DNA of 64,000 nucleotides from Takakia lepidozioides (lineage: Eukaryota > Plantae > Bryophyta): positions 79,856,001-79,920,000 of the forward strand of contig CM060731.1 of assembly GCA_030704615.1 (NCBI GenBank). Direction: 5' to 3'. Positions 1 through 64,000 of the stretch are shown piece after piece (position 1 is the first letter of the stretch; the number at the start of each line of letters is the position of its first letter). Made by a program: the position numbers and the translations under genes. Under the pieces are notes generated by a model, which worked only from the letters and a program-made list of their open reading frames with translations, was not told where the DNA came from and did no database searches.

Positions 1-142
1 GCAATCAGTCTTCTCAATCCTCGCCTATTGGCATTTTGCACTTCCACGACATAGCACCTTTGCGTTGGATACAATCCATTGAATCTTCAAAAGTCCCATT
101 TTAATAAAAATTCCCAATAACAGTATGGTTGCTCCGTCCTAG

Positions 143-712
143 GGCCTTGAGCTCAGCTCAGCATGGATTTCTCAATGTGTGGATGCAATTTATCTACCTG
201 CAGCTTACTGGATATGGCAGTTGTAAGTGTGGAGTATTTGGTGGACAGTAGGCAGTAGCTTTTGGCACCAAAGGGCTTTTCTATTATGTGCCAGAAGTAT
301 CTTCACAATCACAGTATCTTAGGTTCCCATGGCCTTGCGTACTAAGTTGAGTGCTCTTGTGTGATATTTCTCGCCATGTACCTCCTACCCGAACAGCAGT
401 TTTCTTACATTTGGAGTGATTGCAGGCAAGTTATTGGGGGGTTTGGCAACGTCATGCTTATGATGTATTACTAATTTTGTATCTCACAACCACAATTGGC
501 AGTATGCTGTGGTGTTCAACAGACGTGGAGTTGAGGATAAGCACATTGCAAGTGATAGCATCAATGAAGGCTCCCTGAAGGGTGGTGCATTTGCAAAGAC
601 TGAATGCATTCGTACAGTGACAGAGGCAGTGCGGGATGTGACGCCACACACAACTGTTGACTTGACCAGCCCGCAGGTAACATCACAAGAGATGACCAAG
701 GTGACAAATTAA
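143..712 (+). CDS. Probable last exons of an unidentified gene entering from the left edge
   Basis: Candidate exon CCTAG|GGC..CAGTT|GTAAGT reads GLELSSAWISQCVDAIYLPAAYWIWQ. Further acceptors at ~396 and ~502 and a possible GC donor (AG|GCAAGT) at ~425. Frame of the final exon unresolved. Confidence 0.3.
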
Positions 713-2280
713 AGGGTGCCATTTGTGCAGGATGCAGGACATGTGAAGTCAGTAGCAGGGGGGAGATAGGCCGGAGTATGGAGAGCTGAGTGACCCACTG
801 ATGATCATGTCCAACTGTAGAAGTGCAAGTGTGTGCATTGTACGAGCTAATAAATACCAGCACAGCTCAGTGGAAGGACTTGTGTTGAATGATTAATGGT
901 TGCTACATTCAATGCTAACAAAGAGTGGTTGGAGCATGCAGATGGTGGTAATTGTGGAAGTTCTTCCCATGGTTGGAGCTCAATGCTCGCTCATATGTGC
1001 AGTGACAGTTTTACCGAGAGATCTCGTGAATACCAAGCCACGGCTGTCAGTTGTACCCTTAGCTTGCTCAAAGAAACGAAAGCAATGTGGCTAAGTTAGC
1101 AATCATTCCAAAAGCACCTTTGTGTAACATACTTTTAGGCCCTGAACCACACCTGCCTATTACTTCCCCAGCTAAGCTAACTTTCAGCATGAAAAGTTAG
1201 GCTAATGGTTGCTGCACTTTACCAGCTAGCCATCAGCTAATCTCATCTGATGCTGAGTGAAAGTGTAGCTGGTCAACACTTCCGCTCCTGCAGTGAGTTT
1301 TTCCTAATCAAACAACCATCAGTGACATTGGTTAAGAAAAAAAACAGAGAAATACTGAACATTCTAGATAGTATTTATTTGGGCTTTGCACTAACCATCG
1401 GGTGTGCCCACCATCACCCTTGTACTCTTGCCTTGGCATTTGCACAACCTTTTGTGGGTAGTCAAGGATTTTGGGGCTTGCTTAGAATTGAAATAGCTGC
1501 CTTGCCAAACAATTCTGAGTAATGAGTTGAAAAAATGAATTGAAGAGGGACTCAGGACTCGAGATGGTTTATCTGTTGTACCTCGTTTCTTTTGCAAGTC
1601 AGCAACAAGTCCTCCTGCACTCCACTCATTTCGAGGGAGTATAAAGCTATTCAATTGGAGTTGAAGAAAATTTGCAGAATAATAAATATGGACACTGCAA
1701 TTTTAGAAACATTAATACTTACACATTGTACTTACCATTCACCACGTGAGGTGCAAGGATCGCCTGCCTTTATGAAGCCGAATTGATGGCAGCTTACTCA
1801 ATCTGCACTAGCCAGGTCCTTCAAGTACAGTGGCCGCAATTATGCGTCGGCCCCACATAAATCCAGCCACTCATGAGACCCACCACTATCACTAGCAATG
1901 ATAATTCTTCTAGCCCATAAATTAATGCTCAAGCTTCACCGGTGTGGAGTGCAGCCTCATACCAAGTATCAAGGGGACATTCATTCCATCCACCAAGGTG
2001 GCCACTTGTCTCACAACCTTCAGCCAGCAACATCAACCATGCTTGAGTTTAAATCAAAGTGCACACCCCTTTACCAAGCAGAGGGTAATCTGAGGACTGC
2101 AAGCTTTGCATACTCATAGAGACAGCCCGTGAAGATTTCCACCCTTAGACATTATACCCACCACAGCTCGTTCACTTGTCCGTGGTTGAAGGATTCAGTC
2201 AGAGCTCATGGTTGTGCGACATCCTGTACTTGCAGTACAGAGTTTCCCAGGCAGATGGCCTTGCATGTGCAGCTGTGGAA

Positions 2281-5200
2281 TCATTTACCTCCATCCTTGA
2301 AGGGACTCGAATCGCCCAGCAGTTGCAAAGCCATTTTCATCTGCAAGTCAGTGGATACCATCAATAAGGAATGGCAAAGTTGTTTAAATCATTTGGTCAG
2401 AAATGTAGTACTACTTACACAACTCATTCCGTCCAACTTGCAACTGATTATTCCGTCTGAATTAAGACCACCTGAAGTTCAAGAAAAAAGCCTACTCTGA
2501 GCCCCAGAAAATGTCGAAGGATGCTATAGAAGATAAGAATCCTACGCGACATTAAAGCCCAATTCCTGACCCTGCCCCACTCCAGTTTGAAGTAGAAGCA
2601 TACAAACACCCCTACCTGCACAGTTTCATGCCGAAGGAAACTCGCTATGGAGTTGCGGAAAGCTGAATCAGGAACATAGTGGGCACTGTAGGTGGCTGTA
2701 GGCAAGTAGCCTCGTTGAATCTTGTGCTCTCCTTGGGCCCCTGCTTCTACCGTCTTTAGACCCCACTCTATTGCTGCCTCAATCGCCTGCCACACAATAC
2801 TTATGAAGTTAGTTTCTGGATGCTGTGTCACTCCGATTAATGTTGTCTGTTTGTCTGGTCGATGGACCCTGGAGGGTTTTGAGCCCATCACTGCAATGCA
2901 TGATATATGTAATGTGGTTAAGTGGAAGAGAGAGAGGAGAGAGGAGAGAACCTGGTAGTAGCACGCTTCAAAGTGGAGAGCTGAATAATGCGCATCGTTT
3001 ACACAGCCCCAGTTGCGCCCATACAGGGTGTCCCCGCCTATCAAGTTGAGAGCACCTGCAACTAGCTCGCCCTTATCTTCAGCAACCACCAGGAGAACAC
3101 GATCACCCATGCGAGAGCCCATCATAGGGAAGAACTCCTTCGTCAAATATGCCTGGCCCCACCTAGGCCCTTCCCCTCATTCGACGTTGATCTATGGATT
3201 CTTGACTCTGCTAACAAAGGTGTAGCTTGTAGACTCTAGAAACACCTGAAGTTGCAAACATGTCCAACACATTCCTTGACACAACTGTTATGCCAGATGT
3301 TTGCGCCATTAGGAATCACCATGCTGCAGTGGTAAGCTGCTCATGCCCTTTTAATTCATGCACATTTTAGAGAATAAGAATGCAACTGCCAATTCTGTGA
3401 CTTGAAGTGGCTCGTGTTTATACTGCACATTCATAAACAACTATCAAAAAGGCTGACATGGTCCATCACTTACTATCTTCTAGAAATCTGATAGTGATGC
3501 TGATAACCAGGTATACCTTGCTGATTCAAATAGAGGGGGATAGAAAGAGAGGTAGAGAGAGACATAGATTACTTGTTATCAGTGGTGTTCCTGTAGAACT
3601 TGTAGAAGGCGTCCCAGTGCCATGGCTGCACCCAGCACCCCCAAAAACCCCTCCATTCTGATGATTTCACCACCATGATGGCTCCGAGTTCCTCAGGTAT
3701 ACATGTGCATTAACAGAAAAAAACGCGTCTCTCTCTCTATTAGGAAGGAAGAACTGACCTGCTACATGACGCTGACTTGGAGGCTGAAGTATCTAAGGCC
3801 ATGTTAGAACAAAATGAAGTTAGGCATAGAACTTCCCTGAACTTGTTTCCAGTTTGTGACATGGGTGAGGACCTCAAGGATAATCTGAAGGGCCTAACTA
3901 CCCTCAGCACCAGACAGTTTAAAAACAGTGGGGGAGTCTACCTTTGAACAAAAACGTGTGCAAGGAGGAAGGGGAGATTGTCAATGCCCAATGTCCGGGT
4001 GGCCAGAGGACTATATCCATTTTCTAATACAATGTCCCGGGTCCTCTCATCCGAGAGTGACCCTCTTCAGGACCATCAAGAACATAGTCCCTGCACCTCT
4101 GTTCACCAACTTCCAAAATCTCGAGGCTGAGCCTAAAGCCCTGGCCCTGTTGGGGTCTAACTGCTGGGCAGCTCGTGCACAGCAGATTGATGCTTGTGGG
4201 AAGGGCTTTCTAGAGGAAATCTGGAACGCGCGAACCAACTGTTTATATCAAGGTGAGTCCCACTACTGGAGTGAGCCCCTCACGAAGGTAGTGTCTGTTC
4301 CCTCTAATTGTTTATATCAAGGTGAGTCCCACTACTGGAATGAGCCCCTCACGATGGTAGTGTCTGTTCCCTCTTGATCCGTCCAACCTGGGCACGGGGT
4401 CTATGGCCACAAGGCTGTGGCAAACAACGTCTTATGAGTTCTGTCGAAATATACCTAGCACGGGCCACACGCAGTCCCATACATTTTCTCTCTCACACAC
4501 ACACACTCCCAGGTACCTTGATGTCATCCCCTCGTAGACGCTTTAGTTGAAGATTCTGAGACTGGACCTGCAGAAACACCATCATCCCAGCATGACACTC
4601 TTCCACACAGCACGAATCGAGCTGACAAGTTTGCATGGTTCTTTGAAAATTGATAGTGAACCACGATATAAAATCTCCGCCTGAATGCTTTAGAAACATG
4701 TTAAGGACTAAACAGGTTAGGCAAAAATGGCCCCACAGTCTAGGGCCTTCGAGCTCTTTTAAACCCTCTCAACATCAGCAATTGATAAATTTTAGCACTT
4801 TAGCAAAACTAGGAATTAGCAGCCACACCTTTTTCCGCTCCTGCCGGATGGATTTCCGTTTACTTTGCTTCAAATCCATTAAAAAATCCTCAAAACTGCC
4901 GACACCCGAAAAAATTGTTCCAACCATCATCAGCATAGGAGGGAGTGACTGCATCAGTGTCAGCAGACCAAAGTGCAATTCTAGTTTCAAAGATCAAGCT
5001 CTACAGCAGATGCTCCTGAAGTACTTTCTGACAACAGGATGTACATGTGCTATGGAGGGGAAAGAAAATCAGTAATTGTAGAAAAAATAGGGAAACCTAT
5101 GCAAACCACCACTTGATGCATGGAATCAAAATTCGAAAGTACGACCCCAACACGGACAGCTAAAGCAGTTTGCCCTTGTGTTCTCAAACATTCTGTTACA

Positions 5201-8009
5201 TCTTCTACCTAGGCAGAAAAGAAGCTTGAATTAGACAGAAACAGGAACCTTGTGACCTTGAAAGCTCCACCACCACTGGTATGCCACATTTACCTGCTAT
5301 AATTACAGTTTTTCCAGTGGTACTGCATCCCAATTCTCTGCAAATAGCCTATCTCTCCAATTTTGTCCCAATCTCCTTTTGTCGGAAAAGTTATGTGTAA
5401 TGAGGAGGCCCCCATCTGTGACACAGGAGATATAAGACCAATAAGATCTAATGGAGGCAGCACATTATTTTGGTCGAGTGAAGAGAAGTATGAAGAGAAG
5501 AAAAAGGAAACCTACAGTGGAACAGCCTATGCCTAGAGACTCCTTGGTGACTTGACTTCAAATGTATCACAGTAGCTGGCGTAAAGAGGAGCACCTGCTC
5601 TGTGAGTTGCTGCATGCACTTGCAGAGACCATTGAAGACCTGATCACGGAATGGACTGTTCCGTACGAGAATGCGGGGGCCAGTAGCAGGTGTAAAGGGC
5701 ACGCATGACTGCAGCTTTGGATAGTAGGACCCCCCATAGCGATAGAAGGCATTTGCCCATCCATGGTCGAATACATACTCCCCATATGAATGACTGTCCA
5801 GTGGTAAGAGGTAGCCAATCAGGATTACTGGATTTGCAATCTAGGAACCACACATGGCAGAGATGACTTCTATTGTGGTCATTGACTGCAGATTTTCCTA
5901 TTTCACAGGGAGTGATCTGACAGACAATTACTGCAAGTATGCAAGGTATCACACATACAGTTACATAGATGAACACACACAGGATCCTTGCAATTACAAA
6001 ATTACCCAAGCCCTTGCAGTGGTTTACCCTTTGGATAAAACCCCTCCCAACTGAATGGGTATCTCAGTATGAAATTGATGTAGCTCTTCTACATCTGACA
6101 CATCCTGTGTACCAAAAGGGAAGCAACGAATCACCTTTTGAGATACAGTGGAACAACTCCTAAAATTGAGCCGGCATCGTCACGTGCTACCAGATGCTGT
6201 GGCAGCCAACCTTCCTCCTGCTCAATCCCCCGACCCCGTCTTGTCAGCTAAAGTAGCACATCCAGAAAGTTCCATGCACCATAACATTATAAAATGGATT
6301 ATCATTTGATATCATTTGCTGATTCCAAACCTGCATGAGGCCACAGGCTATTGTAGTCCCAAATTTCCATATACATCCCTGAGGTCTATCAAGCAAGGGA
6401 CACACTCAATAAACAGAGGTATTTACCTGCACAGCACTTCTGCTGTCCTCAAGACTCGAGAGGAAGGCATGGGCAATGAAAGGATTGGATGACTCAGCTC
6501 CCGTAGAATCGAGGGCACATGCATCCCAGCAGTCCACGGGAATCAGTGAAATTGAAGACACCACTGACACTGTCAACGTCATTGGAGGTTCTGCAACACT
6601 TGCTGTCTCCTGTGTTGCCTGCATTGAACCCCAGATTGTACAGAGGAGAATCCCAGACATGGAAAAGGTAAAGGAATTCTTATACAAAGCACAAAAGCTG
6701 CAATGCGCTATATAGAAAAATGAAACCCACTCGAGTGAACATCTAACGGACATCTTCTGTACTAGGGATAGTCACCTCCGCCGCTGGTGGTTGTGAGACT
6801 GATTCTGTTGTGAGCATGAAATCCTGCTGGGGACGCAGCAAAATTGGCCTGCTTCTCTCTCGACCCCCAAAAAGAGCCCGTACACCTCCCTTCCTTCCCC
6901 ATCCCCAGTATCTGATCCCCTTCTGCAGCAGGCATGTCCAAATATTGGTTGCTTTATTTTGGAAAGTAAGGGGTTCAACCAACGCAAAATGTGATGCCAA
7001 GACTAGATCATCAAACAAAGAGAGATGGTGACATCCACGTACTCATCCTTCACTTCCAAATATTTGCATCATTGATTGAGAAAATTTTTGCTTCATTGCA
7101 GCACTTGGTCCTTTCCTTCATCGACAAAGTTGCAGCACCGAACTAGCTGGACACGTTCATTACATGACACTCTCAAAATCCTCAAGTGTGCCTGAGAGAC
7201 TTCTCTGTCCTACAGGTTTGGGACAACCCTGTCATCTATCTCAACAATCAATCAGTCAATCTCTCCTTCCACTCATAGAATCGGTCGTGTCCTCTGCACA
7301 TGCCAGCCTTCTTCCTGTCGTTACTACTACGGCCTCTATATTCCACGTCTACATTTACACATTTACACGCTATCTGGTTCACCAGTACCGTCAAAGTACT
7401 TCAGGATTGACTTCGGTGTTTACATATGTTTTCAAAATTACATGCGTTGAAAAACAACTGAGAGCCAATACTAAGATCGAGAGCATAACTTCTTCATATT
7501 CTTCGCATACCCTCAACCAATACTACCGAAGTACAAAATACAGTATACTCCATTAAATTTTGTCTCGATTAGTGCTTTTCGTACTTGATGGAAACGTGTC
7601 TATCACATAACGGCTGAAGAGAAAATATAAATATGCCCAAGAAAGCACCGAACCAAGCCACTGTAAGCACTTCTTCTTCCTACTTAACGCATTCCCCCTC
7701 AACCAAAAGAAAAAAACCGGTTTTTAACAAGTTTCATCGTCGAAGTAAGAAACCTTAGAAGCACACCCGGACCGCTACCTGCCGAAAGCCATATAGCCTT
7801 CTTCCACAGCTCAAATTATACGAAAAACAGACTTATGGACGAAACAGGGGGAGCTGCGTGAGCTTACATTCGCAGAACAAGATCTTCGCAGCAAATTCAC
7901 CACACGGAAAGGAGATAGAAGCGATCCAGATATAGTCCACGGTGTATGAGACCACGAGGAGGTGCTGGCGATGGTGGTAGACGGCCACAGGATCGCATCC
8001 GCCCCGCCC

Positions 8010-8014
<5 letters not shown>
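2281..8014 (-). CDS. FemAB-like / GNAT-fold acyltransferase (DUF482/PF04339 type, AT2G23390-like) with probable plastid transit peptide; 12 exons, ~500 aa
   Basis: Exons 8014-7868, 6922-6776, 6618-6427, 6217-6135, 5793-5595, 5415-5294, 4895-4829, 4567-4517, 3625-3573, 3162-2952, 2786-2616, 2340-2281 join in phase over GT-AG introns (1503 nt). Family motifs: NPFIAHAFLSSLE, PLYLKSHSYGEYVFDHGWA, YYPKLQSCVPFTPATGPR, KRKSIRQERKKV, LYGRNWG, LHFEACYYQAIE, EAGAQGEHKIQRGY. N-terminus is Ser/Thr/Arg-rich. Confidence 0.93.
3928..4377 (+). mobile_element. L1-type LINE 3' fragment (zf-RVT region) in an intron, antisense to the host gene
   Basis: PEDYIHFLIQCP and EIWNARTNCLYQG match the E..HL..C and W.IW.ARN..F.G motifs of plant L1 ORF2 C-termini. 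A 69-bp tandem duplication spans 4237-4374. Confidence 0.65.

Positions 8015-8052
<38 letters not shown>
8015..8052 (-). repeat. (GA)n microsatellite directly upstream of the FemAB-like start codon
   Basis: About 19 CT units on the + strand abut the CAT at 8012-8014. Confidence 0.9.
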
Positions 8053-8053
<1 letters not shown>

Positions 8054-8599
8054 GTCACTGTGAATTGCCTCCGAGGCCACTCCCTCCCTCTTTCCTCTTT
8101 ACCGTCATTTGCTCCGTCTGACCCGTCTTTACGACCCGTGATTCTTTGCAATGTCTTCTTTCAGTTTCTTTTTGTATCTTTGAGGATCCACAAAACATTG
8201 CACGAATGAAGGAATGATACGAAAGGTCCACAGAGACGGTGGGGTCCATGGCACGGCTTGAAAGATTTGGAGAATGTGTAGACGTTAGCCTGTCTTTTAC
8301 ACGGTGTCCTTTTTAAGCAGAGAGCATTTGCGGCCACATGATTTATCTTTTACACACTTTCCAGCCCGCCTTGTATGCAGCTGGATGAATGAAAAGTGAT
8401 ACTTGCAGAGAGGCATCCAAGTAGGCTATGCATTCCATAGGATTTAGAATTTTTTTCTTTTTCTTTTTAGAATTGTTTCTGGTGATTGTGTAAAATATCG
8501 GTCGGGGAAAATATATATATATATATCGGTTGGGGATGTTTCCTTTGTATTAAAAAATGTCTTTCTAAAAAACTCTATTCATGGAAAGTAAATGCAACA

Positions 8600-8688
8600 G
8601 TGTTACCAAGGGGTTTTAATTTCCTTCCCCAAAGAATTCCAAATAAAGTTTAAGCCAGGACCTCTGTCCCCTGTTCTCAAAAAACAAA
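8600..8688 (+). mobile_element. Short 5'-truncated retroposon 3' end with A-rich tail
   Basis: Flanked by the direct repeat AAATGCAACA. Ends CAGGACCTCTGTCCCCTGTTCTC-A-rich. The same 3' motif occurs at ~10870-10965 (-) and ~38375-38423 (+). Confidence 0.7.
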
Positions 8689-9494
8689 ATGCAACAATGG
8701 GAGGGCTTTACAATACTCCGGAAGCAGTGAACTTCTCAAATCAAACCACTTAATATTACATGTCAAAGTTTAGCTATATATGAAATATTAATAAGTGATA
8801 TAATATTATAGAAAATGATGGACATTAGTAGACTGGCACATAATGTCAAGGCACATTCCAATGTATGACACAGTTGCCTCAGGCTAAGCTAGGGTTAGTA
8901 AGCTAGGACAAAACCAATGATAGCTTTTAGTTTCAAACAAAAATTTGAATTAAAAGTGAACTGAAAGAATAAAGAAAATTGAAAAAAGAATAAAGCCTTC
9001 TCCTTTTTTTCTATATTCTCTCTTTGTTTTGTTTTCAATTGTTTGGTGGTTTATAATGATAAGCTGATCATTATAACAACTTGAAGATATACCTATCTAC
9101 ATATTTTAATTTGCAGTCTAAAATAAATATCATGTTTGAATGATCAGCACTCAGTGTAATAAGATGGAAGTTGCGGGTTCGAACCCAATGAACCCGGATA
9201 CAATTGACAAGTGGGTTGTCTAATTTTAATTCCAAACACCAAAATTTATGTATGATGCAATATTTTTACAATACACTATGATGGATGAATATAATGTATC
9301 CATATGAGGTGATTTAATTGTATCTAGTTATCTCATTTGACGAAATAATGACCTTGCAGTATTGAATACATATATTCTTTATGTCTGATAGATGTTGTAT
9401 CAAAATTACCTAAGCTTCATCCGTTTGTTACATCCATGGCACTATTGTAAAATTCATCTAATTTCTTACAAATATAAATCAAAATGATTTGTGT

Positions 9495-12400
9495 TTAGCC
9501 TGATAAATTAGAGTCACTATCATAAGCTGATGACTCATCTGCAACACTACAATCAGGAATGCTTGGTAGGCATAAAGAACCAAATCCATTCAAGGTTTGT
9601 GAAAGAAGTTGAAAATTCCCACCATTTTTCTTGAATTCGTCGACTCGCTTACCTAATACTGCATCAAATCTAAGACATTCTTGTCTTTGCAACGTACACA
9701 ACTCCCTCACTATATTCTTGTGTCTCTGCAATTATCATATGTAATTTTTATAAATTTAGTCCGAGACTTGTCAAAATATTAAAACCTTAAAAGTTCCATA
9801 ATGTATATACATACATATATAATTTTAAAATATTTTATGGGTTTTACAAACCTGTTGACAACGGTCGAAATCAAGGGTTCGTGTTTTACGAAGATCGTCA
9901 CGCCCTTGAGCAGCACGTTGTAATAATACTTCCATCTCGTTTTGTTGCTTTGCTCGCAATGATTGCTCCTTGAGTGCAACCTCAGCTGCAAATGCAGCTA
10001 GTGTTGCTTGAAGCTCTAGATGCTCCATGCGGTCTGCAATACGTTTCACCTCATTTGCTTCCAAGTATTTTCCTTGCTTTCCTAGAAAAGTCTGCATTTT
10101 GATAATGAACATCCATATTTACTTTCAGTTGTACTCAACATAATCTATATAAATAGAATATAATTGTATTATTTACTTCTCTATTTGAAAAAAGGACATG
10201 AGAGCCCCTGGAATGCATTAAAAAAGCAAGGAAAAACTAACCTTGCAAACGCCATGTAGGCAAACAAGAGGGAACAAGGAAAACCAGGAAGACAACCTAA
10301 CAACAAAAGGCCTAAGCAGGTGGAAGACAAAACTTGGACGCAGGCCAGCAAAAAAAGGAAGAGTGACGCCTCCCCAGGGGAGCATAAATTATGGTCTCCT
10401 CATCCGGAGGGAGCCGGCCACTGGAAAAATAAGCACTAACATCCGCGCTACCACGCTTGCGCTTAGTAGGCTCAAAAGAGAATATATTATAATTTTTAAA
10501 TAATTTAGATACATTTCAAACACGTGACATAAAATTCAAAGTAAAGTTTAAAGCTTTCTGATATTAATTTGTAATTTTGAAAGACTTAGAGTGGAGTTAC
10601 TTGGACTTTTCGATGCTTAAGAAGCTCACGAGACCATTGAGGTTTAACGGGTGTTTTGGCTGCCATCCGTTGCCTAAATGATTGTAAAACACCCATTTGT
10701 TGCCGTTTCAAGTTAGCTGCATGTTCCACCACTCCCTTGTGAAACTTGTGTAGTTTCTCATCCCATAGCTGTAATCACCAACACTCAAAACAAAGATCGA
10801 TGCTTTCAATTCTAAACATTTAAGAACTGCATGTAGGATTTTTCCATTTATCAAGGAAACACCGGTATTTTTTTACTTTTTATTTTTTATTTTAAGGAAC
10901 AGGGGACAGAGGCCCTGATGAAAACTTTATTTGGAAGAATTTGGGAAAAAAAACAAAACCCTATTACACCATGAGGCACACCCACCATAATCAGTATTTC
11001 ATTGTATCGGTATATCATCTTATGAATATCTATAAATATTACAGTAGTTTAATATATAATGTATTGGATTCACTGATGAGGCTACTTGTATGTAATGTAT
11101 TAAAATGCCTCACGGCCGGGCTCTCTATTCCCCCTCCCTCTTCCTCCCCACACCACACCCCCCTTCTTCCCCCCACCCTTTTTTTTCTGAAACCTGGGCA
11201 ACAGCTACAGGCCCTTGGGGGGGAATTAACGAGCCATGAGGCATACAGGGGACAGAGCCCCCCACAGGGGGATTGAACCCCAGACCAATGACCGTCCTCT
11301 TTCTTGTGAACAATAACAATAATAATAATAATAATAATAATAAAACTTGGAACATAATTACAATGATGTTGGCAAGATTCACCTAAAAATCACTCCATAA
11401 ACAAACAAAATACGCACCCGATTCCTTTCAGTTGTTTCAGATTTGTAAGCTTTCTCAGCTAGATCTTTTTCTTTCATATGCCTTTGAATCATGGCTGTCT
11501 TCCTTTTGTTGTCCTCCAAAACCTAGACAAATTTACAAAGATCACGTGGGATAAACTACACCTAAATTTTCGATGGTTTCCGTAAAAATGATTTTTAGGT
11601 GATTGATGTAAGTTCAATATTTTTTTCTACTAAAACTGATATTCGTTTTTATGTAGACCTTCACAATTTTATTATTATTGATACTTACAATTTTAACTAG
11701 TTTGAAGCTTGAACACAATAAACCGAATTATAGTTAAAACTTGCCTTTACACCATTTAGTCGTTGAGCAGCAGCACGAGCTTCCATGTAGTTTCCTTCGT
11801 TCTCACATTTTTTCATATGCTCCTCAAGCGATTTAATTACCTCCAATACCTATAATTGTGACAAAAACAGATTAAATAATACACCAGTATCTCAATTTGC
11901 TATTATTTATTACAACTTGTAATACTGAATATATGATATTCAAATATTTAAATGGAACTACTTTTATAATAATGTTAGAAAACATTTGAGCAAAAAGCTG
12001 ATCACCTCTGGAGTTAGAGGAGGATATGTCTCCTCAGATCCTCGCCTACTTGGGCTTCTTTGCAATGTTCGAAACGTCCCTGCTGACGTTTCACCCCCCA
12101 TATTCACACTACTCCTGTTCTCCATAGATTCAATGCAAAAAAAGAAATCAATACATTCAAAAGTACTTAAAAATAATATATATATATACTGATTTGAAAA
12201 AAACACACACACACATATGTACTGAAAAAGTATAGTACATTTATTTGTTTAAATTTCATACTTTAGTAGGGTTTTGAACAAAACATACCTCGATCCAAGG
12301 AACGATGGATAACGTGACTCCTTACGCTCGAGGTGTGCTGCAAGCTGCAATAGCATAACCAAATTGCACATGATCCCCAATGTTATAAAACAACATCAAT

Positions 12401-13210
12401 ACTATCCAAAAGAAACCGCAACTCAAGGACATCTACCAACTTTACGTCCATGAAAATGAACCACACGCAAAATGAGCCCTAATATACATCACAATCCTTA
12501 CATTATATATAGACCCATTTAGCTCGATAGAGTAACTAATTCAAACAAACCATTATTCCTTATGTTTCCTTACTACCCACCTACATTTAGTTATCCATTA
12601 CATTATTAAAAATATCAATAATTATAAATGTATTTGTTTATCTAGTATCTACTTTGATTAAATCCCATTAGGCTTGACCTACCATCACTTTAAGTTATCA
12701 GTGTTGACATGGTTACATTGTGAGAAAGGATACAAATTAAGCTAATAATCTTTTTAAAGAAAAATCAAATCATGCATCATACTAGAGTAGTTATCATAGA
12801 AGATAAAAGAGTGTCACATTTACCAAAGATACGGGGATGCCACTTTTCTGTCCGGTGGTCTCCTTGAAAGCATAATAGGTCATTTTGAGTGATGAAACAT
12901 GATCGAACTTGTTTCGTGAATCTGGTGATGTATCATCATCGAAATTCTCGGAGGTAGATAATAATAATTGTTGTGAAGCTTGAACATCACCATTGCTTGT
13001 AGCATCTAAATCTTTGTCCATGGTGGGTGTGAATATCATTTCTTCTCTTCCCTCTCTTGCAGCCAGTTCACTTACAAACTCTTTTATCTCTTTCTCCACA
13101 TCTATTTGTGGATTGATATTTGGGAAAGACACCACATCATCGTCACTACGTGGAGATTGATTCCGAGACACAGAAGGTGGTAAATCTGGATGAGCCTCCG
13201 GGTCTTCCAT
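9495..13210 (-). CDS. Uncharacterised coiled-coil protein, 8 exons, ~466 aa; resembles a family found in flagellated/ciliated eukaryotes
   Basis: Exons 13210-12824, 12344-12289, 12114-12006, 11849-11745 (GC donor AAG|GCAAGT), 11522-11418, 10768-10601, 10091-9852, 9725-9495 join in frame (1401 nt). Motifs LEEHMKKCENEGNYMEA and PQWSRELLKHRKVQTFLGKQGKYLEANEVKRIADRME. Confidence 0.82.
10185..10480 (-). mobile_element. LINE 3' UTR fragment in an intron
   Basis: GC-richer island in an AT-rich intron. On the minus strand it is T-rich and ends CCAGGGGCTCTCATGTCCTTTTTTCAAA, resembling the other retroposon 3' ends in the window. Confidence 0.45.
10865..10980 (-). mobile_element. Retroposon 3' end, same family as 8600-8688
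   Basis: Minus strand reads TTCCAAATAAAGTTTTCATCAGGGCCTCTGTCCCCTGTTCC followed by an A-rich tail. Confidence 0.65.
11165..11300 (-). mobile_element. tRNA-derived SINE (partial)
   Basis: B-box-like GGTTCAATCCC, body CTCATGGC..TTAATT..CCCC.CAAGGGCCTG shared with 23867-24080, and an A tail. An (AAT)n run follows at 11311-11343. Confidence 0.6.
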
Positions 13211-16200
13211 TTTTGTTTGTTTCCTACCCTTTTGGGTTTTAAAAGAGAAACATCACACAAGATTGCAACAATGAGAATCTGGCTTAAATAATGTTCATTT
13301 TAGTTTTTTTGTTGAGTTTATTCTACTTAAAATTACATATATTAACATCTTGCTCAAGTTGTAATTTTTTTACATAAATCTAGTAAAATGATTTTTTAGT
13401 AGGATGTCAAAGTGCCAAACCTAGCATTGTGCATTTTAAATCCTTGAAATCTCATCACAATATGTCATGTTTGATGATTAACGAGACGTTCCAAAGTGTA
13501 TTTTTGAGTGGAGAACTTATAGTATATATTCTCACAATGTTTGATAAATAACAAAATATTTTGGTACGATACGTATTTTGAGATCTCATTGTTTTGTGTT
13601 TGTCTTTTTGCAAACAATTTAATGTATGTAATGTAATGATGATATCCTTACCAATGTAAAATGCTCAACCAAGTTTGTAGTTTAGAAGATATCAAACAAC
13701 TGATGTAGCATCATATCCACATGTGTGTTATCCCCATCTTGTCGACTTTCCATATTCTTCAAAGGCGCAAACGGTAGGGCTTTTTGTTGCTTGATCAAGT
13801 TGTTGAAGAAACCACCAATTGATCTTGGGGAACAACATTTACTTGCAACACTCTACATTTGTATAATGTATGCCAAAATTAGGTTTCCAATTGGGATTCT
13901 ATGACCATATTCAAACTCAAGGTGTTTTGTTTAAACAATATGATTATTTTTACAAGTATACCTTACAACTATTGTTGGATGAACAAGATGCTTGTATCTA
14001 AGTTTACCCTAGCTACATGCGACATTGTTATCTCAGAGAGAGAAGACCCTAAACCGGGCGGTTATTCTTCCATTATTCTTGGATGGTCAAAATCACAAAC
14101 ATTTTTTTGACGTCCATAATAAATATTATATCGAAGTTAATTTGGATAGATAGAGGAAAATGACATGAACTTGGTCATTGTCCTTTAATAGTATTCTTAT
14201 TAAAATAATAATATTATTATTATTATTATTATTTGTAAAGCACTGAAAAATGACTAGTGTAATATGGATAAATAAATTTGTTTATCATGCGAATGACGGT
14301 AAATAAACACTAGAAGATTATTTAGAGTCCTCTGATGATTAATGATAAATTGTGTTTATGGGTCCACTTATTTATCTTACAGGTAAGGGTTACTGGAAAT
14401 ATGATGATGTATTTATCCTCCAGATAAAGGGTAAAGGCCAATATATTCATTAAGTTAACCCTTAAGTGCCCACTAGACCCGTTTTGGGCCTTTCTTTTTG
14501 GTTTTGTGGTTGTGGATTTCGCATATTTGAATCAATGGTCCCCAATTTTTGGTCTGCGGATCATGCCATCCACCTGGCGGACATGAGTCCAACCCGCGCT
14601 CTTTCCTATTTTTTGGTTAGGCTTATGATTTTTGGCATCCAAGGTAGTGGGGTCTGGTTTGCGGCGTGTGACTAGCAGGTCTCCTACGCTTTCTTGGCCT
14701 CTCTCACACTGTGTGTTCGCCTTCATAGACTTACTCTATGCGTGTTTTGGGAGCTTTACTGCGGCGTACATGCAGGTGGCCGTTGCAATTGTGGCAGCGG
14801 GCTGTTGCCCACCTTTACTTGATTTTGCTACATTGTCGTTTTGTTGCATTATTATAACTCGCCTTCTCTCATGAGCCTTAGCATTGATAAGACTAACCTA
14901 CACTACTCCTTGCAAGTCTTGCGTTGTAGGTGTGAGTGCTTGAGAGCTACATGCCCTGCATTTGAAGTGTGGATTTTGAGAGAGAGGGAGAGAGGATTTA
15001 GGGTGAGAAGGTACGTTGTGAGTGAATGCATTTCGGCGGTGGTGGCTTTAGTTCTAATTAGTAGAAATTGACATGGGTTCTGGTGGTGCTCTACCTCCTA
15101 CACCTACGCATCTGCCTGCTTAAGCGGCAACAATTTGCTAAGTGGACACGGTCACTGGGTGCGACTTCCGAGCAGGTCGATCAGATCCTTGGTTGTATAA
15201 ATAAAAACTATCTTTTAGAATTGAAGAGACCTACAAGGATAAGGTACCCAGCCTTCCCCAACCAAGCAATTTCCGCCGTCCGGTATTTGTATAGGATGCA
15301 GCGTGCTCGCATTCTGAAGTGATCGGGAGGAGGAGGGGACCCTTGCGGTTTTTCCACCGAGGTGAACGAGATCTTGAGACTACAGGTGTGGCCTGACTTT
15401 GCAAATTTTTCAGATACTTAGTATGAGACTGAATGAGTTGGCTTGGTCGCAGGGTAAGCCTAATTCCCAACCTGATTTCTCTTGAGTCGATTTGGTACCG
15501 ATTTTCACTAACCCAAGGAGCTTATAGTAGTTGTTTTGGCACGGTAGCCTTTGAAGTTTTTCATACGTACCCTTTGTGATAATGAATTGTTGTACTCCCT
15601 TCGTAGCTCTCAAATTCCTGAATGCGATCTTGTTGGGCATTCACAATCGATTGAGCACATGATTGTTGGGATCCACTGTCAAGGTTGTTGTAACAGAGTT
15701 GAATGTTGAGGACTTGCCGTCCTCCAGCACTGCCAGGCCTGTCAATTGATAAATCTTGGGACATTCTCAATGGTAGGGAGAATCTTTTTGTATCATTGTT
15801 TGCGCAATTGGGAGTGCATTATGTGCACATTATGTGTCTGCTTGTGTGCTGCTTGTTTAATCTAGGACTTAGATGGAGAATGTGGATGTTCTGTGAATGA
15901 ATTGTTCGGATTGGGTCCTCATGACGACTTGCCTGGAACGGAATTATGAGAGTCTGATGATGATTTAGACTCTCATTTTGACCCTTTGGAGGAAGAGTGT
16001 GCTAATCCTGAAGCTATTGAAAACCCTGATTTGATGGAGTTTTGTCACTTGTGTAACACTGGGCTCCCCACCCGAGAGAGCTGGGCCTATATGAATTGCC
16101 AGAAATTTGAGAGGAGATGGGGGCCTCATGAATTTTTTGCTGACGACATGTGGAATAGCAATTGTAAAGCGTCACTCCATATGCAATCACGCACTGTAGT

Positions 16201-16819
16201 GGGAATATAAAGAAACATGCATGCATGATTGAGTACTAAGAATCATGACTCTTGTAAATGAACCTCTGGGATAAATGTCTTACTTGAAACTATGGTTGTC
16301 TTCTCTTTTCTTTTCCAAGTGACAGTTGACATCTTAATATCGCGAAATAGTCTAATAGAGAGATTCGTTAAGCTTATATGGTTTTTTTGTAATAATCCTA
16401 CAATCTCTTCCAAATTTTGACAATCTCCTCAAGAGTTCAGTAAGACCAAACTATATTTAAAATCCCATAGAAGGTATTCTGAAATCATGTTACATATTGT
16501 ACTAGAAATTGCAGCTTTGGTATTTCATTCAACACGAAATAAATATCGCATTGTCTCAATTGCCCAAGTATGGGTGAGAAATCTTTTAATTTACAAACCT
16601 GAGCTTGGAAACAAGTGGACCTGATCACAATAATGGATGTACATTGGATACATGTCATGTGAAGGTGAAATTTGGTACACAAAAGCTTTTTTAAGGTTGC
16701 ACATGTCATGCACATATGATTCAAAAACATTGAAGGATGTAGAGATCTTCATGACCTTCCACTTCCAAAATATTGGAAGCTCAAATCTGGACAAGATTCG
16801 GTCAGTATCAAACCATCCG

Positions 16820-17040
16820 CGCGTAGTTACTACACTTCATCTTCCAAGAATCATTGCAAGTATTACATCCCATATCGTTGTCCATCTTGTGCACATGCAA
16901 GGTACTTTTCTTGTTCCATTGCAAGTTGTGCACTATGAATATTTACTAGACATGGTTTCCTGCTCCCTTGCATCAATGATGGATTTGATCACCCAAATAC
17001 AGCCCAATTCAGATATACCCCAAACAACGTGTAGTACCAT
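16820..17040 (-). pseudogene. Pseudogene of a small DnaJ-type zinc-finger protein (AT5G43260-like)
   Basis: Reads MVLHVVWGISELGCIWVIKSIIDAREQETMSSKYS*CTTCNGTRKVPCMCTRW, then after a frameshift DNDMGCNTCNDSWKMKCSNY. This matches the CPTCNGTGRVxCxCxRWSDGDVGCxxCSGSGxxxCSNC pattern, with one stop and one frameshift. Confidence 0.75.
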
Positions 17041-18169
17041 TACTCCCAAAGACACCTTTGTACATCAACTCTAGCTTCGATGTGAAAGCCTATTGTCTAT
17101 CTATACTGCGATTCGTATAGTTGCATGAGGTAAATGTGATATTCCACAGAAGTTAGGCGGATAGAAGATCTTTGAGACATAAGCTTTGTTTGGTAGAATT
17201 GTTGGAAATTCATAAGTTTCCAAGCTTAAAGTAGAGGATGCTAGCACAGTGATCATAGGGTGTTTTGTCTTATTATCACAATGCTAGAAGACACCCACAT
17301 TCCACGTACTTTGAAATTATCAACAAACAACAATGTTCTAGTATAGTTTTTAGTGAAAGATGAACACATCTTTAATATTGCCCACTCTTGCAATTTTTGC
17401 TAAATATCAGCTTTTGAAAGACTATTGCTGAGTACATAAATAAATATTATATTTCAATATATAATAATACATAATATAAAATATCAATTACATCAATACA
17501 AAATAAATAAAAGTCTACTCAGATTTTTTTGTGCCAATTATCTTAAGTATTAAAATATTTGACACGCCTGCAAGAAAGAGAGATACAAAAATATGCAAAA
17601 CCTTATAAGATGTAAACTCATCTTTATCAAGTGCAAATATTGCTTGAGGTCCATTCTTAAATACAACATGTAAAAGATGAATTCAAAATATGCCACGATT
17701 ATTACACTTATTACCAATATAAAATCAAATTATTTTTTATTCTACGACATGAAACAAAAGAGACTCTCGTTCTTCTATATTACATAGGCTATAAATATTA
17801 ATTTAACTATACATGCAACAATCTGACAATTGACGAATGGATGAATATGAATGTCAAATGAATGCATGCGATTAATCCAAAAATAAGAACTTATGATGAC
17901 AACGTGAATTGAACACAATCAAAACATAGAGGTCTCTGGCCCACACACTCTGAAACTAATTTAAATTTTAAGGAAAAAAAACACTAGGTTAGCGCTAGAC
18001 ATAAATAAATGCAACATACATCATAAGTGTAATTGAGTAGTAAAAACATTTATATTAAATAAGTTTGATTTTTTAACATGGTTTCTAGAATCAAAGAATA
18101 TAAAAAATATGTTTAGAAAAAATATTATTGTTGATGATCACAGTGGACAATGTTCCGTCACAAAACACA

Positions 18170-18602
18170 ATGTGTGATTCTTCATGTGGCTGCCTTTTTC
18201 AAAGATACCAACCCAGCCTGCTAGCTCTGTAATCAAAATTGTATTGAGTCCATTGAGCATTGCCTTGTTCGCTGCCCCCTGACCATAAGGGTCTGGTAGC
18301 TTGTATCCACCTTCTATGCTGGATGGAAATCTCTTCCCTCTCTCTCTGACTTACTTCTGCTGCTCCATATGCATAACGGCTCACTTTGGACTCTATGTCC
18401 AATTCGGGCTTGCCTCCGGGCTCACACACCGTGGTACCCTTTTCAAAGCTAGAAGTACTCTAGTTTTTTAGGGTAGACGCCCCAACATTAGATCAATGTT
18501 GCATAAGTTTTTTTTTAGACCTGATGACAGAGGGGCGTAAGGCTTGGGTCTCTTTGCAAACAGCTTTTACCAGGTGTAGCAAAAGGAGACCCAAGCAACT
18601 AA
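18170..18602 (+). mobile_element. L1 LINE 3' fragment, left part (continues at 38022-38423)
   Basis: NPAC*LCNQNCIESIEHCLVRCP (zf-RVT), WYLFKARSTLVF (1-nt slip) and LDLMTEGRKAW. Confidence 0.7.
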
Positions 18603-19059
18603 CACTATTTTAATTAATTCTGGATTTTTGGCTTAAATCCGGACTAAACTTAATATATATTTGAATTAAAATCAATTAAAATATTAAGAATATCACGGTG
18701 TAATATGTGATTGAACTTTGTGAAATTACAGTGATGTCATACTTGTTTCAAAATGTGTCATATAAGATGTCCATTTGACATTGAAAATCTTGTGAAATAG
18801 CAGTACTGAACAATTCATTGAACGTCCACTTGGAAGTCGAATAATGTAATATTCCATTATGTAAACACGATAAATAAATGGGTCGCATCGAATATGGGGC
18901 AGACTCCCCTTCTACCATACTCGATACAACTTGCTAGTAATTTTATTGATTGAATCTTCGTATCAAGCACAATGTCCATATACCACGCCATTGGAATGAA
19001 TCATGTTTTGGATGTGACAAGGGCAGTAAAATATTAAAATAGCATGAAACATTCGGAAG

Positions 19060-21827
19060 AGGTACTAGGGTAGTACAATAAGGTTTGGGGTGTAACTAGA
19101 GAGAAGTGCAATAAGGTTTGGGTTTACAGTAAGGGTAAGGGTTGTCGTGCACCTAAGCATCGTGCCACAACATACATCGTTGTCCAACCACACTTCCTAG
19201 CATATAGTCCTAGAAAGCCACGCCACAATGATACGGAAATGGTGAAAAGAGGATAAACCACTCTATCACGTTATATAAGTCAAGCCAATGGCACCTTTGC
19301 TAAATGACTCCACCATACAGACCTCACCCACTCTCCATCTCAAGTTCTAGAGCTATGGCGGCGAGAGAGGCCTCGGGAGGCTCGACTAGAAGAAGACGAG
19401 CCTGCCTACGTCTCACTTGGAGATAACCTCCCCACGTCCCAAGTGAGGTTCGCCACCTCACTTGGCACATGGAACCAAATGAAGTCCCAATGCCAACAAA
19501 ATACAAATATAAATGTATAATGTCCTAATTAGCTAGAAATAACTATTTTTAACTAATCACAAACAAAACCATGACAGGGTTTAGGGTTTGGATTTAGGGT
19601 ACAAAGGGACAAACAAATATGATGGACTCACACTCGGTAGAATTTAAGAAATGGTTGAGGAATTTGATATCCCTGTAATCATCCTATCGTACCTTATCCA
19701 ACAAAAAAAAATATTAAAAGAGCATGAAACATTAAGAAGAGGTAACATGGTAGTACAATAAGGTTTGGAGTGTAACTAGGGAAGTACACTAAAGTTTTTG
19801 GTTTATGGTAAGATTAATGGTTTAGGGGTGATGGTAAAGGTAGGGGTTTTCGGTTTGGGTTTAAGGTACAAAAAGACAAACAAATATGAAAGACTCACGC
19901 TCGCTAGAACTTGGTGTGTGTTAGTAGGATAAAAATAAAAATAAAAATAGAGAAACAAATATTATGGAAGAGTCATTGGGCCGGACAAGTATTTAAATTG
20001 AAGATTCGTCTTTGGAACCTGGTATTAAGATACATAGAAAGCACACTATGCAAAGATAAGTACATGTCAAACCAAAACAAAGGAGAAAACTAGCGCAAAA
20101 ATGGAGTGAAAGACATTTGGAGAACCATAATGGTTATGGTTTTGGTATGGATAGTTCATTTGCATTTGTATGGGAAGGGTAAGGGTTTAGACGTAATAAT
20201 GGCTTAACGACAAAAGTTTACGGTTTACGGTGAGGGATTTGGGAAATGGTTTAGGGTTTGGGTTTAAGGTACAAATGGTGAACAAACATGGAAGACTCGC
20301 ACTCGTTCTATACTTAGTGTGGGTTAGTAGGGCACAAAATGAACAATTGGATAACGAAGAGATTTGGATAACCATAATGATTATGGTTATGGTATGGATA
20401 GTTGATTCCCATTTGCAAATGGAAGGGTAGGGGTACTTTCATAACCATAATCATAACCATAACCACAAGGGTACATAATCATAATGGTTATGGTTATGGT
20501 ATGGATACTTCGTTCCCATTTGCAGGGGAAGGGTAAGGGTTTAGACGTAATAATGGTGCAGGGTTTTGTTTAGGGTTTTCGACGAGGGTTTAGGGTTTGG
20601 GTTGAAGGCACATACATGCCGGAAGACTCGCACTCGCTACAACTTAATGTGTGTTTGTAGGGTACCAAATGAAAATTTGGATACATTGAAGAGATTTGGA
20701 TAACCATAATGGTTATGGTTATGGTGTGGATAGTTGATTCACATTTGTAAAGGGAAGGGTAAGGGTTCTGGGGTAATGGATTAAGGATAAAGGTTTAGTG
20801 TTTTATAGTAAGGGTTTATGGTAGGGGTTTAGGGTTTTTGTTTAAGGTACAAAATAGACAAACACATACGGAAGACTCCAGTCACTACAACTTAGTGTTG
20901 TTAGTAGGGTAGTAAGTAAAATAAAAATGAAGAACAAAATATTATGGAAGTGTAGTCATTACATCGAACAAGTATTTAAATGAAATACTCGTCCTTGGAA
21001 CGTGGTATTAAGATACATAGAAAGCAAAGTTCGATAAAAAAAGTAAGTGCATGTCAATCCAAACCAAAGGCAAAACCTAGCGCAAAGTGAAGGGCGAAGA
21101 CATTTGAATAACCATAATAGTTATGGTTATCTGCAGTGATTGATTATCAAACGCATGGGTTTGTGGTGATCTATGTAGACACTTCAGCCCAGTCCCAAGC
21201 GCATACTTCATTCCCATTTGCAGGGGAAGGGGAAGGGTTTAGACGTAATAATGGCGTAGGGTTTTGTTTAGGGTTTGCGACGAGGGTTTAGGGTTTGGGT
21301 TGAAGGCACAAATGGTGAACATACATGTCGGAAGACTCGCACTCGCTACAACTTAGTGTTTGTTAGGGTACAAAATGAAAATTTGGATACATTGAAGAGA
21401 TTTGGATAACCATAACGGTTATGGTTACGGTATGGATAGTTGATTCCCATTTGCAAAGGGAAGGATAAGGGTTATGGGGTATCGAGTTAAAGGTAAATGT
21501 TTAGGGTTTTATAGTAAGGGTTTAGGGTAGGGGTTTAGGGTTTTTGTTTAAGTTACAAATAGACAAACACTTATGGAAGACTCCAGTAGCTAGAACTCAG
21601 TGTTGTTAGTAGGGTAGTAAACAAAATAAAAATGAAGAACCTAATATTATGGACAAGTATTTACATGAAAGACTCGTCCTTGGAACCTGGTATTAAGATG
21701 TAACATAAAAATCAAACTATTACATGCCTAAGTGCATGTCAATCCAAAACAAAAGAAAAACCTAGCGCAAAAGTGAAGGGATAAGACATTTCAATAACCA
21801 TAATGGTTATGGTTATGGCTATGGTTA
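19060..21827 (+). repeat. Telomere-like compound satellite (TTTAGGG/TAAGGG/TTATGG variants in higher-order units)
   Basis: Repeated GGGTTTAGGGTTT and GGTTATGGTTATGG blocks. A ~700-bp duplication (starts ~20513 and ~21211). The array resumes at 33565-33700 after the LINE insertion. Confidence 0.88.
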
Positions 21828-23440
21828 GAGAGAGAGAGAGAAGACTCCGGCCAAAGCCGGTGTAACTAAGAGTCATTTCGCCTTACGGCTACTGCCCCAT
21901 TTTCGGGGGTAGGCCCTATAAAGAGAACAGGTGTCCAGGGAACACCGGGAAACCAGGAGAAGGTAGTAAATAGGGGACGGTGCCTAGGGTACCTAGGGTA
22001 CCCCAGGATACCTTGGGATGCCGCAGAGGGGTTGGACTCGAGTTGTCGCTTATTGGTGATGATGGCAGTGAGGGAGCGGAGGGCATTGAGGTGGATGGCT
22101 TTAAAGCATTGGTAGATAGGGGGGATAGGGATTTTAAGATTGTCGTGTAACGCGTTTATACTGGTGATATGAATCCCACCTCTAGTACCTACTGTGATAA
22201 CTGACACTAGAAGAAAAATGTGGAATAACCACTGGCCCTTTAACACTACTGTCTTTTTCCACTCTATAAACCACTAGTAACCACTTGCCAGTGGTTAATC
22301 CCAATGAAATGCCACGGTGGCATCACAGACAGTGGTTGGAAGTGGTTTCAACCACTCAGTAGTCCACGTGTAATAATTTGTTTTTATTTATTATTATTTT
22401 TGCTAATATATTTTAATTAATTAATATAATATTCCACGTGGACGAGTTTAGTGGTACATTGTGAGTGGTTATAGACACCTCAGTGATGGGAAGTGGTTGA
22501 AACCACTTGCTACTCCACGTGTAATAATTCAAATTTTATTTGTGATTTATTATTTGGAAATATATTTTAATTCATAAATATAATATTCCACGTGGACGGG
22601 GACAATGCACGTTGATCTTGAGTGGTTAAAGACACCTCATTGATTTGTACCACTTTGACAGTGGTGGAAAGTGGGTGGTGAAAGATACTGCAGTAATTGG
22701 AACCACTATGCTAGTGGTTGCTCATGAGTGGTTGCCTACACAACAGTGATTGGTACCACTTTTTGGGTGATACATGAAAAACTTTAAGTGATTTGTGCAG
22801 CTGTGACAGACTTTGAAAAACAGACAAGTGGCCAGACCATTGTGGGCTGATGCTAATGAACAAATGGTTCCAACAATAAACTTTATTCTGAATCTGAAAC
22901 ATATTCGTCACCCTCTGAATCACTTTGCTCAATTGGAATAGCGGTTGGTTGCACAAATGCTGATTGAATGGTAGCCAACATAGCCAGGTCTTCTTTATTT
23001 AGAGCCGTGGGACCATCTAATGACCTAGGTATTGGTTGATCTAATAAGGTAGACGTCGATTGGCACGCCACTCATCACCACATGCCTCTCTGTCTACTGT
23101 GAACTGTGTCTTCTCTGTTGCATACTTTTTGTCACAAAATGGCAACAAGAATGACACATGTTAGCAATGAAGTATTACATTACTTAGCAAAAAATACCTA
23201 GCATGAATGATACTTTGAAAACCACTGTTTCAAACCACTGGAGGAGTGAGCAGAATGACTTGTAAATGAACATGCTCTTCCAACAAGTCACTCACTCAGA
23301 CATTCCGTTACTACAGCATTGGTTACAATCAGGATGAACCACTGACATTTGTGACTTTGTGGGTGGTTTGATTACACTGGTGACAGTCAGAATTGAAATT
23401 GAACTTGATATGAATAAGGTGCAATGAAAAGAAGTACTCA

Positions 23441-23770
23441 CTACGCCCAAGGAGCCATGACATTGGTATTGTTCAGCACATACAAAATTTGTGCTGCATC
23501 TCTCCCAGCTCCAGTCATGTCTTGCTTTTTGCCGACACCTTCGAAGACCTCGTCCTCAACCCCTTCCTCCGCATTTGCATCCCAAGTCCGCTGTTGAGTT
23601 GCATCAAATGATTGCATATACTTAGTCATGAACCCCATGGCCTCATCCAGAACATACCCTGCAGCCGTACTCCCTTCTGGCTTTGCGTAATTCCTAACAT
23701 ATCCCTTAACATCTTTCATGTAACGCTCCATGGGATACATCCATTGTGAAGACACCGGATGAACAGTTTT
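23441..23770 (-). pseudogene. CACTA TnpD transposase fragment (DUF4218 region)
   Basis: PVSSQWMYPMERYMKDVKGYVRNYAKPEGSTAAGY. Confidence 0.85.
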
Positions 23771-23866
23771 GTTTATCTCCATGGAATACATCTATGTGCT
23801 CACTTGTAACCACTAAAATGATTTTTTTTTTTTAAAAATCAAAGTGCAAAAGATTTAAAAAAAACA

Positions 23867-24080
23867 CATCGGCTGGTAAGTGCAGAGTGTGTCACCCTGG
23901 TGGTTCAGGGTTTAAACCCGCTGCATGACTCCATGTGTGGGATTGTTTGTGACGACGGTATGTCTGGGCGTTGATCCTCCAGTAGGTCTCATGGCCCATA
24001 AATGAAAGGGGGTTAATTTTTCCCCCTCCTCAAGGGCCTGAGGTTTCCTTTAAAATTTATTTTGAAAAAAAAAACAAAAA
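23867..24080 (+). mobile_element. tRNA-derived SINE inside the CACTA
   Basis: Degenerate B box GGTTTAAACCC, body shared with 11165-11300, A-rich tail. A second A-box/B-box pair (TAGCGTACTGG..GGTTCAAACTCC) lies at 24183-24240. Confidence 0.55.
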
Positions 24081-24947
24081 GTTGCTTATAGGGTTTGTGA
24101 AAAAGTTAAAAACCTTAAAAAGTTGCCCATCACGTATGTACAATATATACATACTTTTGGGGGGGAATTTCAAATGTGTGCATGTAGCGTACTGGTAAAG
24201 GTTCTTCCTGCGTGTCGCGGGGTCGCGGGTTCAAACTCCTCACGTTGTTTTTTTCCCCCTCATGCACTAAGTCCCACTAAGCCCCACTAAGCCCTATCGT
24301 TGTTGTGCACACTCAGTCCTCGTGCAGGTTGGTCTTAGCAGGTCGCGTTTCAATCTCTGCTCGCTCAGCTGCACCGTGGTGGTTCTCATGGACAATCCGA
24401 CCTTAACTGACTACAGACACAAAGCAACACACGCAAGAGGTCCGTTTGGGTTCATGGTTTGTCAAATCCTCCATGGGTCATGACACAAGGTCGATGACAA
24501 TGTGGTTAAGGCACCTTCTTCTTCGACCTATTTCAACATGTTTTGCCCTCCCATCAGACTCGGCCCTGAATTTGCAGCACGGAGCAAAGCTCGCATGAGT
24601 TTTTTACGATCCTTCATGATGGTGGGACAATCGCAATCGCAAGGTGTGGCTTTTTCTTAATGTAGGATGTGAAGAAGTTTGTCCATCCTGCAAATGTGGG
24701 CTTTTGGCTCCTGTTAGTACCATGATTTGGTATTCTTCCTGATGTTTACAAGGTTCTTGGGAGAGTCAGCTTGGTCTTAGCAGGTCGTGTTTCAATATCT
24801 GCTCGCTTAGCTGCACCATGGTGGTTCTCATGGACCAATGCGATGTTTTTTTTTTCCCTCGAGCACTTAGCCCCACTAAGCCCCATCGCTGCTGCGCACT
24901 TAAGTCCTCGATGATGTTTACAAGGTTCTTGAGAGAGTCAACTTGGT

Positions 24948-26488
24948 CCAGGGTATGCACGGCAGGGACGTGGGATGGAGGCGTTGGAGAGCTATGAGCA
25001 AATGATGGGGGAAGCACATCATGTTTGTGTGCATTTGCAATGCTTGTGCAAGCCTGGCAGCCCTGGAGAAGGGCAAGAGGTGCATAGGGATATCATCAAA
25101 GCTGGAATTGTGCCAAATGTCAATCTGAACACTGCCCTGGCACCTTAGGGGAAAGAGGTCCATGGCGACATCTTCAAAGTTGGAATTGTACCAGATGTCA
25201 TCCTCAACAAAACCCTGGTGAACATGTTTGCAAAATGTGGGTGCATCTAGGATGCAAAGGGAGTGTTCGACACTATGGCTGAACGAGATGTGGTGTCGTG
25301 GAGTGCGATGCTTGCATGGTATGCACGGCAGGGATGTGGGATGGAGGCTTTGGAGAGCTATGAGCAAATGATGGGGGAAGCACATCATGTTTGTTTGCAT
25401 TTGCAATGCTTGTGCAAGCCTGGCAGCCGGCCTGGAGAAGGGCAAGAGGTGCATGGGGATATTATCAAAGCTGGAATTGTGCCAAATGTCAATCTGAACA
25501 CTGCCCTCGCACCTTAGGGGAAAGAGGTCCATGGCGACATCTTCAGAGTTGGAATTGTACCAGATGTCATCCTCAACAAAACCCTGGTGAACATGTTCGC
25601 AAAATGTGGGTGCATCTAGGATGCAAAGGGAGTGTTCGACACTATGGCTGAACGAGATGTGGTGTCGTGGAGTGCGATGCTTGCATGGTATGCACGGCAG
25701 GGACGTGGGATGGAGGCGTTGGAGAGCTATGAGCAAATGATGGGGGAAGCACATCATGTTTGTGTGCATTTGCAATGCTTGTGCAAGCCTGGCAGCCGGC
25801 CTGGAGAAGGGCAAGAGGTGCATGGGGATATCATCAAAGCTGGAATTGTGCCAAATGTCAATCTGAACACTACCCTGGCACCTTAGGGGAAAGAGGTCCA
25901 TGGCGACATCTTCAGAGTTGGAATTGTACCAGATGTCATCCTAAACAAAACCCTGGTGAACATGTTTGTAAAATGTGGGTGCATCTAGGATGCAAAGGGA
26001 GTGTTCGACATTATGGCTGAACGAGATGTGGTGTCGTGGAGTGCGATGCTTGCATGGTATGCACGGCAGGGACGTGGGATGGAGGCGTTGGAGAGCTATG
26101 AGCAAATGATGGGGGAAGCACATCATGTTTGTTTGCATTTGCAATGCTTGTGCAAGCCTGGCAGCTGGCCTGGAGAAGGGCAAGAGGTGCATGGGGATAT
26201 CATCAAAGCTGGAATTGTGCCAAATGTCAATCTGAACACTGCCCTGGCAACTTAGGGGAAAGAGGTCCATGGCGACATCTTCAGAGTTGGAATTGTACCA
26301 GTTGTCATCCTAAACAAAACCCTGGTGAACATGTTTGTAAAATGTGTGTGCATCTAGGATGCAAAGGGAGTGTTCGACATTATGGCTGAACGAGATGTGG
26401 TGTCGTGGAGTGCGATGCTTGCATGGTATGCACGGCAGGGACGTGGGATGGAGGCTTTGGAGAGCTATGAGCAAATGATGGGGGAAGG
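24948..26488 (+). repeat. About 4 tandem copies of a 369-bp disabled PLS-class PPR segment
   Basis: Homologous ORFs start at 25263, 25632 and 26001 (period 369). Unit reads LVNMFAKCGCI*DAKGVFDTMAERDVVSWSAMLAWYARQG.GMEALESYEQMMGE. The same stops and frameshift recur in the copies. Confidence 0.93.
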
Positions 26489-26549
26489 GGGCCACCTTCT
26501 TCAGTAGCACAATGGCTACGAGTGGGTAAATGGTCAACTGAAAACAGCA

Positions 26550-26742
26550 ATGGCAGCAGCGCAATTGATAGAACAAGGCCCACTGCTAATGAAGGTACCT
26601 TCTTCAACATATTTCACCCTGAATTCCCCTGCTATCAGAGTCGTCCCTAAGTATCCAAAAACAGGTAATAGATATAAGAAGAAGCTGTGGGATGAATACT
26701 TTTCTGACCCCTGTAAGTGGTGGGACAACCGAGGCAAAAAGG
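26550..26742 (+). pseudogene. OSB-type (organellar ssDNA-binding) PDF/WWDNR motif exon; related copies at ~24395-24645 and ~27715-28060
   Basis: LWDEYFSDPCKWWDNRGKK|GT, FYDPS*WWDNRNRK|GT and LWNEYFSDPSQWWDNRGK; also DYRHKAT..VWVHGLSNPPWV and WINSYKKPAWV. Confidence 0.75.
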
Positions 26743-27094
26743 TGAATGCCTGTCATATTACAGAGTGTAACAGATGCAATTGACCATAGGAACTAGTGTG
26801 ATAAGTTGAGTTGGGTGCAATTGCACTCTCCATTTCCTCTCTGCTTCTGTTTGCTATTCAAAGGTAGGATTCCTGCCCTTAGTTTAAATTTCAGTCTGGT
26901 GTCGAGAGTGGGTAGACCCTTGAGGTCATCCATGATGTCCTCCCCCATGTCACAGACTGGAAACAAGTCCAGGGAAGTTTACTGCCTAACTTCATTTTCA
27001 TCAGACAATTTTCTGGAAACGGACATGGCTTTGGACACTACAGCCTCTAAGTCAGTAGGGTTGGGGCATTTGCTGGAACAATTCTAAAAGGAGA

Positions 27095-27720
27095 ATGTTT
27101 GTCAGATTACCAGATGTCATTCTGAACACTGCCCCTGCCCTGGTGGACATGTATGCCAAATGTGGGTGCATCGAGGATGCCAAGGGAGTGTTCAACACTA
27201 TGGCTGAACGAGATGTGGTGTCGTGGAGTGCGATGCTTGCGGGGTATGCACAGCAGGGGTGCGGGATGGAGGCTCCAACCTATGAGCAAATGATGGGGGA
27301 AGAGGTGAAGCCAGCCGACATAAGGTTTGTGTGTGTTTGCAGTGTGTCTGGCAGCCCTGGAAAAGGGCAAAGAGATCCCTGGTGACATGATCAAATCTGC
27401 AATTGTTCCAGATGTCATCCTGAACACTGCTCTGGTGGCCATATATGCCAAATATGGTAGCATTGAGGATGCCAAGGGAGTGTTCAACACTATGGCTGAA
27501 TGAGATGTGGTGTTGTGGAATGTGATCTTTGCAGGGTGTACAGAGCAGGGGCGCTGTATGGGGCTTTAGAGACCTGAAAGCAAATGATGGGGGAAGGGGT
27601 GAAGTTCGACCATATCATGTTTGTGTGCGTTTGCAGTGCGTGTGCAAGCCTGACAGCCCTGGAAAAGGGCATCGGAGGTGCATGGTTGCATCACCAAAGC
27701 TGGAAATGTACCAGATGGAT
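27095..27720 (+). pseudogene. Second, more ancestral-looking PLS-class PPR fragment
   Basis: ALVDMYAKCGCIEDAKGVFNTMAERDVVSWSAMLAGYAQQG and FVCVCSACASLTALEKG, with frameshifts. Confidence 0.88.
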
Positions 27721-28948
27721 CAATAGCTACAAGAAACCTGCATGGGTAGATGGTGACTGGTCAACTAGAAGCCGCAGCAGCAGCGGCACAATGATAAACT
27801 CAGGCACTGGTAATGAAAGCACCTTCTTCAACACATTTCACCCTGTTTTTCCCTCTTATCAGAATCGGCCCTAAATTTTCATGTTGAATTCTGCAAGTTA
27901 GCTGGTTGAGTGAGCCTTTGATAGTTTGGAGCGACTTTGACATGGTACTGCCAATGTGACAACAGGGAAGTATCCAAAAACAGGTAACAGCTGAGATGAG
28001 GAGAAGCTGTGGAATGAATACTTTTCTGACCCTAGTCAATGGTGGGACAACCGAGGTAAAAACTTAATGAACTTAAGGCATGAGTGGCTGATTGTTTCAT
28101 TTCGAACCTGATATGCTTTGAGCCTGGTTCTGGAGATTTATCTCCAGACCTGCAATCTGCTTTTGTGATGAGTTTACAATCTGCATATATGGTGGTAAAT
28201 GTTATATATCAAACCAAGGTTCTTTCCTAAATGTGAATGACCTGGAAACCTTGTTAGAAAGATGAATGGCTTACGGATTGGACTATGTATGGCTTGACCC
28301 ATGGATTAAATTTCAAAGGGTTAGACATGTGTTAGGGTTTGAATACTGAATGGATGTGGGACATTGCTAGGGCGCCAGAGCATGACATTCCATGCATTCA
28401 CGCCATTGGATGCCACCTTTTTTTGGCACGTTGGACCAAGGTTTGTATGCGTTCACGAACTGCCGACCTTGCTCGTTGCGCGGTTGACCTTATTTTCCAT
28501 AATTGCTAACTTTGTGGGGTGGAGGGGCTTGTGTTAGGCTGCAACTGGAGGCACCTCTCCATGCAACAGTTTTCGTGCTAGAGGTGAGCATGCATGCACC
28601 TGTTGGCTATCAGTTCTGTACAATGTGGCCATTTACATGTTGGGTACTTCAAACTATTAGTAGATGCATTGCTAAATGTAACTGCTAAGGGGTGTTGGGC
28701 GTGATGTTTGCAGGCTGAGAAAGGCACTCTTGATATTGCCACCGACAGTGCACCAACTACGGCGCCTTCAAAGGCAACCCCAAAATATCAACCCCCTGCC
28801 ACAGTGGCATATATTCTTATGCTACCAAAAGTACTCTGAACTTTGAGTGATTGCTTATACTGGACGGTCCTCATTATCTAGTTTTCAATGTACATGTAAG
28901 TCTTCATGGGTTGATTAATGTGGGTTTTATGGTGGGTGTTGTGTGCAG

Positions 28949-29218
28949 TTTAAGTTGAAGGACAAAATCAGCCTGTATGATCCTCATTTACCACGACACA
29001 GGGCTGCTAGTGGAATTGTCACTGGTGTGCCTGACAAAGACACATATCACTGCCGTGTTATACCTGAAGGATTGTGGCGGGTTGAGGTGAATGATATCTA
29101 TATTGTCAATTGTGTCTTGCCTCACCCTAATGAGGAAGAGGTCCCACCACAAACAATGTTGGAGGATGTCGTCGGTCTGAATTGTCTTTGGCCAGAGAAG
29201 AACATGAAGAGGGCTTAG
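28949..29218 (+). CDS. CACTA TnpA/ORF2 C-terminal exon (Tnp1/En/Spm-like domain)
   Basis: Follows the acceptor GTGCAG. AASGIVT..YHCRVIPEGLWRVEVNDI..LPHP..TMLEDVVGLNCLWP fits the A.G....H..L...V.V...LP.P...L.DA.G...WP pattern. Confidence 0.7.
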   Translation, partial: FKLKDKISLYDPHLPRHRAASGIVTGVPDKDTYHCRVIPEGLWRVEVNDIYIVNCVLPHPNEEEVPPQTMLEDVVGLNCLWPEKNMKRA

Positions 29219-31082
29219 ATTTCGTTCGCCCGGGCATAGACATTGCTGGCAGTGAGAAGAAGGCAGGAAAGCAGTTCAGTGTTCCTAGCATGCATGTGGA
29301 GACGCCGTGTAGAAGTTAGGCTCAGACCTTTATCATGGCTGGATTTGACAGTGCTCCAACACTTAACTCTCTGGGATTCTAGTCTATTTTGTGGAGCTTG
29401 AATCCCCAATGGTACTTCTTTCACTACACTAGTGGTATGTGTTCATCTAGTCATGTTCATAATCACTTGCACATCACTATAATAGTGGTATAATTTAAAA
29501 CTGTGGGAGTAGCCAAATGCACACAATTGCCTACATTACCACTCGTATAGTGGTATAAGTAGTCACATATATATTACTCTACTAGTGGTATGAATTCCTC
29601 CAGTGGTATTCCTAATCACTCTCACACCACTCTGTTAGTAATCACTCCAATCCATAGTTCCCACTCAGAGAGACACCATGAATGACTCAAATAGCTTACA
29701 CACCACTCTGTGGGTAATCATTCCAATGACCTGCTGAGAGACGTCCTCCACTCACATAACCATTCTGTGAGTGATATTGTATATTCTCCGTTTTCATAGA
29801 ATGACTCTATGAGTCATTTTGTGATCACTCAACAAGTGGTTTCGGAAGTCATTGAATTTCACTCCATCCATTTTGTAGCACTGACACACGACACGTGTCC
29901 ATGCTAAGAGTATCGCCACGTGTCGACATAATCTCCAATATCATCCACGGACCACCGGCTTACACGTCTCCACTACAAAACGGAAGTGGTTACTTTACCA
30001 CTATGACACGTCAGTTTACCACTGTGACACGTCATAAGTGGTTGGTTTACCTCAGTGACACGTCATTGACATGTCACAGTGGTTAATTTACCACTGTGAC
30101 ACGTCAGCTAACAGGTGGACCCGGACGTGAGTGGTTCGAACCACTGTCCTTAACCACCGGTGCCACGTAATGTCTTTTACCACTCACTTGTCCTAATGCA
30201 CTAGTTCTTCATCACTCTGAGGCCAGAGTGGTTTAGTGTCTTTTACCACTCAAAATGAGTGGTTAACAGAGTGGTTATTCCGCGTTTTTCTTCTAGTGTG
30301 ATAGGGGGCCGGTGCGCCACCCACACTGGCGGATGGCGAGGACGAGGGGGGCATATTTTTGTCGTTTATCTAGAATGGAGGGGCTGGGTATCGATCATTA
30401 CATCATGTGAATTCAACGAAGTGAATAGTTAATTTTGGGGAAGGGGAGTAGGTAGGGGGGCATTGATGGGTAAGCCTTGGACAAGTAGGATATCCGGGCA
30501 GAGCCGAGAGGGACATGTACAGGGTGAGTGATGACAAGTACACGGAAGTATCCAGTGAGGGACAATGTGGTCAGGGGGTCGGCCTTAGTAGGTACCAGCA
30601 TTGATGAGTGAGAACCATCTGGTTTCTGATCTGGACATGAGAAGTTTATGGATGTACCAAACTGCATGATTATGGCGAGTGACGCGGAGACCATGTATAA
30701 CAGGGTGAGTACACTGACTAAGGAGGTGGGGCTATGTGTCACGTATTGTATGTGTATGTGAGCATAATGGGCAGTTGGGGGATGAGAATAGGCGTGGCCA
30801 AAAGATGTGCTTGCGTTGGTGTCCCATGTATTGGGCGTAACGAAATTTGAGTGTTTGTCGGATTTGTGCGTTGGTAACAGTCTTGGTGTGCCAGAAGTAA
30901 TTTGACAATTTGTGATGAAGAATTGTAGATTGTGTCCATTTGTGGATATGGGCTTTGGTATGTCTGATAGAGGTTGAGGCTTGTTTGTGTGCTTCGCGTG
31001 TAAGAGTGGATTTTAGGTTACATATAGGCTTGGTAGTAGGGGGTCCTGGTACTGGGTGAATTAGCCAGAATGGGTGAGTGTG

Positions 31083-32015
31083 GGGTAATAGGACCCAAAA
31101 AGGATGTCACAAACTGTTGTCCAACACATATGGCGCAATCGATCCAAATTTAGGATATTGAGTTCAGTATGAAACCACAGACACATTATATCATTGAAAA
31201 GCCCTTGAAGTTCTTGTCATGCACATATATATATATTTTTATGATTTGACAAGTTTAAGGGGTCCTAAAGGAGTCTTGAATAACACAAGGTTCAAATGTC
31301 CCAAAATGTTGTAGTCCTTTATGACTCATTTTCACACCCTTAACATGTGAAGGTCCTATCAGGGATTTTCATGTGCTTATGTAAGGTATGAAAAAATGCA
31401 AAAAGGACAATAGACCTGCAAAACCAGAAAAACCCATTATCATAGGAATTTTCTACTACGCGGTATGCATACTTAGGGGCACCAAACTTTGGTACTACTA
31501 AACCTCAAAATTTGAACATAGTTCTTTCACCAAAAGTATTTAGCTACTGAAAATGAAGAAGGTCATGTCCTTGAAATGACTACAATGTCCTCCAATTTTG
31601 AATTTGAGGCCAAAATGAGTTCTTATAAATAATGTATCATTCATTGCAAATTGTTTTAAAATTAAAAATATATCAAATAAACTCCTAAAAATTATACGAG
31701 CATCTGTAGCACTGAAGTAGACATCAAATACACCAAACCCGGCTTGGATGCGATGAGGGGAAAACAAATGGTGGCAAATGGAAGTCGAGTTAGTATCGTA
31801 AACTCAAAATTAGTGGTGTACGAGCAAAATTGGAGGTGTACAAGAGGGTGTACGAGCATCCGATGGATGGGGTTGAGGTGCCCACTATCATCTGTCAATT
31901 TCATCACGTTTTCATCGCAACATGTTATGTCCACACGCCGCGGTGTAACGCGCCAGTAGTCAAAATTTAGTCCTTTTCAGGAGTATCAGTGGTACGCATT
32001 AGCATGCTTTCACCC
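31083..32015. mobile_element. 933-bp non-autonomous DNA element (possibly Sola2-like) inserted in the Dualen LINE
   Basis: 4-bp TSD TGTG, termini GGGTAATAG / CTTTCACCC, AT-rich noncoding interior. Removal restores the frame IHIAH|THPFWL. Confidence 0.72.
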
Positions 32016-34399
32016 TGTGAGCAATATGGATAGGGTCGGCCGTGGGATCCAGTGGGGGTTGGGCGGCCCCTGCCTGGGCGAGGAGGTCTGCGTTTTCGTT
32101 ACCAGTGATACCAGTATGGGAGCGAACTTTGAGAAAGTGTATAGGGTGATTAATGGAAGCCGCTTGGTGAATGATAGCTGCAATGAGGTTCCGGTCTGGG
32201 TGGTGAAGGTGGCAGAAGGGGCTGGAGAGATGGTTGCGAAGAAGAAATAGTGACGACGACTAACGATGGGGCAACTCTTGCACCCGGCCTCTTGATCTAT
32301 CGAGTTTGAGTGTAGGGGGTAATGAAGACTTTCATCCCCCATGTGCATATGAGTAAGTGGTGTAAGGTAGAGGGGAGGGTAATGGGCGTGGAGGTGGGAT
32401 GGGTGTGTTGGACAAGTAGCAGTGACGTAGTGGTGGGTTCTAGGCATCGGAGGTATTTAGGGGAGGGGAGGTTGTGTTCGTATAGTAGCTGGTTTGGTTC
32501 AAAGGTGGCTAGAAGGGTGACACCATGGAAGAGTTGTAAAAGGGGGTGGGGGGTTGTCTGGAGGCCTTTGCTGTGTAAGTAGGAGAATAGTACAGGCAGA
32601 GGGGGAGGAGTGGGCAGTAAAGCCCATTGGAGGGCTTCTTGTATGTGGGAGTCAGGAGGGTGAGCAAAGCCGCGACCGGACCACCTGTGCTGGGTGGCAA
32701 GACCAGTGGCACCAAAGATGCAATCTCTATGGTGTGGGCTAACATATGAGGTAAGTTCCATGGGGCACGTGAGTGGGCTAGAGTAGTAGGAGTGGGTAAG
32801 CTGGAAGGAGGAGATTAGGAGGCTAGACAGTTCTCTAGGGATAGTACTATGAGTGTGTGCTTGTGTTAGTTTGGATTGGACGCGGGGTTTTTTGGAGGGG
32901 ATGTCCTTAAGGTAGCGGTCTAATAGCCAACAGATTTCAGTAGCGAAAATATTGTCTGGGTGGCAGTATCTGATATGCCTGTGGGTTAGGAGTAGAGTAT
33001 TTATGCTAGAGCCACGCTAGCCGATCATTGGGGATGAGGCCAATGTATCGGCCGTTTTCAGCACAGACTTTTGACCGATGCGGGCCCTGACAAATTAAGG
33101 GGGAGTCGTGGGCAATGTCTTTATCAGGGTTACATTTGATAGTGTTGACGTGAATGTGAGGAATGACGAGCGGGTAGGGAATGTTGTGGGCATCTGTGAG
33201 TTGTGCTTGAGAGACATGTTGCTGGTGAATGTGTGTCAGGTAGTTAATGTTGGTGCGTTTACGGAAAGGCGAGGCTGTGGATGGGGTCACAGTCGTTGTG
33301 TGAACCAAAGAGGTCGTCCTCAATTTGCCAAGTGTTGTCATTTGAGGAAAAACCGGCCCATTTGCATAGGTAGTACCTATCCACCATCCAGACATGTAGC
33401 GCCAAACGCGTCAGTTGATGTCTAGGTTCTAACCCCGAGAATCTTCAATAATGAAGGCGGTGGAGTTGTTAGGATCGACACTATAAGTGGGAGAACACGG
33501 CGGGGGGGAGGGGGGGATTATGTCTACCTCGGTGCTGTAAGAAATAAGGGAGAGGATGGGGGAGGGCTATGGTTATGGTATGAATAGTTCATGGGCTATT
33601 TGCATAAAAGGGTAATGCTAACATAAAAAGCAAGGTATAAAAAAGGTATGTCAATCCTAAATCCTAAATAGCAAAAAAAAAGGCTGAAAGTACACCCTAT
33701 GAGATTTGGAAAGAAAATGACATTATATAACGACTTTGGGAAGTGCCTAGTTCTCATGGGAGAAAATGGATCCAAAGAAAACATGAGAGAGGATAAAAAG
33801 ACAGACCACCAAATAAAAACTATGAGAAATGAAAATTGCCTAAAATTTGAACAACAGAAGAAAACATGTGAAACAATGAAAGAAAATCAGAGCCAAAGAT
33901 GAGAAGTATGAAAATGAAATGAAATGAAAATTTGGTGCAGAAAAGTCGTAGAGCTTACAGGGAAAATAGAGGAAAACCTCAGAGAAAAAACTTCACGACT
34001 GGCAAATTGAAAAGTATGTCAAGAATGATTGGGTAAGGGTCCTCCTAGTGGGAGGCTTCAGTGGGAGACTTGGTTCTGCGAAAAGCAAGTGCAATCATTG
34101 AGAGATGGACTGGAAATCACCTAATTTTTTCCGATGTTAAAAACCACTTTGACCGAATTTGAAGACTCCAGTGGTCGTGCCCGCCGTTTTTTGTTCTTCT
34201 GAACTGTATGTTATGTAGGCCAGACTCCCCCACAGGGTTTTTCATCGTTGAATAGAAAGTACAGCAGGCCAGAATACTGGGTGAATAACAAACAGACAAT
34301 CAAATTTAGTTCCATATTTTGGTGGGTATACGTAGCAGGCCAGCTCAGGAAGGACTAGTATCCTGCAGGGGCTCAAGGGTCATAGCCAATGTGGCCAGG

Positions 34400-36553
34400 G
34401 TATAGGCACACCAGAAACAAAAGTCGAGAACGTCCACTGGACATTCGAGGTTCAGTGCGACATAAGAAGATAACAAAAAGGAGCCGTCTTTGGACTGCAA
34501 CTCGTTCGGAAGACTCATTTTCTGACTGACGATTGGCCTCCTCCAAATTTGCGCGCGCCTTCACTGCTTCCGCGGCTGTAATTCTCTTAGTGCTATTCTT
34601 TGTCGTATTTTTTCGTGGCAGCATGGTCCACACAATATTGTTCACGTGGATCCATTGAGCAGGATCTGACGAGTTATACTCCCAAAGTTTTGACCAACAG
34701 TCCTTGTACCTTTCCAAGTCTGTTGGGTTACCTCATTTTCTCAGTCTCCACCACTCCACCTTCACCTTCTTAAAATTAGGATTCTCCCTTTCTCGGATCA
34801 CGTCAGATATTGCCACCCCCATCCAGACAGGGCACGTCGTTGGGTCACGAGGGCGAACGAGCACAAAAAACCCTTTCTAAATATCCTTGAACGGATTCAA
34901 GGGTATCCTTGTTGTTCACGTGGATCCATTGAGCAGGATCTGACGAGTTATACTCCCAAAGTTTTGACCAACAGTCCTTGTACCTTTCCAAGTCTGTTGG
35001 GTTACCTCATTTTCTCAGTCTCCACCACTCCACCTTCACCTTCTTAAAATTGGGATTCTCCCTTTCTCGGATCACGTCAGATATTGCCACCCCCATCCAG
35101 ACAGGGCACGTCGTTGGGTCACGAGGGCGAACGAGCACAAAAAACCCCTTCTAAATATCCTTGAACGGATTCAAGGGTATCCTTGTTGTTCACGTGGATC
35201 CATTGAGCAGGATCTGACGAGTTATACTCCCAAAGTTTTGACCAACAGTCCTTGTACCTTTCCAAGTCTGTTGAGTTACCTCCTTTTCTCAGTCTCCACC
35301 ACTCCACCTTCACCTTCTTAAAATTAGGATTCTCCCTTTCTCGGATCACGTCAGATATTGCCACCCCCATCCAGACAGGGCACGTCGTTGGGTCACGAGG
35401 GCAAACGAGCACAAAAAACCCCTTCTAAATATCCTTGAACGGATTCAAGGGTATCCTTGTTGTTCACGTGGATTCATTGAGCAGGATCTGACGAGTTATA
35501 CTCCCAAAGTTTTGACCAACAGTCCTTGTACCTTTCCAAGTCTGTTGGGTTACCTCATTTTCTCAGTCTCCACCACTCCACCTTCACCTTCTTAAAATTA
35601 GGATTCTCCCTTTCTCGGATCACGTCAGATATTGCCACCCCCATCCAGACAGGGCATGTCGTTGGGTCACGAGGGCAAACGAGCACAAAAAACCCTTTCT
35701 AAATATCCTTGAACGGATTCAAGGGTATCCTTGGACGCTCACACCTCGGGCCACAGTAAGGTTCTGGGATTTCATCCTCTTCTTCATATCTGACACTATC
35801 TTGGCTGGATTCCATCTCTGCGATGATTCGTGGACCAATTGGTTTTCGGCCAGAATCCCTCTAGCAGATGAGTACGCTCGGGAGTTTCTAGAATTGGCTT
35901 ATCCAGCTCGGTGAGATTGTTTCCCCAACACTGGTCATATTGTTCCATTAGACCTCTGTAATGATCGTCAAGCATCATTTCTTTCGTCCAAAAATCCCTG
36001 TATTTTTTTATTCTATTCTTGATGAATGACTATTTTTCGGAGGAGTCGTCCCCGACTCCCCATATCGGTCTTCTCGAAACGGCGTCTGGGTCTCCTTCAG
36101 GGAGCTTTGGAGTCCCGTCAGGATTGGACTTCCACATCTTCACGCTATTGTTTGTTGGAAGCCAATCCGAATCAGTAGCTGACTTCTTGTACTTCATGAC
36201 GGGCCAACCCTCCGCATCCTTAAAAAATCGGAACACATGCATCTCCGAAATCCCGACCAACGCCTCATTTCCATCCAGAATACAACCTTTTACAAAATTC
36301 TTGAAGTCGAGAACCTCCTGAATAATCTGTGGAATGAACTACAGATCTTGCGAGGTCATGAATGACCTCATCAAATCCGAAAGAATGTAGGTGCTTCGTT
36401 CCTTTAGCTTCTTCGAGAGGTAGCTGAAGAAGCCGTCGATGTCCTCATGGGTGTGTCCGACCATTAGAAACCCTAGTTGGATCTCTTCAAAAACATTTTT
36501 GGCGGTCAAGAGGGATAGAAAAGCAAGCATCCATCTGTTCTTATTGTCATTCG
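34400..36553 (-). pseudogene. Sola2-like (DUF7869-type) transposase, C-terminal part; a short upstream piece lies on the + strand at 37322-37410
   Basis: NDNKNRWMLAFLSLL..GFLMVGHTHEDIDGFFS and HVFRFFKDAEGWPVMKYK; RRLYLQMDGS on the opposite strand. Confidence 0.8.
34638..35733 (-). repeat. Four tandem copies of a 274-bp segment of the transposase C-terminus
   Basis: TTGTTCACGTGG recurs at 34638, 34912, 35186 and 35460; copies are nearly identical. Confidence 0.95.
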
Positions 36554-38021
36554 TCTGCTCACTGCTCATGGATTTTCAGCCCCCGTTTTAGAAGAACATC
36601 CACTGCCAAGTTGACGTTCACGAAAAAAATGGGAGGATGTAATGAATTGCACCATGATTTGAGGTCAGATATGTAAAACTTTTTGCACAAAATGGTTGCC
36701 ATATCAGATGACATACAAAACCAAACATAGAACAATCATGGCATGTGATGAAGAGGATGACATGAAAGAATGCGTCCGCATACATTGATGATAAACATTT
36801 ATATTTTATTAGAGATTGCAACTTTGGCGTTGCAATCAGATATAATGTAATGTCAACTGTACATCCGTTCACATTGGACTTAATATTATCCATCGGCTCG
36901 AAGCCATACAACGGCTTACACTAACCCATTAATATTACAGAGCCTCCTCCCAAACGGCTCGCAGTCAAGGCATGTGTTCGAAGATGCCTCCGGTTACCAC
37001 AACCACTTGCAACGGTCTCCGCACCAGAGGAAACGGAAATACTTTCAGAGAAATCAAACCTAGTAACATTATCATCCGAAATGTTACTTGGAACTCTACT
37101 TGTTGAATCTCTTGATGCCCTTGACGCCTGCCGGGAAGCCCGCCATTCTTGCCAATCACGAAGTTCTTCTTCTTCTTTTCGAATTCGCTCCTTGAATGTG
37201 ACTGGGCAAAACAATTTTTCATATGACAAATATCAGCTGAAATGTGGAAGATTTATAGAAAAAATGATAAAGGTAAAAGTGCAAGTGATTTTTCAAATCA
37301 CTCTTAAGAGGTAAATCGTGTTTGGATGCTCTTAAACCCTGTAGGCCGGAAGACAAACGGGGTGCTTGTCCACTTCCGAGAAGACTCTACTTGCAAATGG
37401 ACGGTTCGGTTTATAGAATATTCTCATTTTGGATTCCAAATGAGATTTTTACTAAATTTATACTACATATAACCCCTCAAATATTGAAGGTTCGGCACCG
37501 AACACCATTTCATACACTAAAAACAAACATTTAAGGAAAAAAAAAAAAAAAAACGTTTTTAGAAAACGTAGGTGCCGGCACTGTTCGCCGAACAGTGCCA
37601 TAGGTTCGAAAGTGGTCAGAACTGGTTCGGCATAGGCTCGACACATGATCGAAAGAATATTCCTCGACAGAATATTCCTCCACATAGGCTCGGCACTGGT
37701 TCAAAAGAATATTCTTTGAATATTTGATATATTCCATGAATATTCCCTTAAGTTCGGCACTGTTCGGCAAAACCTGCTCGCTGCTCATGGAGTTCTGCTC
37801 ATGGAGTTCTGCTCATGGAAAACTCAACCTCTTCTAAAACCCCAATACATACTTATATTGTCTCCAGAAAATGTTTGGAGGATTATTGTTCATGGTTATA
37901 TTGTACATAAAATAGCCAAATAATCATATATATAGCTTTATTTCAATAATAAATTATATTTATTCATATTTCTCATATTATTTCTGGACCAAACAAAAGT
38001 CCAGAATTAGTTAAAATAGTG

Positions 38022-38423
38022 TTAACTTCTCAATGACTTGAAGGGTCATATCTGCACCCGCCTCCCTGAAACTAGGGTCAATTGGATCAATGGGAAGTCA
38101 CCAGGTGAGGCAGATGCTCCTGAAATCAGCTGGCCCCATCAAAAACTGCGCATCTCCAAGGCCAAGGCACAGCTCCACTTCGGCAGGAAGTAGCTTGCTT
38201 TTATTTAGCTCTATCCTTGCTCTTCTCGCACCACCTCCCACCCCCCGCTCTGGCCTACGGGCTTAGTTTTTTCCATCCCTCCTTCTCACCTGTCACTAGG
38301 TGTTCCCGTGCGTTAAGCTTTATTGCCCCGCGGAGGTTATTTTTCCTCCTCCTGTTTTTCTTGTGCATTTTTTTCCAGGGCCACTGTCCCTGTTCTCTCA
38401 AAAAAAAGAAAAAGAAGAAAAAA
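38022..38423 (+). mobile_element. L1 LINE 3' end, right part, with poly(A)
   Basis: KGHICTRLPETRVNW..GRK*, then a T-rich UTR and CAGGGCCACTGTCCCTGTTCTCTC followed by an A-rich tail. Confidence 0.7.
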
Positions 38424-41366
38424 CAATGTCATATGAAGGACTACTTGTTCTACTTGCCCAATGTTGCACTTGTAAGCGGTTGTAGTCAAAGCTACATACG
38501 TATATCTTGGATGTTAGCATCCAATAGGTGGCGCTGCAAGGGCATCTTAGTTACAAATGGTCGTGGGTTCAAAGTCACATAGGTGGATGTCATCCATGAT
38601 AGCCAACATCTCAGCTAGAAAAGGGGGGTCATTGGGGCAACTAGACATCTGATGTGTGGGTACTGGGTACATGGGAACTTTTGAGTTCTTTGGTCAACTG
38701 GTTACAGCCTTAGAATGCTCCCACCTTTCAAATGGCAGGCAATAGCCCTGAAGTGACATCATAACTTCCATTTGCGTCAACACAAAAATCATCTTTCTTC
38801 ACATATTGGATGTCATGTCCCAATATGGAGTAATTAGGCAAGGCCAACAATGGGTATATCTGGTGCACAAGTCAATGCCGGAGCAGGAACATCACTGGCA
38901 GGAGTTCTTGAAAGATCTTTTACAATGATGGGACAGTAGCCTTCAAAAGGTTTCCTGTTCGTGTTCCTTCTTGCCTTCATGTCAGCAAATTACCTTACCA
39001 TTTATATTACCAGGTAGGTGATCACAAACTATCAGGGAGTGGAGTTGCAGAAGTGATGAATGGGGGGGAAACAGCTTGGCTCTGATACTATCGATCTATG
39101 CATGGGGTAGTGTGGTAAGTTCGTGGTGGTCGATAGTTACTGTTATATGGTAGGATACTCTATTGAGATGACTGTTTGTCACTTATTTTCCCTGTCATCA
39201 CTCGTTTCCTCCTACATCGAATCCAAGTGCATACAACACCTCGACTTAATACTCATTCTATATACTGATAAAAATATTTAAGTTGGTTTGGTTTACATTT
39301 CACTTATACTGAGAAATATATTTGAACATACATCGAGGTAGTTCACTGACATACTAACATGTCCAAACCTACACAAATGCTAACAAGCTCGTGCTTGACA
39401 AGTCTGCCCTTCAAATCAGGTCATTGTGAGTTATACTCCCTTTCATCTGCAAGCTTCACATGCAAGCCCTCTTGTGTGCGTTGCTTTTGTCTGGAGATTT
39501 TGGAGTGATCTGTGAAAGCAACAAGGGGGCAGCTGAGCGGCCGAGTCTCAACCCTCGACCCAAGTACCTTGCAAAAATCTACAGAAAAGACCTTGCACTG
39601 CATCTTACTTTCATGCCCTGCTGATGAGGAACAGCCTCGGTATAGACAGTAACCTCAGTTTTTGCAAAGCAAAGCAAGATTCTAACTTCACTCAACAACT
39701 AGGGTACAATCGAATCCACACAATGTGCACAGGCCAGAGTTCAAATCAAACTCCCTCAGACTACCAGGTGAAAGTCGAATCCTTGACTCCAAACAAGATA
39801 TGAAGCTCTATCGAAGCTTCATTGACACATAATGTGAGTACTTGGGCCGCTGGAGAGAGAAAGAAGACGCCCGCGTACCTGAGAGCCACTTCACCTTGTG
39901 GCTGCTGCCCCCCTTCAGGGGTGGGCCCTCTAAGGCTGCATGGACACCTTACCCTTCAGGTTTAATCATTCAACCAGACCTTGAACCAAGTCTTGAACTG
40001 CGGTCTTCATTTTCTGTCACAACAATCTATTCCCCTCCTTATCTCGTCCTGGTAATCTATTAACACACCACTTTTCACGTCACCAATGGAAAGTGAAAGT
40101 TGCATCAGAATCGGAATTCTCACCAGGTGCTTTCTCGTTACTGCAGGGACTAGCAGGATCTGATGCAGCTCCTCAATGTATCGCCTCATCTTTCTCCCTA
40201 GATTCTACACTCTCCTACCCTTATAGCTTCAAAATAGTGAAACTGTAATCATTCCTCTCGGATGTTTGATTTAATCAAGTTGCATAACAGTGACAAACCA
40301 GGACCTATACTACAAATGCTTGATAATATGGCTTGGCTTTCCAGTAACGTAAAGTATCATCAACAATTTGATGCAGCCATGCAGAATAAATTAATCTCTC
40401 AATGTGTCACGATTGTAAGGGCATAGTGGTAGACTAACTCGCCACAGCTCCACAGGAAGGGACTGTCACAAATAAAAGAAGCATCGTCCGCAGTGACACA
40501 GCAGTATATTGAGCCTTAGTGGATTGGGTGGATGCATGGTTGTACACACTCTTGGATTCAAGATTCTAGCTTCAACAAACCTGGATTGAGAGGATACTTG
40601 GTTATCTTCTGCACCTCTTGGTCATCACATTGGGTAGATCCAGGTCTAACTCCATCTCAACTTCTCAGGTTTCCACAAGAGCAGGCTCAAAGCAAGTATA
40701 CTACCAATCTGCAAACCTTTGCCAACATATTTTGAAAATTGATTGGGTAGAAAGGGGATGTAAGTATGAAAGTCCCACCGGTATCAATTGACAAGAACAC
40801 TACTCTCACTGTAGATGCTGACAGATTACTAAGAGTAGATGCTAATCTTGATCTAGAGGTATCACTCATAGTGAGGAATTAAAATCCATTTCAATAAGGA
40901 CTATTCATTTAAGGTTTAAGAACTTTTTGGATGTGTGTACGTACAGGAGGCTCTGTTGACTCCCATGCAACATAACGGTCATTCTGGTGACCAGTGTGCT
41001 GCGGCATGGCACACTTAGTATCTGCCACTCCCCAAAGTAATCAGCACGAAGATGAGCATCCCCTCATAAAAATGGCAAACATTCTGGAGGGGAACTTGAT
41101 AGGAGCTTGGTCCTGCTCCATATCCGCACTCAATTCTTCAATATGACACTGTAACACGTGTCAGGATAGCCCATTGCGTGGCCCCAGGGCCCCCAGTCGC
41201 ATCTGTACTCAAATCTGTAGGATAGATGTGTTTTTCCTTTCATGGGCCAATTGGCTTGCATTGCAAGCTAATAAAATGTGCGGCTATCTGAAGCTTATAC
41301 CCGTTGAATAAGTGCAACTTTGAGAGAAATATCATATTGCCTGACAATTCCATGTGTGCATCTGAT

Positions 41367-44300
41367 CTACATTGAGTTCTTCGATACTTGGGCGAACGTC
41401 TTCTCTAGCTTTTCGACAATGAACTCAAAGCTAGGTCGCTCTTGATATTGCGGTGACCAACATTTCTCCATGAGCGATCTCACACGTCTGGGATAATGTT
41501 TAGCTGTAGCCAAGGGAGGGCGATATCCATGCGCAACTTCTTCAGCCACTTTTTTTCTCTTCCAAAAATGGCGGGATTCGTCCCGCTCAAAAATTTCGTG
41601 AAGGACCATCCCAAAGGCAAATACATCAGCGCTCTTATGTAAGAGACCTGACCCTCTGAGTTGCTCAGGTGCCGCTCGATATGAGCGCGGATGCCATTTG
41701 GCTGGCGGCTTTCTGAACTTCCTCAAGCCAAAATCAGCGACCCTCACGATCTCTTTTGCTTCATCAACGAGGATGCAATCAGGAGACAGTTCACCGTGAA
41801 TGATGGTGACCTGCTCTTCATGCAAGGAAGCCATTGCAAGGGCAACTTGAAGAGCAATCTTCACTGCCAGCGGAGCAGCCAACGGCCACCTATCATCAAG
41901 GTAATGACGCAGGGTCACCCCACTCAAAAGTTCAGTAACCACAACAAATGGGGGACGTTGGGTCGCTCCAATATAGTGCACTAGGTTGGTATGCCGCATC
42001 TTCACCAACATCTCCATCTCAAGCTTGAAAGCGGCAATGCTTGCCTCATCATCAATCAGTGTCACCTCTATGTATTTAGCTAGAACCAGTTGCTTTTGTC
42101 TCCATCGAGCATGCCACACTGACAAAAATCCACTGCCTCCAAGATGCAGTTTTTCCAGCCGGGCAATATCTCCATATTCCACAACCCATTCCCAATCAGT
42201 TGTATCTGTAAAACCCAATCATTGATCTCATCAGTACCCAAGGTTGCACTCATCTTCAAATTCAACATCAATCTGAAGAGTCACCTTCAGAACAATGTCT
42301 GACTGTAGGGAAAGAAAAGACAGAAGGGAATTGTTTTTTTGCAAGTCTGTGTGAAGACTGGTGAACAAAAAATGTGGCCCACTTACAGAAAACATTATCA
42401 TTCCGTAACCATGCTTATGGTTCACGGTCTCTCAAGCAGATTGTCAAATGAATATCCTTGAAAATACTGAGAGTCTACATACTTACAGTCAAATGTAGGC
42501 ACAGAAGCTAAACTGAGTAAACATAATCAAACTGAAGGGTATTTCAGAAGGCATACATACTGAAAAGAAAGACAACATGCAACAGAGAAAGAAAAAGGGC
42601 AGACAAAGACGAAAAGAAACTGTGACGTGAACAAAAATAGCATAACTACCAATATGGATTCGTATACAAGCAGAGAATAGAAGCAAACACTTCGAGACTG
42701 TCTCTACCCAGTCCATGGATGAGAAACAGCATGTAAAGCCATGACAAGCCACCATCACTTCCACACTTTCATCAGCTCCTGACAAAGGGGTGCTAGGAGC
42801 ACAGTACTAAAGAATGGAACTGAACATCCCTGATGGTGTAGAAGAACAGGGAACTCACCTATAAAATCATCCTCCTCAATGGTGCAAGTATCCTCAAGAA
42901 GCATGTTGCCTGCCTGTGTACGCTCGCAACCATTGTATGCGACCACCTGTAGCAAAGAATCTCGAAAGTGTCGAAGTCGTTTGCAGATGTCAACAAAGTT
43001 GGGTCGCTTGCGTGGATTGGTGTCCCACAATCGATCAATGTAAGAAGCAAGATCTTGAGGAATCAAATCTGTTGGCAAATCAGGTCTATCACCACCTTTT
43101 ATCTTCGCATAGAAGGAACTTGTTGACTCTAATGGAACATTTGCAAATGGTGTTTTACCGGACAAAATTTCGTAGCATACCATACCATAGCTGTACACAT
43201 CAGCTTTGAAGGGGTAATGCTTTTGTCCAGGATTCATGCATTCAGTGTGAAATATTCTGAAAAGCTCAGGAGCCTTCCATACAAGAGTCCCAACAGTCCA
43301 TGACAGTGGTGTGAAGGTAGAGTATTTGAGGTTTGCTTTGGCCATCCCAAAGTCCGTCAGCTTCACAGTCAAGCAACCCTTCTGTGCCAGTTCAGGATTT
43401 CTGTTTGGTTTCACAAGAATGTTAGCACTCTTGAGATCTCGGTGTGCCATGCCTTTGCTATGCAAGTAGCGCATCCCTTTAGCAGTTTGTAGCATGATAT
43501 CAAGTGCCACGAGAAGTGGAAATGGTGAATTCAGCTTTGCTCGCATCCTTTCACAAATGTGTTCCTTGAGACTTGTGTCCATCAGCTCCATGATGATGTA
43601 TGACTTTCCGTCCTCTACATGACAGCCATACATTTGCACAATATTGGGGTGATGAAGCTCCGACAAAATCCTGACCTCTTGACCTGCTGTGCCTTGTCCA
43701 CTTTCAATAATTTTCATAGCGCACTGCATGCCGAGGCACCTTACCTCAAACACTGATCCATAAGCTCCCTTTCCCAACAGCCGCATTCGATTTTTGTGAA
43801 GTTGAGGTACATCCACTTTTATGTTCAGCGTTGCTATGGCCTGTGCGGAACGGTCTCGATGAAGTAACTTCTTGGCTAAGTATGACCCTGAAGTCCACAA
43901 CTCCGCTGTTTGATCTTCACATGTGATATCCCACCCATTGGGCCCTATATGCTGGTTAAGATTCAAAAGCAACTCTTGGCGATCCTTTTGCAGAAGCTCT
44001 TTGCAGTCGCTCTCCCATCCTTCAAAGAAGGTCAAGTACTCAGCCATGGCTGATGCTTGAAGCTCCCGAACATTTTGCTCTGACCTTCCCGGATCGCTTG
44101 TTGCAGCAACTATGGCGATGTTCAAGGCGCGGCTGTACCACTTCAGGTCAAGGATAATCTCCGCATACGCAAAAATGTTCTCAGCCAGCTCAACTGCTGC
44201 CCTTACCCAGTCGGCATGTGAACAGTGTTTGTGGATCAAAAATTCTGTTTCCCTCACAGTGCTGAGAAGAGCTGTCAATGTGGCTACACATTCTTGGCTA

Positions 44301-44500
44301 TGGGTAATGATCTCGGATTCTCGAGTCTTCAATAAATCTCTTGTCTCAAGCAGATACTTGGTCACAAGGTACTTGCAGAGGGAATGATTGAAGTACAATG
44401 AGTTTGATGTATGGTACTCGATCCGATCAATTGCCATGACTGTGAGCTCCAGGCACTCTTGTGGAGTTTGGAAGTCGATATTTAACCATCGTGCTGACCT
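41367..44500 (-). CDS. Tandem kinase protein: helical (MLKL/4HB-like) N-terminus + intact TKL/Raf-like kinase + pseudokinase
   Basis: Exon ~44500-42859 has GKGAYG, CAMK, HRDLKSAN, DFG, GTLVWKAPE, DVYSYG. Phase-1 donor ATAG|GTGAGT, an 18-nt micro-exon 42302-42285, and phase-1 acceptor TTTTACAG|AT at 42205 lead in frame into the second domain (VLAK, HGELSPDC, DFG, APE, DVFAFG). The 5' end is uncertain (in-frame ATG at 44437). Confidence 0.85.
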
Positions 44501-46044
44501 CTGACAAAGATTCAGCAATGTCAGATAATGATCGATGGACTCGTTAACACACATCTCATGAAGCAGCAGCCTTCAACCTGTCCTTTTCGATAGGCAAGCA
44601 TCCTCTGGATCATGACTAGATGAAAGTGAATTAATATTTCAGATGTCACAAACACTGCTACACTTATGAGGTTTGAGAAGAAGGGGCAGGCAAGCGGGTG
44701 CCAACGCCTCCTCCTCATGTAAGGCCAGGGTTTGATGAGCTTAACCTTCACAATGATTTACAGGATACTTCACTGATACCCTGAAGGAGACAAATTATGA
44801 GTTGGAGCTTGAGAGCTTCCACAGTGTGCACACAAAGCAGAACATATCGTGTCATAACTCATGCTAAATAAAGCATTGCTCTAAGAATTTCAGCACAATG
44901 ACGTAGACCCACATTGTCATAGCTGCTGGAGTATGGGATTTAGGCCACCCAAGTTCACAGGGCCAGTGCATCATGGACCGCAAGAAACTGCTGCCAACAA
45001 GAACATCAATTGACTGGTAAATATTAAAAGATGAGAAAGTTCATAATGATTTCTTTGAAGAGTCCGGCCTGGGTTGGCCTAGAGCCAGTGTGGGTGGCTG
45101 CACACATGCCCGTAGAACACCCTTATTCTTCAAATAAACTGACTACGTCGATCACCACACGAACAAACATATACACACGTCGAAAATGGGACTTCGGACA
45201 CTCACCGAGTAAGAATCGGTGAGTCGACGAGTATGCGCTGCGAAAGCACGCCAAACCCTTAACATGGTGGCTGCCAACGAGTATTCCCGTACGCCAAGTG
45301 CCCAGGACATTGTTGCAGAATCAACATCGACTTCGCAAGCTACGTGAAGAAATCATCAAGTGCTAGATTTCCAGAACCATATAGTTCTGAAACCCATATA
45401 GTTACAACCTCCTCTGAATTCTGAGGCCAACAGGATAGGCTAGTCGCACCCAAAACCAGACCAAACCGCAACAGGTGAGCTGCAGATTCACTCCCCCGTA
45501 AGAACCCTGTCATCCCAACGCTGGGGTAATTAGCATTGGTGCCCACCAACCTCCGAGTTGCAAAAACCAAATAGAGTGTGTGACTGATAAGAAGTTCTTA
45601 GACATAGCGGGTCCATAACAATTAGCTCCACTAAGACCTTCGGCGGTATGCTGCATCTTCACATCAACCCTAGTTTCAAAAGATCAGGTGTGACAATAAT
45701 GCCACACCTGAATAGAATCTGAAACATATTTTCTCCACAACCCACCACTAGACTCCGGCAGCTGACACATTCTCCTCAAATATGAAGCAGCAAAGTCCAT
45801 CATGCTTCCGGAACCGTCAAGGCGGTGGTGAGGAAACCCCCAGAGAAGTCCCTGGACTGTAAAACGTTGACCCGCAGCAAGTGCCAGACAAGCTGGGCTA
45901 TCGGGGATACATAAATGAAACAAGTTGGATTTATGGACGATGACCTCATCTTCTCATTAGTTTCTGTGTGGATGAATGACATGGCAGCGGCTCATCTCTC
46001 TGAATGACATGGAGGTAAGCGGAGAGGATTACGATGTAGTATAC

Positions 46045-46722
46045 GGGCCGGTTTACACGAGGGTCCGGGTCCAAGACCAAGAAAATGACATGGCTGCCTA
46101 GATGGCATGATTTATGGCGCCAAATTCTTGGGCCTTGCCCAACAAAAGGAAATGGAGACCCAACTCTTTCCCTGGGCCCAAGAAACCTAGCATTAAAATA
46201 TATATTTTAAAGCCTATCACAGCCGTAGGATGGAAACAGGTGACATATGGGGTTGTACGCAGATAGAGACTAGAGCTCCCGACGGCCACCACGTGACACA
46301 GGTGCTGCCATGTAGAATCATCAGCCCTCTCTATCTCTTGGACCTTCTCTTTCCATGATGAAGTCATCAACAATCTAGCATATTGCAATAGTTTATACTA
46401 AGTTGTTGCAATGCCAAAATGGTTGTAATCATGTGCTTAAGGCCATGAAGAGGACCAAGGCCATCATAGGAGTATTATTACTTCTTGCTTCCATGGTTCA
46501 GGGATTCAAGATTTGATGGGAGACATCGCGAAGCGAAGAAGAGACAGTGGAGGGGGTGGGAGAGTGGCTGATATAGTGTGGGTTGGGCCTTAGGCTTGGG
46601 CCCAATAGGTTTACACGGAGAGGGCCCAATTCCTTAAAAATTATATTTTAATCAGTTCATTCAGCCCAATTGTGGGCCCAAAAGCTCTAGTCTTGGGCCC
46701 GGGCCCTCGTATAAACCGGCTC
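46045..46722. mobile_element. PIF/Harbinger-type MITE
   Basis: About 35-bp TIRs G(G/A)GCCGGTTTA(C/T)ACGAGGG(T/C)CCGGG(T/C)CCAAGAC(C/T)A, flanks TAC/TAA, noncoding interior. Confidence 0.8.
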
Positions 46723-48199
46723 TAAAATGGTTGTCTCAGTTTGTAGGAGGTGATTTGAGATGTAGGAGTGTCCATTCAAGCCCCCCAAGTCTGCGTGGGC
46801 TCTGTATAGGGGAAGGCCCTGAGTGGAGGGCATTCCTCGATATAAGGACATTGGCCCGAGGGCGGGAGCCCGAGGAAATGCTCGAAAATCGAGGAATGCC
46901 CGAGGGGCCTTAAAGGCCTCTCATTTTACAATATTAGCGACGTTATGGCGCACGCGCGACCTGAGCGGTGGGCCCCGTGCACGGGCGCCCGGCTCCCCCC
47001 GCCGGACCCCCCCCCCCCCCCCCCCCCCACCGCCCTGCGCGGTCCCCCCCCCCGCTTCCCCGCGGCAGCTCTGCCCACGCCCCCAGTCCGCCGCGGCCGG
47101 TCCGTTGTGTCAGTCCCCTCAGTCTGCCCGCCAGTCCGCTGCCCATGAGTCCGCTCCTCGCCAGTCTGCCGGATAGCCAGTTTGCTGGCCAGTACGCTGG
47201 AGGCCAGTCTGCTGCACCAGTTCCCCAACTTCCAGTCCGTCGACAAGGCCCAATCTGGACCGTCCGCTCCTAAATCCCATCTGAGCCCTCCATTTTTAGG
47301 GCCTAAACCCTGCAATCAAATCCGGTCTGTCTCTTGTGAGGGCTCTTTGTTGTCCGATGTTGCGGTAGGCGTTTCCACGCACGCCCGTCTTCTTCTTGTG
47401 CATGAGCAACATTGATGATGATGAGGGGTGTGCCTGAACATGGCAGGACTGTCGGGGCGGGCTCTACAACCACCATCGTGCATATGCTTCCACTATTTTT
47501 GCCTTTTTGTTGTGCTTTAGGGAACCTTGGGCTTTCTGGTATGGCTGTATGTCATAAATATGCTACTGCCTTATCTGTCCTCCATATCGTCATCTGCTTC
47601 TGATCCCTCATGATACGCTTAACGCCTTCGTTTTGCATCCGTTCTGAGGGGCTTGACCCCTTCGTACTGCAACGGAACCCATGAGGGCGGAAATCGCGGA
47701 AGCATATGCACATGGGGGAGTGTATACATTGCAGATTTCGTATCGGACGGCAGGACTGTTTAGGGGACCAAGTAAAAAGGCTTGCAAGGTACGTGCACAA
47801 GTTGTGCATAATGGAGAACCCAAAGAAATGATGCTTTGTGAAGGATCCAGATCATATGATAAAGGGGTTGGCAACAAACTCCAGCATTCATGCTCATCGT
47901 GTCAATGGACATGATCCACTCTTAAGGTCCTCAAACATCCACAAGGTCTGGTTGAATGCACAGGTCTCAGCCATGACCATCTCCTTACTGAAGCGGAAGC
48001 AGAATCTGTACATTGCCCAGTTCTGAAGGAGGAGAGGTGGCTGAGACATGTGGAGTCTGCCAGATCACGTGGATGTTTGTGGACTTTAGGAGCGCATCTT
48101 CTCCGATGACAATTGAGGACAATGACGACAATTCAGATATCAGTTTGATGTACTGTCACTTTATTAGTCCATTCTGCCGCGAGTCTGCGAGCATTGGGT

Positions 48200-49930
48200 C
48201 TGCTGGCCCGTCAGTGCCAGCAATATCCCTCTTTGGCCCTAAATATCATGTCGTCAGTCTGTTGAACCGTGGGTGTGCTGGAAGGCCGTCTGTTGGGATA
48301 TCAGTCTGTTGCACTTGTCACTTTCTAAGCCAGTTCTGCCGGGAGTTTGCTGGTGCAAAGTGGGAGAAAGTTGTGATTGAGGGTTGGGTCTGTTCGACTT
48401 TCCCTCAGTCTCTTCTCCCGTCAGTCTGCTGGCTTCTTCTCCCATCAGACTCTCGTCAGTCTGTTGAACCCTCCTTTGCTAGATACTCTTCTATGGATAT
48501 CAGTCTGTTGTGCCGCCAAACTCTTTGAAGTGGGACTGTTCGACTTTCATGTTTACCCTCAGTCTCATATACCGTCATTATGTTGAACCGTCGGTCAGGT
48601 GGAAGTCCGTTTCTTGGGATATGAGTCCGTTGCACTGGTACTTTGCACTGAATTGTTCCGTGTGTCCGTTCGCAGTGGGTCTTAGGCAGTCCTGTTATCT
48701 TCTTTCCGCTGGACCGCACTTTCATTCGCTTTGCATTGCCCGCCAGTCTGCTGAACCTCGGTCTGGTGGTCACTAGGTCTCTGGCGATATCAGTCAGCTA
48801 CATGAGAAGACTGTCTGCAGTGGGTCTGTTGAGCCATCATTGTCATCACGTCCGCCTACTGAACAGTCTGTCTTTTGGGATATCAGTCTGTTTGAAATTA
48901 GTCTGTTGTCGCGCAAGTCTGTTTTCAGTGGGTCTGTTCGGCTGTCATTGTCATAAGGTGTAAGTCTGTTGGACGTAATAAATGCAGCAACGGCGGCAAG
49001 GATGCCCAGTCACAGAGGGACACGTCACCAGACTCGCCCCGCGGACTGTTTTTTGATGGTAGTCTCTCCTTAGTCTCTTCGTCAGTTAGTTTTACCTTCC
49101 GTCTACTGTACTGTCCTTGCAGTGGCATAAGAAGTTTGCGGTGGGTCTGTTGGTCCGTCATTGTCTTCATGTGCAAGTGTGCTAGACATAATAAGGGCGG
49201 CAACGACGCCCACTCATCCCTCGCCACGTCCTCAGTCTCGTGTCTTTCAGGCCTCAGTCTACTTCAGTCAGTCTCCTTTCACTCTCTTCTCGGTCTGCCT
49301 CAGTCTGCTCTTCGCTAGTCTGCTAGATTGACCGTGCAGTGGCACACGAGTCTAAGATGAGGACGACGAGTCTGCCGACGAAGACGAGGAGGTAATGCCC
49401 AGTCTATTTGTGTAGCTGCTCGGTCTGCTGCATCAGTCCGCTGGTCTATCCGTTGCTTAGTCCCCTGCATCAGGACGCAGGTTCAGTCTGCTCGTCTTCC
49501 TTCGTGAGTCTGCTGGTATAGTCCCCTGCTGCAGTCCTGTGATTCAGTCTGCTGGTGAGTGAGTCTGTTGGGTATGCAAGGTAGTCCTGTCATTTACTCT
49601 ACTAGTGAGTTAGTCTGCTGGGTTCGTAAGGGAGTCGTGTCATTCTGTCTGCTGGTGAGTAAGTGAGTCTGCGTGGATCGTAAGGGAGTCGTGTCATTGA
49701 GTCTGCTGGTGAGTGAGTGAGTCTGCTAGATTCATAACGGAGTCCAATCATTCAGTCTGCTGGTGAGTGGGTCTGTTGGGTTCGTAAGGAGTCCAGATTA
49801 TCAGTCTATTGCGTTCGTAAGGGAGTCATGTCATTGAGTCTGTTGGGCATGAGTGAGTCTGCTGGGTTTCTAAGGGAGTCCTGTCATTCAGTCTGATCGT
49901 CAGTCCGCACATTCAGTCGATGGTTTAGTC
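48200..49930 (+). repeat. CAGTCTG-rich repeat region including ~50-60-bp tandem units (49540-49900)
   Basis: Unit is roughly TCATTCAGTCTGCTGGTGAGTGAGTCTGCTGGGTTCGTAAGGGAGTCGTG; dozens of (C/G)AGTCTG motifs from 47100 onward. Confidence 0.8.
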
Positions 49931-50712
49931 TGTGTCGCGGGCCTTTGCCTTGAGGGCAGGGGGTCGGGACACATGAGGGGCTGCCCCTGTGGTGGGGGCA
50001 GCGGCAGCGATAGGTATGGGGGGCTGAAGCACCCTTGAGTGCCCAAGGCACTCAGGGAAGCGGAGGCGCTCACTAGGTGGAGCCCCGCACACCGGGTTGC
50101 AGTGGGGGTGGCTCCACAAGGGATGGTGGTAGCTTAGCGGGACTTAGTGGGGGTGGCATAGGACTCACCATGGGGGCGGAGACCTCATGGTGGGAGTCGT
50201 GGGGAGTCTTGGGACTCATCACGGTCCATAGGGGCCGTGGTGAGCGGGCCAAGACTCACCGCGACTCATCACCGGGAGTCGAGGGTTTTCGTGGTGGTTC
50301 GCCATAAAATGGCATGGCTGGTTGTGAAACCCCCGCGGACAGCTACAGAAGTATATATAGGGAGTAGTAACCCCGAGAACGGTGCAAGCCCGTTGATGAC
50401 CAAAAACTAGTGAGTAAGCGAGCGAGCCAGAAAGCGACCAAAGAGTGGGGAGCTGTTCCGGACTGCCATCTACCAAAGGGAATTCTCCTAGTCCCAAATA
50501 GGTGGAGGGTTTAGTGGGAAGCGAAGGGGGACCGTTATGCCCCGGTGAGCAGCCGAAGCTCCAAGTTGGCCCGGGCGGCCAGGTTGGGAGTCAGGCGCGC
50601 GCATCGAAGCGAGTAACTATGACTTGAAGGGGAGCTTACCGAAGTGAGGTGCGCGATACTTGGTATCAGAGCTTAGAGTTCAGTACGCGATCGTCCTTGG
50701 GATTGGCCTCAT

Positions 50713-51800
50713 CATGGGGTCGGGCAAGCCGAAGCGAAAGCGGAACGGCCCAAAAGATGATGATCCCGGTGAGCCTGATGGGGGCGGCGTGTCACCGAGG
50801 CGGCCGTTTGAGGAAGCGATGCATGTTTCCAAAAACGAGGGCGCCCAAGAGCTGGAGGAATCCGAGGAGTCGGAGCCCGAGGAATCCTTGAGAGCTCCGA
50901 CAAACCAAGAGATGCCTCCCATGCCGGCAGCCTTTTGGGAAGGGTTGTTGGCGCAGTTTGGCGGGACGTTGAAAGACGTGTTGAAGGCGGCTAATGCCAC
51001 TTCCGCTAAGGCAAAGTTTAAGATGAAGCCTAAGCGTCCGAAATCGGAAGGCACTCAACACCTGGCTCTTGGAGCTAGAGCAGTACTTTCGGGCGGCCAA
51101 GTTGAGTGACGAGGATCGGGTGGAAGTGGCTCCCACCTATTTGAGGGGCTATGCTCAACAATGGTGGCAGAAACGCCTTCACGACCGAGGCCCAAGCCCG
51201 GAAACCTTGAACTGGAGTGGGTTCAAGGAATTGATGAAGAGACAGTTTGTGCCCCTCAACGCGTCCTGGCTTGCTCGGGACAAGATGAGGAATTTGAAGC
51301 AAACAGATGACATTCGGGGGTATGTCCAGGCTTTCAATGTGCTGTTGCTCGAAGTCGCGGACATGGCAGAACCAGAAATGGTCTTCAACTTTGTGGCGGG
51401 ACTGGCCCCATGGGCCAGGCGGAAGTTGGAGGAGAAGCCACCCAAGACTTTGAACGAGGCAATTGAGAGGGCTGAATGTTTCTCGGATGTCCCTAGGGGT
51501 GAGAGACAAGGCCGTACAGAGCTGAACCACAAGAAGACCCGGCGGGAAGGTGACTCCTTCCGACCGGAAAAGAAGTGGGATAGGCCACGCGGCGACAATG
51601 GCACGTGGAAATCGAAGGGAGGGCCTTCACACGTCAAGGCGGCACCCGGTGCTTCGAAAGGAAAAGCGGGTGGAGCGGCTTATGGCGGACAGAAGGCGAG
51701 CTTTGATGGAGTGTGTTTCAATTGCGGGGAGCCCGGGCACATGGCCAAGAAGTGCATGAAGTCCCGGCAATTGAACATGACTCGGGCGATACCATCAGTC
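50713..51800 (+). CDS. gag: Gag (retrotransposon gag + CCHC knuckle), frameshifted near 51060
   Basis: ELEQYF..YLRGYAQQWW..LKQTDDIRGYVQAF and CFNCGEPGHMAKKC. Confidence 0.85.
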
Positions 51801-51849
51801 GCTTGGTGGAAGCGGTGGTCGCCAGGACTTGCAAGGTAGGCAAATTTTC

Positions 51850-54800
51850 TTGTGAGTTGTATCAGGAAACTGGCGCCTTACGAAAAGGGAGTCAGTTATT
51901 GTTCGTGGATGGGATAATATCCGGAACTAATGTGTCGTTGTTGGTGGACACAGGAGCGTCGCACTCCTTCATGACACCGGCAACGGCACAAAAGCTGGGA
52001 CTCCCGACAAGTGACGTGGGGCCTCTATTGAGGTGCGTTCTGCCAAAGGAGAACCACAGTTGGCGACAAGGTTGGCGTTTGATGTTCCTCTTCAACTGGG
52101 GAGTTGGGAGGGACGTGAGAACTTCACCATCTGCGAGATCGATGGAGTAGATCTCATTTTGGGGTTGACCTTTTTGAGCAAATCCGGAGCGGTCATAGAT
52201 GGCCGCAAGAGAGTAGTCACGCTGCCATGTGGGAATGGTGGCGAGGTCTTACGAGTGTCGGAAACGCCCAAATCCGTGGGAGGACGAATAAACCTTCTGT
52301 CAGCGAGGGAGTGGGCCGTGGAGAAGGCACACGAACCCCAGTTTTTGCTTTACATTAGAGAAGTGAAGGGAGAAGGCGATGGGGAGCCGAGCCCAGATTG
52401 GATCAAGGGGATCATGGAGAAATACCAGGATGTGATGCCGGAGGATTTACCAAGCGGCCTGCCACCGCGAAGAGGAGTTGACCACAAGATTGAGGTGATA
52501 CCGGGATCGGAACCGCCTGCCAAGGCACCCTACCGGTTGAGCCACAGGGAGTTGGTCGAGCTGAAGACTCAGCTCAAGATCTAATGTCAAAGGGGTACAT
52601 CCGGCCGAGTAAGTCACCTTACGGAGCCCCGGTGCTATTCGCAGACAAGAAGGATGGGACGCTGCGGATGTGTGTCGATTACAGGGCTCTAAATAAGGTG
52701 ACTATAAAAAACAGGTACCCTTTGCCAAGGATCGACGACCTCTTCGATCGGTTGGCAGGAGCGAAGTATTTCAGCCAGATCGACTTGCGCTCCGGCTATC
52801 ATCAAATTCGGGTGGCGGAAGGAGATGAGGAGAAGACCGCGTGCATGACAAGGTATGGTTCATATGAGTTCTTGGTGATGCCTTTTGGGCTCACTAATGC
52901 ACCGGCGACCTTTAGCACGCTGATGAACAGCCTTTTTCAGGAGTGGTTGGATGACTTTGTGATCGTGTACATCGACGACATCTTGGTGTACTCGAAAACA
53001 AAGAGGAACACCTGGAGCACCTCAAAAGGGTGTTCCAAAAGTTGTGAGAAGGGAAGTTGTATGCCAAAGCTTCAAAGTGCGAATTTGGGGTCACGAAAGT
53101 GGAGTTCTTGGGGCATGTGATTACACAGGATGGGATCAAAATGGATGACAGAAAGGTGAAGGCGATCTTGGACTGGGAGCCTCCGACTTCGGTCCCGGGA
53201 GTGCGTTCCTTCCTAGGACTTGCCTCCTATTACCGGAAATATGTGAGAAATTTCGCCAAGATCGCGGGGCCGCTGTCGGACCTTCTGTGTAAATCTAAAG
53301 TCTGGGCATGGAACACCTTTTGTGGCCAAGCTTTTGCTGAATTGAAGCAGCGGATGGCGGAAGCTCCAGTCTTGAAAATCCCGGAGTTCGATCGTCCGTT
53401 CGAGATACATACAGATGCGTCGGACTTCGCGATTGGGGGTGTACTGATGCAAGATGGACGTCCAGTGGCTTACGAAAGTAAGAAACTGAATGAAGTGGAG
53501 CGACGGTGGCCGACGCACGAGAAAGAGATGAAGGCGGTGGTGGTGCACTGTCTTGAGCTCTGGCGCCACTATGTTGGTTCCAACCCAGTGAAGGTGTTCA
53601 CGGACAATGTCACGGTGAAGTATTTTGCCACGCAGCCCAAGTTGTCCCCAAAACAACTTAGGTGTCAAGATACTTTGGCGGTGTTCGACGTGGATATCCA
53701 GTACAAACCGGGACGAGACAACGTGGTGGCCGATGCTTTAAGTAGAAAGCAGCAGCTTGTTGGTGTACAAGGGCGAGACGGCGCTCCAAAGGAAGATCCG
53801 GAAGGCTTGCCGGAAGGATGAGCTGGCAAAGTCCGTGATGTAGGACTTGAGAATGGGGGTTAAATCGCAGTTCCACTTGCAAAATGGGTTGCTCCGGTAT
53901 AAGCAAAAGCGTCTCTACATGCCGAAGGGAGGGATCAGAGATAGCCTCTTGAGAGAATGCCATGATAGCCCGCTTGCGGGCCACGGCGGAGCCAAGCGCA
54001 CTGCGGCACTCTTGAAGAAAGAGTATTTCTGGCCCAAACTGAGGGAGGAGGCGGAGGAGTATGTCAAGACATGCACCACATGCCAACAAAACCGGAGCGA
54101 GTACAAAAAGCAAGCGGGGCTGTTACAACCCTTGCCGATTCCAGAGGGGACTTGGGAAAACGTCTCGATGGATTTCATGACTGCTATGCCGCTGTCAAAA
54201 GGATTCGATGCAATCATGGTGGTGGTGGATAGGTTCAGTAAAATGGGCCATTTCATCCCCACCAAGGAGACGGCAACGGCGCAAGAGACAGGGCGACTTT
54301 ACTTCGCCCACGTCTTAAAGCATCATGGAGTCCCAAAGGATATTGTCTCGGACCGCGATCCAAAGTTTACGAGTAAATTCTGGAGAGCACTTTGGAAGAA
54401 GATGGGGACGAGGCTGAAGATGAGCACCGCCTTTCGACCTACGACCGACGGCCAAACAGAAAGAGTGAATTCCGTAGTGAAGCAGATCTTGCGGAATTAC
54501 GTGTCGGCAGACCAAACAGACTGGGTGGAACACTTAGACGCGGCAGAGTTCTGTTATAATAACACAGAACACTCCGCAACGGGAGTTTCCCCTTTCGTAT
54601 TGGTCTATGGAAAAGCACCTCTGGTGCCGACAAGTTGGGCCGCCCAGGACGTTGAGGAACCGGCAGTAGCGGTGGTACTAGAAGAACGCGAGCGTTTGTT
54701 GAAGCTCGCAAAGTACAACATTGCCAAAGCTAGGAAACGGTATGAAAGGCAGGCGAATCGGAAGCGGAGGGAAGTGAAGTTTGAGGCAGGCACGGAGGTC

Positions 54801-55288
54801 TGGTTGAACATCAAGAATTTCCGACTACCTCCGGAAGTGAGTCCGAAGTTTGTACCTCCGTATGCGGGACCTTTCGCATTCGGAAGGTTATGAATGAGGA
54901 TGTGTATGAATTGGAGCTACCGGCAAACAGCAAGGTGCACCCAGTATTCCATGTCTCCCTTTTGAAGCCTTACTTCAAAGATGAAGCGCGCCCGAATCGG
55001 CATCAAGTGTTGCGTCCGCCACCTATGCTGTTGGATCATGAAAATGAACCTGAGTACGAGGTGGAGGCAATACTTAAGTCGAGGAGGTTCAAGAACCGAG
55101 AAACGGAGTATCTCGTCAAATGGAAGGGCTATCATCTTGTGGAGGCATCTTGGGTACGTGCCTCAGAAATGGGAAACGCATCCGAGGCGGTTGCAGTTTT
55201 CGAAGGGCGACCTAAAAGCGGAAGAAGCGTTGATGGGGACATCAACCTTGGAGCGTGGGGGAGGAAATGCATGCTTAGCCCGGCTTAG
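51850..55288 (+). CDS. pol: Pol (protease, RT, RNase H, integrase, chromodomain) split by several frameshifts
   Basis: [79 protein letters not shown]. Confidence 0.93.
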
Positions 55289-56962
55289 CTAGCTTAGGAA
55301 TCCGATTGCAAAAACTTGTATTGTACAAAAACTTGTTATAAAGGAAATGGGTTCCAAATTCTGTGAGCCCTATTTTGTTTGGAATGGTGATGCATGGTGT
55401 GGTTGGCTAGTGTGTAGAATGCATGCTAGCTTACAAAAGTGGAGAGGTAAATTGGGTTAATCGTGTATTTGCGTAGTGCCAAAATCGGGTGACCCCCATC
55501 CAAGGGGCAAGGAAACTTGCGCCTTCTTTGGGAGTTCACGTGCTAGTGCGCACCTGGCGCGTGCGCGTACTATAACTGCGCTACCGAGGGGGTTGCCTTG
55601 TAGTGCGGGTTAACGCGGAAGCTACGTGCTTCCGTTCACGTACTATAATCATGTAGCCTCGGGACGAAGCCGTAGTGCGGCTTCGGCGTGTTCCCGTACC
55701 TCAGGCCAGCATTCCAAGGCGGACCCAATTGTAGTGATTGGGGCGCACGGTTTGTTCAAGGTTATCTTCCTAGTCAAAGAGGGTTCCAGTGAACCCTTGC
55801 TCAAGGTGATGCCAAAAGCGGCATCATGAGCGGTCGCAAGCAATGTTGTTGCAGTAAGGCGATTCGATCCTCGGGAGGATCGTTCCTTGGCCTTGAAGTA
55901 GGCCAAGAAGAGTGCACTGGGAGGAGCTGGAGAGGCTCCACCCTTGGCCGGGACTTGGAGGAAGTCGGCCGAACTAGCTAGTGGAGAGTAGAGTCAAGTG
56001 TGGGGTTTGGTTCTTTGCCATGGGACGCCATGGTACGGAAACAAACTCCTTGATGTGGGACGCCACAACTTGGATGTTCGTTTCTACAAAATGAACAAGT
56101 CGATGAGGACATCGACTCCCTGTTGGTAGGGGTGTGTGTCGCGGGCCTTTGCCTTGAGGGCAGGGGGTCGGGACACATGAGGGGCTGCCCCTGTGGTGGG
56201 GGCAGCGGCAGCGATAGGTATGGGGGGCTGAAGCACCCTTGAGTGCCCAAGGCACTCAGGGAAGCGGAGGCGCTCACTAGGTGGAGCCCCGCACACCGGG
56301 TTGCGGTGGGGGTGGCTCCACAAGGGGTGGTGGTAGCTTAGCGAGACTTAGTGGGGGTGGCATAGGACTCACCATGGGGCGGAGACCTCGTGGTGGGAGT
56401 CGTGGGGAGTCTTGGGACTCATCACGGTCCATAGGGGCCGTGGTGAGCGGGCCAAGACTCACCGCGACTCATCACCGGGAGTCGAGGGTTTTCGTGGTGG
56501 TTCGCCATAAAATGGCATGGCTGGTTGTGAAACCCCCGCGGACAGCTACAGAAGTATATATAGGGAGTAGTAACCCCGAGAACGGTGCAAGCCCGTTGAT
56601 GACCAAAAACTAGTGAGTAAGCGAGCGAGCCGGAAAGCGACCAAAGAGTGGGGAGCTGTTCCGGACTGCCATCTACCAAAGGGAATTCTCCTAGTCCCAA
56701 ATAGGTGGAGGGTTTAGGGAAGCGAAGGGGGACCGTTATGCCCCGGTGAGCAGCCGAAGCTCCAAGTTGGCCCGGGCGGCCAGGTTGGGAGTCAGGCGCG
56801 CGCATCGAAGCGAGTAACTATGACTTGAAGGGGAGCTTACCGAAGTGAGGTGCGCGACAGTCTGCTATAGTACGGGGATGGTCCAGTCCGTTGCGAGGTA
56901 CCTGACGTTGTTTTGTTTTTTATTTCCTATACCAGAATGAACGAGCGTGTATTCGGGAGGCC

Positions 56963-58820
56963 ATGTTGGTTTGGTGGACACCGAGCAGGGACCCGCCTTT
57001 AGGAATAGATGTTGTGAGCCGGGAAGTGGAGCGGGTGCGGGAGTACATACTTTTTAAGTATCCTGGCTCGGCTGGTGCCATAGCAGCATTGTACTCTGGA
57101 GACGTCGAATGCAATGAGAGTCCTGTCAACACCACAGTGGCTGCTATGTCGGTGGACACAGTGCCAAGCCCATTTGACATCCACCAGACTCCCACCCACT
57201 AGACGGATGTCCAGCATACTCCCATCCACTAGGAGACACAAACACCCAGCCAGCAGACTGCGATTCATCAGACTGCTGTTGAGAAGACGCCGATCCACCA
57301 GACTGTGTTACAGCAGACTCCCATGCATCTACTCCTACCTAGCAGACTCCTAGCCAGCGGACTCCCATTCTCACTTCCACCACGGGCCTCTTTTGAGTTT
57401 GGCACTCGCCATTGTCGACAATTGATCCGGGAGCTGTAGACCTGACACTTGCCGAACTGAGGGTGGGGGAAATCAATGCCCATGTGGATTGGTATAATGA
57501 GCTCCACCGCATTGTCACGGCCGGACAGTGGCCATTTGTTCCATTCCATTATTCCATCGATTTTAGTATTGGAGAAGCGAATCATGTTTTGCAAGGCGCA
57601 CAGTCTGTTGCCCTTGCAGCCACGAAAGTCCATAATGCGCCCCCACTGCTTGTGCAGCTCATCCTCATGGATGACCCACGCCCTCTGGAGCTAAGACACA
57701 TGCCGATGGCGCATCCTACCTTTGGTGTGCGGGGAAAGCACTTGTTTGGAATATTTGAAGAGTATTTTGATCGCATTGCAGGTTTCTTCGTTCAGCATCG
57801 ATGGATGCAGTTTGGCAATTTCTGCTCATACAGTAAATTGCTCAATGAGCTGCAGAGTTTGAGCCTAGTACTTGTTTGATGAAGAGGATGATGCAGGTAA
57901 GAAGAGTGTTGTCGATGAGACCTTGCAATGGTTTGCTGCAGTGATGGAGCGAGCAGTGTTCGACATTGTCTTGAACAAACCAGATGTTTTCAAAGTCATG
58001 TGGTGTGGGTCCCCTTTTAAATATCGGCTGCCGGCGATTCGGGATCTCGATGGAGCTTGCTTGAAACGCCAAATTAAAGATGTTGGTCTCATCAGCAACC
58101 TCCTGGAAGGTAATTTTCGGATCTTCTTTTCCGTGCGATACCGTTCTTCTGTCGGTTTCCGTTCCAGTCTGTGAGGCTGACATTTTCGTACTCAACTGTT
58201 TTAGGAATGTCCGATGTGGATGAGCACGTGCAGTCTGCTTTTGATTCCCTTGCCAGAGGTGCACGAGATGTTGTCGTGGCATTACAAGGACTCCATGAGA
58301 CCGGTCGCAAGAGCACACAACAAGACATTGCGCAGCAGACTGAACCACTGCAACAGACCGAGCATGGACAGACCGTCTAGACTATCCATGTCTCAGTCCT
58401 ACAGACTGGGCGGACTAGAGAGGAGACTGACAAGAAGACTGATGACCTGACTCTACCCCAGACCGACGAGGCTGTGCAGCAGATTGCAGACCAAAACCGT
58501 CCAGCATATTGCCGAAGAGTCTGTCCGGCGTATTGCCGAAGAGTCTGTCCAGCATATTGCCGAAGAGACCGTCCAGCATATTGCCGAACAATCTGTCTAG
58601 CGTATTGCTGAACAGACCGTCCAACGTATTGCCGAACAAACCGTCCAGCGTATTGCCGAACATACTGTCCTACGTATTGCTGACTAGACTGTCCACGAAA
58701 CTGCCGACCAGACCATCATGCGCACTGCTGACCAGACCGCGCACCTCCGACCAGACCGTCCAGCATACTATTGACCAGACAGTCCAGCGGACTGCCGACC
58801 AGACCGTTCAGCGGACTAAC
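56963..58820 (+). pseudogene. Frameshifted orphan ORF inside the En/Spm-type region, ending in a 24-bp minisatellite
   Basis: Consecutive overlapping protein-like ORFs at 56963-57202, 57412-57879, 57872-58174 and 58171-58380; no family recognised. Confidence 0.45.
58490..58820 (+). repeat. 24-bp minisatellite (EQTVQRIA-like 8-aa repeat)
   Basis: Over 10 degenerate units of CAGACCGTCCAGCGTATTGCCGAA. Confidence 0.88.
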
Positions 58821-58919
58821 AACGGGCTGTTGAGTAGACCGTCTTGCGGGCCATATAGGATCCAGGATGCATGGTCCGGGATGCATTGTCAGGGGAGTCA
58901 TCATCCTCTTCTACCCCCT

Positions 58920-61900
58920 CTACCCAACCTCCATCATCAGCATCATTATGACCAGTCTCTCCGTCCACCGCAATTGCCTCACCCCCCATGGAGATCCGAA
59001 ACCATGATAGATACGTCTTCCTCTTGGCTGAGCATGCACAACCACCTTCCAATTCCCCCCTCTTGTTTTGTCATCGGAAAAGAAAACTTGCTCCATGTCT
59101 GAAGGCCGTGAAAAAAGTCTCATCGGAGGGACGATGAGTAGGGTTGAGCCTATCTGCATTGACGCGCATGAAACCACAATCATCTTGCACTAGTGTTGCG
59201 GAGGGCCCCACAAGATGTGGCTGGAACCACCTTCCCTTGAAGAGAAGAGGCCGGTAACTTGTATACTGAAGTTGGAGTATGCTCTCATGCTCTCCAATGT
59301 ACTCAAGTTTGCTCATAGCAGGTCGTGTATCTCCCTTGCCCCACACAGAGTCTTGCCAATATGTGGCACACAAGCCAGAATTAAAGGTAATTTTGCGCTT
59401 CATGTCAAGAGTACGAATGCGGAAATGACGATCGTGAACCCAAACTGCCGTGTATGAGGCCGCGAATTGAGATGGGTCCCTTATAATGTCTTGCACCAAA
59501 TCTAAAACCACCTCTCCTTGAGCAACAACGTCATAAACTGAAGTCCGAAGCCACTGTTGGAATGAACTTAGAGGCTGCAATTCCATGGGCAAATTTTGTG
59601 AAGGAACATTCCGGCGGCCTGCTCCTTGTCGTGGGCGTCAAGTAACCGGCCTTGGATGGTTCCGCCTCCATGCAAGTGTCTCCTCCTCTCGTTGCTAAAC
59701 AAGATTATTGTAGCTTGCCTCCCACTTATGTATGGATGGGGTGTTCTTCAGTATGAAGTCATGCGCTTGCTCAATCACCAAGGTCGGCAACTTTACCCTC
59801 TTCGATTTTTTGGGCAAAACGATGTCTTTGGTTCGTGCATCCTCCTCTTCCTTCCATATCCGAGGGGCTTCCTCATCCACCCTTGCCATGTACTCCGTGC
59901 AATAGAACATAGCTTCTTGCAACGTATACCCCTCCGCCATGCTACCCTGTGGGTGCGCCATTTGTCTTACAAATCCTTTCAAAGTCTTCATATAACGCTC
60001 AAGGAAGTACATCCACCGAGAATGAACGGGGCCGACAATCGAAGCCTCCACTAAGTGCACTACCAAGTGCACTTGGATGTCCAAGAAGGAGGCAGGAAGG
60101 TGCATCTCCAACATACACATTACCTCCGCCGCCTCTTTCTTCATGCGTGGAAAATCCGCTTCCTCCAACTCTTTGGAGCAAATCCACCGGAACAAGCCTC
60201 TCAATCTATAGATTGTCTCACGAACCTCGGGAGTCAATCTCCCACGTACTACAATGGGCAAAATGTCTTGCAATAGATTGTGGTTGTCATGAGACTTCAA
60301 ACCATGGACCCCGTCTTCTTCGCTAAACTTCGTACGGAGGGATGACCCATAACCAATTGGGGTTCGGACAGCACTTATGGTGACATTCACTTTCTTGTAT
60401 TCCTCCTTTGTCCATTGCCAAGGTGCGCGCCTATACTTCCACCGTACAACACCCTTTGGGTCCACACCATTTTGTTCGGCCCATAGATGGCGCATGCGAC
60501 CCTGCTCCTCAAGCTCCTTTCTAACACCGAGAGAATCTCTTTTTGCAGCCACTCCCTTCTTTGCCGGCGTGCCATGAAGAACCCGAAAAAGGGATGAGCA
60601 GACATTCTTCTCAATATGTACACGATCTAGAAGATGGCGAATCTTCAGGTCCTACATATATCCTCATCCACAAATACTTACACAATTTTTTTTTACGTGA
60701 AAGTGACAATGCAACGCATACCAAATGTGCAATATCACTGTTCACATGCATGCATAGGGATATTGACGGTGTTTTTGTGGAATATGTACCGCCCAATATG
60801 ACAACTTGTAGAAGATTGAAAGTCGTTTCATGCCGGGCACGTCCACTTCACCGTCCGTGCCCGCATGGGCCTCCTTCCATCGATCCTCCCAAAACTGCCC
60901 GGATGGTGTCATAGGGGGGGGGGGGGGACGTACTTCCTCTTTGCCATCAAACAAGTGTTTCTCTCTTCTTCTCCATCGATGGCTCATAGGAAGAAATTTG
61001 CGGTAGTTGGGATACACCATCTTATGAAGATGGTGGGAGCCATGTGCATCAAGATCGCCACAATGCAAGCATGCATGGTACCCTTTGGTGCTTAGTCCCG
61101 AGCAAACAGTTAGTCATGTACTACACATCCCGCCACATTAGCAAAGATAAAAAGTTGTCATGTGCATGGCCCATAATGTCATCTACCCCACTACGGTGCA
61201 CAAGACTGTCGCCGCTACTTCAATCAATCCCAATCCTCATCGAAATAATCCGGCATTGACAAGTGAATGTACACGAGTTGTTCATGGGGAACATAATATA
61301 CCTGGATAATCATGCATTGTCCAAAGCAAGATGTCTCTCATCTGAAAAGATCCGGCCATAGGGTCAAGTGAAGCATCCAATGCCGAGACCCCCCTCCATA
61401 GCTCCTTAAGTTCATCAACAAGAGGTCGCAAGTACGTGTCCATGTTTGCCACTTGTTTTTTCCCTATGAGACATTCCCATCATTGTTTCAATGCTCCACC
61501 AATATGCAAATTATACTACAAAATGAATTACACGTCTTACTCCATGATTATGTCACTCATCAATCTTGCATCCGAATTGCGTCAGAGATCAGAAGTTTAA
61601 TGTAAAGTCCAAGGCAATAATAAACATGAAATGAGTACACTCACCTGGCACAATGGCAGCCAACATGATATGGCTTTTTTTAATTGAAAGATACAGAGGG
61701 ATGTTGTAATTCACCATGGTCACCGGCCAAGTGGAATGACTACATGACTGGACAGAGAATGGGTTGACCCCATCCGAGGAGAAGCCGAGGTGGACATGTC
61801 GTGGGTCCTCCAAGAGAAAAAGCCACATCTCTTCAATATGCCTCCATGCTTATGAATCTTGTGGCCCGCACACCTTTCCCGGGGGGCTCCGATGTGAGGC

Positions 61901-62780
61901 GTGTCATCTCATGAGTCAAGCCAATTCGAGGCTTCGGTACTGTGCCCTCAATCGCGGGATGATCGGAAAGTAATGCATTTTCTAGGATGAAATACCCCAC
62001 GCCCCCCACAGGTAATCATCCCATTATCACACATAATACAACACCCTTATGCCTTTCCCTTTATGCAGCCTCTCCCTCATTTGGGCGTGAATGGTCAAAA
62101 CCGAACGTCGCTCCTTCCACTCCTCACTCACTCCTTCTAAAACCACAATCAGATCTTGCATGAGTACTACTCTCTCAACCCTAAACTTTGTGGAATACAC
62201 TTTACATGCATTGAGAAGATTAAATAAAATAATTTCCATGCGAGGGGGAATGACGCTTATACCTTGCGTGGTACTTTTTTCCCTTGGACATCATCCCGAT
62301 ATCGGTCTTTCCTCTGGGCACTTGGTGAGACGCAAATCCTCTCCGTAGTATAGGGTTTTATCACATGGACATGCATGAAAAATCTTATAGTGCATCCCCA
62401 CAGAGTCCAAGACTTCGCGCGCCTCTTTCCGCGACCGTGGCATCTTGCGGTTTCAAGTGTGGAGCAATGATGTAGTCTGCAATAGTTTGCATTATGACAG
62501 ACATCCCAACATTACTTATGCCAAATCGAATTTGAAGATTGAGCAAAAGTAAGATTGTTGAAAGTCGACTCACTTTCGCCCTTTCGTACAAGGGAGTTCT
62601 CGCCTCCCTCTCCATGTCATTTGAGGGGGCCATTTCAGGATCATCGATTGGTCGGGTTCCCTCTCCATGGGATGCATCAGCGCCCACATGATGCATTAAG
62701 AGATCCTCCATGGCTTGCACATCCTCCTGGTTAATTCCATGCTCATTGTTGTTGTCATTGTCATTGTCACTGTCATCGTA
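58920..62780 (-). pseudogene. CACTA/En-Spm TnpD transposase (Transposase_21, DUF4218, DUF4216), intron-containing and degenerate
   Basis: ARTPLY, HACPCD, YFPIIPRL, DPRHVHLGFSSDGVNPF..STWPV, MDTYLRPLVDELKELW, YRKFLPMSHRWR, GLKSHDNH, GPVHSRWMYFLERYMK, DDCGF. Confidence 0.93.
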
Positions 62781-63273
62781 ATCGGAGGTCCCAATCATCC
62801 CCGGGGAACTCGTAAGATGCAAATAGTTCGCTGCCAGCCCTAATAGTCCTACTAGCACATGTCATCACAAACATGTGCATCCCCTCACAGTATACCGACG
62901 TATGACCACAAAAGCTCTCATGCCCATCGCTTCGCTCGTCCCATACTACATTGGTTCTCCTAGGATGACCAAAAGAACTGTTGACCAGCCCAACAACATT
63001 GCCGAAGATGTCGGGGTCACCATCACAAAATCTGATCTCGATGGGAGACAACCCCCGTCTACGTACATCCTGTCTTTTGACACACAAAGGTAGGATATAT
63101 GGGGCTTCGAGGCGTAATGTACAAAACTCCGCGGAGGTGTAGTGAAACGAGTCCACCATGTTGTTTCTCCGTGGATGAACCACAATATCATTGACCGTGA
63201 ATAAACCCCGACCCATAGCAGGGTCTGTAGCAGCTCTCACAACATACCGTCTCCCCCAATACTCGAACTCCAC
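62773..63273 (-). CDS. SET-domain-like ORF abutting the TnpD N-terminus
   Basis: MGRGLFT (SET motif I), GNVVGLVNSS..TNVVW (NHS..PN-like) and ASRTIRAGSELFASY (A.RDI..GEEL..Y motif). Confidence 0.72.
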   Translation of the reverse strand: MEFEYWGRRYVVRAATDPAMGRGLFTVNDIVVHPRRNNMVDSFHYTSAEFCTLRLEAPYILPLCVKRQDVRRRGLSPIEIRFCDGDPDIFGNVVGLVNSSFGHPRRTNVVWDERSDGHESFCGHTSVYCEGMHMFVMTCASRTIRAGSELFASYEFPGDDWDLRLR

Positions 63274-63529
63274 ATTTTCTCGGATGGGGGTGGGAGGGTC
63301 GAGATGATTCCCTCAATAACGAGGGTGGACGGTCCTCAGTAACATAGTCCTATGCGCTTCCCATCGGGGGCGAGGATCCGGCTTAGGCCGCCCAAGCCGA
63401 AGGGGAGGAAACCTAGGGCGAAGCCGACCCCTCCTAGGGGTTCGGGGGGCACATGCACGTGGAGGTGGAGGTGGTTGAGGATGTAATGCCGGAGGTGCAA
63501 CCGGGTGTACAACGTCCGGATCGGGTGCA

Positions 63530-64000
63530 CACTCTCCACATCGTCGGCGTGCTTTTTGAAGGTTAGCCACGCCCGCTTCTCGGCAAGGTTGCGGACATCT
63601 TGCTCCAACAAGAAATCATCTTGTGTCTATGCATCTCCCAACCCGGTGTTGTTCATGATGTGCTCTTTATGTTCCATCATGATTGGGGCAACAGACAGGC
63701 CTCGGCACAAACATTCAACGACCCAAGCTTTCAATTCTTCACTAATGTGTGGGTGCATAGGCATGGCGGGTGTTCCTGAACTCAGCCGCCTTCCCATGTA
63801 AGGTTTTCTCTTTTGGGTCTGTATGCTCCATGTTGTTGTAGTACGTGAGGATACATATGTCGGGGGCGAGGTAGCTTTGCTGGACCTTGAAACAACATTA
63901 GCAACCACGCTTGTAAGACTCTCCATACTCGGACTTATTTTTCCTTGGGCCTTTATGAAGGTGAGATGTTCCAGCACCCACAAGAGGTCCTCTACGCTTC
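63530..64000 (-). pseudogene. N-terminal fragment of a MULE/SWIM-type transposase-related protein (AT4G13970/AT1G60560-like)
   Basis: SYKRGC*CCFKV..PDICILTY..H.D..HG, HPHISEELKAWVVECLCRGLSVAPIMMEH and DFLLEQDVRNL..HADDVESV. Confidence 0.7.

Follow-up and report, generated by a model that had tools for sequence, protein, structure and literature searches.

A Takakia MLKL-type gene with a predicted active kinase and a conserved C-terminal pseudokinase

The original report on plant MLKLs described the family across seed plants, and the monocot MLKLs of the DUF1221 clade (clade 1) that have been examined are all devoid of catalytic residues (10.64898/2026.08.07.743466). In the literature that could be searched, the MLKLs of non-seed plants are merely counted, by NLRtracker (PMC11218826), and the only mention of two kinase domains in an MLKL is a count of 4 among 360 in monocots, given without comment (10.64898/2026.08.07.743466). 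A second body of work concerns the tandem kinase proteins of plants, in whose published model the pseudokinase signals in a regulated manner without catalysis. We came across no account of moss MLKL-tandem kinases in our literature searches, and the MLKL-plus-pseudokinase layout of mosses is apparently undescribed so far.

Here we describe a locus of the moss Takakia lepidozioides that lies in a window of 64,000 nucleotides (the whole stretch of DNA analysed) and whose features are collected in Table 1. By its sequence, the locus reads as an intact three-exon gene of 861 codons on the minus strand. The reading that we favour, and regard as probable though well short of secure, is that of an intact moss gene for a plant MLKL with an active-type kinase and a conserved C-terminal pseudokinase, which would act as a switch. 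A role in cell death or immunity we infer by analogy only, the functional analogies being drawn from three sources (10.1101/681015, PMC10951266, 10.64898/2026.08.07.743466). Exons were analysed one by one, and full-length comparisons used the orthologue proteins.

Table 1. Features of the Takakia locus, in positions of the window.
Feature	Positions	Strand	Details
Exon 1	45310-45206	minus	35-codon N-terminal extension with ATG; phase-0 donor TCG/GTGAGT; read from sequence
Intron 1	44501-45205	minus	705 nt, GT...AG; contains ATG 44554, start of the 599-aa mechanical ORF
Exon 2	44500-42859	minus	547 codons + 1 nt, stop-free; four-helix bundle, brace, kinase 1 and linker
Intron 2	42206-42858	minus	653 nt, GT...AG, phase 1; separates kinase 1 from kinase 2
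Exon 3	41367-42205	minus	Kinase-like domain 2 (predicted pseudokinase); TAG stop 41367-41369
Four-helix bundle (HeLo / DUF1221-type), predicted	44099-44464	minus	Exon-2 residues 13-134
Brace helices, predicted	43862-44092	minus	Exon-2 residues 137-213
Kinase 1, MLKL-type kinase domain	42974-43789	minus	Pfam Pkinase, E 1.3e-45
Kinase-1 motifs	GKGAYG 43757-43774; AMK 43712-43720; HRDLKSAN 43421-43444; DFG 43346-43354; APE 43265-43273	minus	
Kinase 2, Pfam span	41406-42146	minus	PK_Tyr_Ser-Thr, E 1.7e-37
Kinase-2 motifs	HGELSPDC 41775-41798; LAK Lys 42075-42083; DFG 41727-41735; APE 41664-41672	minus	

The earlier note had described an N-terminus of helical appearance and likened it to four-helix-bundle executors, and both suggestions hold up. 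AF2 models place bundle helices at exon-2 residues 13-33, 39-66, 68-91 and 98-134 and long brace helices at 137-185 and 195-213, the model of the whole exon having a pLDDT of 82.6 and a pTM of 0.88. When the N-terminal model was compared by VIA-align with 48,161 chains, the first three ranks went to the human MLKL NTD (6ux8_A, Z 11.6), AtMLKL3 (6ka4_A, Z 11.2) and mouse MLKL (4btf_A, Z 9.8), values of 10-12 being reachable by helical-bundle arrangement alone; region 14-220 of the model paired with residues 1-282 of the AtMLKL3 chain. Foldseek with the whole exon-2 model returned AtMLKL3 (6ka4_A) as top match (E 2.2e-17, TM 0.66/0.67, 534 columns), and with the N-terminus alone it gave weak E-values (0.6-1.2) and TM scores that were highest by far for AtMLKL3 and AtMLKL2. 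The N-terminal profile aligned in hhalign to DUF1221-positive N-termini with a probability of 98.4% (E 5.6e-15), and weakly to moss N-termini positive for MLKL_N, PF22215 (47%, E 2e-4). Pfam gave no match on the N-terminus alone even at E 10, DUF1221 and MLKL_N not scoring on this clade, and the sequence profile found no chain among PDB sequences; among 39 aligned relatives, DUF1221 was matched in 14 and MLKL_N in 8. From models and profile alignment together, the N-terminus is predicted to fold as in plant MLKLs of the DUF1221 type, into a bundle of four helices followed by a brace.

Kinase 1, which had been read as catalytically complete, retains the GKGAYG loop, the AMK lysine, the alpha-C glutamate, HRDLKSAN, DFG and APE, and the alignment confirms that reading, since GxGxxG, K, E, HRDLKxxN, DFG and APE are invariant across the 39 relatives. 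In a PDB sequence search its best matches were AtMLKL2 (6lba_A, 5e-36) and AtMLKL3 (6ka4_A, 3.4e-34), followed by RIPK1 (2e-27), a lead of about nine orders of magnitude in E-value, and on the kinase tree its clade sits with DUF1221 proteins, including Cryptomeria P0107. Kinase 1 is thus, as judged from sequence, an MLKL kinase-like domain in which the catalytic residues are preserved, and it is predicted to be active. The proposal that the gene fuses an executor, an activating kinase and a decoy therefore stands in part. The three modules are there and their functions are inferred only, but kinase 1 is not an inserted RIPK3-like activator, because bundle, brace and kinase 1 together form the MLKL unit in both sequence and fold.

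The most credible alternative, though we consider it unlikely, is an MLKL-like TKL kinase for stress or developmental signalling that has no executor role, in which the N-terminus would be regulatory or oligomerising, the pseudokinase would be a scaffold, and membrane attack and immune function would be lacking. A complete catalytic set is indeed unusual for a pure executor, and Pm13 reportedly signals through its brace and kinase and not through its four-helix bundle. Moreover, among the long ORFs of the window there is no NB-ARC-type NLR partner, nor any other defence gene adjoining. Against this alternative, bundle, brace and kinase superpose together on AtMLKL3, and the top matches of the bundle are membrane-acting MLKL domains. 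Purifying selection is evident on all three modules, and the N-terminal domain is constrained as much as the pseudokinase, which also speaks against this alternative.

The MLKL reading with a C-terminal pseudokinase requires that the two kinase domains belong to one product. On the minus strand they appear as separate ORFs (42755-44554, 599 aa; 41367-42218, 283 aa), both of which match Pkinase and PK_Tyr_Ser-Thr strongly. The earlier note had joined them in frame through phase-1 splice sites, and this junction is sound: donor (G/GTGAGT) and acceptor (TTTTACAG/AT) are canonical GT-AG sites, joining exons 2 and 3 yields a GAT (Asp) codon, and the residue spacing is that of moss orthologues, the junction peptide ...DDFI-D-TTDWEW... 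being equal in length and pattern to Ceratodon ...NDFI-D-ADDWNW... A hidden mini-exon in intron 2 was ruled out, orthologues having zero extra residues at the junction. Exon 1 had been overlooked, and the ATG at 44554 is intronic. The exon-1 peptide motif RVWRAxAxxTRxLTDxY is common to the N-termini of Ceratodon P0001 and of P0009, and the Ceratodon genes likewise have a short exon 1 followed by an intron at the place that matches intron 1.

Relatives provide a further line of evidence for a single product. Moss orthologues of the full tandem protein are 848-881 aa long with identical junction spacing, and the entire tandem ORF is present, uninterrupted by introns, on four transcript-like contigs (L001-L004), of which L003 and L004 also cover the counterpart of exon 1. 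Both Ceratodon paralogues have an intron at the same kinase-1/kinase-2 junction. These intron-less contigs and the shared intron site favour a single transcript, as had been supposed, and make it probable that the Takakia gene is likewise spliced and expressed as one product. It is improbable, in our view, that the Takakia gene is silent, recently disabled or expressed as two separate products, so that the fusion would be real in relatives only. The gene has transposons on either side (LINE, ~32-33 kb; Ty3, 51-55 kb; CACTA, 59.7-63 kb), and its C-terminal tail is shorter than that of orthologues, ending five residues past ...AQVSK and lacking the Ser/Arg-rich tail that follows kinase 2 in those proteins. 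However, the reading frame stays open through each of the three exons, their splice sites are canonical, and every family-invariant residue is present in the Takakia copy, as must be so because invariant columns were computed with that copy included. A separate second product is countered by exon 3 itself, which is without an ATG of its own, its ORF opening with TTG inside the acceptor region.

The predicted pseudokinase differs from kinase 1 in origin as well as in state. In its HGELSPDC motif the catalytic-loop Asp, Lys and Asn have become Glu, Ser and Cys, and HGEL-PDC is invariant in 16/16 sequences, as are the beta-3 Lys, the alpha-C Glu, DFG and APE. Of the degeneracy claimed earlier, the HGE, the Asn-to-Cys change and the intact ORF are borne out, but the G-loop is only partly degenerate (GxGxxS, with the third Gly lost) and the DFG-to-APE segment of 24 residues, while short, is inside the normal range. 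Protein kinases that lose the catalytic Asp and Asn normally lose phosphotransfer. It is accordingly very hard to credit that kinase 2 is an atypical active enzyme in which Glu stands in for the catalytic Asp and the protein a dual kinase, given that the three catalytic-loop residues are replaced in 16/16 and the third Gly is gone, even though the strictly conserved Lys, Glu, DFG and APE suggest a working nucleotide pocket.

On the tree, kinase 2 forms its own clade with 100% support, apart from all MLKL-type kinases, and a word search found nothing above 32% identity outside the family. Its sequence marks it as an add-on pseudokinase from a separate TKL lineage. Two other origins were considered and ruled out: a recent duplication of kinase 1 (identity between the domains is ~25%, and a split with 97% support separates them) and an RLK/Pelle-type ancestry (the best 60 PDB matches are Raf, Abl, Src, TAK1 and KSR). 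Domain 2 does not evolve neutrally, as the earlier proposal requires, and shows 56 invariant columns and pairwise dN/dS (omega) of 0.10-0.30, values that are rough because dS is saturated (>1) in most pairs; dS is undefined in two pairs, and only the least-saturated comparisons, P0001-P0007 and P0001-P0002, are informative. The trees of kinase 1 and kinase 2 are congruent, with the Takakia copy sister to all others, and the tandem layout is preserved in several mosses. Phylogenetically, the architecture is old, and older than the duplication behind the two Ceratodon paralogues. The Ceratodon copies are annotated as hypothetical proteins.

AtMLKLs, Pm13/R3AK and tandem kinase proteins suggest a mechanism by analogy. 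The resting protein would keep its bundle against the brace and kinase 1, like the AtMLKL3 tetramer. Auto- or trans-phosphorylation could come from kinase 1, release of the bundle would be governed by the pseudokinase in a regulatory or sensing (decoy-like) capacity that needs no catalysis, and the freed bundle might then act on membranes, through ion flux or cell death, in defence. The boldest form of this idea, which we put forward as speculative and rather doubtful, is a one-chain necroptosis-like switch in mosses, in which the live MLKL kinase would phosphorylate itself or the tethered pseudokinase, the latter would be effector bait or a sensor of upstream signals, and the change of state would free a membrane-opening bundle. 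If true, kinase-driven MLKL activation exists in plants, and the pseudokinase-only MLKL of seed plants would seem to be a reduced descendant of an active-kinase ancestor.

The MLKL-plus-pseudokinase protein of mosses matters for several reasons. It unites in one natural protein the MLKL-type four-helix-bundle executors and the kinase-pseudokinase tandem receptors, both active topics in plant immunity. The moss family offers a compact system in which to test phosphorylation-driven release of the bundle, with plant MLKL activation and what pseudokinases do in tandem kinases as the questions at stake. The family is also relevant to what the plant MLKL kinase domain was like ancestrally, as catalytic residues are present in all bryophyte relatives and absent in AtMLKL2 and monocot clade 1.

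Comparison with known systems delimits what is shared and what is particular to the moss protein. Arabidopsis MLKL1-3 (6ka4, 6lba) are the top sequence and fold matches over the whole chain and share the DUF1221/HeLo bundle, the brace, with the bundle predicted to pack on the kinase, and the homologous kinase-like domain. However, the AtMLKL domain is dead (HGD, GFG and no G-loop in the AtMLKL2 alignment) whereas moss kinase 1 is complete and thus not a pseudokinase, and AtMLKLs terminate in a serine-rich region, which the Takakia copy lacks, while the moss protein terminates in a second kinase-like domain. Pm13 and R3AK, which are classed as kinase fusion proteins active in immunity or cell death, likewise combine a four-helix bundle and a brace with a kinase whose catalytic residues are retained. 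They differ in having a cereal bundle family of MLKL_NTD/Cbl-N type, other kinase lineages (LRR-VIII/DLSV-type in Pm13), an origin in independent Poales fusions, and a single kinase domain where the moss protein has two.

The tandem kinase proteins WTK1/Yr15, Rpg1, Sr62 and RWT4 resemble the moss protein in carrying a kinase and then a pseudokinase on one cytosolic polypeptide. The moss protein shows two traits of that class: two kinase-like domains in one polypeptide, as indicated by the splice model, orthologues and transcript-like contigs, and one predicted-active plus one predicted-inactive domain, kinase 1 being complete and kinase 2 carrying HGE...C in 16/16. The cereal proteins, in contrast, have no four-helix bundle, signal with a linked helper NLR and come from other kinase lineages. 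A four-helix bundle followed by two kinase-like domains is also found in Sphagnum proteins of the P0013/P0016 type, Ceratodon P0014 and Cryptomeria P0107, but their second domains are internal duplicates of the MLKL-type kinase or look RLK/Pelle-like, none falling in the kinase-2 clade, and live and dead domains do not come in a fixed order, the dead one leading in P0014 and both domains of P0016 having HRD. On this sequence evidence, the bundle-tandem-kinase layouts of Sphagnum, Ceratodon and Cryptomeria are of independent origin. Finally, animal RIPK3-MLKL follows the same logic, combining a four-helix-bundle executor with a pseudokinase and an active kinase, a likeness that implies no orthology. 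The kinase domain of animal MLKL is a pseudokinase, whereas moss kinase 1 keeps every catalytic residue; in animals it is the pseudokinase that carries the bundle, the active kinase being another protein, whereas in the moss protein the bundle is borne by the active-type kinase, with the pseudokinase in a distal position.

We consider it very probable that the minus-strand gene encodes a four-helix bundle with brace and kinase 1 on exon 2, followed by a pseudokinase, kinase 2, on exon 3. The mechanical ORF list contains two minus-strand ORFs, of 599 and 283 aa, that both strongly matched protein kinase families. Read from the DNA, exon 2 ends at 42859 with the donor G/GTGAGT and exon 3 starts at 42205 behind the acceptor TTTTACAG/. 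The junction is phase 1 and forms an Asp codon, in agreement with the in-frame joining proposed in the earlier note. The gene described there lacked a first exon, which we add. It has an ATG and 35 codons, and its GTGAGT donor is spliced in phase 0 to the acceptor at 44501/44500, which makes the ATG at 44554 intronic. The amended model, of three exons, reads through 861 codons without an internal stop. Exons were searched and folded individually, and natural orthologues were used in place of the full-length protein.

The position of the intronic ATG (window 44501-44560) resembles the start of three related proteins (P0002-P0004), which begin just ahead of a conserved SLSW motif, and an exon-1 equivalent is absent from the 798 nt upstream on L001, an intron-less contig. 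Alternative 5' ends or retention of intron 1 may occur in the family. The window copy terminates five residues past ...AQVSK (41367-41385), a shorter end than in all full-length orthologues, which continue for about 20-25 residues as a Ser/Arg-rich tail.

The placement of both kinase domains in one transcript, as previously proposed, is supported by comparison with relatives. In a word search exon 2 was 50-57% identical to moss proteins of 848-881 aa, the best named matches being two Ceratodon purpureus hypothetical proteins, and exon 3 aligned at 53-54% identity with the C-terminal halves of these two. The junction between the kinases lines up residue for residue (window DDFI-D-TTDWEW, Ceratodon NDFI-D-ADDWNW). 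In both Ceratodon genes an intron lies at the matching place, and the three-exon layout of one is exactly that of the window gene. Public runs and a JGI sample supplied four contigs on which the whole tandem ORF is unbroken. Since these are intron-less, two also carry the exon-1 equivalent and one terminates in a sequencing adapter, they resemble assembled transcripts.

By sequence, the best solved relatives of kinase 1 are AtMLKL2 (5e-36) and AtMLKL3 (3.4e-34), followed by RIPK1 (2e-27) and then Raf. Kinase 1 contains GKGAYG, HRDLKSAN and DFG, and the 39 relatives share, without exception, the G-loop glycines, Lys, Glu, HRDLK..N, DFG and APE, so that every catalytic motif claimed for it is indeed present. 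Consequently, to judge from its sequence, kinase 1 is the MLKL kinase-like domain itself in catalytically complete form.

The N-terminus of the window protein matched no Pfam family, and a sequence profile of the clade's N-termini found no PDB chain; its identity was established by four lines of evidence. Among more distant relatives, which align across 85-94% of exon 2, are carriers of Pfam DUF1221 (14 of the 39 aligned members) and of MLKL_N (8 of 39). In profile-profile comparison, the clade's N-termini matched DUF1221-positive N-termini with a probability of 98.4% (E 5.6e-15) and MLKL_N-positive ones with only 47%. AlphaFold2 models residues 1-235 as helical throughout, as had been predicted, and in an exhaustive comparison of this model with the structures of 48,161 chains MLKL took the top three places: the human N-terminal domain, with Z 11.6 over 139 of 152 residues; AtMLKL3, with Z 11.2 over 168 residues; and mouse MLKL, with Z 9.8. 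NRG1.1 CC-R and Rx CC ranked lower. A Z of 10-12 can, however, arise in helical bundles from arrangement alone. For the full exon-2 model (pLDDT 82.6, pTM 0.88), Foldseek placed AtMLKL3 first, with a match over the whole 534-residue chain (E 2.2e-17, TM 0.66/0.67); the remaining matches were bare kinase domains. Because Z alone is ambiguous for helical bundles, the MLKL identity, and with it the suggested four-helix-bundle similarity, rests on the agreement of sequence, profile and whole-chain fold.

Kinase 2 has a different ancestry. The reported changes of HRD to HGE and of the catalytic-loop Asn to Cys recur in all 16 sequences, where the loop is always HGEL-PDC, with Asp, Lys and Asn replaced; all 16 also retain the beta-3 Lys, alpha-C Glu, DFG and APE. 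Pairwise Nei-Gojobori dN/dS ranged from 0.10 to 0.30 in kinase 2, from 0.07 to 0.29 in the N-terminus and from 0.06 to 0.21 in kinase 1. Most pairs are saturated in dS; the least saturated ones gave kinase-2 values of 0.10 and 0.23. These substitution rates indicate that kinase 2 is constrained and not decaying, and neutral evolution is not borne out. In a word search, exon 3 exceeded 48% identity only within the family, followed by generic TKL kinases at up to 32%. An RLK/Pelle assignment was rejected, the best PDB matches being Src/Abl, Raf, TAK1 and KSR. A tree built from 157 kinase domains placed the kinase-2 sequences in a long-stemmed clade with full support, and a split with 97% support parted them from all MLKL-type kinases.

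In the kinase-1 clade, and again in the kinase-2 clade, the first split sets the window copy apart from all other members, and the two Ceratodon paralogues part alike in each. This matching branching implies that the fusion is older than the Ceratodon duplication and that the domains evolved together. Relatives include further four-helix-bundle proteins with two kinase-like domains. A set from Sphagnum and others (P0013, P0016, P0017, P0024, P0028, P0038) joins an MLKL_N-type bundle to two kinase domains, both with HRD in several Sphagnum proteins; Ceratodon P0014 (KC19_12G181100) has the same bundle type, and its degenerate domain (HGELKCSN) precedes the intact one. In all seven, the two domains arose by internal duplication. 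Three DUF1221 proteins of about 890-970 aa (P0107 of Cryptomeria japonica, P0096 and P0036) have a dead first domain (HLD or HMD) and a dead, RLK/Pelle-looking second domain without HRD and DFG. Since the second domains of these other proteins fall inside the MLKL-type group or are unrelated to kinase 2, the layout probably arose several times.

The gene is flanked by transposons, and the window's long ORFs include no NLR. The FemAB_like ORF probably belongs to a peptidoglycan-related plant gene as one of its exons. GC skew in 2-kb bins is strongly positive at 20001-22000 (0.34) and 32001-34000 (0.39).

Coordinates of the gene and of neighboring features in the window
Feature	Position	Strand	Detail
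Exon 1	45310-45206	-	
Exon 2	44500-42859	-	
Exon 3	42205-41367	-	
599-aa ORF	44554-42755	-	
283-aa ORF	42218-41367	-	
Ty3/gypsy-type LTR retrotransposon, just upstream of gene	51069-54893	+	ORF run: Retrotrans_gag, zf-CCHC, RVT_1, RT_RNaseH, integrase
DUF4218 ORF	59695-60552	-	E 2.8e-30
232-aa ORF, FemAB_like (PF04339)	2448-3146	-	E 4.5e-45
327-aa ORF, weak transglutaminase-like match	24918-25901	-	E 1.2e-5

The literature searched contained no description of this moss gene family. We favor the overall reading of the gene with some reserve, and an immune or cell-death role, drawn by analogy, is tentative. In the likeliest mechanism by such analogy, the bundle would be auto-inhibited at rest, and kinase 1 together with the attached pseudokinase would control its release. 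The published analogues are HeLo-mediated death and immunity through the AtMLKLs (10.1101/681015), Pm13 (PMC10951266), and R3AK with the tandem-kinase model (10.64898/2026.08.07.743466). The Ser/Arg-rich tail of the orthologues is reminiscent of the serine-rich terminus of seed-plant MLKLs. AtMLKL2, aligned to kinase 1, lacks the glycine loop and has HGD and GFG where the window kinase has HRD and DFG, and according to a 2026 preprint all monocot DUF1221-clade MLKLs likewise differ from this catalytically complete domain (10.64898/2026.08.07.743466).
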